Positions 1-64,000 of a stretch of 64,000 bases of DNA are shown here, one piece after another (within the stretch, counting starts at the first letter, position 1; each line of letters opens with the position of its first letter). Source of the DNA: Candidatus Eiseniibacteriota bacterium (GTDB lineage: Bacteria; Eisenbacteria; RBG-16-71-46; JACRLI01); NCBI GenBank assembly GCA_016235265.1, contig JACRLI010000015.1, positions 133,335 through 197,334 of the forward strand, in the 5' to 3' direction. The notes beneath the pieces are model-generated. The model did no database searches. It had not been told where the DNA came from and worked only from the letters and a program-made list of their open reading frames with translations. The translations under genes and the position numbers were made by a program.

Positions 1-35
1 CCCGGCGACCCAGAGCAGGCGCAGCGCGCGCACGA

Positions 36-440
36 TCAGGCCTTCAGCCCGCCGAGGCGCTGGTCGGGATCCACCAGGCCCAGGATGCGCACGCCGAAAT
101 TCTCGTCCACCACCACCACTTCCCCGCGGGCCACCAGCTTGCCGTTCACCAGCACGTCCACCGGGTCCCCGGCCGCCTTGTCGAGGCGGATCACGGAGCC
201 CAGTCCCAGCTCCAGGATGCTCTTGATGGGCATCTGGGCGTGACCCAGCTCCACCGAGAGCGGCAGTTCCACGTCCAGCAACAGGTCGATGCTGCGCGGC
301 GCGACCTGGCCGGGGTCCGGCGCCAGTTCCGGCAGCGCCACGGCCTGGGCCACCGCGGGGGTGTCCCCCCCGCCGAAGTCCCCGGCCGGCGCGTCCATCG
401 GCTCCTGCACGGAGTCGGAGGTCTCGAATGCTTCACTCAT
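36..440 (-). CDS. fliN: Flagellar motor switch protein FliN (SpoA domain)
   Basis: 134 aa; C-terminal motif VLVNGKLVARGEVVVVDENFGVRI is the FliN/SpoA signature; immediately follows fliM on the same strand. Confidence 0.9.
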   Translation of the reverse strand: MSEAFETSDSVQEPMDAPAGDFGGGDTPAVAQAVALPELAPDPGQVAPRSIDLLLDVELPLSVELGHAQMPIKSILELGLGSVIRLDKAAGDPVDVLVNGKLVARGEVVVVDENFGVRILGLVDPDQRLGGLKA

Positions 441-450
441 GGCTTGCTCC

Positions 451-1425
451 TCACGGTTCGAGGGAGATCACTTCCAGCGCGCGGTGACGGCCCACGCGGC
501 CCAGTCGCACCGAGCCCTTGGGCTGGCCCGAGATGCACAGCGGCAGGGTGCCCCGCGGCGTGCTGTCCAGCCGCACCACGTCGCCCACGCGCAGGTCGAG
601 CAGCTCCCCGATGCGGATCCGGGCGTGGCCCAGCACCCCGGCCACGTCCAGCGAGGTGGGTTCGATGCCGTCGCGCCACAGCTCCCCGGGGATCGGCGTG
701 GGCCGGCGCACCCGCTGGCCCGGGCTTCCGGCGGCGCCGGCCTTGCTGAGCGGCTCCTCGATGTCGCGGTGCTGGAAGCACAGGCTGGCGAACCCGGATG
801 CCTTGGGCAGCTGGATCTCGAAAGACACGAACAGCACCATGTCGCCGGCCGCGCCGGCGCTCACGAACTGCGGGTTGCTCTCGAACACGTCGATCTCGGG
901 CTGCAGCGCCACCACCGGTTTCCACGATTCCACCAGGTCGGGCAGCGCGCGCCGCACGATCTTCTGGATCACCGTCTGTTCCAGCGTGGTGAGGTGCTTG
1001 CCCTCCGAGCCCAGCAGCCCGGGACCGCCGAAGAGCCGGTCGATCATGGCCAGCAGCAGGCTCTGGTTGATCTCGAGGACCATGCCGCCCTCGAAGGGCG
1101 GGGTGCTCAGCACGGTGAGCCCGGTGGGGTTGGGCAGCGCCTGCTGGTACTCGGCGTACGTCACCCCGCTCACGGACACCAGCGAGACCTCCACCACGCA
1201 GCGCAGGTAGGCCGACAGCGAGTTGGCCAGCATGCGCGCGAAGGACTCGTGGATGCTCGTGAGGGTCCGGATCTCCTCCTTGGTGAGCCGGCTCGGCCGG
1301 CGGAAGTCGTAGGTGGTGATGTTCTGCGCCGGCATCCCGGGATCGCCGGGGGACGCCTCGAGGTCGCCGGTGGATACGGCGCTCATCAGGGCATCGATTT
1401 CTTCCTGGCTCAGAATGCCGGCCAT
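451..1425 (-). CDS. fliM: Flagellar motor switch protein FliM
   Basis: 324 aa; N-terminal MAGILSQEEIDALM (CheY-P binding peptide), FliM middle domain; sits in fliL-fliM-fliN order. Confidence 0.92.
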   Translation of the reverse strand: MAGILSQEEIDALMSAVSTGDLEASPGDPGMPAQNITTYDFRRPSRLTKEEIRTLTSIHESFARMLANSLSAYLRCVVEVSLVSVSGVTYAEYQQALPNPTGLTVLSTPPFEGGMVLEINQSLLLAMIDRLFGGPGLLGSEGKHLTTLEQTVIQKIVRRALPDLVESWKPVVALQPEIDVFESNPQFVSAGAAGDMVLFVSFEIQLPKASGFASLCFQHRDIEEPLSKAGAAGSPGQRVRRPTPIPGELWRDGIEPTSLDVAGVLGHARIRIGELLDLRVGDVVRLDSTPRGTLPLCISGQPKGSVRLGRVGRHRALEVISLEP

Positions 1426-1452
1426 CGGATTCCCCTGTCGGGCCGCGGGCGC

Positions 1453-2058
1453 CTACTGGCCCACGAACTCCGTGAAGTAGAGGTTGCGCACCGCGATGTC
1501 CTTCATCTTCTCGGACATCTTCGCCTTGATCACGTCGCGGATGCGCTGGCGTCCCTCGGGCGTGTTCAGCTCCGCCACGGTGCACTTGCCGAACTCGGTG
1601 ATCATCAGGTCGCGGAGCACTGCGTCGCGCGCCCCCAGCTCCTCCACTTCCTTCTCGCTGGCGACCTCGAAGGCCAGCCCGACCTTGATGTAGTGGATCT
1701 CGTCCTTGTCGGCCGAGTTGATGACCATGTCCTTCAGCTGGAACATCGGGCCCATGGCGGCCTCGACGGCCTTCTCGGGCTTCTTCTTCGCGCTCGCCTC
1801 GGCGCTCTTCGCCTTCGGCAGCACCACCATGTAGATGATCGCCAGCGAGGCGCCCACGATCACCACCAGGCCGCCCACGAGCCCCAGGATCAGGAACAGC
1901 GGGCCGCCTTTCTTCGCCGGGGCCCCCTTGACCTTGGCCTTGGGGTCCTTGGAATCCTTCGCGTCCTTCGCGCCCTTGGGATCCTTGGCGTCCTTGGGAT
2001 CCTTGGCGTCCTTCGCGTCCGTGGCAGGGGCCGCGGGGGCCTTGGCCTCATCGGCCAT
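1453..2058 (-). CDS. fliL: Flagellar basal-body-associated protein FliL, with N-terminal Lys/Asp repeat
   Basis: 201 aa; single TM helix (LFLILGLVGGLVVIVGASLAIIYMVV) followed by a FliL domain; position between motB and fliM. Confidence 0.85.
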   Translation of the reverse strand: MADEAKAPAAPATDAKDAKDPKDAKDPKGAKDAKDSKDPKAKVKGAPAKKGGPLFLILGLVGGLVVIVGASLAIIYMVVLPKAKSAEASAKKKPEKAVEAAMGPMFQLKDMVINSADKDEIHYIKVGLAFEVASEKEVEELGARDAVLRDLMITEFGKCTVAELNTPEGRQRIRDVIKAKMSEKMKDIAVRNLYFTEFVGQ

Positions 2059-2806
2059 CGTCGCCTCCTGTCGTGGTGGGCGGTGAGACCTCCGCCGGGG
2101 GCGGGGCCGGGGCCGCCAGAATCACGAAGTCCACGCGCCGGTTGCGCGCCTGGCCCTCGAAGCTGTCATTGGCCACCTCGGGCCGGTACTCGGCGTAGCC
2201 GGCCGCCGAGAGCTGTGCCGGCGACATCCGGTGGTTTTCCACCAGGTAGCGGATCACCGCGGTGGCCCGCGCCGACGAAAGCTCCCAGTTCGAGGCGAAT
2301 CGGTCGCTGTGGATGGGTACGTTGTCCGTGTGACCCTCCACCCTCACTTCGTTCGGGTACCGCGCGAGCAGCGTGGCCAGCGTGTCCAGGATGGCCCGCG
2401 CGCCCGGCTGGATCTCCGCCTTCCCCGACTCGAACAGCACCTTGTCGGAGAGCGACAGCACCACGCCCCGGGCGTCCTGCTTGATGCGCAGCTTTCCGGA
2501 GAGGGCCTCGGACTTGAGGTCTGCCTCCATCTTTCCCATAACGATCTTGAGATCGATGCTCTCCGACGGCACGTACGATTGGGTAGGAGCAACGACCGTG
2601 CCCATGTCCCCCTTCAGGAGCAACCCGCCGCCCGAGAGGATCTTGTGCAGCGCCGTGCTGACCGCCCCGAACTTCTTCGCGTCCACCTTCGACATCGAGT
2701 ACATGACGATGAAAAAGGCAAGCAGGAGCGTAATCAGGTCGGCGTAGGTCAGCAGCCAGCGCTCGGAGTTCTCGTGCTCCTCGTGGGACTGGCGGCGCCG
2801 GCTCAT
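2048..2806 (-). CDS. motB: Flagellar motor stator protein MotB (OmpA-like peptidoglycan-binding)
   Basis: 252 aa; N-terminal TM with LLTYADLITLLLAFFIVM motif; C-terminal OmpA domain (NRRVDFVI); 4-nt overlap with motA. Confidence 0.92.
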   Translation of the reverse strand: MSRRRQSHEEHENSERWLLTYADLITLLLAFFIVMYSMSKVDAKKFGAVSTALHKILSGGGLLLKGDMGTVVAPTQSYVPSESIDLKIVMGKMEADLKSEALSGKLRIKQDARGVVLSLSDKVLFESGKAEIQPGARAILDTLATLLARYPNEVRVEGHTDNVPIHSDRFASNWELSSARATAVIRYLVENHRMSPAQLSAAGYAEYRPEVANDSFEGQARNRRVDFVILAAPAPPPAEVSPPTTTGGDDGR

Positions 2807-3579
2807 GCGGCCTTCTTCTGGGGCTCGGTCCGGGCCTTGGGCTCCAGGAAGCTCAGCAGCTTGGTCCGGATGACGCGCGGATTTTCACCGCTCTGGATGG
2901 AAATTACCCCCTCCATGGCCAGTTCCAGGAACAGCTGCTCCTCCTCGTGCCTGACTTTCAACTTATCGCCGATCGGCAGGTAGAACAGGTTGGCCATGCC
3001 CACGCCCCACAGCGTGGCGATGAAGGCGCCGGCGATGGACTCGGCCATCTTGCTCGCGTCGCTGGTGTTGCCCAGGGTGTGGATCAGGCCCAGCACCGTC
3101 CCGATGATGCCCAGGGTCGGCGAGAACCCGCCCAGCTTCCCGAACAGCGTCGCGCCCTCCTTGTGCCGCACCGAGATGAACGCCATCTCCGTTTCCAGGA
3201 TGTTGCGCACCACCGCCGGGTCGGTGCCGTCCACCACCAGTTCCACGGCCTTCTTGAGGAAGGGGTCCTTGATCTTCTTGGCCTCGGACTCCAGGGGCAG
3301 CAACCCGTCGCGGCGGGCCTTCTCGGCCAGCGTCACGATGGTGTTGATCAGCTCCCCCGGGCTCCGCTCGCTGGAGAACATCGCGATCTTCAGGTACGTG
3401 GGCAGGGCCAGCACGGTCTTGAGCGAGGTGGTCATGGTGGACGCCCCGATGGTGCCGCCGATCACCAGCAGCATCGCCGGGATCTGGAGCACCGCGGCGA
3501 CCTCGCCGCCCTCCATGAGGTAGGAGACCAGGATCGAGCCCAGCGCCAGGACGAGTCCGCCGACGGTCGCGAGATCCAT
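2803..3579 (-). CDS. motA: Flagellar motor stator protein MotA
   Basis: 258 aa; four TM segments and MotA/TolQ/ExbB proton-channel motifs (GTVLGLIHTLGN...ATLWGV). Confidence 0.92.
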   Translation of the reverse strand: MDLATVGGLVLALGSILVSYLMEGGEVAAVLQIPAMLLVIGGTIGASTMTTSLKTVLALPTYLKIAMFSSERSPGELINTIVTLAEKARRDGLLPLESEAKKIKDPFLKKAVELVVDGTDPAVVRNILETEMAFISVRHKEGATLFGKLGGFSPTLGIIGTVLGLIHTLGNTSDASKMAESIAGAFIATLWGVGMANLFYLPIGDKLKVRHEEEQLFLELAMEGVISIQSGENPRVIRTKLLSFLEPKARTEPQKKAA

Positions 3580-3582
3580 GAC

Positions 3583-3909
3583 CTAGCGCTCCTCTCCGGA
3601 CCGCGGGGCCGTCGCCCACGGGCCGGGGATGGGCCCCGCCTGCGCGAGCGGCGCGTCCTGCGCCTCGTCCACTTCCTCCCGCCCCGACTCCTCCTCCTCC
3701 TGCCACGACCCCTCCACGACGTAGGGGGCCGCCATCAGGCGTCGGCGAAACTCGATCACCCGGGCCACCACCTCGTCCACCGGCTCGAGCACGTTCATCT
3801 TGTGCCCGGAGATCAGGGTGATGGTGGTGTCCGGCGTGCTTTCGAGCGTCTCGATCAGGTCGGCGTTGAGCACGCAATCCACGCCGTTGAGCTTGGTGAG
3901 ATGAATCAT
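3583..3909 (-). CDS. flbD: Flagellar protein FlbD with acidic C-terminal tail
   Basis: 108 aa; N-terminal 70 aa MIHLTKLNG...IETLES...ISGHKMNVLEPVDEVVARVIEF match the FlbD family; spirochete/Firmicute-type position between flgE and motA; GGAGG RBS. Confidence 0.8.
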   Translation of the reverse strand: MIHLTKLNGVDCVLNADLIETLESTPDTTITLISGHKMNVLEPVDEVVARVIEFRRRLMAAPYVVEGSWQEEEESGREEVDEAQDAPLAQAGPIPGPWATAPRSGEER

Positions 3910-3922
3910 GGTCCTCCGTGAC

Positions 3923-3946
3923 GGGCGGCCCGTCCCCGGGCCGCCC
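3923..3946 (-). other. Perfect 10-bp GC stem-loop (GGGCGGCCCG-tccc-CGGGCCGCCC) between flgE stop and flbD RBS
   Basis: Palindrome read directly from the sequence; no U tract follows it, so it is more likely an mRNA processing/stability element than a terminator. Confidence 0.5.
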
Positions 3947-3960
3947 CGCCAGGCCGCCGG

Positions 3961-5226
3961 CTAGCGCTTGATGTTGACGACTTCGCTCAGCAGCTCGTCG
4001 CCGGTGGTGATCATCCGGGCGTTGGCCTGGAACCCGCGCTGCGCGGTGATCAGGTCGGTGAACTCGGACGCCAGGTCCACGTTGGAGCCTTCCAGCGCGC
4101 CGGCGGAGATGCTGCCGAACGAGCCGGAGCCCGCCGAGCCCACCACCGCGCGGCCGGAGTTGAGCGACTCTTCCCACGAGTTGCCGTTGCCCTTGGTCAG
4201 CCCGGCGTCGTTGATGAAGCGGGCCAGCGCCACCTGGGCCAGCGTGCGCGTGACGCCGTTGGAGAAGCTGCCCACCACGTGACCCTGGCTGTCGATCGAG
4301 GTGCGCACCAGGTTGCCGGCGCTGTAGCCGTCCTGGCTGAACACGAACGCGGTGGTGTCGCCGGCGCTCGAGGTCATGGTGCCGAACGGGTTGTAGGCCG
4401 GCGACGTGGTGGTCGCCAGCTTGACCACGATGTCGGCCGCCCCGTTCGCCGGGCTGGGGGCGAGCGTGAGGTCGGTCACCGAGCTGGTGTTGAGCGTGCC
4501 GTCGGTGTTGAAGGTCAGCGCGCCGGCGCCGCCGGTGGCGGTGTAGCCCGTCGGCGGGGTCGGGATGGTCACGTTCCACACCAGCGGGCTGGTGGCATCC
4601 TTGGTCAGGCGCAGCGTCAGCGAGTGCTTGTTGCCGCGCGAGTCGTACACGGTGGTGGTGACGTCCACGTTGGTTCCCGCCGCCGCGCCGGCGTCCAGGT
4701 TGCCGTGGACTTCCATCTGCGTGGTCGGCTTGGCGGAGGCGGTGGCGTCGGTGGAGATGCGCAGGTCGGACAGCGCGGTGCCCGGCGCGATGGTGCCGGC
4801 GGCGTCGGCCATGTAGCCCTGCACCACCTTGCCGGTGCCCGGATCCACCAGGCGGCCCTGGGCGTCGAAGCTGAACGCGCCGGCGCGGGTGTACTGCTGC
4901 CCGCCGCCGCTGCCCAGGATGAAGAAGCCGTCGCCCTGGATGGCCAGGTCGGTGCCCAGGCCGGTGTTCTCCAGCGTGCCCTGGCCGAAGAAGTTGTCGA
5001 TGCCGGCCACGCCGGTGCCCATCCCGATCTGCATCGGGTTGGTGCCGCCCTGGGTGCCGCTGCCCGGCGAGGCCGCCTGCAGCAGCTGGGAGAACTGCTC
5101 GGCGAAGCGCGCCCGACCGGTCTTGAAGCCGATGGTGTTGATGTTGGCGATGTTGTTACCGATCACGTCCATCATGGTCTGGTGGGCCCGCAGGCCGGTG
5201 ACTCCGGAGAACATGGCTCGCAGCAT
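3961..5226 (-). CDS. flgE: Flagellar hook protein FlgE
   Basis: 421 aa from ATG at 5226, which is preceded by AAAGGAG. The ORF-track start at 5256 would place this RBS inside the gene. N-terminal MLRAMFSGVTGLRAHQTMMDVIGNNIANINTIGFK and C-terminal DLASEFTDLITAQRGFQANARMITTGDELL are flagellar rod/hook family signatures. Confidence 0.92.
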   Translation of the reverse strand: MLRAMFSGVTGLRAHQTMMDVIGNNIANINTIGFKTGRARFAEQFSQLLQAASPGSGTQGGTNPMQIGMGTGVAGIDNFFGQGTLENTGLGTDLAIQGDGFFILGSGGGQQYTRAGAFSFDAQGRLVDPGTGKVVQGYMADAAGTIAPGTALSDLRISTDATASAKPTTQMEVHGNLDAGAAAGTNVDVTTTVYDSRGNKHSLTLRLTKDATSPLVWNVTIPTPPTGYTATGGAGALTFNTDGTLNTSSVTDLTLAPSPANGAADIVVKLATTTSPAYNPFGTMTSSAGDTTAFVFSQDGYSAGNLVRTSIDSQGHVVGSFSNGVTRTLAQVALARFINDAGLTKGNGNSWEESLNSGRAVVGSAGSGSFGSISAGALEGSNVDLASEFTDLITAQRGFQANARMITTGDELLSEVVNIKR

Positions 5227-5310
5227 GGAAGTCTCCTTTGCTTTCAGGTTCCGCACCGGGCGCCGCCCCCAGGGGCGGGCCCGCGATTTGAGGTCGATTC
5301 CAACGCCCCC

Positions 5311-5994
5311 TTACTTCTTCACCGGGGCTTCCACGATCTGGGTCACGTCGGACAGGCTCACGGAGCGGTCGCCCACCAGCAGGTAGGTCTGACCGTGACT
5401 GAACTTCACCCCGGTCACGCGTCCGCGCACCAGCGTCTCCGCGGGCACCGCCGCGCCCTTGGCGTCGGTGGCGGTGACCTTGAAGGTGTACTCGCCGGCC
5501 GGGGCCGGCTGGCCGTCCGCGCCGTTGCCGTCCCAGGCCACGGTGTGCGAACCCTCGCCCATGCTGCCGGACTTCACCGTGGCCACCACCTTGCCGCTGG
5601 AGTCCACCACCTCCACCTTCACGCTGCCCGCGGCGCCGGAGAGGTTGAAGCCCAGGTCCACCTTGCCGCCGGCGGAGAGGGTGAACTGGTCGCCCCGGGC
5701 CTCCACGTCGCGGCCGATGAGCCCGGTGGTGAGCGAATTGTTCACCGACTGGTTGAGCAGAATGCTGGTGGCCATGCCGTCGTTCATGTTCTGCATCTGT
5801 TCCAGCGAAGAGAACTGCGCCAGCTGCGCCACGAACGCCTCGTTCTGGATCGGCTGCATGGGGTCCTGGTTGCGCAGCTGCGCGGTGAGCAGGAGCAGGA
5901 AGTCCTCCTTGCCCAGCGCGCTGGCGCCGCTCGCGCCCATGGTGGCGCCCAGGCTCGCGGCGGTGTTGGTGCCGTGAATCGCGTTCGTGCTCAT
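5311..5994 (-). CDS. flgD: Flagellar hook assembly/capping protein FlgD
   Basis: 227 aa from ATG at 5994 (GGGAGGTG RBS). FlgD N domain (FLLLLTAQLRNQDPMQP) plus Ig-like/FlgD Tudor C-terminal domain. The ORF-track N-terminal extension is Arg-rich junk. Confidence 0.9.
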   Translation of the reverse strand: MSTNAIHGTNTAASLGATMGASGASALGKEDFLLLLTAQLRNQDPMQPIQNEAFVAQLAQFSSLEQMQNMNDGMATSILLNQSVNNSLTTGLIGRDVEARGDQFTLSAGGKVDLGFNLSGAAGSVKVEVVDSSGKVVATVKSGSMGEGSHTVAWDGNGADGQPAPAGEYTFKVTATDAKGAAVPAETLVRGRVTGVKFSHGQTYLLVGDRSVSLSDVTQIVEAPVKK

Positions 5995-6031
5995 GACGTG
6001 CTCACCTCCCGTGCGGGCCCCGATGCCGGGG

Positions 6032-7918
6032 TCACGCGTACAAGTCCAGCCGGCCTTCGCGCGCCGCGCGGGGCGCGCCGGGTGCCGGAGCGATCTCCGT
6101 GGTCGTGGTCGCAGCCCGCGGGACTGCCGGGCGCGTGCGCGCCGGCGCCGCATCCCGGCGGCCGTGGCCCTCGAAACTCCCCCCCACTTCCACCCTGAGC
6201 GAAGTCACGCCGCGGGCGTCGGCCAGCGCGCGCTCCAATTCCGGAAGATGCTGCCGGATGGCCTCGCGGGCCTCCGGGCTGTCCGCCGCGAACTGCGCCT
6301 GCAAGTGGCCGTTCTCCATGCGCAGCCGGATCTCCACCTTGCCCAGCGATTCGGGGTGCAGCCGCACCGTGGCCTCGCTGGAACCCGGGGCGTGGAACTT
6401 GATCGCGATCTGGCTCACCAGCGTGTCCACGATCCGGCGCGCGGCGGGCGCGCCGGCGTGGGACTTCGACACCGGGGTCGCAGCCTCCTCGCGGGACCGG
6501 GCGCCCGGCGCGGCGGCCGTGGCGGAGTCGGCTCTCACCGCGGTCACCGCGTCGGCGGATCCACTCGAAACCGTGGTCGCAACATCCTGTGTCTTCATCA
6601 GTTGAGCGCGAGGCTCCGCTCCCGCCGGTGTCGTGCTGGCCGCGGGCTCGGAGGCGCCGGAACGGGGGTTTCCGCCCTCCTGCGTCAAAGCCTGTTCCCC
6701 TCCTCCCTGGCGCTGGGCCTCCACCACCGGGTGGGCGGGAGTGCCCGCGCCCCGGGCGGACTCGTGCGCCTGTGCACCGCGCGGGCCCGACGCCTCCGGG
6801 GCGGCGGACGCGGCAGCCTGTGGCGCGCCCGCGGCGGCTTCCGGCGCGGACGCGGCGCGGACGCCCCGCGGACCGGCTTCGCCGGCGCGGGCCGGGGCGT
6901 CGGCATTCGCCGTGCCTGCGGCATTCGGTTCCTGGTTCGGACGGGCGGCCTCCGGCTGCGCCTCGGGCGCGCCCGGGGCGTTGCCCTTCGCGTCCTGCGG
7001 CGTCACCGGCAGCGTGCCCGGCACACCTGCGCCGCTGGCGTTCGAGCGCGACGAAGTCGCCGGGGCCGAAGCTCCGGCGTCCTGGCCCGGCGCCGCGGCC
7101 GCGGTGTCCCCGGGCTGCGCCCCCGCGGCTTCCGCCTCCGCCTCTGCGCCTGCCCGGACCTGCGCCGCAACCGCGGTTGCCTGGCCCCAATCCGACTTCG
7201 ATGGCCCGGTCACCACCACGCGCGCGGCGGCCCCCAGCAGTTCCTTCAGGATCGCCCCCGCGGGGTCCCCGGCGTCTCCGTCCGGGCCGACGGCCGCGGG
7301 CAGGCCGGACCCGGCGGGCGCCGACGGGGTGCCCGTCGCGGCGGATGATTCGGGCTGCGGCGTCGTGCCCGGCGCGCCGGGGGACGCGCTCGCCGCACCC
7401 GGTCCGCCTTGCGGCGCGGCCGACTGCGGCTGCGGCACGCGGGCGGGTTCCCCACCGCCCGTCCCGTCCACTCCGACCTTCGATGCGCGCGGCGCAGTCC
7501 GTGCCCCGTCGGGGCCGGGGGTGCCGCCGGTCGCGCCGATCGGGGCGGCGCGCTCCGTCCGTGCGTCCTCGTCCCCCGCGGGCCGGTCCTCGCCGTCCGC
7601 ACCGCGGGCCGGGCGCGCCGGGGTGCTGACGTCGCGGGAATCGCGGGGCGCTGCGGCGTGTGCGGCGCGGGGCGCGTCGGTGTCGTCCCTCCGCCCGGTG
7701 CGCGGCGACGGGGTCGGCGCGCAGTCGCGGCGCGGGTCCGCGGCGCGGGCGCGGTCCCGCCCGCCCGGGGGCGCCGCCTGCGGGCGCGCGGCCAGGTCGA
7801 GCAGCGCCGCGAATGCAGCGCCCGGCCCGGCCTGCGGCGGGGCCGCGGGCCGGGGCTCGAACGGGTCGGTGCGCCGTGCCGCGGGGCGCGGGCGCGGAGA
7901 CTGGACGGATTCGCTCAC
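6032..7918 (-). CDS. fliK: Flagellar hook-length control protein FliK (Pro/Ala-rich)
   Basis: C-terminal FliK domain (VRLHPESLGKVEIRLRMENGHLQAQFAADSPEAREAIRQHLPELERALADAG); long low-complexity Pro/Ala N-region typical of FliK; GTG start overlaps the ylxF-like stop (GTGA). The rest of the 1102-aa ORF upstream is a shadow frame. Confidence 0.7.
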   Translation of the reverse strand: MSESVQSPRPRPAARRTDPFEPRPAAPPQAGPGAAFAALLDLAARPQAAPPGGRDRARAADPRRDCAPTPSPRTGRRDDTDAPRAAHAAAPRDSRDVSTPARPARGADGEDRPAGDEDARTERAAPIGATGGTPGPDGARTAPRASKVGVDGTGGGEPARVPQPQSAAPQGGPGAASASPGAPGTTPQPESSAATGTPSAPAGSGLPAAVGPDGDAGDPAGAILKELLGAAARVVVTGPSKSDWGQATAVAAQVRAGAEAEAEAAGAQPGDTAAAAPGQDAGASAPATSSRSNASGAGVPGTLPVTPQDAKGNAPGAPEAQPEAARPNQEPNAAGTANADAPARAGEAGPRGVRAASAPEAAAGAPQAAASAAPEASGPRGAQAHESARGAGTPAHPVVEAQRQGGGEQALTQEGGNPRSGASEPAASTTPAGAEPRAQLMKTQDVATTVSSGSADAVTAVRADSATAAAPGARSREEAATPVSKSHAGAPAARRIVDTLVSQIAIKFHAPGSSEATVRLHPESLGKVEIRLRMENGHLQAQFAADSPEAREAIRQHLPELERALADARGVTSLRVEVGGSFEGHGRRDAAPARTRPAVPRAATTTTEIAPAPGAPRAAREGRLDLYA

Positions 7919-8460
7919 GGGCGGCTGCCCTCCGGACCGGTCATGCCGGCCCACATCTGGGTGATGCGCACCGAGCGCTCCGGCCCGAACGCCTCCAGCA
8001 GGCGCGCGGCCTGCGGGGCCTTGAGCTGGCGCACGATGGCCATGGCGGTGACGTCGTCGAGCTGGCGCAGGATGCGCGCGGCGTCCTCGGCCTTCATCTC
8101 CGCGTAGATCTTCGCCAGCGCCTTGTCCTGGGCCTGCTGCTCCGGGGTGCGGGCCGCGGGCACGGCCTTGGCGACGGCGTCGCGCCGCGCGGCGTCGGCG
8201 TCCGGCTCCCCGGCGCCCGGCGCGGGGGCGGCAGCCACGGCGGCAGTCGGGACCGGCGCGGCGGCGGCGCTCTCCGCGGGCGCGGCGGCCCCGCCGGGTG
8301 CGGCAGGCGGCTCCGCCGGCGCCTTCGCCGGCGCGGTGCGCGACTGCGCCAGGCGCTGCTTCACCAGCGGCAGCAGGTGCTGCTGGGCCACACCGGTGGC
8401 GAACAGCAGCCCGGTGAAGATCCCCAGGAACGCGACCAGGAATATGGCGACCCACTTCAT
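7915..8460 (-). CDS. ylxF: YlxF/MotE-like flagellar protein (N-terminal TM plus MgtE_N-like domain)
   Basis: 181 aa; TM helix (WVAIFLVAFLGIFTGLLFA), Ala/Pro linker, C-terminal KIYAEMKAEDAARILRQLDDVTAMAIVRQLKAPQAARLLEAF resembling the MgtE_N domain of B. subtilis YlxF; conserved position between fliJ and fliK. Confidence 0.65.
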   Translation of the reverse strand: MKWVAIFLVAFLGIFTGLLFATGVAQQHLLPLVKQRLAQSRTAPAKAPAEPPAAPGGAAAPAESAAAAPVPTAAVAAAPAPGAGEPDADAARRDAVAKAVPAARTPEQQAQDKALAKIYAEMKAEDAARILRQLDDVTAMAIVRQLKAPQAARLLEAFGPERSVRITQMWAGMTGPEGSRP

Positions 8461-8466
8461 GGCGTC

Positions 8467-8913
8467 CTACACCCTCTCCAGGGACATCCGGCGCGCGTAG
8501 CGGCCGGCGTTCCTGTCGTTCAGCTCCCGCTCCTCGGCCCGGACCGTGTCCAGCCGGACCTCCTCGGCGATTCTCTCCTTGAGCCTCTCCAGCACCCGCA
8601 GCTGCTGGCGGGCCGCGGCCACCGCGTCCCGGGCCAGGGTCTCGGCCTGGTGCGCCCCCCGGAGCCGCGTCGCGGCCGCCCCACGGGCCTGCCGGTGTGC
8701 GTCGGCCAGGTCGCTCCAGGTGCGCACCGCCGCCGGATCCGAAATCTCCGCGCGCAGCGCCTGCAACGTGCGGTTTTCCTCGAGCTGCAGCCGCGCCACC
8801 TCCCGCTCCACCGCGGCGCGCGCCCCCACGGCCCGCGCCAGCGCCATCTGGCGGTCCTTCAGGGCCCGCGCCCGGAGGCGCTCCAGGCCGTGCAGCCGGT
8901 AGCGGCGGGTCAT
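8467..8913 (-). CDS. fliJ: Flagellar export chaperone FliJ
   Basis: 148 aa coiled-coil protein; position directly after fliI; FliJ-like heptad-rich sequence. Confidence 0.8.
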   Translation of the reverse strand: MTRRYRLHGLERLRARALKDRQMALARAVGARAAVEREVARLQLEENRTLQALRAEISDPAAVRTWSDLADAHRQARGAAATRLRGAHQAETLARDAVAAARQQLRVLERLKERIAEEVRLDTVRAEERELNDRNAGRYARRMSLERV

Positions 8914-8919
8914 GGCGGC

Positions 8920-10227
8920 CTAGGCCACCGCGGCGCGCAGGTGCGCCAGGGTGCCGTGAAACGGTTCCAGTTCGCCGGGGGCCTGCTGCAGGAACTGCTG
9001 CAGGCGCGGCCGCCGCTCCAGCGCGGCGTCGATGTCGGCGTTGCTGCCCCGGGCGTAGGCGCCGATCTGCACCAGGTCCTCCGCCTCGCGGTAGGTGGCC
9101 AGGTGCCGGCGGCCCTCCTGCGCCCACTTGCGGTGCTCCGGGTCCGCCACGTCGTGCATCACGCGGCTGACACTCTCCAGCACGTCGATGGCCGGGTAGT
9201 GCCCCGCGGACGCCAGGCGCCGCGAGAGCACCACGTGGCCGTCCAGCACCGAGCGCGCGGAGTCGGCGATGGGGTCGTTCATGTCGTCCTGTTCCACCAG
9301 CACCGTGTAGATGCCGGTCACCGAGCCGTCCGCGCCGCAACCCGAGCGCTCCAGGAGCTGCGGCATCAGTGCGAATACGCTCGGGGTGTAGCCGCGGGCC
9401 GTGGGCGGCTCGCCGGTGGCCAGGCCCACCTCGCGCTGCGCCATCGCCACGCGGGTGAGCGAGTCCATCAGCAGCAGCACCTGCGCGCCGCGGTCGCGGA
9501 AATACTCGGCGATGGTGGCGGCCAGCAGCGCGCCCTTCACCCGCACCAGGGCGGGCTGGTCGCTGGTCACCGTCACCACCACGGAGCGCTTCAGCCCCTC
9601 GGGGCCCAGGTCGCGCTCCAGGAAGTCGCGCACTTCGCGGCCGCGCTCGCCGATCAGCGCGATCACCGTGACCTCGGCCTCGGTGCCGCGCGCCATCATC
9701 CCCAGCAGCATGCTCTTGCCCACGCCCGAGCCCGAGAAGATGCCCATGCGCTGCCCGCGTCCCAGGGTCAGGAATCCGTCCACCGCGCGCACCCCGGACG
9801 CCAGCGGGCGCAGCACGCGGGCGCGTTTCAGCGGGTGCGGCGGCGCGGCATGCAGCGGGCGCATCTCGCCCGGAGGCAGGGGGCCCCCGTCGTCCATGGG
9901 AACGCCCATTCCGTCCAGGACCCGTCCCAGCATCCCCGGGCCCACCGGCGCCGACAGCGGCTGGCGCGTGCGCACCACCTCACTGCCCGGGTGCACCCCG
10001 CGCAGGTCGCCCAGCGGCATCAACAGCGCGCGGTCGCCCCGGAAGCCCACCACCTCGGCGCGCGCGGGCGGCTCGGTGCGGGAGGTGCAGATCTCGCACA
10101 GCTCGCCCACCGAGGCGGACAGCCCGGTGGCTTCCACCACCAGGCCCACCACCTGCGCCACCCGGCCGGTCACCCGGATGGAGTCGAAGCGGTTCACCCG
10201 CTCCAGCCTCGGTTCAAGCGTCGGCAT
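8920..10227 (-). CDS. fliI: Flagellum-specific ATP synthase FliI
   Basis: 435 aa; Walker A GSGVGKS, Walker B LLLMDSLTR, F1/T3SS-ATPase family. Confidence 0.95.
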   Translation of the reverse strand: MPTLEPRLERVNRFDSIRVTGRVAQVVGLVVEATGLSASVGELCEICTSRTEPPARAEVVGFRGDRALLMPLGDLRGVHPGSEVVRTRQPLSAPVGPGMLGRVLDGMGVPMDDGGPLPPGEMRPLHAAPPHPLKRARVLRPLASGVRAVDGFLTLGRGQRMGIFSGSGVGKSMLLGMMARGTEAEVTVIALIGERGREVRDFLERDLGPEGLKRSVVVTVTSDQPALVRVKGALLAATIAEYFRDRGAQVLLLMDSLTRVAMAQREVGLATGEPPTARGYTPSVFALMPQLLERSGCGADGSVTGIYTVLVEQDDMNDPIADSARSVLDGHVVLSRRLASAGHYPAIDVLESVSRVMHDVADPEHRKWAQEGRRHLATYREAEDLVQIGAYARGSNADIDAALERRPRLQQFLQQAPGELEPFHGTLAHLRAAVA

Positions 10228-10870
10228 CGGTCCCGGGCCTCTCTCCCAGCAGCATCCGTTCGATCTCCACCAGTTGCGTGGTCCACCGCGCGTCCACCGC
10301 CCCGTGCAGCGTGGTCACCAGCGCGCCGCCGCGCGCCACGCGGCGGTCCTCGATCACCTCGAAGTGCTCCACGCCCTCCACGATCCGCAGCCACGCCTCG
10401 CGCCGGGAGCGGACCGCTTCCAGGTCCTCCGGGTTCACGCGCAGCGTGATGCGGTCGCGCGCGGTGACCCGCTTGAGCGCCTCGGTGGTCATGCGCTCGG
10501 CCATGGTGCGGTCCTCCTCCGACAGCCGGCCCACGACCCTTCCCGCCACCGCCAGGGCCAGGCGCACCGCGTCGGTCTCCAGCTCGGATGTCATGCGCTC
10601 GCGGTGCTCCCACACCTCGCGGACCACCAGATCCAGCGTGGTGCGCAGTCCCTCGACCTCGGCCTCGCCCTGCGCGCGGCCCTCCACCACACCGTCCTCG
10701 AAGCCCCTGCGGTAGGCCGCCTCGCCCTGCGCCTCCGCCGACGGCTGGATGCGGACGTGCCGGGCGGGCTGGGGATAGGGCGCGAACACGGCCACCGGGG
10801 CGTCCTGCCCCGGGCCTTCCGCCGGCTCCGTGCGCACCGCGCCGCGGATGACGCTAGACGACGACTTCAT
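10214..10870 (-). CDS. fliH: Flagellar assembly protein FliH
   Basis: 218 aa; FliH/YscL-type C-terminal domain; overlaps fliI by 14 nt and fliG by 17 nt. Confidence 0.8.
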   Translation of the reverse strand: MKSSSSVIRGAVRTEPAEGPGQDAPVAVFAPYPQPARHVRIQPSAEAQGEAAYRRGFEDGVVEGRAQGEAEVEGLRTTLDLVVREVWEHRERMTSELETDAVRLALAVAGRVVGRLSEEDRTMAERMTTEALKRVTARDRITLRVNPEDLEAVRSRREAWLRIVEGVEHFEVIEDRRVARGGALVTTLHGAVDARWTTQLVEIERMLLGERPGTDADA

Positions 10871-11888
10871 CCTGCTTGCCTCCGCGCCCGGCGATCACGA
10901 TCTCGCCCTGCTCCTCGAGGGCGCGCACGGCGTCGATGACGTGCCGCTGGGCCTCCTCGAAGGTCTTGAGCTTCACCGGGCCCATCCTGTCGCGCTCCTC
11001 CTTGAGGATCTCCACCGCGCGCTCGGACATGTTGCGGAAGATCAGGTTCTTCAGCTCCTCGCTGGCGGCCTTGAGGGCCAGCGCCAGCTCCTTGGTGTCC
11101 ACTTCCTTGAGCAGCCGCTGGATGCCGCGGTCGTCGATGCGGCCGATGTCCTCGAACAGGAACATGAGGTTCTTCACCTGCTGCGACACCGCCGGGTTCT
11201 CCCGATCCAGGGTGGAGAGGATGTTGCGCTCCACGCCGCGGTCCAGCCGCTTCAGCAGGTCGGCCACCACCTGCACGCCCCCCACCTCGCTGGCCGACTG
11301 GCTCTCCACCGAGACCAGGTTCTGGCTCAGCACGCTCTCGATCTCGCTGATGGTGTCGGAGCTGATGTGGTCCATGGTCGCCAGGCGCGCCACGATTTCC
11401 GGCTGCGTCTCGGGCGGCAGCATGCTCAGCACCTCCGCCGCCTGCGGCACCCGCAGGTGCGCCAGGATCAGCGCGATGGTCTGCGGGTGCTCGTTGCGGA
11501 TGAAGTTCACCAGGTGCGCGGTCTCGAAGTTGCGCAGCATCTCGAAGCCGGTGGTTTCCACCGAGCCCTGCACCCGGTTCACGATCTCGCGCGCGCGGTC
11601 CCCGCCGAGGGCGCGCTCCAGCACCTGCTGGGCGTACGGGAGGCCGCCCTCCACGAAGTTCTCGCGGGTCATGGCCTCCTTGCCCACCTGCTCGAAGATC
11701 TGGTGCCGCAGCTCGCTGGGCACGTCGCCCAGCCGCGCGATCTCCAGCGTGAGCGACTCGATGTCCGCGGGCGGCATCTCCTTGAGCACCCGGGCGGAGT
11801 CCTCGGGTCCCAGGCTCACCATCAGCACGGCGGCGCGCTGCGCCCCGGTGAGCTGGGAGATCGAGGTGGTCTTCAGTTGCGGCTTCAA
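10854..11888 (-). CDS. fliG: Flagellar motor switch protein FliG
   Basis: 344 aa; FliG N/M/C domains with the conserved charged torque helix; ATGA overlap with fliF. Confidence 0.93.
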   Translation of the reverse strand: MKPQLKTTSISQLTGAQRAAVLMVSLGPEDSARVLKEMPPADIESLTLEIARLGDVPSELRHQIFEQVGKEAMTRENFVEGGLPYAQQVLERALGGDRAREIVNRVQGSVETTGFEMLRNFETAHLVNFIRNEHPQTIALILAHLRVPQAAEVLSMLPPETQPEIVARLATMDHISSDTISEIESVLSQNLVSVESQSASEVGGVQVVADLLKRLDRGVERNILSTLDRENPAVSQQVKNLMFLFEDIGRIDDRGIQRLLKEVDTKELALALKAASEELKNLIFRNMSERAVEILKEERDRMGPVKLKTFEEAQRHVIDAVRALEEQGEIVIAGRGGKQDEVVV

Positions 11889-13345
11889 TTCGGGTTCTCC
11901 TCGCGCATCCAGGCCCGGACCAGGGTGGCGACCTCCTGCGGCCGCTCACGGGCGAGCCGCGCCATGCGCTCCTCCATCCGCCGCCGCTGGATCTGCACCG
12001 GGTCCTGCTGGCCGTGGAGCTCCTCCTCCGGGGGCGGCGCCTGCGTCAGGCTGCCGAGGCCCTTCATGGCGGAGCGCAGGAAGAGCAGCAGCAGCAGGCC
12101 CACCACCACGTAGCCCACCTTGCCGCCGACCTTGCTCACCACGCCGAAGGTCTGGGCCTTCTTCATGTCCTTGGCCACCGCGTCCATCACCGAGGTGTCG
12201 AACGCCACGTTGGCCACTTCCAGCTCGTCCCCGCGCTTGGCGTCGATGCCCACGGCGTTGCGCACGATGTTGCGGATCTTGGTCAGCTCCTCCGGGCTGC
12301 GCGGCTGGTACTTGCGCGCGCCCTTGGCGTCCACCTGGTAGGCGCCGTCCACCATCACCGCCACCGACAGCTTGCGGATGCCGCCCGAAGCGCTGGCGAT
12401 GTGCTCCACGCTCTTGGACACCTCGTAGTTGACCACCGAGCTGGTGCTGCGCTCCCCGCCCCCCTGGCCCTGGGTGTCGTTCTTCTCCTCGCTGCGCACC
12501 ACCTGGTTGTCCGGGTCGTACTTCTCCACGGTGCGCTCGATCTTGTCGAAGTCCAGCTGCGCGCTGACCTGCACCACCGCGCGGTTGCTGCCCAGCACCT
12601 CCTCGAGCATGCCCTGCACCTTGTGGGACAGGTAGTTCTCCACGTTCTGCTGCAGTTCCAGCTGGTCGTTCGACAGCCCCGCGATGGAGTTGGCGGAGTG
12701 ACCCTTGGAGAGGACGTTGCCGTTGGTGTCGATCACCGTCACGTCCTCGGGCTTGAGCCCCTCCACGCCGCTGGCCACCAGCCGGGTGATGCCGTGGACC
12801 TGGCCCTGGTTCAGGCGGCCGCGGAGCTTGAGCACCACCGAGGCGGTCGGCACCGCGCGCTCCTCGGTGTAGAGGTGCGGCTCGGGCAGCACCAGGTGGA
12901 CGCGGGCCTGCTCCACCTCCTCGATGCCCTGGATGGTGCGCGTGAGCTCGCCCTCCAGGGCGCGCTGGTAGTTGAGCTTCTGCACGAAGTCGGTCATCCC
13001 GAAGTTGTTCTTGTCGAACACCTCGTAGCCCACCCCACCGGACTGCGGCAGCCCCGCGGTGGCCAGGTCGAGGCGCGTCTCGTAAACCTGCGCGGCCGGC
13101 ACCAGCACCGTGGCGCCGCCGTCCCGCAGCTGGAAGGGCACCTTCTTGGTGCGGAGCTTCTCCACGATCCTGCCGCCGTCCTCGGACTTCAGACCGGTGT
13201 AGAGCACCTGGTAGTCGGGGCGGCCGGCCCACGTGGCCACCAGCGCGCCGAGGGCCACCACGGCCAGCAGCGAAAGGACCACCGCCATGCGCTGGTTCGC
13301 GGACAACCGTTTCCAGGTCCCGAGGAGTCGATCCATTCCAGTCAC
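11885..13345 (-). CDS. fliF: Flagellar MS-ring protein FliF
   Basis: 486 aa; N-terminal TM, YscJ/FliF ring-building motifs, C-terminal TM plus FliG-binding tail. Confidence 0.9.
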   Translation of the reverse strand: MTGMDRLLGTWKRLSANQRMAVVLSLLAVVALGALVATWAGRPDYQVLYTGLKSEDGGRIVEKLRTKKVPFQLRDGGATVLVPAAQVYETRLDLATAGLPQSGGVGYEVFDKNNFGMTDFVQKLNYQRALEGELTRTIQGIEEVEQARVHLVLPEPHLYTEERAVPTASVVLKLRGRLNQGQVHGITRLVASGVEGLKPEDVTVIDTNGNVLSKGHSANSIAGLSNDQLELQQNVENYLSHKVQGMLEEVLGSNRAVVQVSAQLDFDKIERTVEKYDPDNQVVRSEEKNDTQGQGGGERSTSSVVNYEVSKSVEHIASASGGIRKLSVAVMVDGAYQVDAKGARKYQPRSPEELTKIRNIVRNAVGIDAKRGDELEVANVAFDTSVMDAVAKDMKKAQTFGVVSKVGGKVGYVVVGLLLLLFLRSAMKGLGSLTQAPPPEEELHGQQDPVQIQRRRMEERMARLARERPQEVATLVRAWMREENPN

Positions 13346-13421
13346 CCTTCATCGTTGTTCGGTCCGACGTCCATGTCCGTCCGGGGACTGTCCCCGGGCC
13401 CGGCCCGCTCCGCGGGCCTTC

Positions 13422-13736
13422 CTACAGCGGCATCCGCATCACTTCCTGGTACGCCGACACCAGTTTGTCGCGCATCTGCAGCACCAGGTCGAAGGCGATC
13501 TGGGCCTCCTGCTGCGCCAGCACCACGCGGTGCAGGTCCACCGGCCGGCCCTCCACCAGGGCCTGGTTCATCGCGTCCGAGCGCTGCGAGAGCGCGTTGG
13601 CCGTGTCCACGGCCTGGGTCAGCAGCTGCTGGAACGGCACCTGCGCCGGACCGGCGCCGGCGGCGGGGGTGGCGGCGGGCGAGGTCCCCTCGAGGGGCCG
13701 CCCGACCTCGATCGGGTTCAGGCGAATGGTCTCCAT
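13422..13736 (-). CDS. fliE: Flagellar hook-basal body complex protein FliE
   Basis: 104 aa from ATG at 13736 (ATGA overlap with flgC stop); FliE family C-terminus (IAFDLVLQMRDKLVSAYQEVMRMPL). Confidence 0.88.
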   Translation of the reverse strand: METIRLNPIEVGRPLEGTSPAATPAAGAGPAQVPFQQLLTQAVDTANALSQRSDAMNQALVEGRPVDLHRVVLAQQEAQIAFDLVLQMRDKLVSAYQEVMRMPL

Positions 13737-14233
13737 CAGCGGCCGATCTCCAGCGTCTTGTTGGCCATGTCCCGCGCCACCGTCAGCGCGGTCACGTTGG
13801 CCTCGTAGGCCCGCGAAGCGGCCATGAGGTCCATCATCTCGGTCACCGGGTTCACGTTCGGCATCCGCACGTAGCCCTTCTCGTCGGCGTCCGGGTGGCC
13901 CGGGTCGTACACCATGGGCAGTTCCGAGGGGTCGTCCTGCACCTCGCCCACCTCCACCCCGGCGGGCAGCACCTGGTAGCGCTCGGCGGCCACCTGGCCC
14001 GGGCCGGTCTTCATGCCGGCGGCCGGGGACGCGGGGCCTTCGGGCACCAGGATGCGCGGGCCGTCGAGCGCGGCGCGGAAGTCGGCCACCTGGCGGCGGT
14101 ACGGCCCGCCCTGGGGCGTCCTGGTCACGCTGGCGTTGGCGATGTTGTTGGCGATCACGTTCAGCCGGAGCCGCTGCGCGGCGAGCCCCGACGCGCTGAT
14201 CTCGAGACTGTTGAAGATGCCCATGTCCGGCAT
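13736..14233 (-). CDS. flgC: Flagellar basal-body rod protein FlgC
   Basis: 165 aa; N-terminal FNSLEISASGLAAQRLRLNVIANNIANASVTRTP and C-terminal rod-family motif. Confidence 0.92.
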   Translation of the reverse strand: MPDMGIFNSLEISASGLAAQRLRLNVIANNIANASVTRTPQGGPYRRQVADFRAALDGPRILVPEGPASPAAGMKTGPGQVAAERYQVLPAGVEVGEVQDDPSELPMVYDPGHPDADEKGYVRMPNVNPVTEMMDLMAASRAYEANVTALTVARDMANKTLEIGR

Positions 14234-14315
14234 GGTGCTTCCTCCGGGACGGGACCGCGCGGCGCGGCTCCCAGGATGCGCGCGCCCCGCAGCGGGGCGC
14301 GCTCACGAAACCTGC

Positions 14316-14726
14316 CTACCGGTCGACGATGGCCTGTCGGATCATCTTGTACTTCGCGGAGACCAGCTGGGCGATCGCGCCGTGGCGCAGCACGGTCTTC
14401 TGCAGCTCCACCATTTCGCGCTCGATGTCCACGTTGTTCACGCCGCTGCGCAAATCCGGGGAGGTGTCCACCTCCACCCGCGGCGACACGTGCCGCGCCC
14501 CGCGCGAGGCTTCCAGGTGCGCCGGGCCGTCCCCGGCCAGCTGCAGACGGTGCGGCTGCCGGGTGCGATCCTGGAGCAGCTCCTCGAACGCCACGTGCTT
14601 CGCCTGGTAGCCGGGAGTGCCCACGTTGGCGATGTTGTCCGCGGTCACCTTCTGGCGCAGCGCGGCCGCGTCGAGGCCCTGCCGCAGTCCCGGGATGCTT
14701 TCTCCGAAGAGGATCTTGTCCAGCAC
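14316..14726 (-). CDS. flgB: Flagellar basal-body rod protein FlgB
   Basis: Start re-assigned to GTG at 14726 (GGAGG 5 nt upstream). This gives MLDKILFGESIPGLRQGLDAAALRQKVTADNIANVGTPGYQAK, a classical FlgB N-terminus (compare E. coli MLDRL...). The ORF-track start at 14765 lies upstream of the sigma54 promoter core. Confidence 0.85.
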   Translation of the reverse strand: MLDKILFGESIPGLRQGLDAAALRQKVTADNIANVGTPGYQAKHVAFEELLQDRTRQPHRLQLAGDGPAHLEASRGARHVSPRVEVDTSPDLRSGVNNVDIEREMVELQKTVLRHGAIAQLVSAKYKMIRQAIVDR

Positions 14727-14756
14727 GTTCGCCTCCAGTCCGTGGAGGGGCAAAAC

Positions 14757-14771
14757 GCAATCCACGTGCCA
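14757..14771 (-). promoter_or_regulatory. Sigma54 (RpoN) -24/-12 promoter for the flgB...fliN operon
   Basis: Minus strand reads TGGCAC-GTGGA-TTGC (exact consensus TGGCAC-N5-TTGC); predicted TSS about 14745, 19 nt upstream of the flgB GTG. Confidence 0.75.
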
Positions 14772-14819
14772 CCCGGAGGGGCTCCGGGCATTTCCGACAA
14801 GATCAAGCAGGAAGGTGGG

Positions 14820-16231
<1,412 letters not shown>

Positions 16232-16235
<4 letters not shown>

Positions 16236-17380
16236 GCGTCCTCCGGAGGCAGGGACGGCAGGGTCAGGGTGAAGCAGGCCCCGTGCGGCTTCCGGTCCCG
16301 GTACGCGAGGGCGCCGCCGTGCGACTGCGCGGCCTTGGCGGCCAGCGCCAGGCCCAACCCGGTGCCGCGCGCCTTGCCGGTGATGAACGGTTCGAACATC
16401 CGGTCGCGCACGGCGGGATCCACGCCGGGGCCGGAGTCGGAAATCGTGAGCCGGTGCGCCTCGCCCGGGATCAGGGCCACCCGCACCCGGCCGCCCCGGG
16501 GCGAGGCTTCCACCGCGTTGCGAGCCACGTTGACCACGGCCGCCTGCAGGCGCGTCGCGTCCCCGCGGGTGAATGCGGCCCCCGGTCGCTTCCACACCAG
16601 GGCCACGCCGCGCTCGCGCGCCAGCGAACCGGTCTGCACCAGCGCGGATTCCACCACCGCGCGCAGGTCCACGGGGTCCTTGCGCGGCTCGAAGGGCCGC
16701 GTGAATTCCAGGAATTCGGAGACCAGGTCCTCCAGGGCGTGGATGCCGCAGCGGATCTTCTCCGCGTAGGCCCGGCGGGGGTCGGCCGGTTCCAGCCCGC
16801 GCTCCAGCAGGTCCAGGAAGCCGGACATGCCGCCCAGGGGGTTGCGAATCTCGTGTGCCGCCACCGCGGCCACCCGTCCCAGCGCCGCCAGCGAGCGGGC
16901 GCCCTCCAGCTCCTTGCGCAGCCGCACGTCCTCGGTGCGGTCGGTCAGGATCTCGACGGCCCCCAGCGGCTCGCCGCGCACGCCGCGCACCCAGGACACC
17001 TCGGAGTCGAGGTGACCGGAATCCGGTCCCAGGTCCAGCGCCTCGCTTCGGGGTCCGCCGGCGCGCAGGCGGTCCGCGGGCGAGGGGTGGCCGGGCCACA
17101 ACTCGGCGTACGCGTGCCCCCGCGCGGCCTCGCGGCCCACACCCAGCATGCGCTCCGCGGCGTGGTTCATGCTGCGCACGCGCCCGGAGGAGTCGCTCCA
17201 CACCAGGCCCAGCGGCAGGGACTCCATCACCCGGCCGACCCACAGGTGGAAGCCCTCGGACTCCTCGCGCACGCGACGCAACCGGTCGCGCAGCACGTAC
17301 AGTTCGGCCTCGTCCTGGGCAAGGCGCAGTTCCAGCTCCGCCTGCCCGGTCCAGTCGGTCCCCGGGTGCAGCACGGTCAT
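16232..17380 (-). CDS. PAS-domain sensor histidine kinase (HisKA plus HATPase_c)
   Basis: 382 aa from ATG at 17380 (ATGA overlap with upstream gene). H-box AAVAAHEIRNPLGGMSGFLDLL; G1/G2 boxes DSGPGVDPAVRDRMFEPFITGKARGTGLGLALA; cytoplasmic, no TM. Confidence 0.88.
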
Positions 17381-18504
17381 CGGGAGGTCATCCGCGCGGC
17401 CGAGCCCGCGCGAGCGCGGGCCTGGGCCGTCCAGTAGTCGTCCGGGTGGTGCGTCTCCAGCTCCTGCAGGCGGGCGGCGGCGGCCTGCGCCCGGCCCAGC
17501 CGCGTCTCGAGCTTGGCGCACTGGTGCAAGGACCAGGGTCGCTCGGGGGCCGCGGGATACGCGGCCATGGCCTCGACGTAGGCCGCGAGCGCGTCCTCCG
17601 GTCCGGCCAGGCGGTACTGGGCGTCGGCCCACTGGAAGTACGCGGTCCGCCGCGCGTCATCCTTCGATTCCGGGTCCGGAGTGATCTGCGTGGCGCGCCG
17701 GTACCAGCGCGCCGCCTCGTCGGTGCGCCCGGTGCGATCCAGCACCCGGCCCAGCAGCAGGTCCAGCGACACCGACTCGGCGCCCAGCTGCAGCGCCCGG
17801 CGGGCGTGACCTTCCACCCCATCCGGGGCGGCATGCAGCGCCCATTCCAGGAGGGCCAGCCGCGCGTACAGCGCCGCGGCCGAGTCCGCCGACAGGAACC
17901 TGGCGCAGCTGTCGAGCGCGGCGGCGGCCGCGACGGCGTCACCGCGCGCCAGGGCGGTGCGCACCGGTGCATCCGGGGCCCGGGAGGTGACCGTGCGGGT
18001 GTCGTGCGCGCGCCGGCCGGCGACCCCCGACTTCGGGGGCGGCGCGGGCGCGCGGATCGCGGCGGGGCCTGCGGAGCGACCGCGGGCGGTCGCGGGCGCG
18101 GCGCCGGACCGCGGGCCCGCGACGGATGAAGCCGGAGTTGCGGGCGCCGGCGCGGGCCCGCCGGCCAGCAGCAGCACGCCGGCCGAGTCCCTCCAGCTCA
18201 CCCAGTACGGCGCGCTCCGGGGCAGTTCCAGGATCAGGCGCGGGTGCGCGCCATCGAGGTCGCGCACCTGGGCCCGCCGCAGGCGATTCGCGCCCGGATC
18301 CGCCTCCACCTTCGCGTCGGCGGGAAAGTCCAGCACCACGCGTGGCGGGGAGCCCAGCTCCCAGACCTTCTGCGGACGCGGCCCGCGGAAGCGCAGCACC
18401 GCGTCCCCGCCGCCGGCCCGCGCCGACGGCGCCGGCCCGCACAGCGCCGCGGCGCACGCCAGCGCCAGCAGTGCGCGCCCCGCGCCCGGGGGCGGGTGGA
18501 TCAC
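17377..18504 (-). CDS. Secreted AMIN-like plus TPR-repeat protein
   Basis: 375 aa; signal peptide MIHPPPGAGRALLALACAAALCG; AMIN-like beta domain (RVVLDFPADAKVEADP...LILELP); C-terminal TPR/Sel1-like helical repeats; translationally coupled on both sides. Confidence 0.6.
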   Translation of the reverse strand: MIHPPPGAGRALLALACAAALCGPAPSARAGGGDAVLRFRGPRPQKVWELGSPPRVVLDFPADAKVEADPGANRLRRAQVRDLDGAHPRLILELPRSAPYWVSWRDSAGVLLLAGGPAPAPATPASSVAGPRSGAAPATARGRSAGPAAIRAPAPPPKSGVAGRRAHDTRTVTSRAPDAPVRTALARGDAVAAAAALDSCARFLSADSAAALYARLALLEWALHAAPDGVEGHARRALQLGAESVSLDLLLGRVLDRTGRTDEAARWYRRATQITPDPESKDDARRTAYFQWADAQYRLAGPEDALAAYVEAMAAYPAAPERPWSLHQCAKLETRLGRAQAAAARLQELETHHPDDYWTAQARARAGSAARMTSR

Positions 18505-18815
18505 GACTTCCTCGCGGCCCGGGCGGGCCGCGGCGGTTCGAGGCGCCGCTCGATCTCGCGCGCCAGCATGGCCACGGTGTCGCGCTGCAGGCTCTCCACC
18601 TCGCGCTCCGGCAGGCCCAGGGTGCGCGCGATCTCGCCGGCCGAGAGCTCCTCGTAGTAGTGCAGCGCCAGGACCAGCCGCCGCTTCTCGTCCAGCCGCG
18701 GCAGCGTGTCCACGATCAGGCGGCGCGCGGTGCTCTGCGCGTCCGGGGTGAGCGGCGGGTGGGCCGCGGGCGATCTCCCGGGCAGCCAGCCGAGCAGGGA
18801 TTCCACGGACAACAT
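18501..18815 (-). CDS. Sigma70 region-4-only protein (truncated sigma-factor-like HTH)
   Basis: 104 aa; LDEKRRLVLALHYYEELSAGEIARTLGLPEREVESLQRDTVAMLAREIER matches sigma70 region 4.2 (-35 binding HTH). No regions 2/3. ATGA-coupled to the AMIN/TPR gene. Confidence 0.55.
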   Translation of the reverse strand: MLSVESLLGWLPGRSPAAHPPLTPDAQSTARRLIVDTLPRLDEKRRLVLALHYYEELSAGEIARTLGLPEREVESLQRDTVAMLAREIERRLEPPRPARAARKS

Positions 18816-18825
18816 CGGGTCCCTC

Positions 18826-19221
18826 CTAGGTACCGGTCCGCCGCAGGCCGTCCAGGTACTTCTGGGCGCACTGCTGGACCTGTTCCGAACTGAACGGTTT
18901 CACCAGGTAGTCCTCCGCCCCGGCCTGAAGGCTCTGGTTGCGCACCGGCTCGTCCTGCTCGCTGGTCAGCACCAGCACCGGCACGCCGGCGAAGGCGGCG
19001 GAGCCCCTCACCGCGCGCAGCAGCGAGAGACCGTCCATGTTGGGCATGTTGAGGTCGGTGAAGATGAGCGCCGTCTCCGGGTTCCGGGCCAGCTGTTCGA
19101 GGGCGTCGTGACCGTCCATCGCCTCGATCACCCGGCAACCGATCAGGCGCAGGCTGAACGCGATGAACTTGCGCGTGGTCGGGGAATCATCGACGACGAG
19201 AACCAGCTGGGACATGACCAC
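18826..19221 (-). CDS. CheY-like single-domain response regulator
   Basis: 131 aa; LVLVVDDSPTTRK...DLNMPNMDGL...LVKPF receiver-domain residues. Confidence 0.85.
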   Translation of the reverse strand: MVMSQLVLVVDDSPTTRKFIAFSLRLIGCRVIEAMDGHDALEQLARNPETALIFTDLNMPNMDGLSLLRAVRGSAAFAGVPVLVLTSEQDEPVRNQSLQAGAEDYLVKPFSSEQVQQCAQKYLDGLRRTGT

Positions 19222-19237
19222 CTCTTGGGTGAATGTG

Positions 19238-20071
19238 CTAATCCTTGCGGTACCCGAGGCCTCGGCGAAAGGTGACCGGCCGGAACGCGCGGCTCACGCC
19301 GTGCAGCGATTCGGCCTTGCCCAGGAACAGGAACCCGCCGTCCCGCAGGCACTCGTAGAGCACCGCGGCGGCGCGCTTGCGCGAAGTCTCGGAGAAATAC
19401 ATCATCACGTTCCGGCAGAACACCGCGTCGGGCTCGGCCCGCTCCCCCGGCTCCAGCTCGAGCAGGTTCCCGGCCTCGAAGCTCACACCCTGCCTCCAGC
19501 GATCCCGCACCCGCAGCATGCCGGCGCGGTCCTCGAACAGCTGGGGCTTCACGGTTTCGGGCACGTCGCGCACCGCGGCGCCCCGGTATTCCCCGCGCCG
19601 GGCGTCGGCGACGCACCGCTCCGACAGGTCCCAACCCAGCACCTCCAGGCCCCGTTCCGACACCGCGTCGTCCTGCCCCAGCCGGTACCGCAGCGAGTAC
19701 GCCTCCTCGCCCGCCCCGCACCCCACGCTCCACACCCTCACCGGGCCTTCCCCGCCCAGCGGCGGGAGCACTTCCTCGACCAGCGCGTCCAGTTGTTCCG
19801 CCTCCCGGAAGAAGCCGCTCTCGTGGGGCGCGGCCAGGTCGCGAAGCTGGCGCAGTTCCTGCCCCGTCTCGTCGTACTTGAGTCTCAGCAGCAGGTCGTG
19901 GGCGCCCTGCGCGTCCACCGTCTTGAGCCGGCCCTGGAGCCGCTCCACCAGCAGCGGCAGCCGCGGGTCGGCGTAGTGCACGCCGGTGCTCTCGTGGATG
20001 AAGTCCCGCAGGGCCCCCCAGTCCTCGGGTGGCGCCACCAGGCGCTGCGGCGAGATCACCGGCACGAACAT
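19238..20071 (-). CDS. cheR: Chemotaxis protein methyltransferase CheR
   Basis: 277 aa; CheR N-terminal domain plus SAM-binding fold (VWSVGCGAGEEAYSL, CRNVMMYF). Confidence 0.88.
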   Translation of the reverse strand: MFVPVISPQRLVAPPEDWGALRDFIHESTGVHYADPRLPLLVERLQGRLKTVDAQGAHDLLLRLKYDETGQELRQLRDLAAPHESGFFREAEQLDALVEEVLPPLGGEGPVRVWSVGCGAGEEAYSLRYRLGQDDAVSERGLEVLGWDLSERCVADARRGEYRGAAVRDVPETVKPQLFEDRAGMLRVRDRWRQGVSFEAGNLLELEPGERAEPDAVFCRNVMMYFSETSRKRAAAVLYECLRDGGFLFLGKAESLHGVSRAFRPVTFRRGLGYRKD

Positions 20072-20437
20072 CTAGCCCGGCTCCCGGGCCAGCGCCTGCC
20101 GCACCCCCTCCACCAGCAGTTCCACGCGGAAGGGCTTCAGGAAGCACTGCACCGCGCCCGCCCCCATGACCTGGCGGACCAGCGCCGGGGTGCCGTGCGC
20201 GGTGATGGCGATCGCGGGCACGGCGCGCTTGCGCCGCGCCAGCCTGCGAATCAGGTTCACGCCCCCCAGGCCGGGCAGCCGCAGGTCGGCGATCACCAGG
20301 TCGCACGGCTCGCGCCGCAGCACCCGCAGGGCCTGTTCCGCGGAAGTCACGGTCACGGCCGCGAATCCCTCCTCCCCGAGCCGCTCCGCCAGGGCCCAGG
20401 CCGTGGCGCGCTCGTCCTCGACGATCAGAACTCTCAG
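20072..20437 (-). CDS. Response-regulator receiver-domain protein (start uncertain, possibly CTG)
   Basis: The conserved LRVLIVEDE...DLVIADLRLPGLGG...LKPF receiver fold begins about 80 nt upstream of the first canonical start (GTG at 20356). The in-frame stop is at 20501-20503. No ATG/GTG/TTG lies in the leader. Confidence 0.6.
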   Translation of the reverse strand: MRVLIVEDERATAWALAERLGEEGFAAVTVTSAEQALRVLRREPCDLVIADLRLPGLGGVNLIRRLARRKRAVPAIAITAHGTPALVRQVMGAGAVQCFLKPFRVELLVEGVRQALAREPG

Positions 20438-20505
20438 GTTGCCCCCACTCGCGTTGGCCAGCCCGCCCCGGGGAAGTCCGGATGCCAGCGTCCAGCAGCG
20501 CTAAG

Positions 20506-20520
20506 GCAATGCCTGTGCCA
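20506..20520 (-). promoter_or_regulatory. Sigma54 -24/-12 promoter upstream of the receiver-cheR-cheY-sigma_r4-AMIN/TPR-HK-RR operon
   Basis: Minus strand reads TGGCAC-AGGCA-TTGC; the in-frame stop of the receiver ORF lies just downstream, so this is the leader. Confidence 0.7.
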
Positions 20521-20666
20521 GATTTCGGGGTTGGGTGCGGGTTTGGAGGAGGGCTGTAACTGCTTGCGCGGCAAGCGGCTCAAATGCAGCGGGGGCGGCC
20601 GGTTTTGCCGCCCCCCGGAAAATGCTTCCGCCCCGGCGGGTGGGACCCGCCCGGGTCGGCAGATTC

Positions 20667-22053
<1,387 letters not shown>

Positions 22054-22079
<26 letters not shown>

Positions 22080-23580
22080 GGCGCTTCTCCAGGGGCAGCT
22101 CGAGGGTGATGGTGGTGCCCCGGCCGGGGGTGCTCTCGGCGGAGATGCTGCCGCCGTGCTCGTGAATGATGGACTGGCAGATCGCGAGGCCCAGCCCGGT
22201 CCCCGTGGCGCGGGTGGTGAAGAACGGGTCGAACAGGCGCGGCAGGTGCTCGGCCAGGATCCCCTCGCCGGTGTCCGACACCCGCAGGCGCACCACCGGG
22301 CGCGCCGCCGCCGGCGGACCCTGCGGCAGCAGGCTGTCCTCGGCGCGCCGCCCGCCGGTGCGGCGGATGAACGGCGGGCTCTCCGCGAGGCGCGCATCCA
22401 GCGTGAGCTTGCCGCCGCGGGGCATGGCCTCGAGGGCGTTGCGGAACACGTTGAGCAACACCTGGATGAGCTGGTCGCCGTCGGCGAACACCTCGGGCAG
22501 CGGATCCTGTTCCTGGAACTCGATCACCACGCCCTGCCGGCCGGCGGCGTCGGCCACCAGTGCGAGCGCCTTGCGCGCGCAGTCCGGCAGCGAGACGCGC
22601 CGCAGCGTGAGGGTCCAGGGGCGCGCGTAGTCTAGCAACCCTGAAACGATCCTGTCCAGCCGGTTGACCTCGTCCTGGATCACGTCCAGGAAGCGACGGC
22701 GGTCGTCGCCCTCCTCCAGCCGGTTGCGCAGCACCTGCGCGCTGGTCGCGATGCCCGCGAGGGGATTGCGGATCTCGTGCGCCACGCCCGCGGAGAGCTC
22801 GCCCAGCACCGCCAGGCGGTCGCGCCGGCGCGCCTGTTCCTGCGCGCGGCGCTCCTGGCTGCGGTCGGAGATCACCACCGCGTGGCCCGCACCGCGGCCC
22901 AGCGGAACCGCGCGCAGCACCAGCGCCAGGCTGTGTCCGGTGGGGTGCGGCGCGCGCACCTCGAGGGCCACCCCCGGCGCCAGGGGCCATGGGAACCCGG
23001 CGTCCTGGCCCAGGGCCGCCGCGAGCGGGAGCCCCACGAGGCCGGCCGCCGGCACGCCCAGGATGTGAGCCGCCGAATCGCTGGCCGCGGTGACCGCGCC
23101 GTCGCCGGCCACCGTGAGCAGACCCTCCTCCAGCAGCGCGCCCGCCACGGCCCAGGCGTGCGCGCGCCGCGCGGCGTCCCACGTCTCGAACGCCGACCGC
23201 GCGGCGGACGCGGCCACCCGCCGGAGCGCGGCGCGCCGGCCGGGCGGCAGCGCGGCCCGCACGCGCACCAGCAGCACGCACGCGCGCCACGGGTCCGAGG
23301 GCCGATGCAGTGGGAACGGGGAGCCGGAGCCGGGGACCGTCTCCGCCAGGGCGGCGCGCAGCGCGCGGCGGCCGGCGGCGTCCAGGCGGCGGTGCGCCAG
23401 CGCGGGCGCCAGGCCGGGAAGGCGCCACGCCACGCCGAATGCGGTGACCCCGCGTTCTCGGGCCAGCAGATCCATGACAGGTTCGAAGAGTCGGGCCGGG
23501 GCGGGGACGGGGATCGGGACGGCGCTGCGGGCGCTGCGGGAGGCTCGGGGCTTCGGGACGGACGGACGGCGTTCGGTCAC
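22054..23580 (-). CDS. Sensor histidine kinase (cytoplasmic, N-terminal sensing region plus HisKA/HATPase_c)
   Basis: 508 aa; H-box LSAGVAHEIRNPLAGI; N/G boxes LLNVFRNALEAM...DTGEGI...GTGLGLAI; overlaps the RR start by 26 nt; N-terminal start uncertain. Confidence 0.85.
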
Positions 23581-23602
23581 GGGCCCCTCACACGGTTGGC
23601 CT

Positions 23603-25621
23603 CTAGGGGAAGGAACTGGCCAGGTCGACCACCTCCCGCCACTCCGGGCGTTCGGCGCGGACGCGGTCGAGCGCGGCGCGCACTTCTTCGCCGCCCATCC
23701 GGCCCAGCGCGGTGATGGCCGCGCGCACGAGGTCCTCTTCGGGGCGCTCCAGCAGCGCGACCAACGGCCGCACCGCCTCCTGCACCCCCAGGGAGCCCAG
23801 CCCCCCCGCGGCCGCCACGGTCACCACCGTGGCGGGATCGCCCAGCGCGCGGACCAGCAGGTCGGGCACGCCCGGGTGGCCGCTCCCCGCGAGGGTGTTC
23901 ACGAGATGGTAGCGGACCCACGGATCCGGATCCTCCAGCATGCCCGTGAGCTGGGGGAACACCGCGTTCATGTCAATCGCCGCCAGGGCCTGCAGCGCCG
24001 ACTGGCGCACCCCGGCAGCCGGATCGCGCAGCACCGGGAGCAGCGGCTCCAGCGCCCGCGGGTCGCGCAGCCGCGCCAGGGAGACGGCCGCCGACTGGCG
24101 GACCATCTCGTCGCCGTGGTGCAGCGCCTCGAGCAGCGGCTCCAGCACCGCCTCGTCCCCGATGAAACCCAGCGCGGACACCGCGAGGCGGCGGCGCTCG
24201 GGGTCGGGGTGGTGCAGGTCCTCGTTCAGGCTGCGCACCACGTCGTCGCCGGAGAGCAGCACCAGCGCCCCGAGCGCGGACTCTCGCACCTCGGGCGCTT
24301 CATCGTCAAGCCGGGCGCGGAGCGCCGCGGCCGCCTCCGGAACCCGGAGCCAGCCCAGGGCGCGCGCGGCGCAGGCGCGCACCGCGGGGATGGGATCGGC
24401 CAGCAGCGCCACCAGCGGGGCGCCGTCGCCATCCCGGCCGCACTGGCCCAGCGCCAGCGCCGCGGCGGCGCGCAGCCGTTCGTCGTCGGAGGACAGCAGC
24501 TCGGACATGGCCTCCACCACCCGCGGGTCGGAGTGCGAAGCCAGCATCTCCAGGGCCAGGCAGCGGGCGGCCACGCCGGCTTCGCGCGCCACGCGCACCA
24601 GGTGCGGCACCACGTCGTCGGGGGTGCGCTCCAGCGCGCGCCGGGCCTGGTTGCGGATCTCCTCCACGGGGTCCTCCAGCCGCGCCGCCAGCACGGCGGT
24701 GACCGCCGTCGAGGGCGGGCACAGGGCCAGCACGCGGAGCGCCGCGAGGCGGATGTCCCACTCCTCGCACCCGGAGGCGTCCACCAGGTCGGGGACCATG
24801 AAGTCCAGGGAGCCGTCGGCGGCCTCGCCCACCGGGCCCTTCTCGAGCAGCCGGCTCACGGCGCGGATGATGGCGTGGCGCAGCGGCGCCGGCGCCCCCC
24901 GGTAGCCCGACATCAGCGGGCGCAGGGTGTCCGGCGAGCCCACCTGGCCCAGCGCGTTGGCCGCGGCGAAGCGCACCATCAGGTCGTCGTGGTCCAGGGA
25001 TTCCAGCAGCAGCGGCACGGCGCGCGGGTCCCCCTGGCGGCCGAGTGCCTCGGCCAGGGCGCAGCGCAGTTCGGGCCGCTCGCGGAATACGTCCATCAGG
25101 TGGGTGGCCACCTCGGCGCCGCGGAACTTGCCCAGCGACTCGGCGGCCGCGAAGGCCACGTTGGGGTCGGGGTCGCGCAGCCCGTGCACCAGCGTGGCGG
25201 CGGCCCGCGGGTCGCGCACCTCGCCCATCAGCTCGAGCGCGAACTTCCGCGTGCTGGGCTCGGCCGCGGCGGCCGCGCCCACCAGCACGCCCACCGCGTG
25301 CTCACCCAGGCCGGCCAGCGCGGAGCCCGCGCGGTTGCGCAGGCCCAGGTCGTTGGATCCCAGCAGCCCGCCCAGCGCGGCGGCGGTGTCCTGGCCCCCG
25401 CGCATGCGCAGCGCCTCGGCGGCGGTCTCCCGCACGCTCTGGCGCGGATCGGAGAGCAGGCCCACCAGCGCCGGCACCGCGCGGGAATCCCGGCACAGGC
25501 CCAGCCGCGACGCGGCGCGCCGGCGCACCCGGTCCTCGGGGCTCCCGGCCTCGGCCAGGAGCTGCTCGATGTCCGGGCCCGAACCGGCGATCACGCCGGG
25601 GATGTCCCTGCCCGGGGTCAC
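23603..25621 (-). CDS. HEAT-repeat (PBS-lyase type) protein, 672 aa
   Basis: At least 14 tandem repeats of about 31 aa of the form L..LL.D.D..VR..AA.ALG; begins 3 nt after the STAS gene stop. Confidence 0.8.
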   Translation of the reverse strand: MTPGRDIPGVIAGSGPDIEQLLAEAGSPEDRVRRRAASRLGLCRDSRAVPALVGLLSDPRQSVRETAAEALRMRGGQDTAAALGGLLGSNDLGLRNRAGSALAGLGEHAVGVLVGAAAAAEPSTRKFALELMGEVRDPRAAATLVHGLRDPDPNVAFAAAESLGKFRGAEVATHLMDVFRERPELRCALAEALGRQGDPRAVPLLLESLDHDDLMVRFAAANALGQVGSPDTLRPLMSGYRGAPAPLRHAIIRAVSRLLEKGPVGEAADGSLDFMVPDLVDASGCEEWDIRLAALRVLALCPPSTAVTAVLAARLEDPVEEIRNQARRALERTPDDVVPHLVRVAREAGVAARCLALEMLASHSDPRVVEAMSELLSSDDERLRAAAALALGQCGRDGDGAPLVALLADPIPAVRACAARALGWLRVPEAAAALRARLDDEAPEVRESALGALVLLSGDDVVRSLNEDLHHPDPERRRLAVSALGFIGDEAVLEPLLEALHHGDEMVRQSAAVSLARLRDPRALEPLLPVLRDPAAGVRQSALQALAAIDMNAVFPQLTGMLEDPDPWVRYHLVNTLAGSGHPGVPDLLVRALGDPATVVTVAAAGGLGSLGVQEAVRPLVALLERPEEDLVRAAITALGRMGGEEVRAALDRVRAERPEWREVVDLASSFP

Positions 25622-25623
25622 GT

Positions 25624-25944
25624 TCAGGCCGCCTGGTCCATGGACCGGTGCATGCCGAAGACGTGCGAAAGCTGGGTCAGCTCGAACACTTCCTGCACCT
25701 GCGGCTGCAGCGAGAGCAGGCGCAGCGTGGCGCGCCGCTCCCGGCAGCGCTTGAGGCAGGTGATGAGCGAGGCCAGCCCCGCGCTGTTGACGAACGGCAC
25801 CGCCCGCAGGTCGATGGCCACGTGGAGCCCGGACTGCGCCAGCGCGGAGATCTCCTCCACGAGGAGGTTGCCGGCCTCGCCGTCCAGGCGTCCCGAGACC
25901 TCCAGGACGACTCCGTTGGGCACTTGCGATTTCTTCAGTGTCAT
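25624..25944 (-). CDS. STAS-domain anti-sigma-factor antagonist (RsbV/SpoIIAA-like)
   Basis: 106 aa from ATG at 25944 (AAGGAG RBS). ...DLRAVPFVNSAGLASLITCLKR... has the conserved phosphorylatable Ser context of SpoIIAA-family proteins. Confidence 0.8.
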   Translation of the reverse strand: MTLKKSQVPNGVVLEVSGRLDGEAGNLLVEEISALAQSGLHVAIDLRAVPFVNSAGLASLITCLKRCRERRATLRLLSLQPQVQEVFELTQLSHVFGMHRSMDQAA

Positions 25945-25975
25945 CTCCCGCTCCTTGGGGTTTCGGGGTTGCCGG

Positions 25976-26443
25976 TCACCCGGCCTTGCGCATTTCCATT
26001 GCGCCGGGGCGCGTCTTCCACATCCGGACCCGGTTTTCACCCGGGCCGCGGACCACCTCCACGTTGTCCATCAGCCGCAGCATCAACGCCACCCCGCGCC
26101 CCCCCTCCAGCATCTCGCGGTTGCGTTCGGTGACGGACTGCAGGCGGCCCACGTCGAAGCCGTTCCCGCGATCCACCACGTCGAACCACACGCCGTCCTC
26201 GACGTCGCTCACCACCAGCTCCACGGTGCGGTCGGCCCGCCGGCTGTTGCCGTGCGTGATGGCGTTGTGCATCGCCTCGTTGACCGCCAGGTCGATCCGG
26301 AAGGTGTCCCTCCGGCTCCACCCGCTGGCGCGGAGGAATGTCCGCAGACCGTGGCTCACCCACGGCAGCATGGCCGGGTCGCTGGGCAGTTCCACCCGGA
26401 ACCAGTGTTGCGCCGCTCCCAGGCGGCCGGCGTCGCGGTTCAC
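25976..26443 (-). CDS. Anti-sigma regulatory factor / serine protein kinase (RsbW/SpoIIAB-like HATPase_c)
   Basis: About 155 aa from GTG at 26443 (GTGA overlap with the phosphatase stop). N-box AVNEAMHNAITHG, G-box VVDRGNGFD, GRGVALM motif. Confidence 0.75.
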   Translation of the reverse strand: MNRDAGRLGAAQHWFRVELPSDPAMLPWVSHGLRTFLRASGWSRRDTFRIDLAVNEAMHNAITHGNSRRADRTVELVVSDVEDGVWFDVVDRGNGFDVGRLQSVTERNREMLEGGRGVALMLRLMDNVEVVRGPGENRVRMWKTRPGAMEMRKAG

Positions 26444-27726
26444 TCCGCCCTCCCCACCAGCACGGTCAGGTCGTCCGAGACGCCCCCGGGCCCCGCGTAC
26501 AGCCGGACCTCCTCCACGATGCGCGCGGCCAGCTCCTTCACCGGCAGCCCGCGCGCGGCGCGCACGGTGGCCAGCAGCCGTTCCATCCCGAAGAGCGAGT
26601 CGTCGGGGCCGTGCGCCTCGGTCACCCCGTCGGTGTAGAACACCAGGAGATCGTCCGGCGCCAGCGTCACCTCGCCGGCCACGTAGGTCATCTCCGGGAA
26701 CTGGCCCAGCACGCCGCCCCGGGCGGTGAGCCAGGCCGGCTCGCCCTCGCGCGGCAGCCACAGCGCCGGGCAGTGCCCCGCGTTGGCGTAGCGAAAGGTC
26801 CGCGTGGCGGCTTCGTACAGCCCGTAGAAGAGCGTCACGAACACGGATGCGTAGCGCTCGGTGTCCTCGCACAGCGCCAGGTTGACGCCGCGCACCGCGC
26901 CCGCCGGGTCCGAGTGCAGCGCCGCCTCGCGGCGCACCAGGCTTCTCGTGGCCACCATGAACAGCGCCGCGGGCACGCCCTTGTCGGAGACGTCCGCCAC
27001 CACCACCCCCGCCGCGCCCCCCGGGCCGCGCACGAAATCGAAGTAGTCGCCCCCCACCTTGCCCATCGGGAAGTACGCGGTGGCCCAGCGGATGCCGGTG
27101 CCCTCCGGCTCGCGGCCGGGCAGCAGCGCCATCTGGACCTGCCGGGCGATGCCCAGCTCCCGCTCGAGCGCCTGCTTCTCGAGGTCCACCTGGTGCAGCC
27201 GGGCGTTCTCGATGGCCACGGTGGCCAGGCCCGCCAGCGCGCCCAGGCTGTCTGCGGCCGCGGCATCCAGGCCCTCGTAGGCCAGGTTGGCGATCACCAG
27301 CGCGCCGAGGGCGTGACCCTTGTGCCGCAGCGGAACCGCGACCAGCGACTCCAGGCTCACGCCCTGCGGCACGCTCTGGAAGCGCGGGTCGTGCAGGCAA
27401 TCCGGCGACCAGACCATCTCCCCGGTCCGCGTGACGCACTCGGGAACGGTCTCGCCTCCCTGGAGCCGCAGTTGCTCCAGCACGTCCCCTTCCAGGCCCC
27501 ATGCCACCCGCGCGTGCGGGGTCTCGGCCTCCAGCCACAGGCAGCCCACTTCGGCGCCCGCCATGTGCAGGGCCGCGTCCATCAGGGTGCTGAGGATCTG
27601 GTCCCGGTCGAAGGTGGAGGTGAGCAGCGCGGCCACATCCGTGAGTTCCCGGATGCGCGCCAGGCCCAGCTCCAGCTCCGCGCGGTCGTCCACGGCCGGC
27701 GCGGCCACCTTGATCGCCTGGAGCAC
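26440..27726 (-). CDS. GAF-domain PP2C-type serine phosphatase (RsbU/SpoIIE-like)
   Basis: 428 aa; N-terminal GAF; C-terminal PP2C/SpoIIE domain with metal-binding GGDYFDF...VADVSDKGVPAALFM...YTDGVTE. Confidence 0.85.
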   Translation of the reverse strand: MLQAIKVAAPAVDDRAELELGLARIRELTDVAALLTSTFDRDQILSTLMDAALHMAGAEVGCLWLEAETPHARVAWGLEGDVLEQLRLQGGETVPECVTRTGEMVWSPDCLHDPRFQSVPQGVSLESLVAVPLRHKGHALGALVIANLAYEGLDAAAADSLGALAGLATVAIENARLHQVDLEKQALERELGIARQVQMALLPGREPEGTGIRWATAYFPMGKVGGDYFDFVRGPGGAAGVVVADVSDKGVPAALFMVATRSLVRREAALHSDPAGAVRGVNLALCEDTERYASVFVTLFYGLYEAATRTFRYANAGHCPALWLPREGEPAWLTARGGVLGQFPEMTYVAGEVTLAPDDLLVFYTDGVTEAHGPDDSLFGMERLLATVRAARGLPVKELAARIVEEVRLYAGPGGVSDDLTVLVGRAE

Positions 27727-27748
27727 CGGCGCCCTCCCCCGCGGGCCG

Positions 27749-28612
27749 TCAGGCGGCCTGCGGGACCTCCGCGTCCGGCGTGCCCATCACTTCCTCCGCC
27801 TGCTTCCATTCCTTCTGGAACTCGACGGCCAGGTCCGCCGCGCGCTCGAAGGGCACGGTGGCCGCCTGCCACAGCGTGGCGTCCACGTCCGCCGCGGCCC
27901 GGCCCGCGTCCAGCGCGTGGGCCAGGGAATCCGCCAGCGCCACCAGGTGCACCAGCGGTTGGTGCTGCGCGTCCGCAGCGGCGGGTGAGTGGTGGTGAGT
28001 GATGGCCGCCACGATGACGTCGGGGAGCTTCCACTTGGTCGCCAGCCATCCACCCACCTCGCCATGCGAGGCACCCAGGAACTCCCGCTCGGCGTCGGAC
28101 GCGGAGTTCTGCCGCTCCTTCGCCGACGCCAGGGCCTCCTCGTATTCGACCGTGGCCACCACGTCGAGCACCAGCTTGCCCAGGTCGTGGACCAGGCCCG
28201 CGGACATCGCGGCTTCGCTGTCGCGGCCCACCGCGCGGGCCAGCACCCGGCCGCCCACGCCCACACCCAGCGAGTGCCGCCAGAACTCCTGGGGCTGGAA
28301 CGTCTTCGCCCCCGCGCCCGCGATCATGCGGTGCACGGAGGCGGACAGGGCCAGGCTGCGGATGGTGTTGAAGCCGAGCACCAGGGCGCACTGGGGCAGC
28401 GAGACCATCCCGTTGCGGCGGCCGAAGTACGCGGAGTTGGCCAGGCGCAGCATCCGGGCGGCGAGCGCCGGCTCCTGGCTGATCAGCTCGTTGAGCCGCG
28501 ACACGGAGGACTTGGGGTCGTCCACCGCCGCGATGATCTTGGTGACCACCACGGGGAGCGACGGCAGATTGGGAGTGCGCTCCACCTTCTGCTGGAGTTC
28601 GGCGAGTAGCAT
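27749..28612 (-). CDS. HDOD-domain signalling protein
   Basis: 287 aa; HDOD family (IIAAVDDPKSSVSRLNELISQEPALAARMLRLANSAYFG...LVHDLGKLVL...ITHHH). Confidence 0.8.
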   Translation of the reverse strand: MLLAELQQKVERTPNLPSLPVVVTKIIAAVDDPKSSVSRLNELISQEPALAARMLRLANSAYFGRRNGMVSLPQCALVLGFNTIRSLALSASVHRMIAGAGAKTFQPQEFWRHSLGVGVGGRVLARAVGRDSEAAMSAGLVHDLGKLVLDVVATVEYEEALASAKERQNSASDAEREFLGASHGEVGGWLATKWKLPDVIVAAITHHHSPAAADAQHQPLVHLVALADSLAHALDAGRAAADVDATLWQAATVPFERAADLAVEFQKEWKQAEEVMGTPDAEVPQAA

Positions 28613-28721
28613 TCGGGGAACTCTCCGAGGCCGGGGGCCTGGTGAAGGAGACTCTGGCTTTCAGGCGCCCCGGGGGCGCCCCGCACCGGCTCGGCCGGGT
28701 GCTCCGGTTCCGCGCACGGTC

Positions 28722-29042
28722 CTAGTGGGCCGGCTTGCGGAACGCGCTCAGGAGGGCCTCGACGATGGAGCCCCGGACCTCGGGACGCTCGTAGTAGCCC
28801 TCCTGGACGCGCTGCCGCGCCTGCTGCACCCGCTCCTCCCGGACATCCGGCACGTCCGCCGCCGCCCGCTTCACGGCCACCACGGCCTCGTGCACCCGCA
28901 GCTGGTCGCGGCCCTCCTCGGAGATGTCAATCTCGTCCGAGGACGGCCGGTCCGGCTTGCGGGAGGCGTCGCTGGCGGAAGCCTTGCGCGGGGGCTGGCT
29001 TCCCTCGGCGGCTCGGAACCGGTCGATCGGCGGAATCGGCAT
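28722..29042 (-). CDS. flgM: Anti-sigma28 factor FlgM
   Basis: 106 aa from ATG at 29042. C-terminal VREERVQQARQRVQEGYYERPEVRGSIVEALL matches the FlgM sigma28-binding helices. Confidence 0.75.
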   Translation of the reverse strand: MPIPPIDRFRAAEGSQPPRKASASDASRKPDRPSSDEIDISEEGRDQLRVHEAVVAVKRAAADVPDVREERVQQARQRVQEGYYERPEVRGSIVEALLSAFRKPAH

Positions 29043-29104
29043 GCTGGCTCTCTCCCGGGCGCTCGCGCCCGCGGGTGCGGTGAGTGTCGGGTTCGGCTTC
29101 GGCT

Positions 29105-29431
29105 TCAGGCGCTGCGCCGGCGCACGGGGTCTTTTCCCGCGTACCGGGAAGCGCATCGCTCCTGCATCTCCAGCGATTCCAGCTCGCGGGCCACCCGGTC
29201 CTGCTCCGTCACCACGGCGCGGTGGCAGAGCGCGAGCATCCGGGTGGCCGCCTCGGCCCAGCGCCTCGGCTCCGGGGCCGGGGCGCCGGCCGCGCGGAGG
29301 GCCCGGACGTGCTCATCGCACTCGGCGCCCGCCCGCGCGGCGGCCTGGAAGTCCATGCTCCGGAGAGCGGACCTCAGGCGCCGGGCGGAATCAAACAGTT
29401 CACGGGCCGGGTGGCGGGAAGTCTCAGGCAA
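29105..29431 (-). CDS. Hypothetical helical protein between flaG and flgM
   Basis: 108-aa ORF (MDFQAAARAGAECDEHVRALRAAG...), predicted helical. It sits where a chaperone-type gene is often found, but no family was recognised. Confidence 0.4.
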   Translation of the reverse strand: MPETSRHPARELFDSARRLRSALRSMDFQAAARAGAECDEHVRALRAAGAPAPEPRRWAEAATRMLALCHRAVVTEQDRVARELESLEMQERCASRYAGKDPVRRRSA

Positions 29432-29789
29432 CGCCGCCCTCGCCCGTGTCGGGTTCCTTCTCCTGTTCCTTGGCGTAGGCGCGCCGGATGCGAAGGGCCT
29501 CGTCCGTGGGGATCTGGCGCAGCACGTCGCCGCTGTCCTTGTCCACCACGCGGATGATGGTCTCCCGCAACTGCTGGTCCACGCTGAACATCACCCGCGT
29601 GCCCACCGGGGTGGGACCGGGCTGCTTCTCGCCGCCCTCCGGAGCCTGCCCCATCACGTGGGGCCGGACCGGCGCGCGGGTCGTGCCGGCATCATGCGTT
29701 CCGTCGCCGGACGCCGGTTCCGCCACGGCCCCGCTGTCCCACGTCGTGGGCATCGGGGTTCCGGGCTTGAGTGGTTCGATCGAGCTCAT
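29424..29789 (-). CDS. flaG: FlaG-family flagellar protein
   Basis: 121 aa from ATG at 29789 (GAGAGGA RBS). C-terminal VMFSVDQQLRETIIRVVDKDSGDVLRQIPTDEALRIRRA matches the FlaG family. Confidence 0.75.
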   Translation of the reverse strand: MSSIEPLKPGTPMPTTWDSGAVAEPASGDGTHDAGTTRAPVRPHVMGQAPEGGEKQPGPTPVGTRVMFSVDQQLRETIIRVVDKDSGDVLRQIPTDEALRIRRAYAKEQEKEPDTGEGGVA

Positions 29790-29813
29790 GCCGTCCTCTC
29801 TTGGCACGGGCGC

Positions 29814-31214
29814 CTAACCGCCCGTCAAACTGGACAGCTGTGACTGCCGGTCTGCCAGCGAGTTGGCAAGATCCTGAAGTCGGGCAAACTGCGCCACGAG
29901 CTGTTTCCGCCTGCGATCCAGGCGATCTTCCAATCCCGCCTTCCTGGCGTCGAGTGAAGCGGACAGGTCGTCGAGAGCTCGGGTCTCGAGGCGAAGCCTG
30001 CCGCCGGTTGAGGTGAAGTCGTCGACCAGGGTGTAGAGCCGCGAGGCGACTCCGTTGCTTCCCGCGAATACCGCCACGACCTGCGCCGGGTTGGCGTCGA
30101 GCGCCGCGGCGAGCTTGCTTTCGTCGGTGACCGAGAGCGTGCCGTCCTGGGCCGCGTCGATGCCCAGGTCGTACAGCCCCGCCGGGGCGCCGGCCGACAC
30201 TCCGTCCACCCGCCCGCCGGTGATGTCGCGCAGGTCGCCGCGCAGCGAACCGAACGAGCTGTTTCCGGACAGCGGGCCGCGGGTCTTGCCGTCATCGGAG
30301 ATGGCGCTCTTGGCCCGCACGTAGCCCAGCACGGCGTTGTACTTGGTGATGAAGTCGTCCACGACCTTCCGCGTGGCGGTGCCGTCGGCGGCGACCGTGA
30401 AGCTCACCGGGGTGGCGCTCTTCGCGTTGAGCGTGAGCGTGACCCCGGAGAGCACGTTGGCCACCTGGTTGCTGGCCGACGACAGGTCGAGCCCGTCCAG
30501 GTTGAAGGCCGCGTCCCTGGCCTGCTGGATGGTGGCCGCCGAGTACGAGGAGGACGTGGAGGCCCCCTGGATGCCCAGCTGGGCCGCCAGGCCGCCGGTG
30601 GCGTCCGCCACGTTGGCGACCAGGTTCTCCACGCCGGTCTTGGTGGACTGCAGCACCAGCCGGCGCGTGCCGGCGGCGGCGTCGGTGGTGATCACGGAGG
30701 CGCTGGCGCCGATGCCGGCCGCGTTCACGGCCTGCGCGATCGTCGAGAGCGCGGTGTCGTCGCTGAGCCCCGCGCCCAGGGTCACCTGGATGCGGGTGGT
30801 CGTGCCGCCCACCGTGATGTCGAAGGCGTAGTCGCCGGCCGCGAAGTCGGTGGCCGACTTGTTGAAGCTGCCGCTGCCCAGCATGTGCGACTGGGCCAGC
30901 TCGGTGACCGTCACCTGGTGGGTGCCGCGGGCCGCGCCCGCGGCCGCCGTGGCGCTGACCACCTGGGCGTTGGAGTTGGTGACGCTGAAGCCCAGCAGCG
31001 GGGAGAGCGTGCCGGTGCCGCGCAGGCCGTCCACCGCCGTGCGCAGGTCCGAGAGCATCTTCCCGATGTCGCTGAGGATGCCACGCGTCACGTCCAGCTG
31101 GGAGCGGCGCGCGATCAGCTTGTTGATCGGGCCGCGTTCCAGCTGCAGGAGCTGCTCGATCTGGGTGGCGAACTTGCCCCCCGATGTGGAGCTCACGCTG
31201 GACGTGGTGGCCAT
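29814..31214 (-). CDS. fliD: Flagellar filament cap protein FliD (HAP2)
   Basis: 466 aa; FliD N-terminal coiled coil (TSGGKFATQIEQLLQLERGPINKL) and C-terminal FliD domain. Confidence 0.88.
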   Translation of the reverse strand: MATTSSVSSTSGGKFATQIEQLLQLERGPINKLIARRSQLDVTRGILSDIGKMLSDLRTAVDGLRGTGTLSPLLGFSVTNSNAQVVSATAAAGAARGTHQVTVTELAQSHMLGSGSFNKSATDFAAGDYAFDITVGGTTTRIQVTLGAGLSDDTALSTIAQAVNAAGIGASASVITTDAAAGTRRLVLQSTKTGVENLVANVADATGGLAAQLGIQGASTSSSYSAATIQQARDAAFNLDGLDLSSASNQVANVLSGVTLTLNAKSATPVSFTVAADGTATRKVVDDFITKYNAVLGYVRAKSAISDDGKTRGPLSGNSSFGSLRGDLRDITGGRVDGVSAGAPAGLYDLGIDAAQDGTLSVTDESKLAAALDANPAQVVAVFAGSNGVASRLYTLVDDFTSTGGRLRLETRALDDLSASLDARKAGLEDRLDRRRKQLVAQFARLQDLANSLADRQSQLSSLTGG

Positions 31215-31236
31215 GGTGCTTCCTCCCCCCGCGGCG

Positions 31237-31596
31237 TCAGGCCGCGGTGGACATTCCGGCTTCCTTGCCGGTCAGGGCCGCGTGGCGGCTCTCTTCCATC
31301 GCCTGCTTCCACGCGTCGCGGAGGCAGGAGAGGATGCGTTCGGGCTGCTCGAAGCGGTTTTCCCGGACTTCGCGCAGGGCGTAGTCGTACAGCACCAGGA
31401 AGTTGCCCGCGACGGGCTGGTTGAAGTCGAGCGCCGCGATCAGCTCGGTGAGCACGTCGCGCACCAGCGACCGGTCCTGCTTGCGGCAGCCCTTCAGTCC
31501 CAGGTCGTAGGCCGCGAGCACGAGTTCCTGCGGGTTGCGGCTCAGGAGGTCGTGCTCGACGTAACGGCGGCTGCTGGAGTCCAGGTTCGACGGCAA
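31237..31596 (-). CDS. fliS: Flagellar export chaperone FliS (TTG start)
   Basis: 119 aa; FliS four-helix signature (ELVLAAYDLGLKG...AGNFLVLYDYALREV). Confidence 0.85.
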   Translation of the reverse strand: MPSNLDSSSRRYVEHDLLSRNPQELVLAAYDLGLKGCRKQDRSLVRDVLTELIAALDFNQPVAGNFLVLYDYALREVRENRFEQPERILSCLRDAWKQAMEESRHAALTGKEAGMSTAA

Positions 31597-31628
31597 AGGG
31601 GGCCTCGCTGCGTTGGTGTTGCTTCCGT

Positions 31629-31728
31629 TGATCCCGGGACCTCATCCCGGGTCTCTCATCCCCGGTTTCCCTTCCCCGGGCTTCCCATCCCGGGTCCGTG
31701 ATTCCGGGTTTCCGGCGGTCCCGGCGGG
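31629..31728. repeat. Seven tandem imperfect 13-15 bp repeats with CCCGGG/CCCCGG cores in the fliC-fliS intergenic region
   Basis: Read directly: TGATCCCGGGACC / TCATCCCGGGTCT / CTCATCCCCGGTTTCC / CTTCCCCGGGCTTCC / CATCCCGGGTCCG / TGATTCCGGGTTTCC / GGCGGTCCCGGCGGG. Confidence 0.8.
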
Positions 31729-31803
31729 GGCCCTTCGGCCCCCGCCGGGCGCACGGATTCGTCACGGGATCCTCAAAGAAGGGATCCCAGGCCCGGTCCC
31801 GGC

Positions 31804-32643
31804 CTAGCGGAACAGGGCCAGCAGCGCCTGCGAGTTCACGTTCGCCTGGGCGAGCACGGACGTGGACGTCTGCTGCAGGATCTGGTCGCGGACCACCAGC
31901 ATCTGCTCGTGGGCCACGTCGGCGTCCATGATTCGGCTGTAGGCCGCCTCGGTGTTGGTGATGGCCACCGCGATCACGTCTTCCTTGACGGTGAACCGGT
32001 TGGTCAGCGATCCCACGGTGGTCAGGCCGGAGTTGACCGTGGCCAGCGCGGAGGTCACTTCCTGCAGGTACGTGGAGTAGTTGCTGCTGTTGATGACGGT
32101 GCCCGAGGTGAGGCCGCTCATCTGCGTCATCGCCAGCGCGGTCGCCGAGTAGTTGCCCGACGTGAAGGCGGTCTGGCTGCCCTCGCCCGTCTGGAAGGTG
32201 AAGGTCACCGCGCTCGCCAGCAGGGACACACCGTTGAACGAGGTGTCGCTGGCGATGCTGTTGATTTCGTTCGTCAGCTGGGTCAGCTGCGCCGAGATCG
32301 CCTGCCGCTCGGTGGTGCCCAGGGAGTCCGAGGCCGCCTTCAGGATCTTGGACGACATCTCGGAGAGCACGTCCTTCATCTTCTCGAGGCCGCCCTCGGC
32401 GACGCCGATGAGGTTCTTCGCCTCACCCAGGTTGTCCATCACCTGGTTGAGGTTACGATTCCGGATGTCCAGCTTGCTGGCGATGGTCAGACCCGCGGGG
32501 TCGTCACCGGCCTCGTTGATCCGCTTTCCGGTCGCCAGGCGCAGCTGGTGGACAGCCAGGTCGCGGCTCACACCACGCAGGGCCTGCAGGATGTTCAAGC
32601 TCTGGATGTTGGACCGGATCCGTGAAATGTCCGAAGACGCCAT
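31804..32643 (-). CDS. fliC: Flagellin FliC (short, 279 aa)
   Basis: Conserved flagellin N-terminus (RIRSNIQSLNILQALRGVSRDLAVHQLRLATGKRINEAGDDPAGLTIASKL) and C-terminus (LAQANVNSQALLALFR); AAGGAG RBS. Confidence 0.93.
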   Translation of the reverse strand: MASSDISRIRSNIQSLNILQALRGVSRDLAVHQLRLATGKRINEAGDDPAGLTIASKLDIRNRNLNQVMDNLGEAKNLIGVAEGGLEKMKDVLSEMSSKILKAASDSLGTTERQAISAQLTQLTNEINSIASDTSFNGVSLLASAVTFTFQTGEGSQTAFTSGNYSATALAMTQMSGLTSGTVINSSNYSTYLQEVTSALATVNSGLTTVGSLTNRFTVKEDVIAVAITNTEAAYSRIMDADVAHEQMLVVRDQILQQTSTSVLAQANVNSQALLALFR

Positions 32644-32784
32644 TGGGAGATGACTCCTTGTGGTGCTTCACCATCCGTGGCGAAGCGGGTTTCCATACCC
32701 GAGGGTCTCGCAAGATCCCTCTGCGTTCGGGGATCCCATCGCCGGGCCGAGCTCCTCACCGGGGATCCAACCGTCTGGACTGGG

Positions 32785-32812
32785 TTTTCGGCATTACTCG
32801 CAGGAACTTTAG
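32785..32812 (-). promoter_or_regulatory. Sigma28 (FliA) promoter for fliC
   Basis: Minus strand reads TAAAGTT-N-GCCGAAAA with an exact 15-nt spacer between TAAA and GCCGAAAA (consensus TAAA-N15-GCCGATAA); about 140 nt upstream of the fliC ATG. Confidence 0.75.
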
Positions 32813-32937
32813 CCGGGCGGACCCCGGCGCGCCGCCGGGGTGCGGGAAGTGCCGGCGGACCGCGGTGCCGGGCCCGCGCGCACCCTCCGACCGGCCTCGT
32901 GGTGGGCGCCCGGCCAATCCGGCGGGCGCCGGCGCAA

Positions 32938-35829
32938 TCAGGCGGCTGCCCGCCCGGCCAGCGAGGGATCCGCGGCCAGGGCGCGCTCGTACGCCCCGGC
33001 GGCTTCGTCCTCGCGCCCCGCGGCCAGCAGCGCCAGGGCGTACTGCGACAGCAGCTGCGCGTCCGAAGCGTGCTGGGGCGTGAGCCTCTCGAACACCTTG
33101 AGACTCTCCGCCACGCGCCCCGCTTCCCGCAGCGCCACCGCACGCAGGAACTCGGTGTGCGGGTCGCCGCTGTCCTCGCGGAAGAGCTCCTCGAGCAATT
33201 CCAGCGCCTCGCCGGGCAGGTGGGCCCGGATCCGGGCGGCCGCCACGCGCGTGCGCAGTTCCCGCGGCGCCCCGACCACGCCCAGCGCGGCCAGCTCCAG
33301 GTCCCGCCCCTCGCGTTCCATCTGCTCGGCGATCCGCAGCGTGCACTGCCACGCGTTGTGCCGCGCGGGCTGAAGACCCGGGTCCAGCGACAGGGCGCGG
33401 TCGAAGGACTGCAGGGCCTCGCCGTAGCGTCCCGACTGGTACAGGGCGTTGCCCAGGTTGTAGCGGGCCAGCGCGGACTCCGGCTGCAGTTCCGCCGCGC
33501 GCATGTATTCGCGCACGGCCTCCCCGAAGCGGCCCAGGTAGTAGAGGCAGTTTCCGTGGTCCAGGCGCAGCGGGCCCTCGTCCAGGCTCTCCTCGCATGC
33601 CAGGCCCTGTCCCGAGGCCAGCAGCCTCCCCAGCAACTCCGCCGCGACCTGGTAGTCGCGCCCCATGAACTCGATGCCCGCGCGCAGGTAGGTCACCAGC
33701 GCGCTGTTCGGGCGGGCGGCCTCGGCCTCGTCCAGGTGGGAGCGGGCGGTCTCCCGGTTGCCCTCCGCGAGCGCGATCTGCGCCAGCTTGACGTGCGCCA
33801 GCGACAGGGCCTCGGGCGGCAGCGAGCGCCCGTGCAGCGAGGCCTCCAGCGGGATCACCGCGTCGGCGTTGCGTCCCAGCGCGAAGAGGGTCACGCCCAG
33901 ATGGAACAACAGGAACCGGTCCCCCGGACGTTCCGCGATCTCCCGGTGCAGCAGTCTCAGGTTGCGCTCCTGCTTGACGCGCAGCGTCTGCGCGTCCAGG
34001 CCGTAACCCGCGTGCAGGATGCGGATGTTGCTCCGCGCCAGCCGCGCCCCCCCCCGCACCAGCGAGGGAAGCACCTGCTCGTGCACCCGGCCCTCGAAGG
34101 CCACGCCCGGGAGCTTGCGGAACACGCGGCAGTAATGGTGGGACACCCCGCTCACCGCCTCGCCGTCGCGCATGCGGTTGGCGATCACCACCTCGGCCGC
34201 GTCCCAGCGCCCGCCGCGGAGCAGGGCCCGGAGTTCGTCCACGGAATCGGGGTCCAGCTCCTCGTCCGCATCCAGCACCAGCACCCACGGGCCCCGGGCG
34301 TGGGACAGCGCCAGGTTGCGCGGCGCGGAGAAGTCATCGTCCCAGGTGGTCGTGATCACCGCGGCGCCCATCGCGCGGGCCAGGTCGGGCGTGCCGTCCA
34401 CCGAGCCGGTGTCCACGACCACGATCTCATCAGCCACGCCGCGCACGCTGGCCAGCGCGCGCTCCAGCGAAGGCCGCGCGTCCCGCACGATCATGCACAC
34501 GCTCAGGTCCGCCCCGGTGACGCGGCTGCCGGAGACCAGCTCATCCTCGTCCATGGTCTCCTGCAACCGCAGCAGCTCGGCGTTTCCCGGCACGTGGGCC
34601 GCGCCCGACGCCAGCGCGGCGCGCGCCTCGTGGGGCCGGCCCAGCCCCATCAGCACGCGGGCCAGGGCCAGGTGCCCTTCGGGCAGGTGCGGTGTGAGCC
34701 GGGTGGCCTTCTCCAGGTGGGCCCGGGCGCTCTCCAGCTCCCCGGCCACCTCATCCAGCGACGCCAACTCCAGCAGCGCCTCCGCGGAGTTGGGCTGCAG
34801 GCGCAGCGCCGCCTCCAGGTGGGCGCGGGCGCGCGCCGGGTAGCCGCGGATCCGCTCGCACAGGGCCAGCTGCACGCGCACGTGCACCGGCTCGGCGTGG
34901 AAGTCCATCACCGCGTCGCTGGGCGGGGGCGGGGATTCCAGCAGCGAGGTCAGGATTTCCGCCGCGCGGGTGGGGTCGCCCGAGCGGCGGGCGGCCTCCG
35001 CCCGCAGCAACATCCCGCACTGCGTCCGGTCGTCCTCGCCGATCGCCTCCAGGGCCTCGGCGTTTCGCCCCGTCTCCAGGGCGCAGATGCACAGGTTCCA
35101 GTGCGCCTGCTGCAGGAACTCCGCTGGCAGCGGCGCCTCGAGCAGCCTGCGGAACAGGCCCCGGGCGCGCTCGTACTCGCCCATTGCCATCAGCGCGTTG
35201 GCGAGGTTGCGTTGCACCATGGGATCGTCGGAGCGCAGCCGCGCCTCCTCCTCCACGATGGCCAGGTTCCGCGCGCGGCGGGCCGGCTCGCGCTGCGGGT
35301 CGGCGTAACCGAGGTGGCGGATCACCACCGGGACGCGCTGGGCCGCCGCCGCCAGGGGCCCGTCCGGCCCGATCACCTGCTCGTGGAGCGCTCCCTCGAA
35401 GCGCACTCCCGGGAGGCGGCGGAAGACGCGGGGATAGTAGTGGGACAGCCACACTCCGGAATGGCGGTGCCGGGCCTCGCTCTCGATCCGCAGGCACATC
35501 GCCGGGAGGTACTCATCGGCATTTTCCAGGAACCGGCGCAGCCGCGCGCCGTTGAAGAAGTCGATGCGCTCGTCGGCGTCCAGGTACAGCACCCAGTCCC
35601 CGGTCGCCTGCGCCAGCGACGCGTTCCGTGCGGCGGCGAAATCGCCGGTCCACGCGAACCCGGACACCCGCGCGCCGGCGTCCCTCGCGATCTGCGCGGT
35701 GCGGTCGGTGGAGCCGGTGTCCACGACGATCATCTCGTCCACGAACTCGGAGGCCATCGCGAGGCACTCGCGCATGTGGACCTCCTCGTTCTTGACGATC
35801 ATGCACAGCGAAAGCCGGACCTCGGGCAC
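32938..35829 (-). CDS. Tandem-duplicated GT2 glycosyltransferase-TPR protein (two GT2 plus TPR modules), 963 aa
   Basis: Two copies of the family-2 glycosyltransferase DxD core (LSLCMIVKNEE...VVDTGSTDRT...LYLDADE and LSVCMIVRDARP...VVDTGSVDGT...LVLDADE), each followed by TPR repeats. Confidence 0.8.
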   Translation of the reverse strand: MPEVRLSLCMIVKNEEVHMRECLAMASEFVDEMIVVDTGSTDRTAQIARDAGARVSGFAWTGDFAAARNASLAQATGDWVLYLDADERIDFFNGARLRRFLENADEYLPAMCLRIESEARHRHSGVWLSHYYPRVFRRLPGVRFEGALHEQVIGPDGPLAAAAQRVPVVIRHLGYADPQREPARRARNLAIVEEEARLRSDDPMVQRNLANALMAMGEYERARGLFRRLLEAPLPAEFLQQAHWNLCICALETGRNAEALEAIGEDDRTQCGMLLRAEAARRSGDPTRAAEILTSLLESPPPPSDAVMDFHAEPVHVRVQLALCERIRGYPARARAHLEAALRLQPNSAEALLELASLDEVAGELESARAHLEKATRLTPHLPEGHLALARVLMGLGRPHEARAALASGAAHVPGNAELLRLQETMDEDELVSGSRVTGADLSVCMIVRDARPSLERALASVRGVADEIVVVDTGSVDGTPDLARAMGAAVITTTWDDDFSAPRNLALSHARGPWVLVLDADEELDPDSVDELRALLRGGRWDAAEVVIANRMRDGEAVSGVSHHYCRVFRKLPGVAFEGRVHEQVLPSLVRGGARLARSNIRILHAGYGLDAQTLRVKQERNLRLLHREIAERPGDRFLLFHLGVTLFALGRNADAVIPLEASLHGRSLPPEALSLAHVKLAQIALAEGNRETARSHLDEAEAARPNSALVTYLRAGIEFMGRDYQVAAELLGRLLASGQGLACEESLDEGPLRLDHGNCLYYLGRFGEAVREYMRAAELQPESALARYNLGNALYQSGRYGEALQSFDRALSLDPGLQPARHNAWQCTLRIAEQMEREGRDLELAALGVVGAPRELRTRVAAARIRAHLPGEALELLEELFREDSGDPHTEFLRAVALREAGRVAESLKVFERLTPQHASDAQLLSQYALALLAAGREDEAAGAYERALAADPSLAGRAAA

Positions 35830-35859
35830 GGTGTTCCTCCTCGATGCGCGCGGCGGCCG

Positions 35860-36657
35860 CTACGCCGCCCGCTGCGCCGTCTCCAGCCGCCGGAGCAGGC
35901 TGGGCAGCAGCGCCAGCTCCGGGTTGCGCCATTTCTGCTGGAACAGGGCGCGGTTGCGTTCGATCAACGCCATGTAGTCCACGCCCTCGGCGCGGAATGT
36001 GGCGCTGCCCTCGTGGTGCACGAAGCAGCTTTCCACCACCAGGCACTTCAGGCCCAGCAGGCGGGTCCTCAGGCAGTAGTCGTCGTCCTCGAAGTTGCCG
36101 ATCCCGAAGCGCTCGTCCCATTCGCCCACGGCGTCGGCCGTCTCCCGGGTGAAGGCGAGGCAGAAACCCACCAATCGCTCCACCTCGCGCACCGCGCCGA
36201 AGCGCGTGGCGGCCAGGGTGCGGGCCACGCCGTCGGGCCCGCCGCTGCGCGCGTAGTCCACCGGGACGCACTGCGCACCGGAGCAGTTGTTGGTGAGCGG
36301 GCCCGCCAGCCCCGCGCCGGGCAACGCCAGCGCCTCGTGCAGCTCCTCCAGCCAGCCCGGAGTGACCTGCACGTCGCTGTTGAGCAGCACCAGCGTCCCG
36401 CCGCGGGAAGCGTCCACCAGCTGGTTGACGGCAGCCGCGAAGCCGCGGTTCCCGGGATTCACGATCAGGCGCACGTCGCGGCCGGCGAGGTCCTCGCGCA
36501 CGTCCGCGCGGGAGCCGTTGTCCACGATCACGATCTCGTGGGGCTGCCGGGTGTGGCGGCCGATGCTCTCGAGAGCCAGCCGCAGCAGCGGCAGCTGGTT
36601 CCATACCGGCACCAGGATGGACGTGAGCCGGGGTTCGATTCCGCGTTCAACCGGCAA
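35860..36657 (-). CDS. GT2-family glycosyltransferase (probable TTG start overlapping upstream stop)
   Basis: About 265 aa; TSILVPVWNQ...IVIVDNGS...LNSDV...FGIGNFEDDDYCLR family-2 GT motifs. Confidence 0.7.
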   Translation of the reverse strand: MPVERGIEPRLTSILVPVWNQLPLLRLALESIGRHTRQPHEIVIVDNGSRADVREDLAGRDVRLIVNPGNRGFAAAVNQLVDASRGGTLVLLNSDVQVTPGWLEELHEALALPGAGLAGPLTNNCSGAQCVPVDYARSGGPDGVARTLAATRFGAVREVERLVGFCLAFTRETADAVGEWDERFGIGNFEDDDYCLRTRLLGLKCLVVESCFVHHEGSATFRAEGVDYMALIERNRALFQQKWRNPELALLPSLLRRLETAQRAA

Positions 36658-39529
36658 GGGGCAGTTCCTCCTCCCCGGCGGCGCCCAGCAGGCGCAGCCG
36701 GTCGTGGATGTCCTCGTTTCGCGGGGCCAGCTTGCGGGCCAGGTGGAAGCACTGCACCGCCATGTCCGTGCGCCCGATGGAGAGCAGGCAGTCCCCGGTG
36801 TCCAGCAGCGCCTCAGGATCCTGTGGATCCAGTTCGAGCAGCCGGGAGAACGCCCCGGCGGCCTCCTCCCCGCGCCCCAGGTGGCGGAGCACGTGGGCCA
36901 GGTGGCCCAGCGCCCGTCGCGAGCGCGGGGCGCGTCGCACGGCCTCCGCGAATTCCCGGGCCCCGGCTTCGAAGTCTCCGCAAGCGCAGCGCGCAATCCC
37001 CAGCAGCAGCGCCAGTTCCGCCGGCCCGTCGCCCGTGGCGTGGGCGGCCTCGAGGCGTGCCACCGCCTCGCGCACGAGCCCCGCGTCGAGCTCTTCCGAT
37101 GCGGCGCGCAGCAGCGCGCGCACCGCGGGGTCGCCCGCCTCGGGCAGGTCCGGCACGGCGCGCACCGGCGGGTGCCCCAGCAGGAAGTACTCCGCCGCGG
37201 TCACGCCCCACTTGAGGGCGAACGCCCGCGCCGCCGAAGGCGCGCCTTCCTCCGGGTCCCCGCCGTCCACGTGCACGTAGGTGTCGCGGGCCACCGTGAG
37301 CCCCAGGCCCGACTCCCGGGCCCGCAGGCAGAAGTCGTCCACGGCCGCCTGCCCGTCCAGCGCCTCGTCCAGCTCGCCGATGCGCTCCACCACCTCGCAC
37401 CGGAGCGCCAGGCATTCGGGACGGAGCCCGGGAGTGTCCGCGTAGTCCATCCGCCGCAGCGCGCGCAGCTGCGCCGCGGCCTCCGCCGGCCCGGCCGAGC
37501 AGAGCGCCTCGCCGACCGCCTGGGCGCCGGAGGGCACCGGCAGCAGCGGGCCGGCCATGCCGGCCGCGTCCCGGTCGGCCAGCGCCCCCAGGAGCCCCTC
37601 GAGCCACCCGGCGGTCACCCGGGCCCGGTCGTCGAGCAGCACCACGAAGCGTCCCTTGGCCGCGCGCACGGAGGCGTTGGCGGCGCGGGACAGGCCCGGG
37701 GCGGACCCGGTCCCGACCGCGCGCGCACCCAGCCGCGCCAGCTCCGCGGGGAATGCCCCGCAGCCCGGGTCCCAGGCCACCAGGATTTCGTGGGACAGCG
37801 TCGTGTGGCGGCGCACCGCCTCCGCGCACTCCGCGGCCTGGCGCACGCCATGCCCGGGCAGGAGCACCACGGAGGTGAGGCCGACGGGCAGCACCTCCGT
37901 GCGCGGCCCCCCGCCCCGGCGGCGCCAGCAGGTCAGGAACCCGTCCTCGAGATGCACCGGATGAACGTCGGGCCGCACCCGCCCCGCCCACCGGGCGTTG
38001 AGCACCTTGGCGTTGTGCGACATGCGCGAGAAGCGCTCCGGGCCGCCCATGGACTCGTGGTGCGTGAGGACGCTGCGGGGTCGGTACACCACGCGGAAGC
38101 CGTGGGCCCGGGCGCGGAAGCACAGGTCCACGTCCTCGAAGCCGTTCCAGTAGGCGGGATCGAAACCGCCCAGCGCGTCGAACAATTCCCCGCGAACCAG
38201 GCAGCACGCCGCGGTGACCACCTGGAAGTCCCGCGGACGGTCCACGTGCGGGGCCCCGGCCGGGTCGTGCTGGTAGATGTGGAACCCGGTCACCCCCTGC
38301 GGGAAGTCGGGGTTGCCGGCCACCGTCACGCCGGCGTGCTGGATGGTCCCGTCGGGGAACAGCAGCTTGCTGCCCGCGATCCCCACCGTGGGGTCCTGGT
38401 CCAGCGCCTCCACCAGCGGCCCGAGCCAGCCCGGGTGCGCCTCGGTGTCGTTGTTGAGCAGCAGCACGTGGCAACCGGCGGCCGCGCGCGCGCCCTGGTT
38501 GCAGGCCCTCGCGAACCCGACATTCACCGGGTTGCGGATCAGCCGGATGCGCGGCAGGAACTCCGCCAGCGCCTCGCGCGGGTCCTCCACCGAGGCGTTG
38601 TCCACGACCACCACCTCGAAGCTGGCCCCCGCGGGGACGGAGAAGAGCGAGGCGAGACACTGCCGCGTCCATTCGGACTTCCCGTAGGCGGGGATCACCA
38701 CGGTGGCGTCGGGACGCTTCGTGGCCGGGTCGCACCGCCACGCGGAGGGCCGCAGGTCCGGGAAGCCGCGCAGGCCGGCGGCCGCGCCCGCGCCGCACGC
38801 GGTGCACTCCAGCGGACGGCATTCGCGGCCGGTGGCGCAAACCGCGGCGGCGGCGCAGGCCGGGCACAGCAGGGCCGGCGCCAGCGCCTCCGCCACGGCG
38901 GCCGGGCCGGAGCCCGGGAGCCCGGAGAGGCTGTCGAGCACGGGCACCCGGGGCTCCAGGCGCGTGAGGACCACCAGCGTGCGCCCCGAATCCGGGGAGG
39001 CCGTGGACCGAGCCAGGCGCGCCCACGCGCCGCGCTGCGAGCGCAGCGCGCGGCTCACCTCGGGGCGCACCTCGGGCAACCGGTCGGCCTGGGCGGCGGC
39101 GCACTCCACCGCCGCGCTGCCCCAGGGGAGCCTGCGGGTCTCGAAGCGCCCGTCGGAGCGGGCGTGCCACTCGATTCTCCCGGCCAGGCCCGCGGGGGCG
39201 GCCACCACCACCAGCTCCGCGGCCACCCGCATCGCGGCGGTGAGGATCGCCTCCAGTTCCCCTTCCGCCAGGTCGGCGCCGGCGTCGGTCCACGCCACGG
39301 CCCGCACCGCGCCCTCGCGCAGCGCCGGCCGGGCGGGATCGCCCAGCAGCGTGATCTCCGCCCGCCCCGGACGCGCCCCGTACACCGGCCCCAGGCCCAG
39401 GTGCGGCGCGTCCCACGCCCCATTCCACCCGTCCCGGCCGTGCCGCAGTTCCAGCACCGAGGAGCAGTCCAGGCCGGCGTCCTCCAGGAATCCGGTCAGC
39501 GGCGCCCAGCGCACCACGTCACCCAGCAT
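36647..39529 (-). CDS. Multi-domain glycosyltransferase (Cys-rich zinc-ribbon-like motif, two GT2-like domains, TPR C-terminus), 960 aa
   Basis: CPACAAAAVCATGRECRPLECTACG Cys cluster; GT2 core (TVVIPAYGKSEW...VVVVDNAS...LLLNNDTEAHPGWL...DVDLCFRA); second Rossmann-like GT-A region; TPR repeats. Confidence 0.75.
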   Translation of the reverse strand: MLGDVVRWAPLTGFLEDAGLDCSSVLELRHGRDGWNGAWDAPHLGLGPVYGARPGRAEITLLGDPARPALREGAVRAVAWTDAGADLAEGELEAILTAAMRVAAELVVVAAPAGLAGRIEWHARSDGRFETRRLPWGSAAVECAAAQADRLPEVRPEVSRALRSQRGAWARLARSTASPDSGRTLVVLTRLEPRVPVLDSLSGLPGSGPAAVAEALAPALLCPACAAAAVCATGRECRPLECTACGAGAAAGLRGFPDLRPSAWRCDPATKRPDATVVIPAYGKSEWTRQCLASLFSVPAGASFEVVVVDNASVEDPREALAEFLPRIRLIRNPVNVGFARACNQGARAAAGCHVLLLNNDTEAHPGWLGPLVEALDQDPTVGIAGSKLLFPDGTIQHAGVTVAGNPDFPQGVTGFHIYQHDPAGAPHVDRPRDFQVVTAACCLVRGELFDALGGFDPAYWNGFEDVDLCFRARAHGFRVVYRPRSVLTHHESMGGPERFSRMSHNAKVLNARWAGRVRPDVHPVHLEDGFLTCWRRRGGGPRTEVLPVGLTSVVLLPGHGVRQAAECAEAVRRHTTLSHEILVAWDPGCGAFPAELARLGARAVGTGSAPGLSRAANASVRAAKGRFVVLLDDRARVTAGWLEGLLGALADRDAAGMAGPLLPVPSGAQAVGEALCSAGPAEAAAQLRALRRMDYADTPGLRPECLALRCEVVERIGELDEALDGQAAVDDFCLRARESGLGLTVARDTYVHVDGGDPEEGAPSAARAFALKWGVTAAEYFLLGHPPVRAVPDLPEAGDPAVRALLRAASEELDAGLVREAVARLEAAHATGDGPAELALLLGIARCACGDFEAGAREFAEAVRRAPRSRRALGHLAHVLRHLGRGEEAAGAFSRLLELDPQDPEALLDTGDCLLSIGRTDMAVQCFHLARKLAPRNEDIHDRLRLLGAAGEEELPLAG

Positions 39530-40538
39530 CTCGGCCTCCGTCCGGTCGCCTTTCGTGGCCGGCCGCCTCGCGGCGGGCCAGCTCGTCCAGCGCGTACACC
39601 GTGCGCTCCGCCTCTTCCAGCGTCACCGCGGCCTCGCACGGGAAGCTCAGCGCGCGCCGCAGGTACTCCACCGCGCCGGGAAAGCTCCGCCGCACGTGAG
39701 GATCGTCGGGGTCCAGCCCCAGGGCCAGCCGCAGCTGCGGCCGCGCCACGCGCACGCCGCGCGCGTGCAGCTGGCGCGCCCATGCCGCGTTGGGATAGGC
39801 CGTCGAGCCGAACAGCACCCGCACCGTGTAGCGCGGCCACGTGCCGCGGGTGCCGCGCGCGTACTCGGGCAGGCGGACGCCATCCAGCGGGCCCCAGGCG
39901 GATTCCCAGAGCGCGGCCAGGCGGCGCTGCCCCGCGACGCGCGCGGGAAGGGCCGCCAGGAATTCCTCCAGCGCCGGATCGGCCGGCGCCCCCACCTCAA
40001 CGGAGGGCGGGGGCAGCTTGCGACCCGCCTCCTCCACCGTGCCCGCGTCGGCCGAGGCGATGCGCGCCGCGCGGTCGGGACCGTGCAGCAGCACCGCGTC
40101 GGCGTGGGCCCCCGGAAGGAAGCCCTGGGCCATCGCCCCCAGCGACTCGCGCACCTCCTCGACCACCACCGCGTCACGGCGCCGGGCCAGGGCGGCCAGT
40201 TGCGGTCCGTCCGGCGGCAGGCCGTCCACGTCGGCGCACCACAGGGCCTCGAAGCCCCGGCCTTCGCGGGCCACCGAGGACACATCCAGGCGCCCGGTGT
40301 CGGGATCCACATCCAGCGGGACCACGTCACAACCGCCCCGCCTCAGAGCCTCGGCGGCCTGCGTGCAGCCCCACACCGGCAGCGCCACGCGCGCGCCGGG
40401 CCCCAGGCCCAGCGTGCGCGACAGCGCCTGCGCGGCGGTGCGGAACGGGACCGGTCGGGTCAGCGCGACCACCTCCAGGTGGTCCTCCAGTCCCTCGGGC
40501 AGCCCCGCGGGGCGGATCGGCTGGCGCAGCGCGCTCAC
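39519..40538 (-). CDS. DegT/DnrJ/EryC1-like (PLP-dependent sugar aminotransferase-like) protein, possibly degenerate
   Basis: 339 aa from GTG at 40538 (GTGA overlap); VALPVWGCTQAAEALRRGGCDVVPLDVDPDTGRLD resembles the DegT motif (PSFTF.A...G..PVFVDID..T.NID); assignment is tentative. Confidence 0.45.
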   Translation of the reverse strand: MSALRQPIRPAGLPEGLEDHLEVVALTRPVPFRTAAQALSRTLGLGPGARVALPVWGCTQAAEALRRGGCDVVPLDVDPDTGRLDVSSVAREGRGFEALWCADVDGLPPDGPQLAALARRRDAVVVEEVRESLGAMAQGFLPGAHADAVLLHGPDRAARIASADAGTVEEAGRKLPPPSVEVGAPADPALEEFLAALPARVAGQRRLAALWESAWGPLDGVRLPEYARGTRGTWPRYTVRVLFGSTAYPNAAWARQLHARGVRVARPQLRLALGLDPDDPHVRRSFPGAVEYLRRALSFPCEAAVTLEEAERTVYALDELARREAAGHERRPDGGRDAG

Positions 40539-41515
40539 GAGGCGGCTCTCCAGGCCGCGCCGCGGGCATCGCGGGTTCGGCCCGCGTCCGCGGCGGCCCA
40601 GGCGCGCATCTCGCGCAGCCCTTCCCGGAGCGTCACCGACGGGGCCCAGCGCAGCAGCCGCGCCGCGAGCGAGGGGTCCCCGCGCATGCGGCCGATCTCG
40701 GCCAGCGGCGCGGGGTGGGTGACGAAGGTGTAGCCGACCCCCGCCGACATGGAGCGCCCCAGCTCGGAGAGGCGCGTCTCCTCGCCGGAGGCGGCGTGCA
40801 CCACCGTGCCGTGCACGCGGAGATCCTCGCCCATCTCGGCCAGCAGCCGCGCCACGTCCCGGGCGTGCACGAAGTCGCGGCTCTGACGGCCGTCGCCGTG
40901 GATCTTCACCTTCTCGCCGCGGGCGACGCGGCGGGCGAACGTGGCGATCACGCTGTCGTCCTCCTCCCCTTCGGGAACGGGGCCGTACGCGCCGAACACC
41001 CGGCACACCGAAACCGGCAAACCGTGGGTGTGATCGCAGGACAGCGCCAGCTGCTCGGCCGCCAGGAGCGCCGCGGCGCGCGGTGTGCGCGCCGCGGTGG
41101 GCCAGGACTCCGACTGCTTCTCCCGGCCGCGGTAGGGCTCCAGCACCTCGGAGCTGCCCGCGAGCACCAGCCGCGCCCGGTGCGCCCGGCACGCCTCCAC
41201 CACCTCCAGCGCCTCGCCGACCACGCGGCGGAACGCCTCACGCGGCGACGCGTCCGCGGCGGAGGCACGCGGCACCTGCCAGAAACACACCGCCGGCCGC
41301 TCCGAGAACACCGGCAGCAGCTCCTCGGGGTTGCCCACGGCGCCCGCGCTGAAACCCAGGAATCCCTCCCGGCCCGCCAGCTCCGCGTACCCGCGGGCGG
41401 AGGCCTCCGACCTGCCCAGCACGCGCACCGAGTGTCCGCGCGCCAGCCACTCGGCGACCAGCGCGTGGCCCAGGGCGCCCGAGCCGCCGACCAACGCCGC
41501 GCTCAGGCCGCGCAC
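40535..41515 (-). CDS. NAD-dependent epimerase/dehydratase (SDR family)
   Basis: About 326 aa from GTG at 41515; glycine-rich NAD motif VGGSGALGHALVAEWLARGHSV; epimerase C-terminal region. Confidence 0.65.
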   Translation of the reverse strand: MRGLSAALVGGSGALGHALVAEWLARGHSVRVLGRSEASARGYAELAGREGFLGFSAGAVGNPEELLPVFSERPAVCFWQVPRASAADASPREAFRRVVGEALEVVEACRAHRARLVLAGSSEVLEPYRGREKQSESWPTAARTPRAAALLAAEQLALSCDHTHGLPVSVCRVFGAYGPVPEGEEDDSVIATFARRVARGEKVKIHGDGRQSRDFVHARDVARLLAEMGEDLRVHGTVVHAASGEETRLSELGRSMSAGVGYTFVTHPAPLAEIGRMRGDPSLAARLLRWAPSVTLREGLREMRAWAAADAGRTRDARGAAWRAAS

Positions 41516-44103
41516 GCCTCCGCCTTCCCGGGGCGCGGCGCAGGCCGGGCCCGCAGCGCCTCCTCCAGGCCCTCCACCAGGTCCATCCGGCTTTGGGCGC
41601 GCGCGCGGCGCAGCGCCTCGGCGGTCGCGTCCCGCGCCCCGGCGTAATCGCCCATGCGCGCCAGGAGGTCGGCGCGCCGCAGGGCCGGCGCGAGCTCGCC
41701 GGGCATCAGCTCGCACAGGCGCGCATAGCCGCTGGCCGCCACCGGCAGGTTCCCGTGGGTCTCCGCGAGGCGCGTGGCCTCGGATACCGCCCAGGTGTTG
41801 GCGGGCTCCAGGTTGATCGCCTGCTGGTACTGTCCGACGGCGTCCTGCACCCGCCCGGCGGCCTCCAGCACGCGCCCGCAGGCCACCAGCAGCACGGCGG
41901 GTCGCGGGGTTTCAAGCAACTCCCGCCGCATCAGCTCGCCCGCGGCGCCGAAGTCGCGCATGGCGGCCAGGGAGAGCGCCAGGCCGGACACGGCCCCGGG
42001 CAGGTGCGGATGGGCGCCCAGCACGCGGGCGAAGATTTCCGACGCGGCCTCGGGGGAGTTGGACTCGAGCAGTTCGTGCCCGCGGCTCATGGCGTCGGCC
42101 AGGTGCACCGGATCGCCCAGGTCGCGCTCCTCCCGGGGCCCGTCCGGTCCCAGGCCCAGAGCGGGTCCGAGGAGGCTGGCGATGCGCTCGTCGCCATGCG
42201 CCTCTCGCACCAGCTCGCGCCCCGCGCGCGAAAGCGCCTCCCACGCCTCCTTCGAGTCGTACAGCTCCGCGATGGCGCGGGCGAACCCCTCGGGGTCCGA
42301 TGCGATCCTCGCGTTCCGCCCATCCACCAGGTGCATGCCCTCGGCGCCCACCGGGGTGGTCACGCACGGCAGGCCGCAGCCCAGCGCCATGGCGATCTTG
42401 CCCTTGAGCCCCGCACCGTAGCGCAGCGGGGCGATCGAGACGCGGGCCCCGGAGAGGTACGGGGCCAGGTCGGGAACGTAACCGGTGACCTCGATGTCCC
42501 CTCCGTGGAGCCGCCGCACCGATTCCGGCGGGCGGTCACCCACGATGCGCCAGCGCACGCCGGGCAGCAGTTCGCGCACCCGGGGCCACACCTCGGCGTG
42601 GAACCACGCCACCGCGTCCACGTTGGGCAGGTGGCGGAAGCCCGCCAGGAACACCAGGTCGCGGCGCGCCTCGAAACCGGGCTCGTGCTCGTCCACGTGG
42701 TAGACGTCGGGCACCACGCGCACGTCGCGATCCGGCAGGTGGCGCAGCAGCTCGAGTCGGTCGTCCTCGGTGACGGTCAGCACGGTGTTGGCGCAGCGGT
42801 AGGCCGCCAGTTCCCGGGCCTGCATCTGACGGAACGGCCTCCAGGTCTCCGGGAGGTCCTCCTGGCGCGCGCGGCGGGCGTGCCGCAGGAAATCGAGGTC
42901 CACCGAGTCGATCACGATGCGCGTCCGCGGACTCTCCTGGATCAGCCGGGGAATGAGGCGCAGGGCCGACTCGTAGAACGGCAGCAGCGCGACGTCGTAG
43001 TCGCGACCCGCGAGCAGCGCGCCCATCGCCGCGGAGGGGTCCACCCGCGGCGGGCTGCCCTGCAGCGGGCGGTCCAGCGGGTACACCATCACTCCCGTGG
43101 CGCGCAGCCGCTCCACGTAGGGAGCCAGATCGATGCCTTCGTGCTCCCCGCTGTGCAGGCAGGCCACGGTCACGTGGTGGCCGCGCTCCGCGAGGAGCCG
43201 CACCATGTTGTGGATGCGCTGGAAGCCGGAGGCGCGGTCGAAGAGCGGCGGGATCTCGTGGAACATCAGCACCTGGCGGCCCGAGATGCGGTGCGCCGCG
43301 CGCGCGGTCTCACGCGGGTCGCGGGTCACGACCGGCTGGAGGCGCAGTTCCGCGGTCCACTTCTCGAGGAACTTGGGCCGGTTGACGGCCTGGAACTTCT
43401 TGAATCCGGACTCGGTGTCGCGGCCCGCGGTCACGCCCTCGTGATGCACCACCCGTGCGGCGGGCTGGTAGACCACCCGCAGGCCCTCGCGGCGCGCGGC
43501 GAAACACAGGTCGGTGTCTTCGTAGTAGGCGGGCGCGAAGCGGCGGTCGAAGCCACCCAGCTTCCGGAACAGGCTGGCGCGCGCCAGCAGGCAGGCGCCG
43601 GAGCCGTAGTCCACCTCGCGGACGTAGGCGTACTCGGGAGCCTCGGGATCGCCGCCGCGGCCGTAGTTGCATCCGGTGGCGTCGGAGAAGAGGATGCCGC
43701 CCGCCTCCTGCAGCGTGCCGTCGGTGTTGAGCAGGCGCGCACACACGACTCCCGCGGTGGCGTCGCGCTCGGCGGTATCCACCAGCGCCTCGAGCCAGCC
43801 GGGCGCGGGGAGGGTGTCGTTGTTGAGGAACACCAGGTACTCGCCGCCCGCGACCTCGGCAGCGCGGTTGTTGCCGTCCACGAAGCCGAGGTTCTCCGGG
43901 CTGGAGATCACCTGCATGGCGCCCTCGGGGAGGCTGCCCCGGAACGCCGCCAGCCAATCCCCGGTGCCGTCGGTGGACGCGTTGTCCACCACCACCAGTT
44001 CGTAGAGGCCGGCGGGCGTGACGTCGCGCACCCGCTCCAGGCAGGCGCGGGTGTGCGCGAGGTGGTTGAAACAGACGACCAGGATGCTGGCTTTCGGCGG
44101 CAT
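41503..44103 (-). CDS. Multi-domain glycosyltransferase (GT2 plus GT4-like plus TPR), 866 aa
   Basis: ATG at 44103 with GAGGAG RBS; N-terminal GT2 (ILVVCFN...VVVDNAS...FLNNDT...YYEDTDLCF); central GT-B/GT4-like region (GAGLKGKIAMALGCGLPCVTTPVGAEG); C-terminal TPR. Confidence 0.8.
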   Translation of the reverse strand: MPPKASILVVCFNHLAHTRACLERVRDVTPAGLYELVVVDNASTDGTGDWLAAFRGSLPEGAMQVISSPENLGFVDGNNRAAEVAGGEYLVFLNNDTLPAPGWLEALVDTAERDATAGVVCARLLNTDGTLQEAGGILFSDATGCNYGRGGDPEAPEYAYVREVDYGSGACLLARASLFRKLGGFDRRFAPAYYEDTDLCFAARREGLRVVYQPAARVVHHEGVTAGRDTESGFKKFQAVNRPKFLEKWTAELRLQPVVTRDPRETARAAHRISGRQVLMFHEIPPLFDRASGFQRIHNMVRLLAERGHHVTVACLHSGEHEGIDLAPYVERLRATGVMVYPLDRPLQGSPPRVDPSAAMGALLAGRDYDVALLPFYESALRLIPRLIQESPRTRIVIDSVDLDFLRHARRARQEDLPETWRPFRQMQARELAAYRCANTVLTVTEDDRLELLRHLPDRDVRVVPDVYHVDEHEPGFEARRDLVFLAGFRHLPNVDAVAWFHAEVWPRVRELLPGVRWRIVGDRPPESVRRLHGGDIEVTGYVPDLAPYLSGARVSIAPLRYGAGLKGKIAMALGCGLPCVTTPVGAEGMHLVDGRNARIASDPEGFARAIAELYDSKEAWEALSRAGRELVREAHGDERIASLLGPALGLGPDGPREERDLGDPVHLADAMSRGHELLESNSPEAASEIFARVLGAHPHLPGAVSGLALSLAAMRDFGAAGELMRRELLETPRPAVLLVACGRVLEAAGRVQDAVGQYQQAINLEPANTWAVSEATRLAETHGNLPVAASGYARLCELMPGELAPALRRADLLARMGDYAGARDATAEALRRARAQSRMDLVEGLEEALRARPAPRPGKAEACAA

Positions 44104-44161
44104 GGCTCCTCGCGCGGAAATGGAAGACGGATGGCCGGGCGGGCCGGACATCCTGCGGAGA

Positions 44162-44176
44162 GCAACCGATGTGCCA
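44162..44176 (-). promoter_or_regulatory. Sigma54 -24/-12 promoter for the glycosyltransferase island
   Basis: Minus strand reads TGGCAC-ATCGG-TTGCT (exact consensus), about 58 nt upstream of the 44103 ATG. Confidence 0.75.
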
Positions 44177-44313
44177 TGCGGGAAGGCAATCGAAGCGAGG
44201 GGCTATCTTACGGAATGCCTTGAGGAAGCGCCGGGGCCGGGAAATGGCCACCGGGCGGAACGGAAAAGGGCGCCGGCGGATAAGCCACCGGGCGCCCAGA
44301 ATCTGGCCGAGGA

Positions 44314-44559
44314 TCAGTCCTTCTTGGGTTTCACCTTCCGGAGCACCCGGGCGGCATCCTTGATGTCCAGCGGGGAGGCGTTCGCCGCGCGGCGATTCTC
44401 CTCCTGGATGCGCTCGTAGATCTCCTCGCGGTGAACGATCACCTCGGGCGGAGCTTCGATCCCGAGCTTCACCTGCGTGCCGCGGACTTCGAGGACCGTG
44501 ATTTTCACGTTGTCCCCGATCCGAATGTTCTCGCCCAACTTCCGTGTTAGGACCAGCAT
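44314..44559 (-). CDS. csrA: Carbon storage regulator CsrA (flagellin translational repressor type)
   Basis: 81 aa from ATG at 44559 (GGAGG RBS); [51 protein letters not shown] is the canonical CsrA fold sequence. Confidence 0.93.
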
Positions 44560-44609
44560 CAGTTGCTGCCTCCGCGGCCGGACGCCATCGGGCGCCCGAA
44601 CCCGGCTCA

Positions 44610-45056
44610 TTATCGCACGGTCTGTGTCTCGGAGATAAGCGGAATTTCCGCCCGCACCGGGTAACCGCTCTCGAAGAGGACCACCTGCATACCCTTGTGG
44701 GACTTGGGATTGAGCATGATTGGGCCGCGCATGTTGGCGGTCACATGGGGCTGTCCCGTCCCCACCGAGACGATCACCAGCGGCACGACCGGGTCCTCGG
44801 GCACCGAGCCCAGGGCCCGGCGTTCCACCTCACCCAGGGGCACCACGTACTTCGGGTTGAGCAACAGCGGCGATACCACCGGGAAGCAGATCTCGGGCTC
44901 GTCCACCGCGATCAGCCAGTCGAAGGGCGCGTACTCATCGAGATGCAGGTAACCGAAGCGGCGCAGCTCCTCGAACCCCAGGAGGCCGTGCTTGAACTCG
45001 TACACGGCGCCATCGGGCAGGTCCACCTCGCCGAACTGCGAGTTGTTGAGCTTCAT
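44610..45056 (-). CDS. fliW: Flagellar assembly factor FliW (CsrA antagonist)
   Basis: 148 aa; FliW family ([27 protein letters not shown]...); fliW-csrA adjacency downstream of flgK-flgL as in Bacillus. Confidence 0.88.
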
Positions 45057-45068
45057 GAGCCTTTCCCT

Positions 45069-45995
45069 CTAGCCCAGCAGCTGGCCAAGACCCATCTGCA
45101 GGATCCTGTTGCCCACCGCCAGCGCCTGCTGGTAGATGAGTTGCTCCGCCTGGAGATCCGCGGCGGCGCTCGCCGTGTCGATGTCCTCCACGCGCGAGCG
45201 GTTGCTTTGCAGCACCACCGCCTGGTCCTCGAGTTTCGTCTGGACGTCGTCGAGCCGCTGCCAGCGAGACCCCGCGAGGGCCTCCTGCGCCGACACCTGC
45301 TCGTGGAGCGTCTGCAGCTGCGGGACCAGCGCGCGGACGGCGTTGCCGTCGTTGGCGGCCAGCGCGTCTCGCAACTGGATGAGGCTGGCGAAGTAGTCGA
45401 TCGAGCCCGGGGGCGCGCCCGTGCCCCCGAAGATATCGGCGGCGTTCAGGTTGACCTTGAGGATGTTGCCCTTGTCGATCTGCCGGTTGATGGCGTCCGT
45501 GGTCACGGCCGGGTCAAGGGCCACCGCGGTGATCTTGCCCGACCCGTCCCGGGTGGCCACGAACGGCGGCGTGCTGGTGTGGGTGCCGGCCAGGGTGTAG
45601 CGACTCAGGCTGTGGTCGTTGCCCGTGTCCAGCGCGGTCTCGAGCAGCTGGTCGATTGCCGCCGCCAGCGCCGTGCGGGCCGACGCGGTGTTGGAGTCGT
45701 TGGCGCCGCGCTGGGCGGTCACGATGGCGTCGGCCAGCGTCTTGCCGGCGGCCTTGGCCACCGAGGCGGCCTGTTCCACGATGGTCTTGGCGTCGGAGAC
45801 GTTCGACTGGTACTGCTGGTTGGCGCTCAGCGCGTTGATCGTCGCCGCCACCTGCTGGGCCCCCACGGGGTCGTCGGAGGGCGTGAGGATCCGTTTCCCG
45901 GTGGCGACGACGCGCTGGAGCTCGAACAACCGCTGCTGGTGCGCCTGCAGGTCGCTCAGGAAGAAGTCCGCGTACATCCGGGAACTGATCCGCAT
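45069..45995 (-). CDS. flgL: Flagellar hook-associated protein 3 FlgL
   Basis: 308 aa; flagellin-like N and C helices (QQALAVGNRILQMGLGQLLG). Confidence 0.85.
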   Translation of the reverse strand: MRISSRMYADFFLSDLQAHQQRLFELQRVVATGKRILTPSDDPVGAQQVAATINALSANQQYQSNVSDAKTIVEQAASVAKAAGKTLADAIVTAQRGANDSNTASARTALAAAIDQLLETALDTGNDHSLSRYTLAGTHTSTPPFVATRDGSGKITAVALDPAVTTDAINRQIDKGNILKVNLNAADIFGGTGAPPGSIDYFASLIQLRDALAANDGNAVRALVPQLQTLHEQVSAQEALAGSRWQRLDDVQTKLEDQAVVLQSNRSRVEDIDTASAAADLQAEQLIYQQALAVGNRILQMGLGQLLG

Positions 45996-45997
45996 GA

Positions 45998-47350
45998 CTA
46001 CCTCGCCACCATCGCCAGGATGGTGCTCATCATCGTGTCCACCGCCGTCACCAGCTGGCTGGCGGCCTGGAAGGACTTCTGCGCGGTCAGGAGATGGGTC
46101 ATCTCCTCCTCGTTGTTCACGCCACCCACCGCCTCGCGCTGGTTCTGCATCTGCTGGAGCAGCAGCCTCTGGTTCTGGCTCATGTCGATGGCCTGCGCGC
46201 TGCTCGCGCCCACCGAGCCCACGATGCCCTCGTAGAAGCCGTGGAAGGTGGTGGTCCCCCCCGACATGGTCAGCGTGTCGCGCAGCCCCGCCAGGCGGAG
46301 CGCCAGGCTGTTGTCGCCCGGCGCGCCGGAAGTGCCGGTGTCGATGCGGCCGGGGTTGGCCTCGGTCAGCGGGTCCAGGCCCAGGCCCGCGGCGGTGCTG
46401 CCGCTGAAGATGCTCGCCCCGGTGGGGCCGGTGGACTGGATCGCGTTCACCTGGCTGGCGAAGGTGGCGGCGAGCGTGTCCAGCTGGGTCTTGTACCCGG
46501 GCAGGGTGTTGACCTTGAGCTCCTCCAGGGCCGCGATCTCGCCCCGCAGCACGGGGGCCGAGTTGCCGTCGGTGGTCTGCATGACCATCCGGCCGCCCAC
46601 GTTGGCGACGCCGCTCACGGTGCGAACCTGGTCGCCGTCCACCAGGTTCAGCCCGCCCACGCGGACGGTGACCACCCCGGCGCGGTGCTCGTCGAAGCTG
46701 ATGTCGGCCATGCCGGAGATCTCGTCCAGCAGCATGTCGCGCCGGTCGCGCAGGTCGTTGGGCTGCTCGCCGGCGCTGGTGACCGCCGCGATCTGGGTGT
46801 TGAGGGCGGCGATCTGCTGCAGGTTGCTGTTGAACTTGATCAGGTCGCCCTTGATCTGGCCGTCCACGTTGTCCGAGATGCTCTGGAGCTGGGCGGCAAG
46901 GCCGTGGAAGGTGTCCACGACCGAGCGGGCCTGGTTCATCACCGCCGCCTTGGCGGAGAGGTCCTCCGGGTGGTTGGCGAGCACCTGGTAGGAATCGAAG
47001 AACTTGCCCAGGGTGGCGGAGAGCCCGTTGTCGCTGGGCTCCTTGAACACCGCCTCGAGCTGGCCGAAGACGTTTTCGCGCACTCCCCAGCGGCCCGCGT
47101 TGCTGCTTTGCATGCGGGTCTGCACGTCCGCCAGCGTGTCGCGCATGCGGCGGATCTGCGTGACCGTCACGCCCGTGCCGAGCTGGCCCGGGAAGTAGTC
47201 CACCGGGTCCGTGGCGCCCAGGAGCGCCACCTGGCGCGTGTAGCCCGGGGTGTTGGCGTTGGCGATGTTGTGGCTCACCACGCTCAGCAGATTCTGCTGG
47301 GCCTGAAGGGCGCGGCGGGCGATCTCGAGCTGGGAAATGAGGCCCGACAT
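45998..47350 (-). CDS. flgK: Flagellar hook-associated protein 1 FlgK
   Basis: 450 aa; N-terminal LLSVVSHNIANANTPGYTRQ rod/hook motif and FlgK C-terminal domain. Confidence 0.9.
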   Translation of the reverse strand: MSGLISQLEIARRALQAQQNLLSVVSHNIANANTPGYTRQVALLGATDPVDYFPGQLGTGVTVTQIRRMRDTLADVQTRMQSSNAGRWGVRENVFGQLEAVFKEPSDNGLSATLGKFFDSYQVLANHPEDLSAKAAVMNQARSVVDTFHGLAAQLQSISDNVDGQIKGDLIKFNSNLQQIAALNTQIAAVTSAGEQPNDLRDRRDMLLDEISGMADISFDEHRAGVVTVRVGGLNLVDGDQVRTVSGVANVGGRMVMQTTDGNSAPVLRGEIAALEELKVNTLPGYKTQLDTLAATFASQVNAIQSTGPTGASIFSGSTAAGLGLDPLTEANPGRIDTGTSGAPGDNSLALRLAGLRDTLTMSGGTTTFHGFYEGIVGSVGASSAQAIDMSQNQRLLLQQMQNQREAVGGVNNEEEMTHLLTAQKSFQAASQLVTAVDTMMSTILAMVAR

Positions 47351-47352
47351 GG

Positions 47353-47850
47353 CTAGATCCTCCGGCTCACGATGCGCGGGCCGCCGGCGGATTCAGCCTT
47401 CCCCGCCTCGCCGTAGAACTGGACCTGGCCGGTCTCGCCCAGGATCAGGCGGACTGCGCGGTCGGTCATGTCGAGACTGTTGCGGATCAGCAGCAGGTTC
47501 TGCCCGTTCAGGGTGTGCAGGCGCCCCATCATGTCGCGGAACTCGGTCCGCAGCCGGTCGAGGCGCACCGCCGCCACGCCCAGGGACATCTGGGAGAGCC
47601 GCTCCATGGTGAGCTGCTCGGCGGGGATGCCGGTCTGTTCCGAGATCTTGCACAGGATCCCCGCCCGGCGCTCCGCGAGTTCCTCGACGCGCGAGGCCAC
47701 CGCGCGCATCTCGACCAGTGCCCGGTCCAGCGAGCCCGCGTCACTGGCCACGAGCAGCCGCTGCTCCTCCTGGCTCAGCGTGAACAGGCGCTCGTAGTGG
47801 CGGTACTCTTCCGCCAGGACCTGGCTCAGTTCCTCGAGTAGCAGCTGCAT
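47353..47850 (-). CDS. flgN: FlgN-family flagellar export chaperone
   Basis: 165 aa helical protein directly upstream of flgK-flgL; FlgN-like N-terminal region; GGGAGGGAG RBS. Confidence 0.7.
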   Translation of the reverse strand: MQLLLEELSQVLAEEYRHYERLFTLSQEEQRLLVASDAGSLDRALVEMRAVASRVEELAERRAGILCKISEQTGIPAEQLTMERLSQMSLGVAAVRLDRLRTEFRDMMGRLHTLNGQNLLLIRNSLDMTDRAVRLILGETGQVQFYGEAGKAESAGGPRIVSRRI

Positions 47851-47873
47851 GGGGCTCCCTCCCTCGACAGACA

Positions 47874-47900
47874 GTATCGGCCGCGGACGGCAAAACTTGA
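47874..47900 (-). promoter_or_regulatory. Sigma28 (FliA) promoter for flgN-flgK-flgL-fliW-csrA
   Basis: Minus strand reads TCAAGTTT-N11-GCCGATAC (consensus TAAAGTTT-N11-GCCGATAA; 15-nt spacer), about 24 nt upstream of the flgN ATG. Confidence 0.7.
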
Positions 47901-47961
47901 CCTGTTCCGGCCGGCGCGTAATTCAAGGAATTGCGGGACCGGGGCTTCCGCCCCGCCCGGG

Positions 47962-49242
47962 TCAGGACCGGTCGAGCCGGCCCAGGATCTGGCGGACATA
48001 GCGGCGCGTCTCCGGGTACGGTGGCACGCCGCCGTGGCGCTCCACCGCGGTCGGACCGGCGTTGTAGGCCGCCAGCGCGTGCGTCACGCTCCCGCCGAAG
48101 CGGTCCAGCAGCTGGGCCAGGTAGCGGGCGCCGCCGCGCACGTTCTCCCAGGGATCGAACACATTCTTCACGCCCATGGCTCGCGCGGTGTCGGGCATCA
48201 GCTGCATCAGCCCCGAGGCGCCCTTCGGCGAGACCGCGCGCGGGCGGCCGGCGGACTCGGTGAGCAGGACCGCCTCCAGCAGCCGGGAGTCCACGCCGGT
48301 TTCGTGCGCCGCCCGCAGGATCATGGGCTGCAGCTCCGGCGAGGCGCGGCGGGCACCGGATGCGGCCGCGGCCGCGGCGGTGCGGTCGGCAGGGCCCGGA
48401 CGGGCGGCGGCGCGGACGCGGTGCGCGGGCAGCGTCGCGGTTTCGCGCGGGCCCGCGGATTGGGTCGGAGCTCCGGCGGGCTGGGTGCCCGCGGCCCGGG
48501 AGTCCGGAGCGGCGGGGATGGCCCGCCCGCGCGGCGCGGCGGCCGAAAGGGCCGGAGCCGACTCGATCTCGGCGGCCAGGCTGCCCAGCCCGCCCGGCGC
48601 GGGCGCCGGCGCCGGGGGAATCCCGGCGGCGTGCGCGGCGCGCGGAGCGGAGGGCGAATTCGTGTGCCGGGAAGGCCGTGCCTGCAGGCCGCCCTCCGCG
48701 GACGCGGACGCGGACTGCGCCCGATAGGCCTGGACGCGCACGTCGGCGGGAATCGATACCGGGCCCGCGGCGCTCCCGGAGCACCACGGCAGGGCGTCCG
48801 CCGCGCCGCCCAGGGCCACCGGCGCGGGGGCGGTCGCGCCGTCCGCGCGAGGCAGCGCCACCGGCGCGCCGGCGGTCTCGTCGCCGCCGCGCGGCAGCCG
48901 GATGGGTGCACCGTCTCCGGACCGTTCGGGCTGCGGGCGCATCCGGTCGGCCAGCGTGCGCTCCATCATCGGGGCCACGCCGAAACCGGAGCGCGCGGCC
49001 ACCTTCTCTGCCACCGCCTGGTCCATGAAGCTGCCATACACCTCGTTGTCCATGCCCTTGCCGAACAGCCCGCTGGGCATGGTGGTCCGGCGCATGTCCT
49101 GCAGCACCCGCGCCACCAGCACCGCCTCGAACTGCTGGCAGGTCTTCTTGAGCTTCGCGCGCTGCGCGCCTGCGCGCGCGGCGTCGAGGCCGGGGGCGTC
49201 CACGCGCGCCACCTCGGCGCGCGGCGCGGGGGCGGTGCTCAC
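47962..49242 (-). CDS. flgJ: FlgJ: rod-binding domain fused to an SLT/GH23 lytic transglycosylase domain
   Basis: 426 aa; N-terminal Rod_binding motif (CQQFEAVLVARVLQDMRRT...FGKGMDNEVYGSFMDQAVAEKVA); C-terminal SLT motifs (ESAGRPRAVSPKGASGLMQLMPDTA...AYNAGP); ATGA overlap with flgI. Confidence 0.8.
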   Translation of the reverse strand: MSTAPAPRAEVARVDAPGLDAARAGAQRAKLKKTCQQFEAVLVARVLQDMRRTTMPSGLFGKGMDNEVYGSFMDQAVAEKVAARSGFGVAPMMERTLADRMRPQPERSGDGAPIRLPRGGDETAGAPVALPRADGATAPAPVALGGAADALPWCSGSAAGPVSIPADVRVQAYRAQSASASAEGGLQARPSRHTNSPSAPRAAHAAGIPPAPAPAPGGLGSLAAEIESAPALSAAAPRGRAIPAAPDSRAAGTQPAGAPTQSAGPRETATLPAHRVRAAARPGPADRTAAAAAASGARRASPELQPMILRAAHETGVDSRLLEAVLLTESAGRPRAVSPKGASGLMQLMPDTARAMGVKNVFDPWENVRGGARYLAQLLDRFGGSVTHALAAYNAGPTAVERHGGVPPYPETRRYVRQILGRLDRS

Positions 49243-50390
49243 AGGATGACCAGCTCCGCCTGCAGCGAGCCGGCTTCCTTGAGCGCCTGGAAGATGGCGA
49301 TGAGGTCGCGCGGGGTCACGCCGATGGTGTTGAGCATGCGCGCCAGCGACTCAGGCGTGGCCGCCCCGGGCAGCGCGATGGCGTGCCCGCCCTGCTCCTT
49401 CGCGGTGAGCTCGTCCACCCGCTCCACCACGGTGCGCGAGCTGTCGGAGCCGAAGGGCTCCGGCTGCGAGATCACCGGGGTGCTCTCCTTCACCTCGATG
49501 GTCAGCCCGCCGTGCGCCAGCACCACCGGCAGCAGCCGCACCGCACCGCCCGCGACCACCGTGCCGGTGCGCTCGTTGATCACCACCCGCGCGGGCTGGT
49601 CGGGCTCGACGTCAATCTGCTCCAGGGCCGCGGCGAATTCCGCCTGCCGGGCGCCCCACGTGGAATCCGGGTACGACACCGCCACGGTGCCGGCGTCCCG
49701 GGCCACCGCCAGGGTCGCGCCCAGCCTCTCGTTCACCGCCCGCGCCACGCGCGATGCGGTCAGGAAGTCGGGCTGGTCCAGGACCACCTGCACCCCGCCC
49801 TGGCCCTCGATCTCCATGGGCACCTCGCGCTCCACGAGGGCGCCGGAGGGCACGCGGCCCACCAGCGGGTGGTTCTTCTGCACCGAGTTGCCCCCGCCGC
49901 TGCCCGCCGAGAAACCCCCGATGCTCACGGCCCCCTGGGCCACGGCGTAGACGCGCCCGTCGGCGCCGCGCAGCGGGGTCTGCAGCAGCATCCCGCCCTG
50001 CAGGCTGCTGGCGTCGCCCAGCGACGAAACCGTCACGTCCATGCGGCCGCCGGAGCGCTGGTACGCGCCCAGGTTGGCGGTCACCATGACCGCGGCCACG
50101 TTCTTCACCTTGATCTCGGCGGGCGACAGGTTCACGCCCTGCGCCACCAGCAGGTTGGCCAGCGAGCGCACCGTGAACCCGGTGCCCTGCTTGTCGCCGG
50201 TCCCGTCGAGGCCCACCACCAGGCCGTAGCCCGTGAGCTGGTTCTCGCGCACGCCCTGCAGGTGCGCCACGTCCTTGAGGCGCGCGGCGCGCGCGGGCCC
50301 GCCGCACGCGCACGCGGCCAGGGCGACCAGCAGCACGGCGGTCGCGGCCCGGCCGGCGGGCGGAAGGCGTCTGGAGCTCGGCACGGTCAT
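49239..50390 (-). CDS. flgI: Flagellar P-ring protein FlgI
   Basis: 383 aa from ATG at 50390; signal peptide; FlgI family throughout (VVGLDGTGDK...). Confidence 0.92.
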   Translation of the reverse strand: MTVPSSRRLPPAGRAATAVLLVALAACACGGPARAARLKDVAHLQGVRENQLTGYGLVVGLDGTGDKQGTGFTVRSLANLLVAQGVNLSPAEIKVKNVAAVMVTANLGAYQRSGGRMDVTVSSLGDASSLQGGMLLQTPLRGADGRVYAVAQGAVSIGGFSAGSGGGNSVQKNHPLVGRVPSGALVEREVPMEIEGQGGVQVVLDQPDFLTASRVARAVNERLGATLAVARDAGTVAVSYPDSTWGARQAEFAAALEQIDVEPDQPARVVINERTGTVVAGGAVRLLPVVLAHGGLTIEVKESTPVISQPEPFGSDSSRTVVERVDELTAKEQGGHAIALPGAATPESLARMLNTIGVTPRDLIAIFQALKEAGSLQAELVIL

Positions 50391-50407
50391 GGTCTGCGTC
50401 CCCCCGG

Positions 50408-51019
50408 TCAGAAGATCCAGTTGAGCACGCGCGAGATCAGGCCCTGGCGCTGTGCGGCGGTGTTGGGGCCGTGGCCCTTGTAGGCGATCTTCGCGTCCGC
50501 GAGGTAGGTGGAGAGCACCGTGTTGTCGCCCCTCACGTCCTCGGGGCGCACCGTCGCGGTGATCGTGATCTCCTCGCTGTCGTTGTTCACCCCCACCAGC
50601 CGGTCGCCCTGGATCTGGAGGTTCCCGTTGGGGTCCACCCCCACCACGCGCGCCGTCAGGCGCGCGTTGAGCTTGCTGTTGAGGTCGTTCTTGCCCGAGC
50701 CGTTGAAGTCGTTCTTGGACGATGCCTCGGTCTTGAAGGCCTTCAGGAACCCGAACAGGCCGATGCCCGGGGCCCCGTTGTTGCTGAACTTGCTCTCCTT
50801 GGCCGTCTGCGCGGTGGCCTGGTTGGATCCGCTGGCCGACTCCACGATCAGCACCGTGACCAGGTCCCCCACCCCGCGGGCGCGCCGGTCGGCGAACATG
50901 CCGGGCGCGCCCTCCTTCCACAGCGATTCCGCCGCCGAGGGCCCCGCGAGGCACAGCAGCGCGGCCACCGCCGGGCCGAGCGCGGCGGACGCCGCGAACC
51001 ATGCGTGCTTCGATCGCAT
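50408..51019 (-). CDS. flgH: Flagellar L-ring protein FlgH
   Basis: 203 aa from ATG at 51019 (AAGGGGG RBS); signal peptide; FlgH family (GDLVTVLIVESASGSNQA...LQIQGDRLVGVNNDSEEITITATVRP). Confidence 0.9.
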   Translation of the reverse strand: MRSKHAWFAASAALGPAVAALLCLAGPSAAESLWKEGAPGMFADRRARGVGDLVTVLIVESASGSNQATAQTAKESKFSNNGAPGIGLFGFLKAFKTEASSKNDFNGSGKNDLNSKLNARLTARVVGVDPNGNLQIQGDRLVGVNNDSEEITITATVRPEDVRGDNTVLSTYLADAKIAYKGHGPNTAAQRQGLISRVLNWIF

Positions 51020-51033
51020 CCTGGAGACCCCCT

Positions 51034-51705
51034 TCACGGCACGAGTTCGGCGACGCCGGGGCCGGTCACCCGGACCTTCAGCAGCGTGCCGTTGTTGGGC
51101 CCGCGGGCCCGGATCACGTCGCCCAGCCCGCCTTCCTGCTGCGCCTGGGCCTGGAAGCGAATCACCACGGTGGCGGTCTGGGCGCTCACCGCCAGTGCCG
51201 TCCCGCGCTTCACCACCGGGGCGCGCTCCAGGCATGCCGGGGTGAGCCACGAACCGGCCGCCAGGGTGCGCCGCATGCGCATGCCATCCGCCTGGGCCGG
51301 CCCGGCCACCGGACGCTCGCCCGGCGGCAGGACCTCCACCGAGACATCCACGTCCCCGGGCTGCAGCACCTCGCCGGCGCGCACCGCCCGGAGCACCCGC
51401 AGCCCCGCTCCCACGCGCTCGCAGCGCAGCGCGGCGGTGACCGCGTTCAGGATCCGCCCGTCGCGCAGCACCTGGACGGTGCACGGCACCACTCCCGGGC
51501 GCGGCTCGCCCGTGGGCGGCACCAGCCGCACCCCGGTGGCGCCGGCCGGCACGGGCATCGCCGTCCACGGCCGGGCCAGGCTCCAGCGCAGGGAGTCGCC
51601 GCCCAGGGTGTGCGGCAGCCGCTCGGACGCCAGCCGGACGAGGTCCGTCTCTCCGAGCGTGCCGCTCAGCCCCAGCGCGAGTACCAGGAATGAGACCAGG
51701 TTCAT
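51034..51705 (-). CDS. flgA: Flagellar P-ring assembly chaperone FlgA (SAF domain)
   Basis: 223 aa; signal peptide; C-terminal SAF/FlgA domain (LKVRVTGPGVAELVP). Confidence 0.75.
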   Translation of the reverse strand: MNLVSFLVLALGLSGTLGETDLVRLASERLPHTLGGDSLRWSLARPWTAMPVPAGATGVRLVPPTGEPRPGVVPCTVQVLRDGRILNAVTAALRCERVGAGLRVLRAVRAGEVLQPGDVDVSVEVLPPGERPVAGPAQADGMRMRRTLAAGSWLTPACLERAPVVKRGTALAVSAQTATVVIRFQAQAQQEGGLGDVIRARGPNNGTLLKVRVTGPGVAELVP

Positions 51706-51711
51706 CGCCGC

Positions 51712-52503
51712 CTACCTGCGAATGTTGTTGGCCTGCGCCATCATCTCGTCGGAGGTCTGGATGGACTTGGCATTCACTTCGTAGGCTCGCTGGGCCACGA
51801 TCATGTCCACCATCTCCTCCACCACCTCGACATTCGAACGCTCCAGGAAACCCTGCTGGATGCTGCCCAGGCCGGTCTGGCCCGGCACGCCCGTGACCGG
51901 CTGGCCGCTGCTGGAGGTGGCGGCGTACAGGTTGCCGCCCTCGCTGGAGAGGCCCGCTTCGTTGATGAACCGCGCCATCTCCATCTGGCCCACACGCTGC
52001 GGCTGGTTGCTGCCCGGCACGGTCACCGCGACGGTGCCGTCCTTGGAGATCTGCACCGCGGTGGCCTCCGACGGGATGGTGATCTCGGGCTGCATCGGCA
52101 GGCCCTCGGCGTTAACCAGGCGGCCCTCCTCGTCCAGGCGCAGCGAGCCGTCCCGCGAATACACGGTGATGCCGTCGGGACGGGTGAACTGCAGGAAGCC
52201 GTCGCCCTCGATGAGCAGGTCGAGCGGGTTCCCGGTGGTCTGGCTGTCGCCCTGCGCGAAGATCTTCGGCGAGCCCACCAGGCGCGTGCCGTGCCCGATC
52301 TGCATGGCCACCGGCGTCTGCTGCGCGGTGCCCGGGGCGCCGCCCGCGGCGGGCTTGACGGTCTGGTAGAGCAGGTCCTGGAACTGCACCCGGGACTTCT
52401 TGTAGCCGGTGGTGTTCACGTTCGCCAGGTTGTGCGCGATCGAGTCCACGTAGGTCTGCTGGGCCTGCATGCCCGAGGCAGCGGTGCGCATCGCACGGAT
52501 CAT
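51712..52503 (-). CDS. flgG: Flagellar distal rod protein FlgG
   Basis: 263 aa; MIRAMRTAASGMQAQQTYVDSIAHNLANVNTTGYK; C-terminal LERSNVEVVEEMVDMIVAQRAYE. Confidence 0.93.
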   Translation of the reverse strand: MIRAMRTAASGMQAQQTYVDSIAHNLANVNTTGYKKSRVQFQDLLYQTVKPAAGGAPGTAQQTPVAMQIGHGTRLVGSPKIFAQGDSQTTGNPLDLLIEGDGFLQFTRPDGITVYSRDGSLRLDEEGRLVNAEGLPMQPEITIPSEATAVQISKDGTVAVTVPGSNQPQRVGQMEMARFINEAGLSSEGGNLYAATSSSGQPVTGVPGQTGLGSIQQGFLERSNVEVVEEMVDMIVAQRAYEVNAKSIQTSDEMMAQANNIRR

Positions 52504-52532
52504 GGTGATTCCCTTTCTTCAGTCGGGGCCCG

Positions 52533-53261
52533 CTAGCGGGCGCGGCCGACGTTGTTGATGAGCACCGAGAGGGTGTCGCCCTGGAGCTGCGCGCTCTTCA
52601 TGTTCGACTCGTAGCTCCGGAAGGCGGCCACCATGTCGATCATCTCCTCGACCGGGTTCACATTCGAACCTTCGAGGAACCCCTGTTTCACCGTCGCGCC
52701 CGTGGCGGCGACGGGCTGTCCGGACGAGGCCCACAGGGTGGCGCCTTCGCGCGTCAGCTCCGCACCCTCGGGGAACTTCACCAGGCGCAGCCTGCCGGCG
52801 GGCTGGCCGCCCGTGGTCACCGTGCCGTCGGGCGAGATCGTCACGTCGCCCTCGACGCGGATCGGGCCGCCCTCCCCCAGGACCTGGGAACCGTCGGGCA
52901 GCGACAGCTGGCCCCCGGCGTTCATCGTGAAGTTGCCGGCTCGGGTGTAGCGCTCGCCCGCGGGAGTGCTCACCGCGAAGAAGGCGTCGCCGGTGATGGC
53001 CAGGTCCAGCGGGTTGCCGGTCTGGTCCACCGAACCCGGCCGCATGTCGGGGCGCGTCCGCGGGTCGGCGGCCAGCGACGGCCCGCCGGGCATGGGGGCC
53101 GGCGAGCCACCCGCGGCGGCCTGCTTGAGCACGCTCTGGAAGCTCACCTTGTCCCGCTTGAACCCGGGCGTGAGGGCGTTGGCCAGGTTGTTGGCCAGCG
53201 TTTCCTGCTGCGCGATGCGCGGCAGGATGCCTTCACGAGCCCGACGAAGTCCCTCGATCAC
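52533..53261 (-). CDS. flgF: Flagellar proximal rod protein FlgF
   Basis: About 242 aa from GTG (GGAGGTG about 6 nt upstream); LANNLANALTPGFK and C-terminal LEGSNVNPVEEMIDMVAAFRSYE rod motifs. The long N-terminal extension in the ORF track (to 53597) lacks homology and would bury the sigma54 promoter. Confidence 0.8.
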   Translation of the reverse strand: MIEGLRRAREGILPRIAQQETLANNLANALTPGFKRDKVSFQSVLKQAAAGGSPAPMPGGPSLAADPRTRPDMRPGSVDQTGNPLDLAITGDAFFAVSTPAGERYTRAGNFTMNAGGQLSLPDGSQVLGEGGPIRVEGDVTISPDGTVTTGGQPAGRLRLVKFPEGAELTREGATLWASSGQPVAATGATVKQGFLEGSNVNPVEEMIDMVAAFRSYESNMKSAQLQGDTLSVLINNVGRAR

Positions 53262-53311
53262 GACGTTCACCTCCGCGGCGGCCGGATAGACCTGTCCGGC
53301 AGCCGGAATCG

Positions 53312-53326
53312 CAACGGACGTGCCAC
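53312..53326 (-). promoter_or_regulatory. Sigma54 -24/-12 promoter for flgF-flgG-flgA-flgH-flgI-flgJ
   Basis: Minus strand reads TGGCAC-GTCCG-TTGC (exact consensus), about 50 nt upstream of the flgF start. Confidence 0.72.
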
Positions 53327-53550
53327 GGGCCCGCGAGCGGCCGGGGACGGCCCCGGGCGGCGCGCCCATGTGCCGAATTCGCTGGGAGAGGCGCGGCGGG
53401 GGCGCAGGTGTGGAGGTCCCGGCCCCCGAGGGCGTGGCGGGGCTGTCGGGGCCGCGGGGGCAGGAACAAATTGACCGCGGGCGGCAAATTCTGCCGCCCG
53501 AAGCCCGGCCGGCGCGTGCAATAATGCGAAGCCACGAAACGAGGTCCGGG

Positions 53551-55841
53551 ATGACCAGAACGCGCACCCTGGTATATCCGACAGCGTTCTTCTTCACCGC
53601 CGTGTGGCTGCTCGCCGTGGTGCAGGGCTTTCGACAGCCCTACACCGGGGCGGCGGTGCAGAGCGGCCGCGTGGACATGGTGGAGCCCGGCGGGCCCGCG
53701 GACCTCGCGGGGGGCACCCCCCGGCGCGCGAGATCACCTGGCAGGCGCTGCTGGCCCTCTCCGGCCTGGCGCTCATCCTGCTGGGCCTGTGGGTCCACCG
53801 CCGCAGGCCGCAGCCCGCGACCGCGCTGTTCCTGCTGCTGTCGGTGCTCCTGGCGCTCATCTTCAAGCCCTCCCTGCAGCTGCCCCCCGAGGTGCCCGCC
53901 CCCCTGGAGGAGTGGGTGCTGCAGGCGGCGCAGCTGGGCTTCCCGCCCCTGCTGATCCACTTCGTGATGCTCTTCCCGCCGCGCGCCGGCGGGCCGCAAC
54001 CCTCGAGGCGGCGCCTGGCCGCGGTGTACCTGCCGGCGGTGGCGCTGCTGCTGGTGAACGGCAGCGTGGCCACGGCGGCGCTGGCCGCCCCGGGGGAGTA
54101 CCACCGGGCGCTGGAGGCGGCCCAGGGGGTGGCGGCGCTCTACTTCCTGGGCGCGCTCGCGGTGGCATCGGCGCTGCTGCTGCGCACCTACCGGCGCGTG
54201 CGCACCACGGTGGAGCGCAACCGGATGCGGGTGGCGCTGTGGGGAACGCTGGTGGGCCTGCTGCCGCCGGCTTTGACCACGGTGGCCCTGATGTGGGTGC
54301 CGCTGTCGGCGGTGCCTTGGAGCCGCTACGCCTCGCTCTCGCTGTTGCTGGTCCCGGCCGCGTTCGCCGACGCCGCGGTGCGGCACCGGCTCTTCGATTT
54401 CGAGGTGGCGTTCAAGCGGGGCCTGGTCTACAGCACGCTGGCCGCCGCCTCGCTGGCGGTGTACGTGCTGCTGGCGCAGGTCGCCGGGCGGTGGCTCTCG
54501 CGGGCCACGCACCTGCCGGACCTGGTGTGGCCGGCGCTCTCGGTGTTCGCCGCCGGGCTGCTGTTCGCGCCCGCGCGGGCGCGGCTCTCCACCGCGGTGG
54601 ACCAGCTCTTCCTGCGCGGCCCATTCGACTACCGCGCGGCGCTGCTGCGCCTCACCCACGAACTGGCCCGCGTGCCCACCGTGGACGCCCTGATGGAGCG
54701 GGGCTTCCCGGGCCTGCTGGCGGCGCTGGGGCTCAAGCAGCTGGCCTTCTATCATGGAAGCGCGCCCGAAGCGCTGCGGCTGCGCCGCGCCGTGCCGGCG
54801 GACGCCGACCCCCCCGCCGAACTGTGCGTGCCCCCGGACTGCGCGCTGGCCGGCCTGGATGAGGCGGCGCCGTGGGACCCCGACACCGCCGCATGGAGCG
54901 GGTTGCCTTTGGAATCCCGGCGCGCGCTCGACGCCATGCGCGCCTGCGCCCTGGCGCCGCTGCGCCTCGATGGGCGGCTGGTGGGGCTGTGGGTGCTGGG
55001 ACCTCGCGCCGCGGGCCCGTGGTACGAGCCCGCCGATCTCGAGTTGCTCACCGGGCTTTCCGACCAGACGTCGCGCGCGCTGGACCGCGAGAGGGCGCAG
55101 CGGGAGGCCGAGACCCAGGCCCACCTCAAGCGCGAGTTGCTGGTGGCCCGGCACCTGCAGCGCATGCTGGTGCCGGCCCACACCCCGATCTACCCCACCT
55201 TGGACCTGGCCAGCGCCAGCCTGCCCTGCGAAGAGGTCGGGGGCGACTACTTCGATTTCATGCCGCAGGGCGACCACCGCTTCGGGTTCGTGATCGCCGA
55301 CAGTTCCGGCAAGGGAGTGCCCGCCGCGCTCCTGATGGCCGGCCTGCAGGCCCAGTTCCGCGCCGAGGCGCCGCGCCATCCCAGCCCCGGGGAGCTGCTG
55401 GCCCTGCTCAACGCCCGGGTGCGCCCGGAGGACGATCCCCGCAGGTACGTGGCCCTCTTCTACGCGCAGGTGGACGTGCGCGAGCGGCGCATCCGCTACG
55501 CCAACGGCGGGCACCCGCCGCCCATGCTGCTGCGCGCCAGCGGCTCGGTGGAACGGCTGAACGAGGGCGGCCTGCTGCTGGGAGTGTCCCCGGATGCCGG
55601 CTACCCGGAGGGCGAACTACAGCTGGAGCGCGGCGACCTGCTGGTGTTCTACACCGACGGGGTGGTCGAAGAACGCTCGGGCGACGATTTCTATGGCGAC
55701 GGCCGGCTGGAATCCGCCCTGGCCCGGCACCGCCACCTGCGCGCCCACCGCCTGGTGGACCGGGTCATCGAAGACGTGCAAGCTTTTAGCGGTGCGCCAC
55801 TTGGAGACGACGTCACGGTCGTGGCGATGAAGTTCCTCTAA
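53551..55841 (+). CDS. Membrane-bound sensor phosphatase: N-terminal TM/PDZ-like segment, about 8 TM helices, GAF, PP2C (SpoIIE-type). Reading frame broken in a G6-CA-C6 tract near 53709-53722
   Basis: ATG at 53551 (GAGG RBS) opens MTRTRTLVYPTAFFFTAVWLLAVVQGF...VEPGGPADLAGG. The main ORF (track 53604..55841) continues in a different frame with ...PPAREITWQALLALSGLALILLGLWV. One extra C in the C6 run joins them seamlessly. C-terminal PP2C motifs (GGDYFDF...IADSSGKGVPAALLM...FYTDGVVE). Confidence 0.65.
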
Positions 55842-56122
55842 GCTCTCCGGCCCCCAATCCCCGTTGGCCCCATCCATGCAATCCCCCCTTCAGAGTCCGG
55901 TGCTTTCTGCCGATACCCCAGGTGACGCCCCCGGTCGCATTGCGCCGGCACCCTGGCCAATGGAGGTGACGCTCAACCCGGAAGGCGAAGCCGGTAGACT
56001 ACCGGTCCTCTGCCACGGCCCCAACCGAAACCGGACCCGCCTCACCTCGCCTGGACCCCTGCGACGGCGGGCCCCTCGAGCAGCCTGGGACACGGGTGAA
56101 GAGCCCGTCCCTGGAGGGAACC

Positions 56123-56179
56123 ATGGATCCGGTCATTCTAGGGCTCCTGATCGACATCTTCTGGTGGCTGCACCGCTAG
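56123..56179 (+). CDS. Candidate small hydrophobic peptide (18 aa, MDPVILGLLIDIFWWLHR)
   Basis: ATG preceded by GGAGGGAACC in an otherwise non-coding 570-bp gap; too short for the ORF track. Confidence 0.3.
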   Translation: MDPVILGLLIDIFWWLHR

Positions 56180-56410
56180 CCGGAAGGTGACCCGAAGGCA
56201 GAGACGCCGGGGAAATTCCCTGATCCCCGGCGCACACCGGAGTGCGCGACGGCCGCGGGACGGCCCCGCACGCTCACGATGAATCCGGAAACCCCGACCG
56301 CACGGAAGCGGCCGGGGTTTCGCGTTTGGGGCGAATGGCGGGAGGCTTCGCGCCGCCGCGCCTGCCCGCCGCTACTCCCTGCCCCCCCTCTCCGCTACAC
56401 TGGCCCCGCG

Positions 56411-57628
56411 ATGGATCCCTTCGACCAGACCTCCCGCCTTCTCGCGGAATGCCGGGAACTGCAGCAATCGCTGCGCCGCTTCAGGACTCTGCGCGCGCTG
56501 CTCGCCGCCCCGGAAGGACCCGGGCTGCGGGCCCGCCTGGCGCGCGTGCTCGGCCACGTGAGGCTGCATGTGCCGACCGCCGGAGGGCCGCGACCCGGAG
56601 CGCCCGGCCCGGTTGCGTCGCTGCCGCCCGGGGATCCGGCGACTGCCGCGGCGCCGGATTCCCCGAAACCAGTGCGAGCCGTCCACTGGAACATCGAGAA
56701 GGCCCTGCGCCGCGCCGGCATCGAGCGGGCGCTGCGGGAGGAGCCCGGGCTCGCGGACGCGGACCTGGTGTTGCTCAACGAAGTGGATGTGGGCATGGCG
56801 CGCTCCGGCAACCTCGACGTGGCCGCCTCTCTGGGCGCGGCGCTGGGGCGGTTCGCGGCGTGGGCCCCGATGTTCCTGGAAATCACCGCGGGGCGCGACG
56901 ACGATGTGGCCGCCGCCGGCGGACGTGGGAATGCGGAAGGCCTCCTGGGCCTGGCGGGGCTGTCGCGATGGCCGCTGGGCGCGGTCCGCGTTGTGGAGCT
57001 TCCCTCTCCCTCCGAATTCCAGTTCGAGGTCGAGCGCATGTTCGGCCGGCACGTGGCGCTGGTGGCGGAGGTGCTGCGCCCCGGCGCGCCATTCGTGGCC
57101 GTCGCCGCGCACCTGGAAGTGCACCGCGGGCGCGCCCACCGCGCGGCGCAGGTGCGGGCCGCGGCGGAGGCGCTGCGGGGCGAGACCCGCCCGGTGATCC
57201 TGGGCGGCGACTTCAACACCCACACATTCGACCGGGGCGTGCCCCTGGCTTCGTTGCGCGCGGGCCTGCCGCTGCTGCTGGCCCCGGAAGCCGCGCTGGA
57301 GCGCCGCTTCGTGAGGCCCTTCGAGGGGCGCACGCGCGAGTTCCTGTTCGACGAGCTGCGGGACGCGGGTTTCGCGTGGGAGCCGTTCACCGACTTCGCG
57401 CCCACCCTGCGGCTGCGCTTCGAGCGCGTGCGTGAGGCCCGCGGGTTGTCCACGCTGCTGGGGCCGTTCCGGAACGCGGTGCTCGCGAGGATGGAGCGGC
57501 GGGCGCTGCTGAAGCTGGATTGGTTCGCGGGCCGCGGATGGAGCGGCGGGCGCGGGTGGACGGTGGTGGGGCTGGACGGGCCGGAGGGGCTCTCGGATCA
57601 CGCCCCGGTGGGTGCGGAGTTTCGCTGA
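56411..57628 (+). CDS. Endonuclease/exonuclease/phosphatase (EEP) family protein
   Basis: About 405 aa from ATG at 56411. EEP catalytic motifs (HWNIEKALRRAG...LLNEVD...GGDFNTH...SDHAPV). Confidence 0.75.
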   Translation: MDPFDQTSRLLAECRELQQSLRRFRTLRALLAAPEGPGLRARLARVLGHVRLHVPTAGGPRPGAPGPVASLPPGDPATAAAPDSPKPVRAVHWNIEKALRRAGIERALREEPGLADADLVLLNEVDVGMARSGNLDVAASLGAALGRFAAWAPMFLEITAGRDDDVAAAGGRGNAEGLLGLAGLSRWPLGAVRVVELPSPSEFQFEVERMFGRHVALVAEVLRPGAPFVAVAAHLEVHRGRAHRAAQVRAAAEALRGETRPVILGGDFNTHTFDRGVPLASLRAGLPLLLAPEAALERRFVRPFEGRTREFLFDELRDAGFAWEPFTDFAPTLRLRFERVREARGLSTLLGPFRNAVLARMERRALLKLDWFAGRGWSGGRGWTVVGLDGPEGLSDHAPVGAEFR

Positions 57629-57712
57629 GGCGGCCGTGAGCGGTGTGGCGCGGCCGGCGCCGCTCGCGTGCTCCATCCGGCGCGGGGCGCGCCGTCGCGG
57701 GCACGGGCCCCG

Positions 57713-58501
57713 TCAGCCGGCGCGCAACCCGGTGAGAAACGCCCCCGCCGCGCGGGCGGCGCCCTCCGGTCCGGCGGCGTCCATGCGCTTGAGCAGCGCC
57801 GAGCCCACGATCACCGCGTCCGCCAGGCCGGTGAACCGGCCCACGTGCGCGGCACTCTCGATGCCGAAGCCCACGGCGACCGGCAGCGGCGTCATGGCGC
57901 GCAATCCGCGCAGCAGCTCCTCCAGGCCCGCGGCGGCCTCGCCCTTGCCGGTGACCCCGGTGCGGCTCACCACGTACACGTAGCCGCCCGCGCCTTCCAG
58001 GATCCGCCGCAGCCGCCCGGGGCGGGTGAGCGGAGTGACCAGGCGCACCGCGCCCACGCCGGCGTCGCGCAGCGCGTCCCACACCTCCGGCAGCTCGTCG
58101 GGAGGCACGTCGGTGAGGATGACCCCGTCCACCCCCGACTCCGCGGCACGGCGCGCGAACGCCCCGGCGCCGAAACGCAGCAGCGGGTTGGCGTAGGTCA
58201 TCATCACGATCGGCAGGGCGCAGCGGGCGTGGATCTCGGCAGCCATGGCCAGCGAGCGCTCCACGGTCATGCCGTGGCCCAGCGCCACCTGCGAGGAGGC
58301 CTGGATCACCGGCCCGTCGGCGATGGGATCGGAAAACGGGATGCCCAGCTCGAGCGCGGCGGCCCCGGCCGCGGCCAGTGCCACGGCGGCGTCCACGGTT
58401 CGCGCGGGGTCGGGGTGGCCTGCGGTCAGGAACGGCACCAAAGCGGGACGGCCCCCCGGGGAGCAGACCCGGAGAGCCGTCTCGAGACGCGCCGCGGGCA
58501 T
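57713..58501 (-). CDS. trpA: Tryptophan synthase alpha subunit TrpA
   Basis: 262 aa from ATG at 58501 (ATGA overlap). TrpA motifs (LVPFLTAGHPD, ELGIPFSDPIADGPVIQ, VGFGI). Confidence 0.9.
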   Translation of the reverse strand: MPAARLETALRVCSPGGRPALVPFLTAGHPDPARTVDAAVALAAAGAAALELGIPFSDPIADGPVIQASSQVALGHGMTVERSLAMAAEIHARCALPIVMMTYANPLLRFGAGAFARRAAESGVDGVILTDVPPDELPEVWDALRDAGVGAVRLVTPLTRPGRLRRILEGAGGYVYVVSRTGVTGKGEAAAGLEELLRGLRAMTPLPVAVGFGIESAAHVGRFTGLADAVIVGSALLKRMDAAGPEGAARAAGAFLTGLRAG

Positions 58502-59010
58502 CAGCGCGGGAACATCGAGACCGGGTCGGTCTCGTACCCCAGCGGCGTGTAGCGCGGGTTCCAGGTGCCCGGCATGCGCTGGTACTGGATGGTGATCAGC
58601 GAGTGCTCGCCGGCCTTGTAGCTCAAGTTGACGTCGTGCAGGAACAGCCCCGGCTTGGCGGAGTAGCCGAAGTACGAGCCGCTGGACATGAACAGGTTGC
58701 CCACCCCCACCGACATGGTGAGCGGGCCCGAGGCGCGGTAGTTGAGGCGGGTGACGTTCAGTCCCTGGGAGAGCGTGCCGCCGCCGCCCGACATCACCGA
58801 AAAGGTGGTCTCGTTGGTGATCTTGAAGCGGCTGGGGTCCAGCGCCCCCAGGAGCGAGCGCGAGCCCGAACCCGAATAGCCCGCCGGCGAGCCCTGCTCC
58901 GACGAACGGCCGAACATGTCCAGCCCGCTGCGCGAAAGGTAGGTGTCCTCCGCGCGCGCGGTGGTGGCGCAGGCGGCGAGAACCACGAGAATTGCCAGGC
59001 AGCGCTTCAT
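58501..59010 (-). CDS. Secreted hypothetical protein (signal peptide; possible small beta-barrel)
   Basis: 169 aa from ATG at 59010 (GGGAGGAAC RBS); signal peptide MKRCLAILVVLAACATTARA; Gly/Ser/Tyr-rich beta-type composition. Confidence 0.5.
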   Translation of the reverse strand: MKRCLAILVVLAACATTARAEDTYLSRSGLDMFGRSSEQGSPAGYSGSGSRSLLGALDPSRFKITNETTFSVMSGGGGTLSQGLNVTRLNYRASGPLTMSVGVGNLFMSSGSYFGYSAKPGLFLHDVNLSYKAGEHSLITIQYQRMPGTWNPRYTPLGYETDPVSMFPR

Positions 59011-59295
59011 GGGTTTGCGTTCCTCCCTGGAAGACCGGAGGCCAGGCCCCGGCCGACACATCCTCTAGATTAGGTCAGGCTGGCCGGGCAAGTCAACGGC
59101 CAGGGAATCGGGACCCCGGGAGGTCGGCTGGGGTCGCCGCGGCGTAATCGCCGCTGCCGCAACGTCCGGAAGGGCGCAGACTCCCCCGGGGCCGTCGCGG
59201 CCGGTACTGAATAGGACGCGCGAGACGACCGCGGGGTTCCCCCGGAAACGCCCCGGCCCCCGGCGCGCAGGACGGGGGCCGCAGGCGGAATGGGA

Positions 59296-59319
59296 CGGGC
59301 GGCCCGCGAAGGCCGCCCG
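59296..59319 (-). terminator. Candidate intrinsic terminator hairpin downstream of the MglA-like gene
   Basis: Palindrome CGGGCGGCC-cgcgaa-GGCCGCCCG (9-bp stem) 29 nt after the stop, followed on the transcript by a modestly U-rich stretch (UCCCAUUCC). Confidence 0.35.
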
Positions 59320-59347
59320 CGCAGTGACGTCCAGGCGAGCCGGCGAC

Positions 59348-60955
59348 CTACTCGTCGACGGCCTGGACCTCGATGACGAGGTTGATCCGCACCTTCTGCC
59401 CCGGCTTCAGCCCCGAGAGGCTCACCGGGATGGTAAAGGTGCGGTCCACCGGTGCGGGCCCGGCTTCGCCGTGGGCCGCCGCGACCGGGGCTCCAACCTC
59501 GTGGTGCAACTCGACGACTTCGGCCTGCAGCTTCGGGTACGGCGCCTGCGAGCCGGCGCCCGGGCGACCGCCGATGCTCTCCGGCAAGTCGCGGCTGCCG
59601 AACCCCTCGCGGAAGTCGGGCAGGTCCAGCGGACGGTCGTCGGAGGGCGGGGGCAGCTCGTCCGCCTGCACGGCGGCCGCCTCCTCCAACGATGCGGACA
59701 CCGCGGGCGGCTCGAACACTGTGGCCGGCTCCGGCCGGGTCACCACCGCCGGCGGCGCGCACGTCTCCACCGCGGTGGCCGCGAAGCCGGCGGATTCCGC
59801 CTGCTGCCGCGCGGCAAACTCAGACACTCCCACCGCCTCGACGGACTCCTGGACCGGGGGCGCGACGCCATTGCCCTTGCCGGTCTTGAGCCACGTGGCG
59901 AACCGCTCCGCGAGCGACGGAGCCCGCCGGGAAGCAGCCGCGGAGTACATGGACGCCTCCGCCGGGGAAGCGCCGTACGTGGAGGCGTCCGCTGAAGCGG
60001 CCGCGGCCATCGCCGCGCCTGCGCCCGCGGCCGAAGCCATCGCCGGCTCCGGTTCGGGCACCGCCGGCTGCGGGGGCGGCGCCGGTGCCAGTGGCTGGCT
60101 CTCCCGCACCCCTGGCGCGGCGGCCGCCGGGGCGGGATCGAAGACCGCCGGAGCGGGAGCCTGGATCTCGGGCCGGCTCGTCTCGCGGACGGCCGGCGCC
60201 GGCGCGTGGGACGCGGAAGCGGCCTCGAAGGCCACCGGCTCGGGCTCCGGCAGGGATCGCGCCGGCGCCGGCGCGGACGCCGCCGGCGGGGCGGAAGGAG
60301 AAGCGGGCGCGGAAGCCATGGGACGCGCTTCGCCGGCGGACATCGCCGACGAACTGCGCGCGCCGAGCTTCAGCTCCCGGTTCAGGTTCTCGAGCAGCAG
60401 CCGCGACACGCCGCGGAAAGTCTCGAACACTCCGTCACCCTTGACCGCCACCGCCTCGAACCACGGCACGCCCTTGGGGTTGAGCTCGCGGTTGAGCTCT
60501 TCGACGGTGTAGACATCCGGCAGGTCGCGCTTGTTGTACTGGATCACCCAGGGCACCTGGTCCAGGGACAGGTTGTACTCGGCCAGGTTGTCCACCAGGT
60601 TCTGCAGGCTGTCCAGGTTCTCCTGCATCCGGCCGCGCTCCGAGTCGGCCACGAACACGATGGCGTCGGCCCCCCGCAGCACCAGCTTGCGGGTGGCGTT
60701 GTAGAACACCTGCCCCGGCACGGTGTAGAGCATGAACCGGGTCTTGAAGCCGGAGATCTCGCCCAGGTCAATGGGCAGCAGGTCGAAGAACAGCGTGCGG
60801 TCGTTCTGGGTCTTCATCGAGACCATCTTGCCGCGGCTGGTGGACGGGATGGCGCCGTAGATGAACTCGAGGTTGGTGGTCTTGCCGGAGAGCCCGGTGC
60901 CGTAATAGACCAGCTTGGCGTTGATTTCGCGGCCCGAATAACTTACGACAACCAC
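59348..60955 (-). CDS. MglA-like Ras-family small GTPase fused to a roughly 340-aa Ala/Pro-rich low-complexity region and a C-terminal beta-rich domain
   Basis: GTG at 60955 with AGGAGG RBS. First about 195 aa align with Myxococcus MglA (REINAKLVYYGTGLSGKTTNL...DRTLFFDLLP...TVPGQVFY...VIQYNKRDL). The rest is a long A/P/S-rich segment ending in TFTIPVSLSGLKPGQKVRINLVIEVQAVDE. Confidence 0.75.
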   Translation of the reverse strand: MVVVSYSGREINAKLVYYGTGLSGKTTNLEFIYGAIPSTSRGKMVSMKTQNDRTLFFDLLPIDLGEISGFKTRFMLYTVPGQVFYNATRKLVLRGADAIVFVADSERGRMQENLDSLQNLVDNLAEYNLSLDQVPWVIQYNKRDLPDVYTVEELNRELNPKGVPWFEAVAVKGDGVFETFRGVSRLLLENLNRELKLGARSSSAMSAGEARPMASAPASPSAPPAASAPAPARSLPEPEPVAFEAASASHAPAPAVRETSRPEIQAPAPAVFDPAPAAAAPGVRESQPLAPAPPPQPAVPEPEPAMASAAGAGAAMAAAASADASTYGASPAEASMYSAAASRRAPSLAERFATWLKTGKGNGVAPPVQESVEAVGVSEFAARQQAESAGFAATAVETCAPPAVVTRPEPATVFEPPAVSASLEEAAAVQADELPPPSDDRPLDLPDFREGFGSRDLPESIGGRPGAGSQAPYPKLQAEVVELHHEVGAPVAAAHGEAGPAPVDRTFTIPVSLSGLKPGQKVRINLVIEVQAVDE

Positions 60956-61079
60956 AAAGCCTCCTTGCGAGATGCGGCCCGCCCGGCGGTGCGTGAGGCC
61001 GGTGCTCGCCTGCGATGCGAATCGGCAGCCTTCAGCGGGATTGGGCGCATTGGGCGCGGATTCCCTGCCCTGAAGATTC

Positions 61080-61094
61080 GCACCATTCGTGCCA
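61080..61094 (-). promoter_or_regulatory. Sigma54-like promoter upstream of the MglA-like gene (imperfect -12)
   Basis: Minus strand reads TGGCACG-AATG-GTGC; GG and GC correctly spaced but G replaces T at -14; about 110 nt upstream of the GTG. Confidence 0.4.
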
Positions 61095-61207
61095 GCCTCC
61101 CGGTCGTTGGGAGCGCGGACTTTGCAGGCGGCTTTCGCGGGTTTCGTCGAGCCGGGACGCGCAAACTGCACGGGGAACCGGGCAGACTCGCGATCGCCCC
61201 GCGACCG

Positions 61208-61654
61208 TCAGCTGGCCATGGCCGCGACGGCGCTCCGGCGAATCCAGATTCCTTCCTTCTCCTTGAGCTGCGGGCCCCCCTCCAGGCGGGCGTCGGGCGC
61301 GGTGTAGTGCGAGAGGAAGATCCGCTTGAGCTCCGGGTAGTGCTCGGTCGGGAAGTAGCGACACACGCGCGTGACCATGCCGTCGGTGTCCGAATAGACG
61401 TAGAGCGTGACCTCGGTCACCCGGTCGAACGTGTTCTGGCTGTACGCGACCTCGGGGGACTCCTCGAGGTCGAGCCACAGCGAGGCGCCACAGTTGCGGA
61501 CCTCGAAGCCGTGCTTGTGGACCATCAGGTATTCCCACAAGCCGAAGATTTCCATCGGGATGTAGCGGGAGCTCGGTGCGGACCGGCCGCTGCTGACTTC
61601 GCAGCGAACGAGCTTCTGGCTGGGCATGGGTCTTCCTCCTTGAAAGACCGACAT
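61208..61654 (-). CDS. Hypothetical protein (148 aa)
   Basis: ORF with coding-like composition (MPSQKLVRCEVSSG...EIFGLWEYLMVHKHGFEVRN...); no family recognised. Confidence 0.4.
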   Translation of the reverse strand: MSVFQGGRPMPSQKLVRCEVSSGRSAPSSRYIPMEIFGLWEYLMVHKHGFEVRNCGASLWLDLEESPEVAYSQNTFDRVTEVTLYVYSDTDGMVTRVCRYFPTEHYPELKRIFLSHYTAPDARLEGGPQLKEKEGIWIRRSAVAAMAS

Positions 61655-61874
61655 TGGGCGGGCGCCCGGTTACGGTGTCGCACTATAGCCAGAGCCGGCG
61701 ATAAGTGTCAACGAGGGGTATGGCCCGCCGGCGGCTCCCGGCCGGCCCCCCCCGACCGGGCGGAGCGGGAGACGGGGCGCGGCCGCGGCTGCGCGAACGC
61801 CCCCGCTGGGCTATGATGGCCGGGTTCTGTGCCGTCCGATGAGCAGCGCCCAACCCACGGGAGAGGAAGCAGCG

Positions 61875-63329
61875 ATGTCGAGCGCAATCGAGGGTCTGAA
61901 GCCGGAACTGGTCTGGAAGTACTTCGCCGGGCTGTCGAAGATTCCCCGCGGATCGAAGAACGAAGCGGCCGCGGGCGCGTGGGTCCTGAAGGTGGCGAAG
62001 CAGCTGGGGCTGGAAGCGCGCCAGGACCGCTGGGGTAACGTGGTGGCGCGCAAGCCGGCCTCGCCCGGTCGCGAACGGACGCCCTCGGTGTGCCTGCAGG
62101 GCCACCTGGACATGGTGTGCGAGAAGCGTCCCGATCTCAAACACGACTTCCTCAAGGACCCGCTGAACCTGGTGCGCGACGGGGAGTGGCTGCGGGCCGA
62201 CGGCACCACGCTGGGAGCCGACAACGGCATCGCGGTGGCCTCGGCGCTGGCGATCATGGAGGACCGCTCCCTGGAGCACGGCCCGCTGGAATTCCTGTTC
62301 ACGGTGGACGAGGAGACCGGCCTGACCGGGGCCAAGGGGCTGGAGCCCGGCTTCGTGACCAGCCGCATCCTGCTGAATCTCGACTCCGAGGAGGAGACCG
62401 CGCTGTTCGTCGGCTGCTCCGGCGGGCGCGACACCAACGGGAACTGGGCCCTCGAGTGGGACGCGGCCCCCGCGGGCTCCGTGGCCCTTGAGATCACCGT
62501 GGGAGGGCTGCGGGGCGGCCACTCGGGCCTGGAGATCGACAAGGGCCGCGGCAACGCCATCAAGATCCTGGGCCGCGCGCTGCGCCTGGCGGGGGAATCC
62601 GGAGCGCGGCTGGCGCGCATGGACGGCGGCAACAAGCGCAACGCGATCCCGCGCGACGCGGTGGCGCTGGTGTGGGTTCCGAAGGCGAAGCTGGCGGGCG
62701 CGACCGCCGCGCTGGAGGAGTTCGACCGCGTGGCGCGCGCGGAGCTGGCCACCGTGGAGCCCGGGTTGCGGGTGACCGCCACGGCGGTGAAGACGCGCGG
62801 CGGAAAGGTATTCCGGCGCCCGCTGCAGAAGAAGCTGCTGCAGGTGATCTCGGGGCTGCCCCACGGCGTCATCAAGATGAGCGCGGAGATCTCGTGGCTG
62901 GTGGAGACCTCCACCAACGTGGCGGTCATCGCCACCGGCAAGAAGTCGGTGTCCCTGGCCACCAGCCAGCGCAGCTCGGTGGCGTCCGAGATCCAGGAGA
63001 TCGGCGACACGGTGGTGGCGGTGCTCGAGCTGGGCGGGGCCGAGGTGCATGTCTCCGACGGTTACCCGGGCTGGAAGCCCAACCTGGACTCGCCCATCCT
63101 CAAGACCGCGGCAGGCACCTACCGCCGGCTGCGCGGCAGCGAGCCGGACGTGAAGGCGGTCCACGCCGGCCTGGAGTGCGGCATCATCGGGGAGCGCTAC
63201 CCCGGAATGGACATGGTCTCGTTCGGCCCGGTGCTGGAGTCGGTGCACTCGCCGGAGGAGCGCATCCACGTCGGCTCGGTGGGGCGGTTCTACGAGTTCC
63301 TGCTGGCGATCCTGAAGGACGTGAAGTAG
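61875..63329 (+). CDS. pepD: Aminoacyl-histidine dipeptidase PepD (M20 family)
   Basis: About 484 aa from ATG at 61875 (GGGAGAGGAAG RBS); PepD signature (GNVVARKPAS...HLDMVCEK...GADNGIAVA...DEETGLTGA). Confidence 0.88.
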   Translation: MSSAIEGLKPELVWKYFAGLSKIPRGSKNEAAAGAWVLKVAKQLGLEARQDRWGNVVARKPASPGRERTPSVCLQGHLDMVCEKRPDLKHDFLKDPLNLVRDGEWLRADGTTLGADNGIAVASALAIMEDRSLEHGPLEFLFTVDEETGLTGAKGLEPGFVTSRILLNLDSEEETALFVGCSGGRDTNGNWALEWDAAPAGSVALEITVGGLRGGHSGLEIDKGRGNAIKILGRALRLAGESGARLARMDGGNKRNAIPRDAVALVWVPKAKLAGATAALEEFDRVARAELATVEPGLRVTATAVKTRGGKVFRRPLQKKLLQVISGLPHGVIKMSAEISWLVETSTNVAVIATGKKSVSLATSQRSSVASEIQEIGDTVVAVLELGGAEVHVSDGYPGWKPNLDSPILKTAAGTYRRLRGSEPDVKAVHAGLECGIIGERYPGMDMVSFGPVLESVHSPEERIHVGSVGRFYEFLLAILKDVK

Positions 63330-63335
63330 GCGGCG

Positions 63336-63455
63336 CGGACGGCAGTGGCGGGGCGCCGGGGTCGTCCGGCTGCGCGAACCGCACTGGCGGGGGCGCCGGG
63401 CCGGTCCGGGTGCGCGGACGGCGCTGGCGGGGCGCCGGGGTCGTCCGGCTGCGCC
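63336..63455. repeat. Three tandem 40-bp GC-rich repeats (REP-like, each with an internal hairpin) between convergent pepD and a membrane-protein gene
   Basis: GACGGCAGTGGCGGGGCGCCGGGGTCGTCCGGCTGCGCG / AACCGCACTGGCGGGGGCGCCGGGCCGGTCCGGGTGCGCG / GACGGCGCTGGCGGGGCGCCGGGGTCGTCCGGCTGCGCC. Confidence 0.75.
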
Positions 63456-63510
63456 GGATCGACGCCCGGCGCTGCCACCGACCTGTATCTGCGGAGATGA
63501 TGCTGAAGCG

Positions 63511-63978
63511 CTACGCGGTGCGCATCCTCCGGCTTCGGCCTGCGGTCGCCAGGGCGACCAGCACCGGCACGGCTGCCAGGTAGAACCACGGCGCGCCCAG
63601 GGCCACCGACTCCTTCCACGCACCCATGTAGTCCAGCGGCGGCACCTGGTTGAGCGGGCCGAAGTACCACAGCAGCGTGTAGACAGCCTCGAAGGCGCGC
63701 GGCGTGTTGCTCCACGCGCCCAGCGCCAGCGCCAGCGAGGGCACGAACGCGGCCCCGGCGAGGAACGCCCCCACGCCCGCGGCGTCCCCCGCCATCGCCA
63801 GCCTCACCCCCACCCCGGCCCCGGCGGCCAGCGCCAGCAGGAACCCGGCCAGCCAGGTGGCCGGAAGCTGCCTCAGGAGCGGATGGGGACCGGAGAAGAT
63901 CATCCCCGAGACACCGTGGCGCACTTCGCGGGCACCCATGGAGGACCACGCGGCCAGCGGCCAGATCCAGGCGGCCAC
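63511..63978 (-). CDS. Hypothetical polytopic membrane protein (start may lie beyond window)
   Basis: 155 aa, hydrophobic helices (LAGFLLALAAGAGVGV..., WFYLAAVPVLVALATA). Confidence 0.4.
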   Translation of the reverse strand: MAAWIWPLAAWSSMGAREVRHGVSGMIFSGPHPLLRQLPATWLAGFLLALAAGAGVGVRLAMAGDAAGVGAFLAGAAFVPSLALALGAWSNTPRAFEAVYTLLWYFGPLNQVPPLDYMGAWKESVALGAPWFYLAAVPVLVALATAGRSRRMRTA

Positions 63979-64000
63979 CAGGATGCTGCGGCGCGAAATG

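Follow-up and report, generated by a model that had tools for sequence, protein, structure and literature searches.

The junction between fliC and fliS in the 64-kb stretch of Eisenbacteria DNA analysed here (the window, with a GC content of 72.5%) raises the question of whether the row of short GC-rich repeats lying behind the flagellin gene takes part in flagellar gene control. A sequence-only reading of the locus had proposed that it does, either as a platform for CsrA or as an attenuator, and this interpretation is partly supported. The array is real, non-coding, unique within the 64-kb window and absent in the relatives examined. We regard it as probably accidental in origin, not as a control element conserved by evolution.

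The repeat array and its setting

The gene order obtained with Pfam (Table 1) bears out the position previously assigned to the repeats on the minus strand, between fliC and the genes fliS–fliD–flaG–flgM. About 11 kb of glycosyltransferase and sugar-modification genes separate fliC from the block that includes fliW and csrA. The FliS and flagellin encoded here are identical to proteins from a Candidatus Eisenbacteria MAG. The fliC–fliS spacer measures 207 nt (31597-31803), and the independent Logan assembly L004, the only other assembly of this organism, has an identical 207-nt spacer, array included.

Table 1. Coordinates of the repeat array, of neighbouring RNA elements and of the surrounding genes in the window
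Feature	Position	Strand	Remarks
flgN-flgK-flgL-fliW-csrA	47850-44314	-	upstream of fliC, same strand
fliW	44610-45056	-	downstream of flgN-flgK-flgL
csrA	44314-44610	-	downstream of flgN-flgK-flgL
TPR-glycosyltransferase gene	32938-35829	-	Pfam
fliC promoter and 5′ leader	32644-32812	-	
Sigma-28-type promoter, TAAAGTTC-N11-GCCGAAAA	32785-32812	-	
GGA-loop hairpin GGGT-ATGGAA-ACCC	32687-32700	-	ANGGA in 6-nt loop, conserved
GGA-loop hairpin CGCC-ACGGAT-GGTG	32669-32682	-	ANGGA in 6-nt loop, stem covaries in relatives
fliC Shine-Dalgarno region, ACAAGGAGT	32653-32661	-	GGA-containing
fliC (flagellin, 279 aa)	31804-32643	-	Pfam Flagellin_N 1.7e-30, Flagellin_C 1.4e-15
First hairpin after fliC stop, GGGATCC-CTTCTTTGA-GGATCCC	31766-31788	-	7 bp
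13-bp GC hairpin, CCCGGCGGGGGCC-GAAG-GGCCCCCGCCGGG	31720-31749	-	stem 100% complementary
CCSGG core starts	31633, 31646, 31661, 31675, 31689, 31704, 31720		
U0, GCCGGGACCGCCGGAAA	31709-31725	-	end of 3′ arm and flank of conserved hairpin; present in relatives
Array, six units U1-U6	31622-31708	-	TRF, repeat search; absent in all relatives of alignment A2
U1, CCCGGAATCACGGA	31695-31708	-	
U2, CCCGGGATGGGAAG	31681-31694	-	
U3, CCCGGGGAAGGGAAA	31666-31680	-	
U4, CCGGGGATGAGAGA	31652-31665	-	
U5, CCCGGGATGAGGT	31639-31651	-	
U6, CCCGGGATCAACGGAAG	31622-31638	-	
fliS Shine-Dalgarno, GAGG	31603-31606	-	with the TTG start of fliS, ~25 nt past U6
fliS (119 aa, TTG start)	31237-31596	-	Pfam FliS; start homologous to relatives' fliS start
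fliD	29814-31214	-	Pfam
flaG	29424-29807	-	Pfam
Unassigned 108-aa ORF between flaG and flgM		-	
flgM	28722-29156	-	Pfam
HDOD protein gene, next after flgM in minus-strand order		-	Pfam

Seven CCSGG cores, spaced by 13-16 nt, lie in the spacer between 31633 and 31724. There is no other chain of three or more such cores within the 64-kb window, and the densest CCSGG cluster as well as the densest CCCGGG cluster of the window are found at the array. In 200 mononucleotide shuffles, the longest chain comprised three cores in 137 cases, four in 16 and five in one, and never exceeded five. Similarly, a two-unit pattern gave four matches against 0.53 expected, a number reached in no shuffle. TRF reports a period of 14 with 4.7 copies and 75% matches, and a repeat search recovered five copies at spacings of 14, 14, 15 and 14. 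The seven-repeat array announced by the sequence-only reading is confirmed. Of the seven CCSGG cores, four (31633, 31646, 31675 and 31689) are perfect CCCGGG; the remaining three read CCCCGG, TCCGGG and CCCGGC. The last of these is formed by the 3′ arm of another, conserved hairpin, an arm that the sequence-only reading had counted as the seventh unit. The minus-strand RNA quoted in that reading matches the sequence, and the RNA is rich in GGA: 12 GGA fall within 110 nt (31612-31721, minus strand), the maximum for a strand whose mean is 2.6 (sd 1.67). In predicted folds, the self-complementary cores are able to form GC hairpins, again as proposed.

The same reading regarded the array as non-coding and the plus-strand ORF running through it as artefactual, and we concur, because the repeat period is not divisible by 3 and the ORFs overlapping the array on the plus and minus strands have no counterpart in relatives, where the DNA itself is missing. 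A small protein encoded by the array was accordingly rejected, given its 14-nt period and the lack of counterparts in relatives for both the 64-aa plus-strand ORF and the 190-aa minus-strand ORF. An N-terminal extension of FliS was likewise discarded: an in-frame TGA occurs 48 nt upstream of the TTG start, and the start codons of relatives align with that of the window. Because the 14-nt unit contains AUGA, three short AUG-started frames are found in the array, and such AUG...UGA frames (31656-31688, 31642-31659) are preceded by no convincing Shine-Dalgarno sequences. As for a promoter of fliS within the spacer, the scan returned no sigma-70-type site and no sigma-28 or sigma-54 motif was seen by eye. 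No Rfam family was matched at the gathering threshold; at permissive thresholds the sole match was a weak one to RsmW (E = 2), which lies beyond the array and on the other strand.

Related loci and the conserved hairpins

Relatives were reached through homologues of FliS (62-86% identical) and of FliC (56-91% identical), which were traced to their contigs. Eleven distinct loci were obtained in this way. The spacer sequence was read for nine of them (L005/6/7, L008-11, L012, L013, L014, L015/16, L017, L138/139 and L141-145), and the two others, on the P0026 (7,044 nt) and P0020 (1,468 nt) contigs, were judged from gene coordinates alone, which give spacers of 109 and 120 nt, respectively. In all 11 loci the fliC–fliS spacer is 57-121 nt long, as compared with 207 nt here, and the array is missing from every one of them, the closest relative being 91% identical in FliC. 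In alignment A2, each relative displays a single gap of about 90 nt, exactly at the array. Close relatives keep both hairpins of the spacer and GGGACCGCCGGA, with the start of fliS following about 24 nt later. L141, which represents a more distant Eisenbacteria lineage, has the gene order csrA–fliC–fliS, a single hairpin and a spacer of 57 nt. Scanning the genome collection with FliD brought up only distant Verrucomicrobia, at 28-33% identity, which were of no use for judging conservation.

The sequence-only reading had suggested that conservation of the array be checked in related strains, and the outcome is negative. Since the array is absent in all 11 relatives, it is no part of the flagellar control circuit of the clade, and we infer that it has no regulatory role in that conserved regulation. 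By contrast with the array, the hairpins listed in Table 1 are shared. The base pairs of the 13-bp hairpin are kept in nine of nine sequences, and at a paralogous flagellin locus (L140) its shape is retained through the compensatory replacement of GGCC/GGCC by GATC/GATC and of CCCGG/CCGGG by CCTGG/CCAGG. The first hairpin after the fliC stop codon is conserved in position, and its stem covaries in relatives (GGGGTC/GACCCC, CCGGAGC/GCTCCGG). The 13-bp hairpin looks like a terminator or a decay barrier, but one without a U-tract, and the pair most likely marks the 3′ end and the stability boundary of the abundant fliC message. Judged by this comparison, the conserved element at the fliC–fliS junction is the hairpin pair, and the array appears as an add-on of one lineage.

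Origin and possible functions of the array

The reading that we consider probable is that the array is a decayed slipped-strand minisatellite, restricted to one lineage and situated behind the conserved hairpin pair. It has several features of a minisatellite, namely head-to-tail units, a near-constant period of 13-15 nt, and six units together with U0, their likely template. The outer units are close in sequence to the hairpin's 3′ flank (CCGGGACCGCCGGAA), and therefore the array may be taken to have arisen by local slipped-strand duplication. U0 and U6 agree at 12 of 17 positions and U1 and U6 at 13 of 14; a 15-nt direct repeat, formed by the U0 region and 31623-31637 (12 of 15 positions identical), brackets the array; and U6 with the tail aligns with the ancestral hairpin flank. 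The most derived units are the inner ones, U2-U5. Similar outer units combined with derived inner units are, as far as sequence can tell, the signature of tandem duplication in place and not of a foreign insertion.

The events may be pictured as follows. Slipped-strand mispairing would have copied a unit of about 14-15 nt head-to-tail, with the sequence 3′ of the conserved hairpin behind fliC, most likely U0, as the template. Some 87-90 nt would thereby have been inserted between the hairpin and the ribosome-binding site of fliS, and the copies would later have diverged, mainly by A/G changes in the spacers between cores. The array would be transcribed whenever RNA polymerase reads through from fliC into fliS–fliD–flaG–flgM, and its RNA is predicted to form a separate, compact, GC-rich domain behind the two conserved hairpins. 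Its effect would most likely be nil, or else a modest boost to the barrier against read-through or decay between fliC and fliS.

Intergenic minisatellites and VNTRs resemble the array in that they consist of head-to-tail units of 13-15 nt, derive from adjoining sequence and occur in one lineage only. The array differs from VNTRs in that its units are already degenerate (about 75% identity), present-day variation by slippage being unlikely, and in that its core is far better conserved than its spacer. Arrays of this kind apparently arise readily, since unrelated ATCCCGGG arrays are common in metagenomes: a scan for three ATCCCGGG units with gaps of 4-8 nt gave at least 120 matches in varied contexts. 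The matches listed are all unrelated and consist of arbitrary units of 12-16 nt repeated in tandem; many are coding, and none of those listed lies at a fliC–fliS junction. One match (L050) is located 2.4 kb from a fliD gene; the array is in this case inside an ORF and unrelated. On its own, the array of the window would be of little consequence: it is a repeat expansion in a single lineage, and nothing indicates that the clade relies on it.

The contrast between core and spacer deserves attention nevertheless. The 8-nt core CCCGGGAU shows 4 mismatches over 48 positions as compared with 15 over 35 in the unit spacers (Fisher p = 4e-4), and the unit spacers are purines at 31 of 36 positions on the transcribed strand. 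Conserved cores separated by free, purine-rich spacers could be the pattern expected if selection acted on the RNA fold or on a binding motif present in repeated copies. Alternatively, the contrast could be explained by the shared ancestry of the units together with GC-biased composition or substitution in a genome of 72.5% GC. It is mainly owing to the better conservation of the cores that the functional readings, taken together, retain a minor but appreciable share of the probability.

The best of these readings, which we nevertheless regard as unlikely, sees in the array an active attenuator, or an active stability element, whose hairpins have been selected. It would reduce read-through into fliS and the genes beyond, or block the 3′-to-5′ decay of fliC mRNA, and so tune the FliC:FliS:FliD:FlgM ratio in this lineage. 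The conserved intercistronic hairpins lie immediately in front of the array, which separates a gene with very high expression from genes that are less needed, and the cores are conserved in preference to the unit spacers. The predicted fold of the whole spacer is more stable than those of shuffled sequences (z = -3.84), the array alone being predicted at -42.9 kcal/mol, with a U1:U4 helix around a U2:U3 hairpin and an additional U5:U6 hairpin, all within an independent domain. Alternative pairings exist because every core is able to pair with every other, and neighbouring cores could in this manner operate as a switch; yet no sensor and no conserved leader peptide, nor any leader peptide logic, was found at the locus, and none of the 11 relatives has the array.

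Other properties speak against attenuation more directly. While the GC-rich stem-loop of an intrinsic terminator is present in the 13-bp hairpin and in the array hairpins alike, no stem is followed by a U-tract (the sequence 3′ of the stems is GGGACCGCCGGAAA / AUCAACGGAAGC), and a scan of the spacer for the terminator consensus was negative. Deleting the array in silico leaves the predicted accessibility of the fliS ribosome-binding site essentially unchanged, the unpaired probability of the Shine-Dalgarno sequence being 0.03 in the native and 0.07 in the deleted form, and that of the start 0.19 and 0.25, respectively. Moreover, in the relatives the two conserved hairpins suffice. Of the attenuator or terminator put forward by the sequence-only reading, the GC hairpins are supported; the conserved element that resembles a terminator is the neighbouring 13-bp hairpin.

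Intercistronic stem-loops can set differential mRNA stability or partial termination within operons, as exemplified by the malE–malF REP and the puf hairpins of Rhodobacter. The situation here is comparable in that stable GC stems lie between the highly expressed fliC and genes in lower demand. This description suits the two conserved hairpins, to which the array contributes additional stems. In contrast to hairpins of the malE–malF or puf type, however, the array is not conserved and lacks a U-tract.

Still less credit can be given to the possibility that the array is a CsrA-binding platform, whose many GGA, carried on the fliC read-through RNA or the fliS leader, would bind CsrA dimers. Such binding might titrate CsrA in the manner of an mRNA-borne CsrB/RsmZ sponge or, alternatively, permit discoordinate control of fliS–fliD–flaG–flgM. 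Both fliW and csrA are encoded within the window, and the array, where GGA reaches its maximum on the strand, is also where motifs of the GGAUG/GGAAG type are densest. Its unit spacers are purine-rich and its cores conserved; three ANGGA motifs are present (ACGGA in U1, AGGGA in U3 and ACGGA in U6); and in the predicted local fold the loop AUGGGAAG and two internal loops expose GGA. A precedent comes from Campylobacter jejuni, in which flaA mRNA titrates CsrA, flaG is a weak target and CsrA also binds between genes in polycistrons (PMC4894983).

The same study reports an A at position -2 of the GGA in 324 of 328 CsrA targets (PMC4894983), whereas 8 of 11 GGA in the array lack this A and only 3 of 11 are ANGGA. 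Seven of the array GGA overlap the CCCGGG stems, and for most GGA the probability of being unpaired is predicted at 0.01-0.6. GGA does not occur in the Shine-Dalgarno sequence of fliS (GAGG), from which the closest ANGGA (ACGGA in U6, 31624-31628) is more than 15 nt away in the upstream direction. Rfam gave no match to a Csr/Rsm family. Finally, all 11 relatives do without the array and keep the CsrA-type sites of the fliC leader (see below) and, where the contig extends far enough (L141), fliW–csrA as well.

With respect to known CsrA targets and sponges (the hag and flaA leaders, CsrB/RsmZ), the array shares clustered GGA, a flagellin-associated transcript, a genome encoding both FliW and CsrA, and the location of some GGA in predicted loops. 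It departs from known flagellin CsrA sites in lying 3′ of fliC, in being mostly non-ANGGA and in being largely buried within stems, and from CsrA targets and sponges in general in being unmatched in Rfam and not conserved. The available portions of the literature on CsrA at flagellin 5′ leaders, and on its occasional intercistronic binding, contain nothing resembling it. CsrA binding to the array is accordingly possible but unsupported, and non-conservation excludes it from the core circuit of the clade. For the CsrA/FliW platform of the sequence-only reading, this leaves the presence of fliW and csrA and the density of GGA as the parts that hold, set against the lack of conservation, the paucity of ANGGA and the overlap of most sites with the stems. 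It is tempting to speculate that the array is a recently evolved, mRNA-borne CsrA sponge superimposed on an ancestral FliW–CsrA–fliC-leader circuit, but this too seems to us improbable. Should it be true, multiplication of a GGA unit downstream of the flagellin message would provide additional CsrA titration, or place fliS–fliD–flaG–flgM under CsrA-dependent control, and the locus would offer a snapshot of the birth of CsrB/RsmZ-like multi-site RNAs from simple tandem duplication.

Two further readings have very little in their favour. An action at the DNA level, with the row of palindromic CCCGGG serving a DNA-binding protein or a restriction-modification enzyme, or with the purine-rich strand (GGGATGGGAAGCCCGGGGAAGGG, 31669-31691) folding into a G-quadruplex and so affecting transcription or translation, could invoke the perfect 6-bp palindromes at regular period and the canonical G3+N1-7 motif within the array, one of just 10 clusters of this type on the strand in 64 kb, but it is most improbable in view of a 14-bp period that is out of helical phase, of a CCCGGG count in the window that is neither notably depleted nor enriched (106 versus about 145 expected from base composition), of complementary C-tracts beside every G-tract, which favour hairpins over quadruplexes, and of the absence of the array from every relative.

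Hardly more can be said for a dispersed REP-like or mobile repeat that landed in the spacer. REP/BIME elements are scattered over the genome in many copies, frequently with alternating orientation, and their unit is an imperfect palindrome of some 35 nt. The array is similar in placing GC-rich, palindrome-bearing repeats in an intergenic spacer within an operon, but it has a 14-nt unit in which the palindrome spans 6 nt, its copies all point the same way, and the outer units match the local flank, favouring an origin in place. A genome-wide dispersed REP element had been named by the sequence-only reading as the finding that would count against it; neither the 64-kb window nor some 90 kb of sequence from related loci contains a second copy, and the array is thus not shown to be such an element.

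The fliC promoter and 5′ leader

The 5′ leader of fliC, in contrast to the array, carries candidate CsrA sites that are conserved. Its ANGGA density is the second-highest on the minus strand of the window. Close relatives conserve the sigma-28-type promoter, both GGA-loop hairpins and the Shine-Dalgarno region; the GGGTACGGAAACCC hairpin and a Shine-Dalgarno sequence with GGA are present in the distant L141 too. The known CsrA sites of B. subtilis hag and C. jejuni flaA belong to the 5′ leader, where small loops present ANGGA and a site covers the Shine-Dalgarno sequence (PMC13443453, PMC4894983), and the fliC leader of the window matches this two-site architecture. It is probably the real CsrA target.

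The leader sites would correspond to the expected target of the FliW–CsrA partner switch, and they supply concrete predicted CsrA sites for Eisenbacteria. This bears on a recent prediction that CsrAs of this phylum are mostly "non-functional" in a B. subtilis hag assay (PMC13443453). The conserved parts of Eisenbacteria flagellin loci, namely the sigma-28-type promoter, the GGA-hairpin leader and the fliC–fliS hairpin pair, are of more use than the array. One other ANGGA-rich sequence of the window, a 9-nt repeat at 1938-2025 with eight ANGGA, was considered as a candidate sponge and set aside, as it is coding and specifies DAKDPK repeats at the N-terminus of FliL.

Leader and 3′ flank of the flagellin gene

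The region upstream of fliC contains a sigma-28-type promoter, from which a leader of about 140 nt would extend. This leader folds into two conserved hairpins, each presenting ANGGA, a CsrA-type recognition motif, in a 6-nt loop, and its Shine-Dalgarno sequence likewise contains GGA. The leader is kept across the Eisenbacteria relatives and its stems covary. The fliC 5′ leader is likely the target of the FliW-CsrA pair, and for the Eisenbacteria phylum it appears to be undescribed so far.

At the other end of the gene, the two hairpins directly following the fliC stop codon show compensatory changes in the paralogous flagellin locus L140 and in the relatives' loci L008 and L012, and no U-tract follows either of them. 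The probable role of the pair is to terminate transcription in part or to shield the fliC mRNA from decay. Several metagenomic contigs of relatives (L014-L017) have their first base within the fliC-fliS hairpins or shortly ahead of them. Assembly seems to stop where the flagellin gene ends; the presence of more than one flagellin copy, as at the paralogous locus L140, is a possible cause.

Features of the window discussed in the text
Feature	Position	Strand	Remarks
fliC upstream region	32644-32812	minus	sigma-28-type promoter TAAAGTTC-N11-GCCGAAAA
Hairpin pair	31720-31749 and 31766-31788	minus	directly 3′ of fliC stop; position and structure kept in all close relatives
Canonical G-quadruplex motif GGGATGGGAAGCCCGGGGAAGGG	31669-31691	minus	within array
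Chain of tiny overlapping frames	31642-31688	minus	array
108-aa ORF	29105-29431	minus	flaG-flgM interval
Block of about 11 kb	32938-44151	minus	separates csrA from fliC
9/27-nt tandem repeat	1938-2025	minus	highest ANGGA density in window
39-nt unit tandem repeat, 3.2 copies	63329-63454		score 180, one of the two top scores in window
42-nt unit tandem repeat, 2.1 copies	48811-48898		score 118, one of the two top scores in window

Tandem repeats

The array of CCCGGG-type units in the fliC-fliS spacer includes a canonical G-quadruplex motif, of a type that forms only 10 clusters on the minus strand in 64 kb. Since C-tracts adjoin it, hairpins are the more likely structure at this site. The array also contains short frames that run from AUG to UGA, 10 and 5 codons in length, with overlapping stop and start codons, and they continue into a long ORF that covers fliS out of frame; as the 14-nt unit contains AUGA, this chain is probably a by-product of the repeat period.

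The ANGGA-rich 9/27-nt repeat is coding sequence: its translation gives the DAKDPK-type repeats with which a FliL protein starts at its N-terminus (gene 1453-2058, minus strand, with a MotB-like gene upstream). The two top-scoring repeats are probably coding as well, both periods being multiples of 3.

Neighbouring genes

The ORF between flaG and flgM had no Pfam match; ORFs of similar size and position are found in the relatives' loci L005 (110 aa), L008 (82 aa) and L012 (102 aa). It may encode an unrecognised flagellar chaperone or regulator.

The block between csrA and fliC encodes GT2-TPR glycosyltransferases, three of them of about 880-960 aa, together with a smaller GT2 enzyme, a DegT-type aminotransferase and an NAD-dependent epimerase/dehydratase. 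In L141, which belongs to a more distant Eisenbacteria lineage, fliC directly follows csrA. The block probably represents an island for flagellin glycosylation.

Follow-up and report, generated by a model that had tools for sequence, protein, structure and literature searches.

A sigma54-promoted glycosyltransferase operon between csrA and fliC of an uncultured Eisenbacteria genome and its probable role in flagellin O-glycosylation

Layout and promoters of the island

The window, the whole 64-kb stretch of DNA analysed here, belongs to an uncultured Eisenbacteria MAG. The GC3 frame plot, the translations and the Pfam matches showed six minus-strand genes (G1 to G6, 44103..32938) between csrA and fliC, confirming the slot between flgN-csrA and fliC-fliS-fliD that a preliminary description had assigned to them. 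Pfam matches identify the flanks as flgN-flgK-flgL-fliW-csrA upstream and fliC-fliS-fliD-flaG downstream. The features are listed in the order of the minus strand.

44262..44297, minus strand: terminator-like hairpin and UUUU 3' of csrA, read from the sequence
44161..44176, minus strand: sigma54 (-24/-12) operon promoter, TGGCAC-ATCGG-TTGCT (TGGCACATCGGTTGCT), no other exact match in the window (0.01 expected by chance)
41503..44103, minus strand: G1, 866 aa, GT2 (3-222), GT-B/GT4/GT1 (~297-645) and TPR (~670-830), from Pfam
40535..41515, minus strand: G2, 326 aa, SDR epimerase family, GxxGxxG kept and YxxxK catalytic pair lost, from Pfam Epimerase and alignment
39519..40538, minus strand: G3, 339 aa, sugar-aminotransferase fold, PLP-binding lysine segment missing, from a weak Pfam DegT match (residues 39-147 only) and AF2
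36647..39529, minus strand: G4, 960 aa, orphan N-terminal region (1-215), CPxC-N16-CxxC zinc ribbon (222-245), GT-A (275-515), GT-A (530-775) and TPR (800-947), from Pfam and AF2
35860..36657, minus strand: G5, 265 aa, single GT2 with an FEDDD motif, subtype shared with the second GT-A of G4, from Pfam
32938..35829, minus strand: G6, 963 aa, two tandem GmaR-like GT2 and TPR units (GT 1-200 and 437-632), from Pfam, PDB matches and the internal repeat
32785..32811, minus strand: sigma28 promoter of fliC, TAAAGTT-N12-GCCGAAAA (TAAAGTT-N12-GCCGAWAA), exact match (0 expected by chance)
31804..32643, minus strand: fliC, 279 aa, short flagellin and proposed acceptor, from Pfam Flagellin_N and Flagellin_C
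20667..22397, minus strand: second NtrC-type sigma54 activator, in the flagellar cluster, from Pfam
14820..16232, minus strand: NtrC-type sigma54 activator (REC-AAA+-HTH) next to a histidine kinase, from Pfam Sigma54_activat, Response_reg and HTH_8

The start and stop codons of consecutive genes from G1 to G5 overlap by 13, 4, 11 and 11 nt. The translational coupling claimed earlier thus holds for most of the genes, the exception being a 30-nt gap with an SD between G5 and G6. The G1 start is likely at 44103, as first proposed, where an SD (GAGGAG) is found, since the alternative ATG at 44151 coincides with the predicted transcription start. G6 ends ~125 bp before the sigma28 box rather than the ~300 bp given previously; 295 bp is the distance to the fliC ATG. 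The terminator-like hairpin, which parts the island from the flgN-csrA operon, folds as GGGCGCC.GGUGG-loop-CCGCCGGCGCCC followed by UUUUCC with a z-score of just -1.5, and was not called by a consensus terminator scanner.

The exact sigma54 promoter of the preliminary description was recovered, and its box is unchanged in the orthologous loci of two related contigs (L001 and L083), with the remainder of the spacer poorly conserved. Similar boxes lie ahead of flgB, flgF and one response-regulator gene. The two NtrC-type proteins are candidate activators of the island promoter; rpoN is absent from the 64-kb window. Sigma54 control of the island, also claimed earlier, is supported by the conserved box, the like boxes at flgB and flgF and the two activators. 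At the position equivalent to the fliC sigma28 promoter, L001 carries a TCAAGTTT-N11-GCCGATGA box.

Domain architecture of the island proteins

The island contains seven GT domains and three TPR-bearing proteins (G1, G4 and G6), with TPRs on three of its four GT proteins. None of the six proteins has a hydrophobic stretch compatible with a membrane helix. Pfam matches in the island include no flippase, polymerase, priming (phosphoglycosyl) transferase or exporter, and no nucleotide-sugar pathway is encoded there.

The two halves of G6 align over 383 aa with 33% identity (E 1e-37), which bears out the internal duplication of a GT2-TPR unit noted previously. Its N-terminal GT2 (residues 6-197) matches the GT domain of GmaR (PDB 22ao) with an E value of 4e-27, and a G6 GT domain matches the peptide glycosyltransferase SunS (PDB 7msn) with an E value of ~1e-14. 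D84-A85-D86 is invariant over 24 diverse GT domains, and both G6 units have D-A-D. Proteins concatenating two to four GT2-TPR units are the norm among G6 homologs (118 of the best 120). The preliminary description regarded the fusion of GT and TPR as unusual. However, GT2 followed by TPR is the layout of GmaR, which glycosylates flagellin with GlcNAc and is bifunctional (PMC9638930). The architecture is already known as an accepted hallmark of flagellin glycosyltransferases, for which TPRs serve as a marker in the literature (PMC7591256, PMC13317340), and the TPR domains of FlmG bind flagellin (PMC7591256). Similarity between the TPR regions of G6 and the TPR domain of GmaR was not detected, so that their binding of flagellin is proposed by analogy. 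No segment similar to the linker or anti-repressor region of GmaR was found in G6. Overall, G6 is a candidate flagellin-directed (priming) glycosyltransferase.

G1 has orthologs in L001 and L083, and its GT2+GT4 homologs in Ignavibacteria adjoin GmaR-like genes. The GT-B motif of G1 reads KGKIAMAL in place of KGKxxEAL; the Glu is kept in the Ignavibacteria homologs but lost in G1, so the GT-B domain may be impaired. For G4, Pfam shows two GT2 domains and TPRs, in agreement with the earlier reading of a Cys cluster followed by GT2-like domains and TPRs, and the zinc ribbon is conserved. The AF2 model of G4 has an overall pLDDT of 78 with low confidence in the N-terminal region, and Foldseek matched it to the two-GT-A polymerases K4CP (E 6e-17) and PmHS2 (E 1e-13), then to ppGalNAc-Ts. 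Of 1.84e9 cluster representatives, only 3 match the N-terminal 275 aa of G4. G5, whose TTG start is supported by orthologs of 266-270 aa, resembles the second GT-A of G4 and modules of the multi-GT proteins of Ignavibacteria.

G2 and G3 had been taken as sugar-modification genes, but the residues expected for that role are missing. G2 reads PRAAALLAAE in the alignment where Pal (6bwl) and others have PYAGSKIAAE, and thus lacks the SDR Tyr and Lys, as does its ortholog in contig L084; the gene is missing at L001 and L083. G2 looks catalytically degenerate, an atypical SDR or pseudoenzyme. The G3 family has only nine members, all of which lack the ~24-aa SFHPxK segment of PseC-like proteins. The AF2 model of G3 (pLDDT 76) superimposes on perosamine synthase, WbpE and similar enzymes with TM scores of 0.65-0.70, so that G3 likewise appears catalytically degenerate with its fold retained.

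Flagellin linkage and proposed function

Four related contigs (L001, L083, L084 and P0002) carry the operon at the equivalent position. Among the best 80 genome loci carrying a G6-type GT domain, a flagellin-like ORF lies within 10 kb in 36, and among the 44 loci with complete flanks, which span many phyla, in 24, compared with a rough chance expectation of ~1%. The flagellin-like ORF is often the immediate neighbour on the same strand. About half of the loci have no flagellin gene within 10 kb, so the GT family also occurs away from flagellin genes. The gene order is multi-GT, GmaR-like GT, fliC, fliS, fliD in Ignavibacteria and flgL-fliW-csrA-GT-GT-fliC in Gemmatimonas.

Homology to GmaR, the conserved synteny with fliC and the cross-phylum linkage of GT and flagellin genes indicate that the six genes probably form a GmaR-like (GT2-TPR) operon for the O-glycosylation of flagellin. 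Of the two substrates suggested in the preliminary description, these observations favour flagellin, whereas glycosylation of a sheath is not supported. The seven GT domains and three TPR proteins, with no membrane or export component, fit a short Ser/Thr-rich flagellin whose O-glycan is assembled stepwise in the cytoplasm. Ser and Thr make up 22 of the 65 residues (34%) of the FliC central segment, as shown by its composition and its alignment to FliC of L001.

We infer the biochemical steps, acceptor, sugars and order of action as follows. RpoN and one flagellar NtrC-type activator would transcribe the island at the stage of rod-gene expression, so that the enzymes, all presumably soluble, would be in the cytoplasm before sigma28 switches fliC on. 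G6, with its two GmaR-like inverting GT-A domains, would bind unfolded or chaperone-free FliC via its TPRs and start the glycan at Ser/Thr residues of the short central segment. If G6 acts like GmaR, a housekeeping UDP-sugar would donate this initial HexNAc or hexose in beta linkage. The remaining five GT domains (GT2 and GT-B of G1, two GT-A of G4 and GT2 of G5) would lengthen the oligosaccharide or modify further sites, with the TPRs of G1 and G4 holding both enzymes on the same substrate. Glycosylated FliC would then be passed to FliS and exported. G2 and G3, without a working epimerase or aminotransferase, are probably kept as accessory nucleotide-sugar-binding or specificity subunits. The island encodes no nucleotide-sugar pathway, and G2 and G3, its two candidate enzymes for one, appear inactive, which counts against this reading.

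The adjacency to fliC could instead reflect co-regulation only, with FlgL, FlgK, FliD, the hook, a pilin or several exported proteins as the acceptor. The GmaR-like GT loci lacking a nearby flagellin-like ORF and the glycosylation of a peptide by SunS, a relative of G6, are consistent with such an acceptor, and the sequence does not reveal the specificity of the TPRs. However, the GT gene is most often directly beside fliC on the same strand, GmaR, the sole characterised flagellar-locus enzyme with such a GT domain, acts on flagellin (PMC9638930), and the Ser/Thr-rich segment of FliC is exposed, making an acceptor other than filament flagellin unlikely. It is very unlikely that the six genes serve the synthesis of a surface or extracellular polysaccharide (EPS, capsule or glycolipid), their place among the flagellar genes being accidental. 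Although GT2 and GT4 domains are generic, the NCBIfam models with the best scores (each far under its cut-off) bear the names of EPS or PEP-CTERM glycosyltransferases and the tandem GT-A pair of G4 resembles K4CP and PmHS2, the island lacks the priming transferase, flippase, polymerase, exporter and membrane-helix stretches, and most of its GT proteins carry TPRs. Moreover, G6 is homologous to GmaR and SunS, the fliC synteny is held across phyla, and the flagellar-type sigma54 promoter is conserved.

The bifunctionality of GmaR (PMC9638930) and the catalytic decay seen in G2 and G3 would also agree with a mainly regulatory role of G6, and perhaps of the other TPR proteins, comparable to that of the anti-repressor half of GmaR, with the transfer of sugars lost or of minor importance. 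However, no similarity of G6 to that region was found, Pfam scans of the window showed no MogR-type repressor, and both G6 units keep the catalytic D-A-D and other invariant GT residues. A mainly regulatory role is therefore extremely improbable.

Comparison with known systems

The proposed flagellin O-glycosylation operon shares several properties with the GmaR system. GmaR (Lmo0688), the flagellin beta-O-GlcNAc transferase and MogR anti-repressor of Listeria monocytogenes, has a homologous N-terminal GT-A/GT2 domain of ~190 aa with DxD followed by TPR repeats, is a soluble cytoplasmic enzyme encoded in a flagellar cluster, and acts on a short flagellin (~280 aa). However, G6 has two GT-TPR units per chain with no linker/anti-repressor domain or MogR detected, shares its six-gene operon with five other GT domains, and is under sigma54, whereas GmaR is under MogR, DegU and temperature control. 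SunS-family peptide S-glycosyltransferases, the top NCBIfam model for G6 (117 bits against a family cut-off of 350 bits), likewise combine a GT-A with a helical repeat domain acting on a polypeptide. They differ in context, as the island is flagellar with no precursor peptide or exporter nearby.

FgtA-type GT2 proteins (CD0240 of C. difficile and PA1091 of P. aeruginosa) are by description similar in lying beside fliC and being needed for the first sugar, with neighbouring genes elaborating the glycan (PMC11833859; bioRxiv 10.64898/2026.02.12.704994). However, those systems add phospho-(methyl)threonine from CDP-activated donors by genes without homologs here, whereas the elaboration genes of the Eisenbacteria island are further glycosyltransferases. 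FlmG of Caulobacter crescentus captures flagellin by its TPRs, modifies it in the cytoplasm by its GT and is expressed before the late flagellar steps (PMC7591256), but it has an N-terminal TPR domain and a GT-B fold and transfers pseudaminic acid, whereas the priming candidate G6 is a GT-A/GT2. No nonulosonic-acid pathway was found in the window. Systems of Maf with Pse/Leg also O-glycosylate flagellin before export, and some Mafs have a TPR domain (bioRxiv 10.1101/2023.12.03.569772). Pfam showed no Maf domain in the window and the PseC and LegB models scored far under their cut-offs, in line with the earlier statement that the island is not of the Maf/Pse/Leg type. Polymerase activity of G4 would be pure speculation; K4CP and PmHS2 share with G4 alone the two tandem GT-A domains per chain. 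Their global superposition with G4 is poor (TM 0.19-0.30), and G4 differs from them by its additional zinc ribbon, orphan N-terminal region and TPR domain.

Layout of the glycosyltransferase island and its flagellar setting

Pfam scans of nearly all high-GC3 ORFs showed that the window (G+C ~72%), which comes from a Candidatus Eisenbacteria MAG, is in essence one large flagellar and chemotaxis cluster.

Flagellar and chemotaxis genes of the window (Pfam)
fliN, fliM, fliL, motB, motA, flbD, flgE, flgD
fliJ, fliI, fliH, fliG, fliF, flgC, flgB
14820-17632 and 20667-23580, minus strand: two NtrC-type sigma54 activators, each paired with one histidine kinase
cheR, CheY-like receivers, flgM
flaG, fliD, fliS, fliC, island, csrA, fliW, flgL, flgK, flgN, in this order
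flgJ-like, flgI, flgH, flgA, flgG, flgF

The two activator and kinase pairs resemble FlrBC/FleSR. The segment of highest G+C in the window (6204-7915, 0.77-0.82) lies between flgD and an MgtE_N-like gene, holds only Pro/Ala-rich ORFs and is probably fliK. Between the chemotaxis/regulator genes and flgM, the minus strand of 23603-28612 encodes a HEAT-repeat protein (672 aa), a GAF-SpoIIE phosphatase and an HDOD protein, and a second GAF-SpoIIE gene is located at 53475-55841 on the plus strand. The HEAT-repeat, GAF-SpoIIE and HDOD genes may form a partner-switching or regulatory module linked to motility.

The island occupies 44103-32938 of the minus strand between csrA and fliC. The GC3 frame plot and the translations placed its six genes exactly where the preliminary description had them, and the domain calls made there for all six proteins were matched by Pfam.

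Proteins of the island and their Pfam domains
G1, 866 aa: GT2, GT4/GT1 and TPR
G2, 326 aa: NAD-dependent epimerase family
G3, 339 aa: partial DegT match
G4, 960 aa: two GT2 stretches and TPR
G5, 265 aa: GT2
G6, 963 aa: two GT2 stretches, each followed by TPR families

The genes are tightly coupled, as had been described, with overlaps of 13, 4, 11 and 11 nt; between the last two genes lie 30 nt with a Shine-Dalgarno sequence. An exact sigma28 box precedes fliC. The island had been thought to end ~300 bp before this sigma28 promoter; its end does lie upstream of the box, but at a distance of ~125 bp, and the 295 bp are those between the end of G6 and the fliC start codon. The G6-fliC spacer did not fold into a significant structure (z = +0.7), and we accordingly propose no terminator downstream of G6; a generic terminator/promoter scanner returned nothing useful in the window DNA at 72% G+C. 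Acquisition of the island by horizontal transfer was rejected, because its G+C of 0.71-0.79 is in line with the window and because the csrA-fliC slot holds glycosyltransferase (GT) genes in Gemmatimonas as well.

A tandem GmaR-like protein and its partners

GmaR puts O-GlcNAc on Listeria flagellin and consists of an N-terminal GT domain of ~180 aa followed by a TPR domain, a linker and an anti-repressor domain (PMC9638930). Residues 6-197 of G6 match residues 11-200 of GmaR (PDB 22ao_A) with an E-value of 4.4e-27 and 98 bits (phmmer). The DxD motif reads LDADE in both units of G6 and is aligned with IDADE of GmaR, and D84, A85 and D86 do not vary across an alignment of GmaR-like GT domains (24 diverse sequences). 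The internal duplication noticed earlier in G6 was borne out, its halves being 33% identical over 383 residues (E 1e-37). Judged from its sequence, G6 is composed of two GmaR-like GT-TPR units in tandem. No sequence similarity to the GmaR TPR domain was detected in G6; a search of full-length G6 against the PDB returned the GT domain as the only GmaR chain, leaving the linker/anti-repressor part undetected, and Pfam scans of the window revealed no MogR-type protein. Since neither the anti-repressor part nor the MogR partner was found, G6 is a GmaR-like transferase rather than a GmaR ortholog.

The combination of GT and TPR domains had been taken for an unusual architecture, which the homologs contradict: more than 3000 pass an E-value of 1e-10, and among the 120 best, the number of GT units is three in 81, two in 35 and four in 2. 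The first GT domain of G6 also matches SunS, the sublancin S-glycosyltransferase, and the SunS family (TIGR04195) is the best NCBIfam model for G6. An assignment of G6 as a SunS-family peptide S-glycosyltransferase was rejected, as the score of 117.3 bits is below the cut-off of 350 and the island contains no precursor or exporter.

AlphaFold modelled G4 with a mean pLDDT of 78; two GT-A domains are predicted with confidence, and a TPR domain is also present. In this model the GT-A pair resembles the two-domain polymerases K4CP and PmHS2, and the single domains resemble polypeptide GalNAc-transferases. G5 shares its GT2 subtype with the second GT-A domain of G4, and the first one has the subtype of the GT2 of G1, a protein that also includes a GT-B domain. 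The GT-B motif KGKxxEAL of G1 (residues ~560-575) reads KGKIAMAL in the window and KGKITNAL in L001, a related locus with the same operon (GCA_025351485.1), and its Glu is kept in Ignavibacteria homologs; the GT-B domain of G1 may be impaired or changed in specificity. FlmG has an N-terminal TPR followed by GT-B, whereas this order is reversed in G1, which carries an extra GT2. The Cys cluster of G4 is a conserved zinc ribbon (CPxC-N16-CxxCG), and the 215 residues preceding it are orphan: a full HMMER scan of the N-terminal 270 aa against 1.84e9 cluster representatives found orthologs only. The AF2 confidence of the N-terminal part was too low for a fold search, and its profile returned only zinc-ribbon matches from the PDB (E 0.01 to ~1). 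Weak Methyltransf_25 matches were seen by Pfam at the N-terminus of two of the five orthologs and not in the window copy; a degenerate methyltransferase-like domain there is our guess.

G2 and G3 had been described as sugar-modification enzymes, but they are two clean cases of enzyme folds retained without catalytic residues. G2 keeps the Rossmann GxxGxxG (GGSGALG, residues 10-16), and its alignments to SDR structures start at residue 8. Three independent alignments to solved SDRs showed that the catalytic Tyr and Lys of YxxxK are replaced by Arg and Leu, TPRAAALLAAE being aligned with SPYAGSKIAAE, SPYAAGKVAGE and SPYAAAKAGGD. The ortholog of the related locus L084 reads TPAAAALVAAE, in which Tyr and Lys are both missing. 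The HMMER alignment of G3 covers residues 35-150 only, and the G3 family comprises only nine sequences. In comparison with the PseC-like proteins P0250 and P0251, all nine have a ~24-aa deletion covering the SFHPxK Schiff-base lysine segment. The predicted fold of G3 is that of a type-I sugar aminotransferase (AF2 pLDDT 76; Foldseek TM 0.65-0.70 to perosamine synthase, WbpE and DesV). As these residues are missing from both sequences, canonical dehydratase/epimerase chemistry of G2 and transaminase chemistry of G3 are unlikely. The PMP-dependent dehydratases ColD and E1 have no Schiff-base lysine, and non-canonical chemistry by G2 or G3 is conceivable. The NCBIfam search for nonulosonic-acid enzymes within the window was negative, with G3 scoring 28.8 bits against PseC (cut-off 423.5) and G2 59.2 bits against LegB (cut-off 475). 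Pfam detected no MAF_flag10 domain, either in the six proteins or in the other scanned ORFs of the window, in agreement with the earlier view that this is not a Maf/Pse/Leg system.

The sigma54 promoter and the fliC leader

The sigma54 box reported ahead of the island (TGGCACATCGGTTGCT, 44176-44161) is the sole exact match in 64 kb, with shuffles giving 0.01 expected. The box fits TGGCAC-N5-TTGCW, with the -24 GG and -12 GC elements at canonical spacing, and a hairpin-plus-U4 element lies ahead of it after csrA. At the corresponding position ahead of their G1 orthologs, L001 and another related locus, L083, carry TGGCACGCGGATTGCT. When the csrA-G1 spacers of the window, L001 and L083 were aligned, the box was the main conserved block and the rest was poorly conserved, the mean column identity of 70% overall being inflated by the near-identical L001/L083 pair. 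The predicted 5' UTR of the island is ~47 nt. The predicted transcription start falls on an upstream ATG (44151), and ATG 44103, with its Shine-Dalgarno sequence GAGGAG, was therefore left as the start of G1. A block AGATAGCCC located ~30 nt upstream of the -24 element is kept in all three sequences (window ~44200-44208, minus strand; L001 ~2490-2498). L001 and L083 lack the G2 gene; their 230-bp gap before the DegT-like gene (L001 5173-5399; L083 9772-10001) contains a second sigma54 box, TGGCATGCGGATTGCG.

Allowing one mismatch revealed four more sigma54 boxes in the window, three of which are positioned 40-80 nt upstream of genes on the coding strand.

One-mismatch sigma54 boxes upstream of genes
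14756-14771, minus strand: before flgB
20505-20520, minus strand: before a CheY-like response-regulator gene
53310-53325, minus strand: before flgF

Together with the island box, the one-mismatch boxes outline a putative sigma54 flagellar regulon; rpoN is not within the window, and no binding site of an activator was identified. The boxes before flgB, flgF and the response-regulator gene and the presence of two enhancer-binding regulators make it plausible that sigma54 drives the early and middle flagellar genes in this cluster, with the island in that class and fliC dependent on sigma28. In other phyla, sigma54 boxes are not generally present in front of the GT genes; thus, the predicted sigma54 control is a feature of the lineage rather than of the family.

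The 5' leader of fliC (32644-32775, minus strand) contains hairpins with GGA in their loops (GGGUAUGGAAACCC, CUUCGCCACGGAUGGUGAAG), and a further GGA is located inside the fliC Shine-Dalgarno sequence. The same leader elements are found in L001 at 13040-13115. The GGA hairpins look like CsrA binding sites, a prediction in keeping with the fliW-csrA pair located immediately upstream of the island.

The candidate acceptor and comparison with known systems

The same operon followed by a 279-aa fliC, fliS and fliD is found in four related contigs, and G6 likewise adjoins fliC in the P0002 contig, L001 and L002. The peptide pattern DEx[VI][VI][VLC]DTGS, the most conserved in the alignment of the 24 GmaR-like GT domains, identified at least 595 loci in a scan of one genome per species. 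A flagellin-like ORF lies within 10 kb in 36 of the best 80 loci, from many phyla, and in 24 of the 44 whose flanks reach 8 kb or more on each side, often as the adjacent gene on the same strand, against a roughly estimated chance expectation near 1%; some of the weaker flagellin-like matches may be FlgL. Ignavibacteria loci have the order [GT2+GT4+GT2 protein]-[GmaR-like GT-TPR]-fliC-fliS-fliD-flaG. In a locus of a Gemmatimonas phototrophica MAG (L042, 292-13618), a 2029-aa GT comes after flgL, fliW and csrA, and next are a 1361-aa protein containing three GmaR-like units and then fliC; the slot is that of the window island, and the phylum is one with cultured representatives. In the short flagellin of the Eisenbacteria, Flagellin_N and Flagellin_C nearly adjoin each other, and Ser/Thr account for 22 of the 65 central residues.

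In the literature, the TPR domain is regarded as the flagellin-capturing part of such enzymes (PMC7591256; bioRxiv 10.1101/2023.12.03.569772; PMC13317340). The TPR of FlmG binds all six Caulobacter flagellins (PMC7591256), Maf-1 uses its TPR domain (bioRxiv 10.1101/2023.12.03.569772), and "GT2 domains with TPR repeats" is a predictor of flagellin glycosyltransferases in Clostridium (PMC13317340). In C. difficile and P. aeruginosa, the glycans are primed by GT2-family FgtA enzymes whose genes lie beside fliC (PMC11833859; bioRxiv 10.64898/2026.02.12.704994).

The observed anatomy, homologies, synteny and promoter conservation make a flagellin O-glycosylation operon the most likely reading, for which we infer the following chemical steps. 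RpoN and a flagellar enhancer-binding protein would transcribe G1-G6 with the rod genes, so that the soluble enzymes would accumulate first, and sigma28 would transcribe fliC once the hook-basal-body is complete. FliC would be captured by the TPRs of G6 and would receive a first sugar, probably beta-linked, on Ser/Thr of the central segment. The other five GT domains may extend this sugar or decorate further sites, with the TPRs of G1 and G4 holding their GT domains on the substrate. As the island has no working sugar pathway, the donor sugars would be drawn from housekeeping pools. Export of the modified flagellin would come last.

A different protein acceptor is possible, given that about half of the loci of the family have no nearby flagellin gene. 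Participation in a polysaccharide pathway is unlikely: the island encodes no priming transferase, flippase, polymerase or exporter, hydrophobic stretches compatible with a membrane helix are absent from all six proteins, and the link to fliC is conserved. Catalytic residues that are kept, and an anti-repressor part and MogR that were not found in the PDB and Pfam searches, also make a mainly regulatory, GmaR-like role unlikely. Within flagellin glycosylation, it is conceivable, although we consider it improbable, that the seven GT domains, including the K4CP/PmHS2-like pair of G4, are tethered to flagellin by TPRs and build a long oligosaccharide or repeating polymer, forming a coat that replaces the missing outer protein domains on a D0/D1-only flagellin. 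The conserved pseudoenzymes G2 and G3 may then serve as subunits for scaffolding or specificity in a flagellin "glycosylation factory" of several enzymes, and the arrangement may recur in the multi-GT loci beside fliC of Ignavibacteriota, Gemmatimonadota and Calditrichota.

To our knowledge, almost all experiments on flagellin glycosylation concern Maf/nonulosonic-acid systems and a few GT2 enzymes of pathogens (GmaR, FgtA). The numbers of loci and homologs suggest that the GmaR-like GT2-TPR module is very widespread, usually concatenated two to four times per protein, and located beside a flagellin gene in approximately half of the loci sampled, where more multi-domain glycosyltransferases are often found too. 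Read as a flagellin O-glycosylation operon, the Eisenbacteria island does not overturn current views. It is compact and well delimited, with one promoter, six genes, seven GT domains, a 279-aa putative acceptor and no dedicated sugar pathway, and is thus suited to heterologous reconstitution of the cooperation of several TPR-tethered enzymes on one protein substrate. The island probably belongs to the GmaR-like GT2-TPR kind of flagellin glycosylation, and its architecture is not without precedent; new is that a putative priming enzyme built of tandem units is combined with two more multi-GT proteins bearing TPRs, for a total of seven GT domains, with two pseudoenzyme folds that are conserved and with a conserved sigma54 promoter, in a host from an uncultured phylum.

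Follow-up and report, generated by a model that had tools for sequence, protein, structure and literature searches.

Which promoter drives the rod and ring genes of the flagellum in Candidatus Eisenbacteria, and where does the first of these genes, flgF, begin? Both parts of the question arise at one place in the 64-kb stretch of DNA analyzed here (the window; 72.5% G+C). Upstream of the probable flgF start, a sequence resembling a sigma-54 promoter lies within a reading frame that stays open for more than a hundred codons. Either this longer frame is the gene and the promoter-like motif is part of its coding sequence, or flgF is short and the motif lies in intergenic DNA, ahead of an operon. 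An earlier note on this DNA, made from the sequence, had argued for the second reading.

Start codon of flgF

The gene for the proximal rod protein FlgF (52533-53261, minus strand) encodes 242 residues when read from the GTG at 53261-53259. This translation opens with V/M-I-E-G-L-R-R-A, matches Pfam rod-protein models, scores 196 bits against TIGR02490 (above the curated equivalog cutoff of 178.5) and is 100% identical to a deposited NCBI protein, P0001, of a Candidatus Eisenbacteria MAG (242 aa). Eleven FlgF orthologues, for which the earlier note had suggested an alignment of N-termini, align from their first residue (M-I/L-E-G-L), and position 1 of the Flg_bb_rod profile falls on residue 5 of the short FlgF, exactly as in FlgG. 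The GTG is preceded, at a distance of 8 nt, by a Shine-Dalgarno sequence, GGAGG (53270-53274, minus strand), which is invariant in relatives, and both elements are found at the same aligned place there. The start codon with a GGAGG-type ribosome-binding site that the note had proposed is thus confirmed.

The longer frame, which starts at GTG 53597 and comprises 354 codons (52533-53597), contains the sigma-54 motif and, as the note had pointed out, would bury it in coding sequence. That this frame encodes the real FlgF is hardly credible. Its 120 best homologues are 198-281 residues long (mostly ~240), cover at most 70% of the ORF and only residues from ~113 on, so the extension is present in none of them. 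Position 13 of Flg_bb_rod corresponds to residue 129 of the long ORF, i.e. the rod domain starts where the short protein does and the extra N-terminus has no rod homology, again as had been claimed. Within flgF, G+C content varies with codon phase (0.95/0.55/0.62), whereas it is flat over 53320-53500 (e.g. 0.88/0.85/0.75 and 0.70/0.70/0.62), a segment with no codon periodicity. Apart from the frame being open, the longer ORF is favored by a high third-position G+C content at 53560-53680. However, its upstream end is antisense to the first codons of a divergent phosphatase gene (ATG 53551), whose first 54 residues match those of relatives, and the third codon positions of the two frames coincide, which would account for the signal equally well. 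Judged from these sequence features, the long ORF is an artefact of high G+C content.

The divergent gene (53551-55841, plus strand) encodes a membrane GAF/SpoIIE (PP2C) phosphatase similar at its N-terminus to GAF/SpoIIE phosphatases of 805-807 residues in relatives. Given its ATG and the short flgF start, the intergenic region spans 53262-53550 (289 bp). The phosphatase frame is broken near 53712-53721, where ~45 codons fewer than in relatives are followed by a change of frame, and continues in the frame of ORF 53604-55841. The break reflects either a deletion with a frameshift, which would make the gene a pseudogene, or an assembly error.

A probable sigma-54 core upstream of flgF

The minus strand of the intergenic region carries a sigma-54 -24/-12 core, TGGCACGTCCGTTGC (53311-53325), which matches TGGCAC-N5-TTGC and consists of TGGCAC (53325-53320), GTCCG (53319-53315) and TTGC (53314-53311). 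A spacer of 49 nt separates TTGC from GTG 53261, in agreement with the ~50 nt given for TGGCAC-GTCCG-TTGC in the earlier note. The note had called the promoter exact, which is true of the core: its GG and GC doublets show the canonical sigma-54 spacing, and the G that follows TGGCAC agrees with the extended consensus. It is not true of the base 3' of TTGC, which is G instead of the consensus A/T, nor of the weakly conserved flanking positions, which differ from the extended consensus.

Sigma-54 promoters have an established geometry, in which transcription starts ~12 nt downstream of the GC. Applied to this core, it places the predicted start region at 53296-53301 (minus strand), and transcription of the flgF operon probably begins near 53299. 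The trinucleotide CGG at this very position (53296-53298) does not vary among the six flgF leaders that were aligned, and the same holds for T 53290, C 53289 and A 53287 (all minus strand). On the same strand, 36 nt separate TTGC from GGAGG. A hairpin predicted in the leader is no more stable than those of shuffled sequence (z = -0.30), and therefore no structured or CsrA-bound leader is claimed; no known RNA family from Rfam is found anywhere in the window.

The exact TGGCAC-N5-TTGC pattern is present four times in the window against 0.13 expected (sd 0.37) from 100 dinucleotide-preserving shuffles, none of which reached four copies. This ~30-fold enrichment is strand-biased: like essentially the whole flagellar cluster, the four copies are without exception on the minus strand, and each is closely followed by flagellar or flagellum-linked genes. 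The other three copies precede flgB (14757-14771), a gene for a CheY-like regulator (20506-20520) and a gene for a large glycosyltransferase adjoining the flagellin locus (44162-44176). The flgB, glycosyltransferase and flgF copies are located 30-58 nt upstream of plausible starts; for the fourth copy, that of the CheY-like regulator, no canonical start codon can be placed. Between 44177 and 53310 there is at most one copy of the motif, even with one mismatch allowed.

Five further distinct flgF loci of relatives (L001, L003, L004, L095 and L096), the FlgF proteins of which are 63-72% identical, were compared with the window. All five carry TGGCAY-N5-TTGC at 47-99 nt upstream of the flgF start. 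When the six loci are aligned, 11 of the 15 bases of the motif never vary, versus a mean column identity of 56%; GGAGG and the start codon are conserved as well, in intergenic DNA that otherwise aligns poorly. The three loci that are long enough to show it retain both the divergent phosphatase and the flgF-G-A-H-I order. No close Eisenbacteria relatives were present among the matches listed in a scan of genome contigs (best identity 45%), whose flgF loci were used only as a cross-phylum sample, and a scan of metagenome contigs yielded no close relative.

Could the motif be a chance or vestigial match, with flgF transcribed from a different promoter, of sigma-70 or sigma-28 type, in the 289-bp region? 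G+C-rich words are common in a genome of 72.5% G+C, the pattern with one mismatch allowed is not enriched in the window (6 seen versus 4.78 expected), and sigma-54 dependence in this uncultured MAG is predicted from sequence. The exact core, however, is both enriched and strand-biased, and is retained in five diverged relatives in which its surroundings are not. Moreover, no sigma-70-like promoter was detected within 44000-54000, the window scan found no sigma-28 pattern upstream of flgF, and read-through into flgF is ruled out by the divergent orientation of the upstream gene. A chance or vestigial motif is accordingly very improbable, and the sequence evidence makes it highly likely that the core is a functional sigma-54 (RpoN) promoter driving flgF-flgG-flgA-flgH-flgI-flgJ. 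The rpoN gene is absent from the 64-kb window.

An ftr-like palindrome upstream of the promoter

The five-way alignment of flgF loci contains a second conserved island, the perfect palindrome GGCGGCA-GAATT-TGCCGCC (53480-53498, not assigned to a strand). It is a candidate enhancer that matches a published motif: the ftr site of FlbD in C. crescentus is CCCGGCAxxxxxTGCCGGG, and the site of D. vulgaris DVU1063 is GGCAxxxxTGCC (PMC3333781). The distance from the center of the palindrome to the -24 GG is 165 bp in the window and 164 bp in each of L001, L003 and L004, and the DNA between the two elements hardly aligns. Copies with one or two mismatches are found before the flgB promoter (14865-14883 and 14887-14905) and before the CheY-like promoter (20594-20612), so that several sigma-54 promoters of the same genome carry ftr-like palindromes, two of them in the case of flgB. 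The motif at 44162-44176 has no ftr-like site upstream.

Three of the eight matches to CGGCA-N5-TGCCG in the window (at most one mismatch) are located within 200 bp upstream of sigma-54 motifs, the chance of which is ~1e-4 by our own binomial arithmetic. G+C-rich palindrome arms are not rare in this genome, and a looser search with three mismatches allowed shows no enrichment in the window (33 matches versus 33.7 expected). The significance of the palindrome therefore rests on its perfect match and near-perfect copies, its position and its conservation. One palindrome match, at 47886-47901, was rejected as an enhancer, being part of a sigma-28-like promoter described below. A weak IHF-like word, GTCAATTTGTTC, adjoining the flgF palindrome was dropped as unconvincing, and no IHF-like site was identified between the candidate enhancer and the flgF promoter.

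Of the 22 palindromes of the form GGCA-N5-TGCC in the cross-phylum sample of 80 flgF loci, 14 are found between 100 and 300 nt upstream of flgF, which is ~10 times the background density. In many of these loci, flgF is also preceded at 25-100 nt by sigma-54-like motifs, with TTGA or TTGT as the -12 element in Rhodothermales and Calditrichota. A pattern with four intervening nucleotides, GGCAA-N4-TTGCCGCC, gave no relevant match, its spacing being wrong; the correct spacing between GGCAA and TTGCC is N3, equivalent to GGCA-N5-TGCC. An ftr-like GGCAA-N3-yTGCC is present upstream of flgF in five loci of Rhodothermales/Bacteroidota (L016, L018, L019, L025 and L035) and in two of Calditrichota and relatives (L007 and L008). 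There it is found ~100-150 nt upstream of the -24/-12-like motifs with TTGA or TTGT, the region involved extending from ~30 to ~260 nt before flgF. In the five Rhodothermales/Bacteroidota loci the palindrome is followed by a conserved word, GGAAAA.

The palindrome is located only 53 nt upstream of ATG 53551, and the divergent arrangement of the phosphatase gene and flgF is conserved. It might thus be an operator or promoter element of the phosphatase gene instead of an enhancer of flgF. Going by the title of a 1994 report by Benson et al., FlbD is said to be both an activator and a repressor at ftr sites, which would fit such a function. However, palindromes of the same type precede the sigma-54 promoters of flgB and of the CheY-like gene, neither of which has a divergent neighbor; unrelated phyla have the palindrome upstream of flgF as well; and its distance to the -24 element is a constant 164-165 bp. 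An exclusive role in phosphatase expression is improbable on these grounds, and a dual role of the palindrome, serving the phosphatase gene as well as flgF, is possible. We favor its reading as an enhancer of flgF.

Candidate activators and proposed mechanism

The window encodes two candidate activators, EBP1 (14820-16235, minus strand) and EBP2 (20667-22079, minus strand), which have the same architecture and are 42% identical. Each consists of a receiver, a sigma-54-type AAA+ domain and a helix-turn-helix (Response_reg, Sigma54_activat, AAA_lid and HTH_8). The sigma-54-contacting GAFTGA loop, ELFGYEKGAFTGA, is present in both, and their receivers possess the normal acidic residues (DD...D). 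The EBP1 gene is adjoined by the gene for its kinase, HK1 (16232-17380), and the EBP2 gene by that for HK2 (22054-23475). Neither activator reaches any NCBIfam equivalog cutoff, including those of FlbD, FlgR and NtrC (for the FlbD model, EBP1 and EBP2 score 373 and 296 bits versus a cutoff of 750), and neither is therefore named as the palindrome-binding protein.

These elements can be combined into a mechanism in which sigma-54 dependence, the transcription start, the identity of the activator and DNA looping are taken from the established behavior of sigma-54 systems. Sigma-54 RNA polymerase would form a closed complex with the -24 GG and -12 GC of the core at 53311-53325. An NtrC-family enhancer-binding protein, EBP1 or EBP2, would bind the FlbD/ftr-type palindrome at 53480-53498, loop out the ~165 bp of DNA in between and open the promoter by ATP hydrolysis. 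Transcription would begin near 53299 and run through flgF-flgJ, and the ~38-nt leader, which carries GGAGG, would allow translation from GTG 53261. The late genes flgN-K-L-fliW-csrA would probably be expressed mainly from a sigma-28 promoter of their own, with read-through being possible, and the transcription unit would end at a hairpin after csrA.

Probable extent of the operon

On the minus strand, flgF is followed by flgG, which encodes the distal rod protein (51712-52503; Pfam Flg_bb_rod, D1 and Flg_bbr_C), flgA for the P-ring chaperone (51034-51705; ChapFlgA and SAF), flgH for the L-ring protein (50408-51019, likely start ATG 51019; FlgH), flgI for the P-ring protein (49239-50390, likely start ATG 50390; FlgI, E = 5e-126) and flgJ (47962-49242), the product of which combines a rod-binding domain with an SLT lytic transglycosylase domain (Pfam Rod-binding and SLT). 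The gene order given in the earlier note is therefore correct, and no gap from flgF to flgJ exceeds 29 nt. The same strand continues with flgN (47353-47850), flgK (45998-47350), flgL (45069-45995), fliW (44610-45056) and csrA (44314-44610), all identified by Pfam. The csrA gene is followed by a hairpin that resembles a terminator, with a G+C-rich stem of 12 bp and UUUU behind it (44264-44297, minus strand); its z-score is only -1.7, and its assignment as a terminator is suggestive.

A sigma-28 (FliA)-like promoter, TCAA-N15-GCCGATAC (47874-47900, minus strand), lies in the 111-nt gap between flgJ and flgN. It raises the question of whether flgF to csrA form a single transcript of ~9 kb (about 11-12 genes) made from the sigma-54 promoter, to which the sigma-28-like match would be irrelevant. 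All of these genes are on one strand with gaps of at most 29 nt, except that before flgN, and there is no convincing terminator after flgJ, the first terminator-like hairpin being the one after csrA. However, the sequence before flgN fits the FliA consensus, its pattern (TMAA-N15-GCCGATA) is found three times in the window versus 0.2 expected, with another copy before flagellin, and late expression of flgKL and flgN is usually from sigma-28 (PMC7064773). We consider a single transcript possible, if somewhat doubtful, and prefer an internal sigma-28 promoter, which can coexist with read-through. With this promoter before flgN and a hairpin only after csrA, flgJ is the likely, not proven, end of the operon.

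The flagellin match to the sigma-28-like pattern is at 32786-32811 (minus strand), with the gene at 31804-32643. A further match, at 55890-55915 (plus strand), precedes a gene of the Exo_endo_phos family.

Relation to known flagellar systems

The closest parallel in gene arrangement is Vibrio cholerae, where the flgFGHIJ promoter is FlrBC- and sigma-54-dependent; FleSR of Pseudomonas and FlgSR of Campylobacter are analogous systems (PMC7064773). As in V. cholerae, a sigma-54 promoter is located directly upstream of flgF and followed by rod, ring and flgJ genes, a second one is present at flgB, pairs of a kinase and a receiver-AAA+-HTH activator (HK1/EBP1 and HK2/EBP2) are encoded among the flagellar genes, and sigma-28-type promoters are found at flagellin and late genes. 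Unlike in V. cholerae, the Eisenbacteria operon includes flgA, its flgJ is of the SLT type, flgN-K-L-fliW-csrA are located behind it on the same strand, and an FlbD/ftr-type sequence is the candidate enhancer. The flgB promoter here also precedes fliE/F/G/H/I/J, and the early and rod classes are therefore not visibly separated. The host, too, is different, being a member of an uncultured candidate phylum in which the system is known from sequence alone.

The palindrome itself, CGGCA-N5-TGCCG, resembles the sites of C. crescentus FlbD (ftr) and D. vulgaris DVU1063. Like the ftr sites, it is found ~100-190 bp from sigma-54 flagellar promoters, with several instances in the regulon. The proteins acting on these sites differ from the candidates in the window. 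FlbD has FliX as its partner. The receivers of FlbD and DVU1063 are degenerate, and neither protein has a cognate kinase (PMC3333781, PMC7064773), whereas EBP1 and EBP2 retain the acidic receiver residues, adjoin kinase genes and score far below the FlbD equivalog cutoff. With cognate kinases and ordinary receivers, the system is therefore not a member of the FlbD/FliX type. Functionally, its sequence suggests an ftr-type site that serves a two-component activator. Compared to sigma-54 promoters in general, the locus has the expected TGGCACG-N4-TTGC with canonical GG/GC spacing, an upstream candidate enhancer and GAFTGA activators, and departs from them in the G after TTGC and in having no identified IHF-like site.

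The combination of a sigma-54 core with an ftr-type palindrome before rod and ring genes is familiar flagellar control, not a new one. We found no published work on flagellar regulation in Eisenbacteria, which to our knowledge is a candidate phylum without a cultured member. The present analysis establishes where flgF starts and how its operon is built in this phylum, and suggests that the sigma-54/enhancer/sigma-28 hierarchy, like the FlbD-type enhancer word, is found far outside Proteobacteria. These results are of use for annotation and comparative regulon reconstruction and leave the general view of flagellar regulation unchanged. A bolder and, taken as a whole, rather unlikely proposal is that an ftr palindrome and a sigma-54 promoter before flgF form an ancient module common to Alphaproteobacteria, Bdellovibrionota, Rhodothermota, Calditrichota and Eisenbacteria, which in Eisenbacteria would be read, at a fixed 164-165 bp, by a kinase-controlled activator and not by FlbD/FliX. 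Such a module might be bidirectional, activating flgF and controlling the conserved divergent PP2C phosphatase gene.

Other candidate sigma-54 loci and neighboring genes

The label of a second sigma-54-dependent operon, which the earlier note had given to flgF-flgJ, appears fair because another sigma-54 motif precedes flgB (14757-14771; flgB GTG 14726). The two tandem palindromes of this promoter lie over the 3'-terminal part of the EBP1 gene. The promoter is followed by an operon that includes flgC, fliE, fliF-G-H-I-J, flgD, flgE, motAB and fliLMN, and the early and rod genes thus appear to share one sigma-54 promoter at flgB.

The gene behind the motif at 20506-20520 encodes a CheY-like receiver (20072-20500, minus strand). 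Its first canonical start, GTG 20356, would remove the first receiver strand (RVLIVEDE), and no in-frame ATG, GTG or TTG is found upstream of this GTG. A non-canonical start or a sequence error is therefore likely, and translation possibly starts at a CTG that shortly precedes the RVLIVEDE codons.

The motif at 44162-44176 precedes three very large glycosyltransferase and TPR genes and an aminotransferase-like gene (32938-44103, minus strand). This cluster adjoins flagellin, fliS, fliD and flaG. Plausibly, it is a sigma-54-controlled island for flagellin glycosylation. Elsewhere inside the flagellar cluster, a STAS-domain protein and a second GAF/SpoIIE phosphatase are encoded at 25624-27726 (minus strand) and are accompanied by HDOD and HEAT-repeat genes. 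The STAS and SpoIIE genes could constitute a partner-switching module linked to the regulation of motility.

Follow-up and report, generated by a model that had tools for sequence, protein, structure and literature searches.

Spacing against intact orthologues points to a 127-nt deletion in a PDZ-GAF-PP2C sensor phosphatase gene beside the flgFG operon of a Candidatus Eisenbacteria bacterium

Among described PP2C phosphatases, those closest to the protein considered here are RsbU, RsbP, and SpoIIE. Their inputs differ: RsbU carries an RsbT-binding N-terminal domain, RsbP a PAS domain together with the partner RsbQ, and SpoIIE 10 transmembrane (TM) helices and an FtsZ-binding region. A precedent for the control of flagellar gene expression by a PP2C phosphatase, via a STAS protein, is the HsbR-HsbA-FlgM/FliA system of Pseudomonas aeruginosa, in which HsbR, a soluble fusion of response regulator, PP2C, and kinase, is driven by a phosphorelay. 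Proteins of 820-870 aa with the domain order PDZ-7TM-GAF-SpoIIE occur in Eisenbacteria and Acidobacteriota MAGs and are uncharacterised; examples are HVP38438.1 (P0002) and a JGI protein named 'phosphoserine phosphatase RsbU/P' (P0007). We found no experimentally studied member, and literature searches on Eisenbacteria flagella and on PP2C, STAS proteins, and flagella brought up nothing about the family.

We analysed a gene of this type in a 64,000-nt stretch of contig JACRLI010000015.1 from a Candidatus Eiseniibacteriota bacterium, hereafter the window (Table 1). The initial annotation had described a second, membrane-anchored GAF-PP2C phosphatase divergent from the flgF operon, an arrangement that is indeed kept in orthologous loci. 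The gene does not form a single continuous frame of about 800-870 codons. The frame from ATG 53551 encodes MTRTRTLVYPTAFFFTAVWLLAVV..., with a hydrophobic helix at residues 6-24, and then VEPGGPADLAGG; translation, hydropathy, and the match to P0002 agree with the proposed N-terminus comprising a TM helix and a PDZ-like stretch. Residues 1-54 of P0002 match this piece in frame +1 with 65% identity (tblastn, E=4e-15), so the upstream stub is no random ORF. Residues 100-805 of P0002 match the second piece with 69% identity in the single frame +3. Frame +1 extends up to 53712 and frame +3 from 53721, the two tblastn segments lying 8 nt apart. The ORF at 53604-55841 (745 aa) is in the -1/+2 frame relative to that of ATG 53551 and, as had been described, combines about eight TM helices with a GAF domain and a SpoIIE-type PP2C domain, as judged from hydrophobic segments and Pfam matches. 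Together, the alignments show that the two pieces are the 5' and 3' parts of a single gene.

Orthologues of 805 aa (P0002, 69% identity) and 807 aa (P0003/P0004, 58% identity) cover both pieces, and their identity to the window gene spans its whole surviving length. They are its best matches, align collinearly, and share its neighbours (flgF operon, EEP, TrpA). Synteny of flgF, the divergent phosphatase, and EEP/TrpA is kept, and the gene is intact in loci L001, L002, and L087 and in L003-L006; intact orthologues divergent from flgF thus occur in at least two other lineages. The size of the gap was taken from affine-gap pairwise alignment and a count of anchor spacing, which replaced a MAFFT DNA alignment of the 5' region that was misleading in that the gap was pushed to its end. 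Two conserved anchors that L001 and L003 each space 183 nt apart are 56 nt apart in the window, and 8 nt (53713-53720) stand where the orthologues have 135 nt, corresponding to codons 55-99 (45 residues). The net loss is exactly 127 nt (3 × 42 + 1), which changes the frame by -1/+2, and the deletion covers codons 55-97, which form the PDZ core. On this spacing, the break is a 127-nt deletion, and a one-base slip in a homopolymer is excluded as its cause. The initial annotation had attributed the break to a homopolymer frameshift in a G6-CA-C6 tract at about 53709-53722. Its coordinates for the tract match exactly and the frame is interrupted as it said; the cause it gave gives way to the deletion. 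The tract was itself created by the junction, with Gly codons on the left and Pro codons on the right, and both runs are ordinary Gly and Pro codons that are also found in the orthologues. The junction forms a 14-nt G/C palindrome within sequence of 72-79% GC. One added C was said to fuse the parts seamlessly: it does restore the frame, but 42-43 conserved PDZ residues remain absent.

Table 1. Features of the disrupted phosphatase locus and of the partner-switch genes in the window.
Feature	Coordinates	Strand	Basis or detail
STAS anti-sigma-factor antagonist	25624..25944	-	Pfam STAS 1.1e-16
RsbW/SpoIIAB-like anti-sigma serine kinase	25976..26440	-	HATPase_c_2 1.8e-24; start codon not fixed
Soluble GAF-PP2C phosphatase	26440..27726	-	Pfam SpoIIE 2.8e-47, GAF_2 1.9e-14
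Sigma54-type promoter match TGGCACGTCCGTTGC	53311..53325	-	about 50 nt upstream of flgF start
Intergenic block with palindrome GGGCGGCA-AATTC-TGCCGCCC	53462..53499	+	50-90 nt upstream of phosphatase start
Native start	53541..53553	+	Shine-Dalgarno-like GAGG 53541-53544, ATG 53551
5' remnant, codons 1-54: cytoplasmic tip, TM helix 1 (residues 6-24), first ~30 PDZ residues (..VEPGGPADLAG)	53551..53712	+	tblastn, protein alignment, hydropathy
Spurious N-terminal extension of MBI5837369.1 (745 aa)	53604..53714	+	37 Arg/Gly-rich out-of-frame residues
Tract GGGGGG-CA-CCCCCC	53709-53722		contains the junction
Deletion junction	53713..53720	+	spacing versus both orthologue lineages, codon-by-codon comparison
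3' remnant, orthologue codons 98-805 and stop codon	53715..55841	+	tblastn, Pfam, alignment
Out-of-frame tail, 79 nonsense codons, stop 53953-53955	53716..53955	+	translation
TM region, 7-8 helices	about 53733-54569	+	
GAF-like domain	about 54687-55088	+	Pfam GAF E=1e-4
SpoIIE/PP2C domain	about 55272-55835	+	Pfam SpoIIE

The nature of the missing segment was evaluated using the relatives. A profile of the deleted segment matches the PDZ domains of RseP and DegP (E~2e-8), and each of the 10 full-length relatives sampled, as well as P0007-P0009, has a Pfam PDZ domain at this position. The remnant has no Pfam PDZ match; the orthologue segments score 25-52 bits. Instead of a complete PDZ domain after the N-terminal TM helix, the window gene retains the helix and only the first ~30 PDZ residues, and beta strands 79-85 and 88-94 of the orthologue's AF2 model fall in the deleted stretch. 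Of the best 150 cluster representatives, about 50 have an alignment that begins in the first 50 residues and runs to the C-terminus, indicating that the TM helix and PDZ domain are ancestral. By prediction, the PDZ domain follows the N-terminal TM helix on the outer side of the cytoplasmic membrane.

Read from the AF2 model of the orthologue, the family order is an N-terminal TM helix, PDZ, 7-8 TM helices, GAF, and a SpoIIE/RsbU-type PP2C domain. In the window gene, the SpoIIE match (PF07228) covers profile positions 2-191 of 192 (E=1.3e-50; 172.4 bits versus a cut-off of 25), and the GAF match is weak (E=1e-4; 23.3 bits versus a cut-off of 22.4). Residues D566, D569, D584, D703, D753, and D754 (fused numbering) do not vary among the eight homologues of alignment A1 and sit in the motifs GGDYFD, ADSSGKG, TDG, and DD; we take them to be the PP2C metal ligands known from the family. 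The PP2C region of the P0002 model has pLDDT values mostly of 80-95, and the model matches 3KE6, 3F79, 5MQH, and 6K4E with E-values of about 1e-10 to 1e-8 and TM-scores to target of 0.5-0.8. Using phmmer, the window protein itself matches 3KE6 with E=2.6e-14. The number of TM helices varies with the method, being 8-9 by hydropathy and 8 in the AF2 model, where residues 292-337 are of low confidence. If PDZ is periplasmic and PP2C cytoplasmic, the chain must cross the membrane an odd number of times. One relative has a sub-threshold HisKA_7TM match.

We consider it probable that the locus is a recent pseudogene, that is, a conserved sensor phosphatase broken by the 127-bp deletion, and we infer loss of function and a biological rather than assembly-error origin. 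In the assembled sequence the deletion takes out codons 55-97 and shifts the frame, and ribosomes from the native start (GAGG-N6-ATG 53551) would yield a 134-aa product, stopping at 53955, in which 79 nonsense residues follow 55 native ones. For the remaining 2.1 kb (TM module, GAF, and PP2C), no start codon close to the junction has a ribosome-binding site; the 3' part is thus most likely not expressed, which points to a recent pseudogene. That the true start is internal and the ORF from ATG 53551 spurious is very improbable. The NCBI annotation does give a 745-aa protein from GTG 53604, and an internal GTG at 53916 is preceded by GGAGG. Against this, the upstream piece is homologous to orthologue N-termini (E=4e-15) and kept in ~50 of the best 150 representatives; the orthologues begin at an ATG homologous to ATG 53551, and neighbouring genes have similar GAGG/GGAGG motifs in their start contexts. 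No Shine-Dalgarno motif precedes GTG 53604, whose first 37 codons are out of register with the true frame, and the self match (P0001, a singleton cluster) spans only 93% of the fused query. At 53916, GGAGG simply encodes the conserved LEEW, and three TM helices would be lost. The initial annotation had called for comparison with orthologues, whose lack of the N-terminal segment would have made the true start internal; they keep it, which excludes that scenario. An unlikely but more serious alternative is an artefact of assembly or consensus, in which the organism, or most of its cells, would carry an intact ~805-aa gene and the gap would stem from metagenome assembly or binning, for example through a local mis-join in a low-coverage, very GC-rich stretch or through capture of a minority deletion allele. 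The source is a MAG (MBI5837369.1, Candidatus Eisenbacteria bacterium), the remainder of the gene looks no different from one under selection, and the junction is a G/C palindrome in GC-rich sequence; short-read coverage of such contexts is often poor. On the other side, tblastn comparison of 19 other syntenic genes over about 20 kb revealed no frame break (17 align in full or nearly so, one is cut by the end of the window, and one aligns over its first 203 residues only), so the assembly is not generally error-prone. Moreover, assembler and homopolymer errors do not typically remove 127 nt cleanly from coding sequence that lacks repeats, and the contig is long (549 kb). The surviving 2.1 kb is free of further frameshifts. 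In a relative-rate test with L003 as the outgroup, it showed no acceleration, with 56 unique changes in the window copy versus 71 in L002 (205 versus 231 for the flanking genes). As the surviving part is not faster than its orthologue, the lesion is recent or artefactual. Its lack of frameshifts and acceleration fits a very recent lesion, and fits an artefact or a gene still being expressed just as well. At 72% GC, few stop codons occur in any frame, and the open downstream frame is therefore weak evidence either way. Among the matches listed from a scan of genome contigs with the A1 PP2C-core patterns, all were distant relatives at 23-44% identity, most of them Acidobacteriota, and a close Eisenbacteria genome was not among them. 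Metagenomes scanned with a degenerate 36-mer taken from the conserved N-terminus gave a single contig, L087, of the P0002 lineage (99.9% identical), with the gene intact, and nothing closer to the window. Across these scans and the protein searches, no further genome of the window's lineage turned up.

The remaining alternatives retain some expression of the 3' part. Slippage-prone phase variation, raised by the initial annotation, finds little in its favour: the deletion explains the frame change, and the tract bears no mark of a contingency repeat. The window contains 31 G or C runs of at least 6 (nine C runs are of at least 7), which makes the tract as such unremarkable; it is not unusually long, and runs of six, common here, are short for phase variation. 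Nor does a one-unit change toggle between a full-length and a truncated protein, as the deletion removes the PDZ core and slippage in the C run cannot restore the ancestral protein. The sequence G GGG GGC at 53709-53715 is formally an X XXY YYZ heptamer, with GGG and GGC as codons of the upstream frame, and possible -1 read-through at this site counts against a pseudogene. To our knowledge, G GGG GGC is not among the efficient slippery sequences. Programmed -1 frameshifting was set aside as the RNA fold downstream of the junction did not exceed shuffled controls: the segment 53700-53820 forms no stimulatory structure more stable than shuffled sequences (z=-0.16). We also consider it improbable that a functional, PDZ-less, 'sensor-blind' TM-7TM-GAF-PP2C protein of ~763 aa, or a slippage variant, is made. 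Such a protein could arise from an in-frame 126-nt deletion, the extra missing base being a sequencing error in the G6 or C6 run, or from the 127-nt allele partly rescued by -1 frameshifting or indel slippage in the G6/C6 runs. A -1 shift or one added base does give a continuous frame, the heptamer fits X XXY YYZ in the upstream frame, the fused topology would be sensible (TM1, a short loop of ~35 residues, and the TM bundle), and there is no decay downstream. In addition, a more distant relative, P0005, has neither the N-terminal TM helix nor the PDZ domain. However, the sequencing-error version supposes that two events coincided at the same position, while one 127-nt deletion would be enough; rescue by frameshifting is disfavoured by the lack of a downstream stimulatory structure and of any frameshift use in the orthologues, all of which are single ORFs; and the presence of PDZ in 10 of 10 sampled full-length relatives makes its loss unlikely to be neutral.

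The region between the phosphatase gene and flgF was searched for regulatory elements. By homology, flgF starts at GTG 53261. The match TGGCACGTCCGTTGC fits TGGCAC-N5-TTGC exactly and is conserved in the L001 and L003 loci; it marks the divergent flagellar rod operon. An intergenic palindrome block, shared by the window, L001, and L003 as AGGAA..TTGaCCG..GGCAA-N3-5-TTGCC, is a possible promoter or operator element. Assignment of this palindrome as a sigma54 or sigma28 site was rejected, the plus-strand spacing judged by eye not fitting. A scan of 53150-53750 for sigma70 promoters and terminators found nothing.

The window also contains a PP2C/RsbW-like/STAS module at 25.6-28.6 kb, inside the flagellar cluster. 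The RsbW-like kinase gene lies directly downstream of the soluble PP2C gene, and the STAS protein has a conserved Ser in the motif FVNSAGL, the candidate phosphorylation site by analogy with SpoIIAA and RsbV. The STAS and kinase genes adjoin the soluble PP2C gene and are 27 kb from the membrane phosphatase gene. From what is known of the RsbU/SpoIIE family, the intact membrane protein would answer a periplasmic or membrane signal by dephosphorylating a phosphorylated STAS antagonist, and would thereby control a sigma factor or another partner-switch output. The initial annotation suggested that both phosphatases feed one STAS/kinase switch, in the manner of RsbU and RsbP; the 64-kb window holds two PP2C genes, one of them disrupted, and one STAS/kinase pair, which the two phosphatases may or may not share. 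The conserved position next to flgFG suggests that the output may be motility-linked. A doubtful extension, which we give even less weight than a PDZ-less product, is that the family acts as a new kind of envelope checkpoint in which the PDZ domain reads C-terminal peptides to gate the PP2C domain, this copy being a PDZ-deletion allele. The peptides would come from unassembled outer-membrane or flagellar rod/ring proteins, as for DegS/RseP and sigmaE, and the PP2C domain would dephosphorylate the flagellar-cluster STAS antagonist, coupling the state of envelope or flagellar assembly to a sigma-factor switch. This allele, if partly expressed by -1 slippage at G GGG GGC, might then give a sensor-blind phosphatase.

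Reading the break as a homopolymer frameshift would wrongly imply phase variation. The public entry MBI5837369.1 is a mis-started fragment of a disrupted gene, for which a pseudogene flag or a check of the reads is warranted. More broadly, the locus points to a widespread, unstudied PDZ-7TM-GAF-PP2C architecture, with a place beside the sigma54-driven flgFG operon that Eisenbacteria-like genomes share. Provided that the deletion is real, the input was recently lost while a complete PP2C/RsbW/STAS module was kept in the flagellar cluster; this would be a small natural experiment and no new principle.

Compared with RsbU, RsbP, and SpoIIE, the likeness lies in the PF07228 catalytic domain (172 bits) and its motifs GGDYFD, ADSSGKG, TDG, and DD. 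The best sequence and fold matches in the PDB are the RsbU domain of M. tuberculosis Rv1364c (3KE6), B. subtilis SpoIIE (5MQH/5UCG), and P. aeruginosa RssB (3F79) and SiaA (6K4E). Like SpoIIE, the window-family phosphatase is tethered to a multi-pass membrane domain, and like RsbP it has a sensor domain ahead of PP2C, PAS in RsbP and a small-molecule-type GAF here. The difference is in the input, which in the window family consists of a TM helix, a periplasmic PDZ domain, 7-8 TM helices, and GAF; unlike the genes of those systems, the window gene also lacks an adjacent STAS or kinase gene and is disrupted. As in HsbR-HsbA, genes for PP2C, RsbW-like kinase, and STAS proteins lie inside the flagellar cluster; FlgM was not identified within the window, and in contrast to HsbR the window phosphatases are GAF-linked, one of them membrane-bound. 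With DegS/RseP of the E. coli sigmaE pathway and DegP/DegQ, the likeness is limited to the input domain: the best matches to the deleted segment's profile are PDZ domains from RseP homologues (aq_1964) and from DegP/DegQ, and as in these proteins an N-terminal TM helix precedes a PDZ domain predicted to be extracytoplasmic, whereas the output in the window family is a cytoplasmic PP2C domain and no protease. The uncharacterised PDZ-7TM-GAF-SpoIIE proteins have the same domain order, and the window gene is orthologous to them; relative to them, the window copy is short of 127 nt, its PDZ core is gone, and its frame is broken.

The frame opened by ATG 53551, which is preceded by GAGG like the starts of neighbouring genes, reads MTRTRTLVYPTAFFFTAVWLLAVVQGFRQPYTGAAVQSGRVDMVEPGGPADLAGG and, beyond this native part, runs through 79 Arg/Cys/Pro-rich nonsense codons to a stop at 53955. 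The long ORF (53604-55841, 745 aa) lies in the -1/+2 frame, and a GGGGGG-CA-CCCCCC tract occupies 53709-53722. The initial annotation, which ascribed the break to a homopolymer frameshift and fused both parts by adding one C, was correct in these coordinates and in the frame change. Using the fused protein as query, we recovered the window's own product (MBI5837369.1, 745 aa, 549-kb contig, singleton cluster; 'MAG: SpoIIE family protein phosphatase [Candidatus Eisenbacteria bacterium]') and three full-length relatives: P0002 (HVP38438.1, 805 aa), P0003 and P0004 (both 807 aa), with aligned identities to the window protein of 69%, 58% and 58%. All three align across the upstream stub and the long ORF alike. 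In the orthologous loci, the flgF-flgG-flgA-flgH... operon occupies one strand and the phosphatase gene diverges from it, with an endonuclease/exonuclease/phosphatase-family gene and trpA next in line. The phosphatase is a single intact ORF in three P0002-lineage assemblies (ENA, NCBI, JGI) and in several of the P0003 lineage. Because intact syntenic orthologues span both parts, a spurious upstream ORF is excluded, and stub and long ORF are pieces of one gene. The contig encoding HVP38438.1 (GCA_035542815.1, DATKKS010000079.1; loci L001/L002) is labelled 'Candidatus Saccharimonadales bacterium', yet its flagellar operons form a complete set, in synteny with the Eisenbacteria window and at ~78-82% nucleotide identity to it; the contig is probably mis-binned or mislabelled.

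The nature of the lesion was evident from comparison with these orthologues. In the alignment, ~45 residues between '..PAxxAG' and 'P...L.WQ' are missing from the window. With tblastn, P0002 residues 1-54 matched frame +1 (53551-53712) and residues 100-805 matched frame +3 (53721-55838), with a gap of only 8 nt on the window. The anchors GTGGAGCC and (A/G)CCTGGC are 56 nt apart in the window versus 183 nt in both L001 and L003 (the P0003-lineage locus), two lineages only ~57% identical to each other. Thus, exactly 127 nt (3x42+1) are missing. On the left, the junction ends GCG GGG (Ala53 Gly54) plus two leftover G; on the right, CAC CCC CCG GCG CGC GAG ATC ACC TGG corresponds to orthologue codons 98-106 (A-L/P-P-...-W). 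As codons match on both sides, the G run derives from Gly codons in the PDZ loop, and the C run consists of Pro codons that L003 shares (GCT CCC CCG). The deletion juxtaposed the two runs, slippage of either not being needed. A homopolymer slip is accordingly not the cause; the one-C repair does restore the frame, but the resulting protein lacks 42-43 conserved residues. With 31 G or C runs of at least 6 across the window, such a tract is no signal in itself.

Several lines of evidence identify the missing segment as PDZ. Pfam PDZ_6 scores on it were near-threshold (26.6 bits for P0002 and 24.7 bits for P0003; cut-off 27), the corresponding segment of P0007, a more distant relative, gave clear PDZ matches (52 bits), and the window remnant had no Pfam PDZ match. 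A profile of six such segments matched PDZ domains of RseP-type site-2 proteases and DegP/DegQ in the PDB (E~2e-8). In the AlphaFold model of P0002 (mean pLDDT 76.9), the two best-defined strands, 79-85 and 88-94, fall within deleted residues 55-97. An exhaustive P0002 search yielded 6866 proteins at E<=1e-30; among the best 150 cluster representatives, about 50 (mostly 805-870 aa) have alignments that begin within the first 50 residues and reach the C-terminus. Among ten sampled full-length relatives, all had PDZ (~residues 45-110) and SpoIIE (~610-845), nine had GAF (~420-590), and in one the membrane region also gave a HisKA_7TM score below threshold. For the PP2C part, matches were to the Rv1364c RsbU domain, P. 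aeruginosa RssB and SiaA, and B. subtilis SpoIIE and RsbX, all of the partner-switching branch of PP2C. The motifs GGDYFD, ADSSGKG, TDG and DD are all retained in the window copy.

Coordinates of features in the window and of segments in the AlphaFold model of P0002
Feature	Position	Strand	Remark
fliN, fliM, fliL, motB, motA, flbD, flgE, flgD, FliK-like ORF		minus	FliK-like ORF ~6032-7900, 79% GC
fliI, fliH, fliG, fliF, flgC, flgB		minus	
Sensor kinases, response regulators, CheR, sigma54 activator		minus	sigma54-activator response regulator 20670-22523
HEAT-repeat protein, STAS, RsbW-like kinase, GAF-PP2C, HDOD		minus	operon-like run 23603-28612
STAS protein	25624-25944	minus	downstream of GAF-PP2C with kinase
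RsbW-like HATPase_c_2 kinase	~25976-26440	minus	immediately downstream of GAF-PP2C
Soluble GAF-PP2C	26440-27726	minus	
flaG, fliD, fliS, flagellin, large TPR-glycosyltransferases		minus	
csrA, fliW, flgL, flgK, flgN, flgJ, flgI, flgH, flgA, flgG, flgF		minus	csrA 44317-44559
Arf-like ORF	59348-61207	minus	620 aa
Helix (TM1)	residues 2-26		P0002 model
Small beta-rich domain	residues 31-97		P0002 model
About eight helices	residues 101-362		P0002 model
Long connecting helix	residues 366-414		P0002 model
GAF-like alpha/beta domain	residues 420-530		P0002 model
Long helix	residues 536-582		P0002 model
PP2C domain	residues 593-804		P0002 model

The most likely account, which we hold with moderate confidence, is that a recent 127-bp deletion made a conserved PDZ-7TM-GAF-PP2C sensor phosphatase a pseudogene. 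An assembly or consensus artefact ranks second and appears unlikely. Across 20 syntenic genes (~20 kb, window versus L001/L002), the phosphatase alone had a frame break; 17 of the other 19 aligned over (nearly) their full length, one ran off the window end, and one Arf-like gene aligned over its first 203 residues only. The lack of breaks in these 19 makes systematic homopolymer error unlikely. The Arf-like ORF has a weak Arf/small-GTPase match and is 93% identical to a 492-aa orthologue over those residues, the remainder being diverged or rearranged. With L003 as outgroup, relative-rate tests gave 56 lineage-specific substitutions in the window copy and 71 in the P0002 lineage (205 versus 231 for twelve flanking genes combined), no sign of relaxed constraint in the surviving sequence. 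This leaves three readings: a recent event, an artefact, or a remainder that is still used.

A third account, well behind the other two and improbable, is a functional protein that is PDZ-less, rescued by slippage or phase-variable. The annotated start, GTG 53604, has no Shine-Dalgarno motif and is just the earliest start codon that the open frame offers; the initial 37 codons from there run across the true 5' coding region in the wrong register. The first 37 residues of MBI5837369.1 are this out-of-frame translation, and its name gives no hint of gene disruption. The sole internal start with GGAGG, GTG 53916, lies within the conserved LEEW motif and would cost three TM helices. The heptamer G GGG GGC (53709-53715) is a formal match to the X XXY YYZ pattern for -1 slippage; this is countered by the lack of downstream RNA structure beyond shuffled controls (z=-0.16) and of frameshift use among the orthologues. 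Overall, the initial observation is confirmed in part and its interpretation supported in part. The finding itself is ordinary, though this phosphatase family is widespread and unstudied.

One large minus-strand flagellar/chemotaxis cluster spans 1 to ~53.3 kb of the window (GC 67-79%). The flgF start was placed at 53261 by homology, the longest-ORF start (53597) not being used, and 289 nt of divergent intergenic region separate it from the phosphatase gene. The sigma54 core TGGCAC-N5-TTGC has four perfect minus-strand matches (14757-14771, 20506-20520, 44162-44176 and 53311-53325), each just upstream of an operon's first gene (flgB, the response-regulator/CheR operon, a glycosyltransferase and flgF); that at flgF is conserved in L001 and L003. 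A conserved intergenic block at 53462-53499, AGGAACAAATTGACCGCGGGCGGCAAATTCTGCCGCCC, contains an 8-bp perfect palindrome, is retained in both loci as GGCAA-N3-5-TTGCC, and is a possible operator or promoter; by eye, neither sigma54 nor sigma28 spacing fits. The Ala/Pro/Gly low-complexity FliK-like ORF, very GC-rich, sits between flgD and two ORFs without assignment, and its C-terminus resembles, by eye, the FliK hook-length-control domain. Between flagellin and csrA-fliW, the minus-strand region 32938-44202 encodes three very large TPR-plus-glycosyltransferase proteins (~880-990 aa) and aminotransferase-like and epimerase-like ORFs, which probably make up a flagellin glycosylation island. CsrA shares 99-100% identity with its L002 orthologue, compared with 64-86% for neighbouring flagellar proteins.

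The soluble GAF-PP2C reported initially was verified (SpoIIE 2.8e-47, GAF_2 1.9e-14). With the adjacent RsbW-like kinase and STAS protein, it makes up a complete partner-switch module inside the flagellar cluster. The STAS protein carries a Ser in FVNSAGL, which we take to correspond to the phosphorylation site of SpoIIAA and RsbV. Upstream, the module is flanked by an HDOD protein; downstream come a HEAT-repeat protein (670 aa), a histidine kinase and a sigma54 activator. The region beyond the operon-like run, 18.5-23.8 kb, also encodes response regulators, CheR and a sigma70-region-4 protein. No FlgM was recognised in the window. By analogy with RsbU and RsbP, which share RsbV as their target, the membrane phosphatase, an orphan PP2C, could plausibly feed the same STAS protein, as judged from the 64 kb of genome covered. 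This would-be second input is broken in the genome as assembled. PP2C/STAS control of flagellar expression has precedent in the HsbR-HsbA-FlgM/FliA system of P. aeruginosa (PMC6482189).
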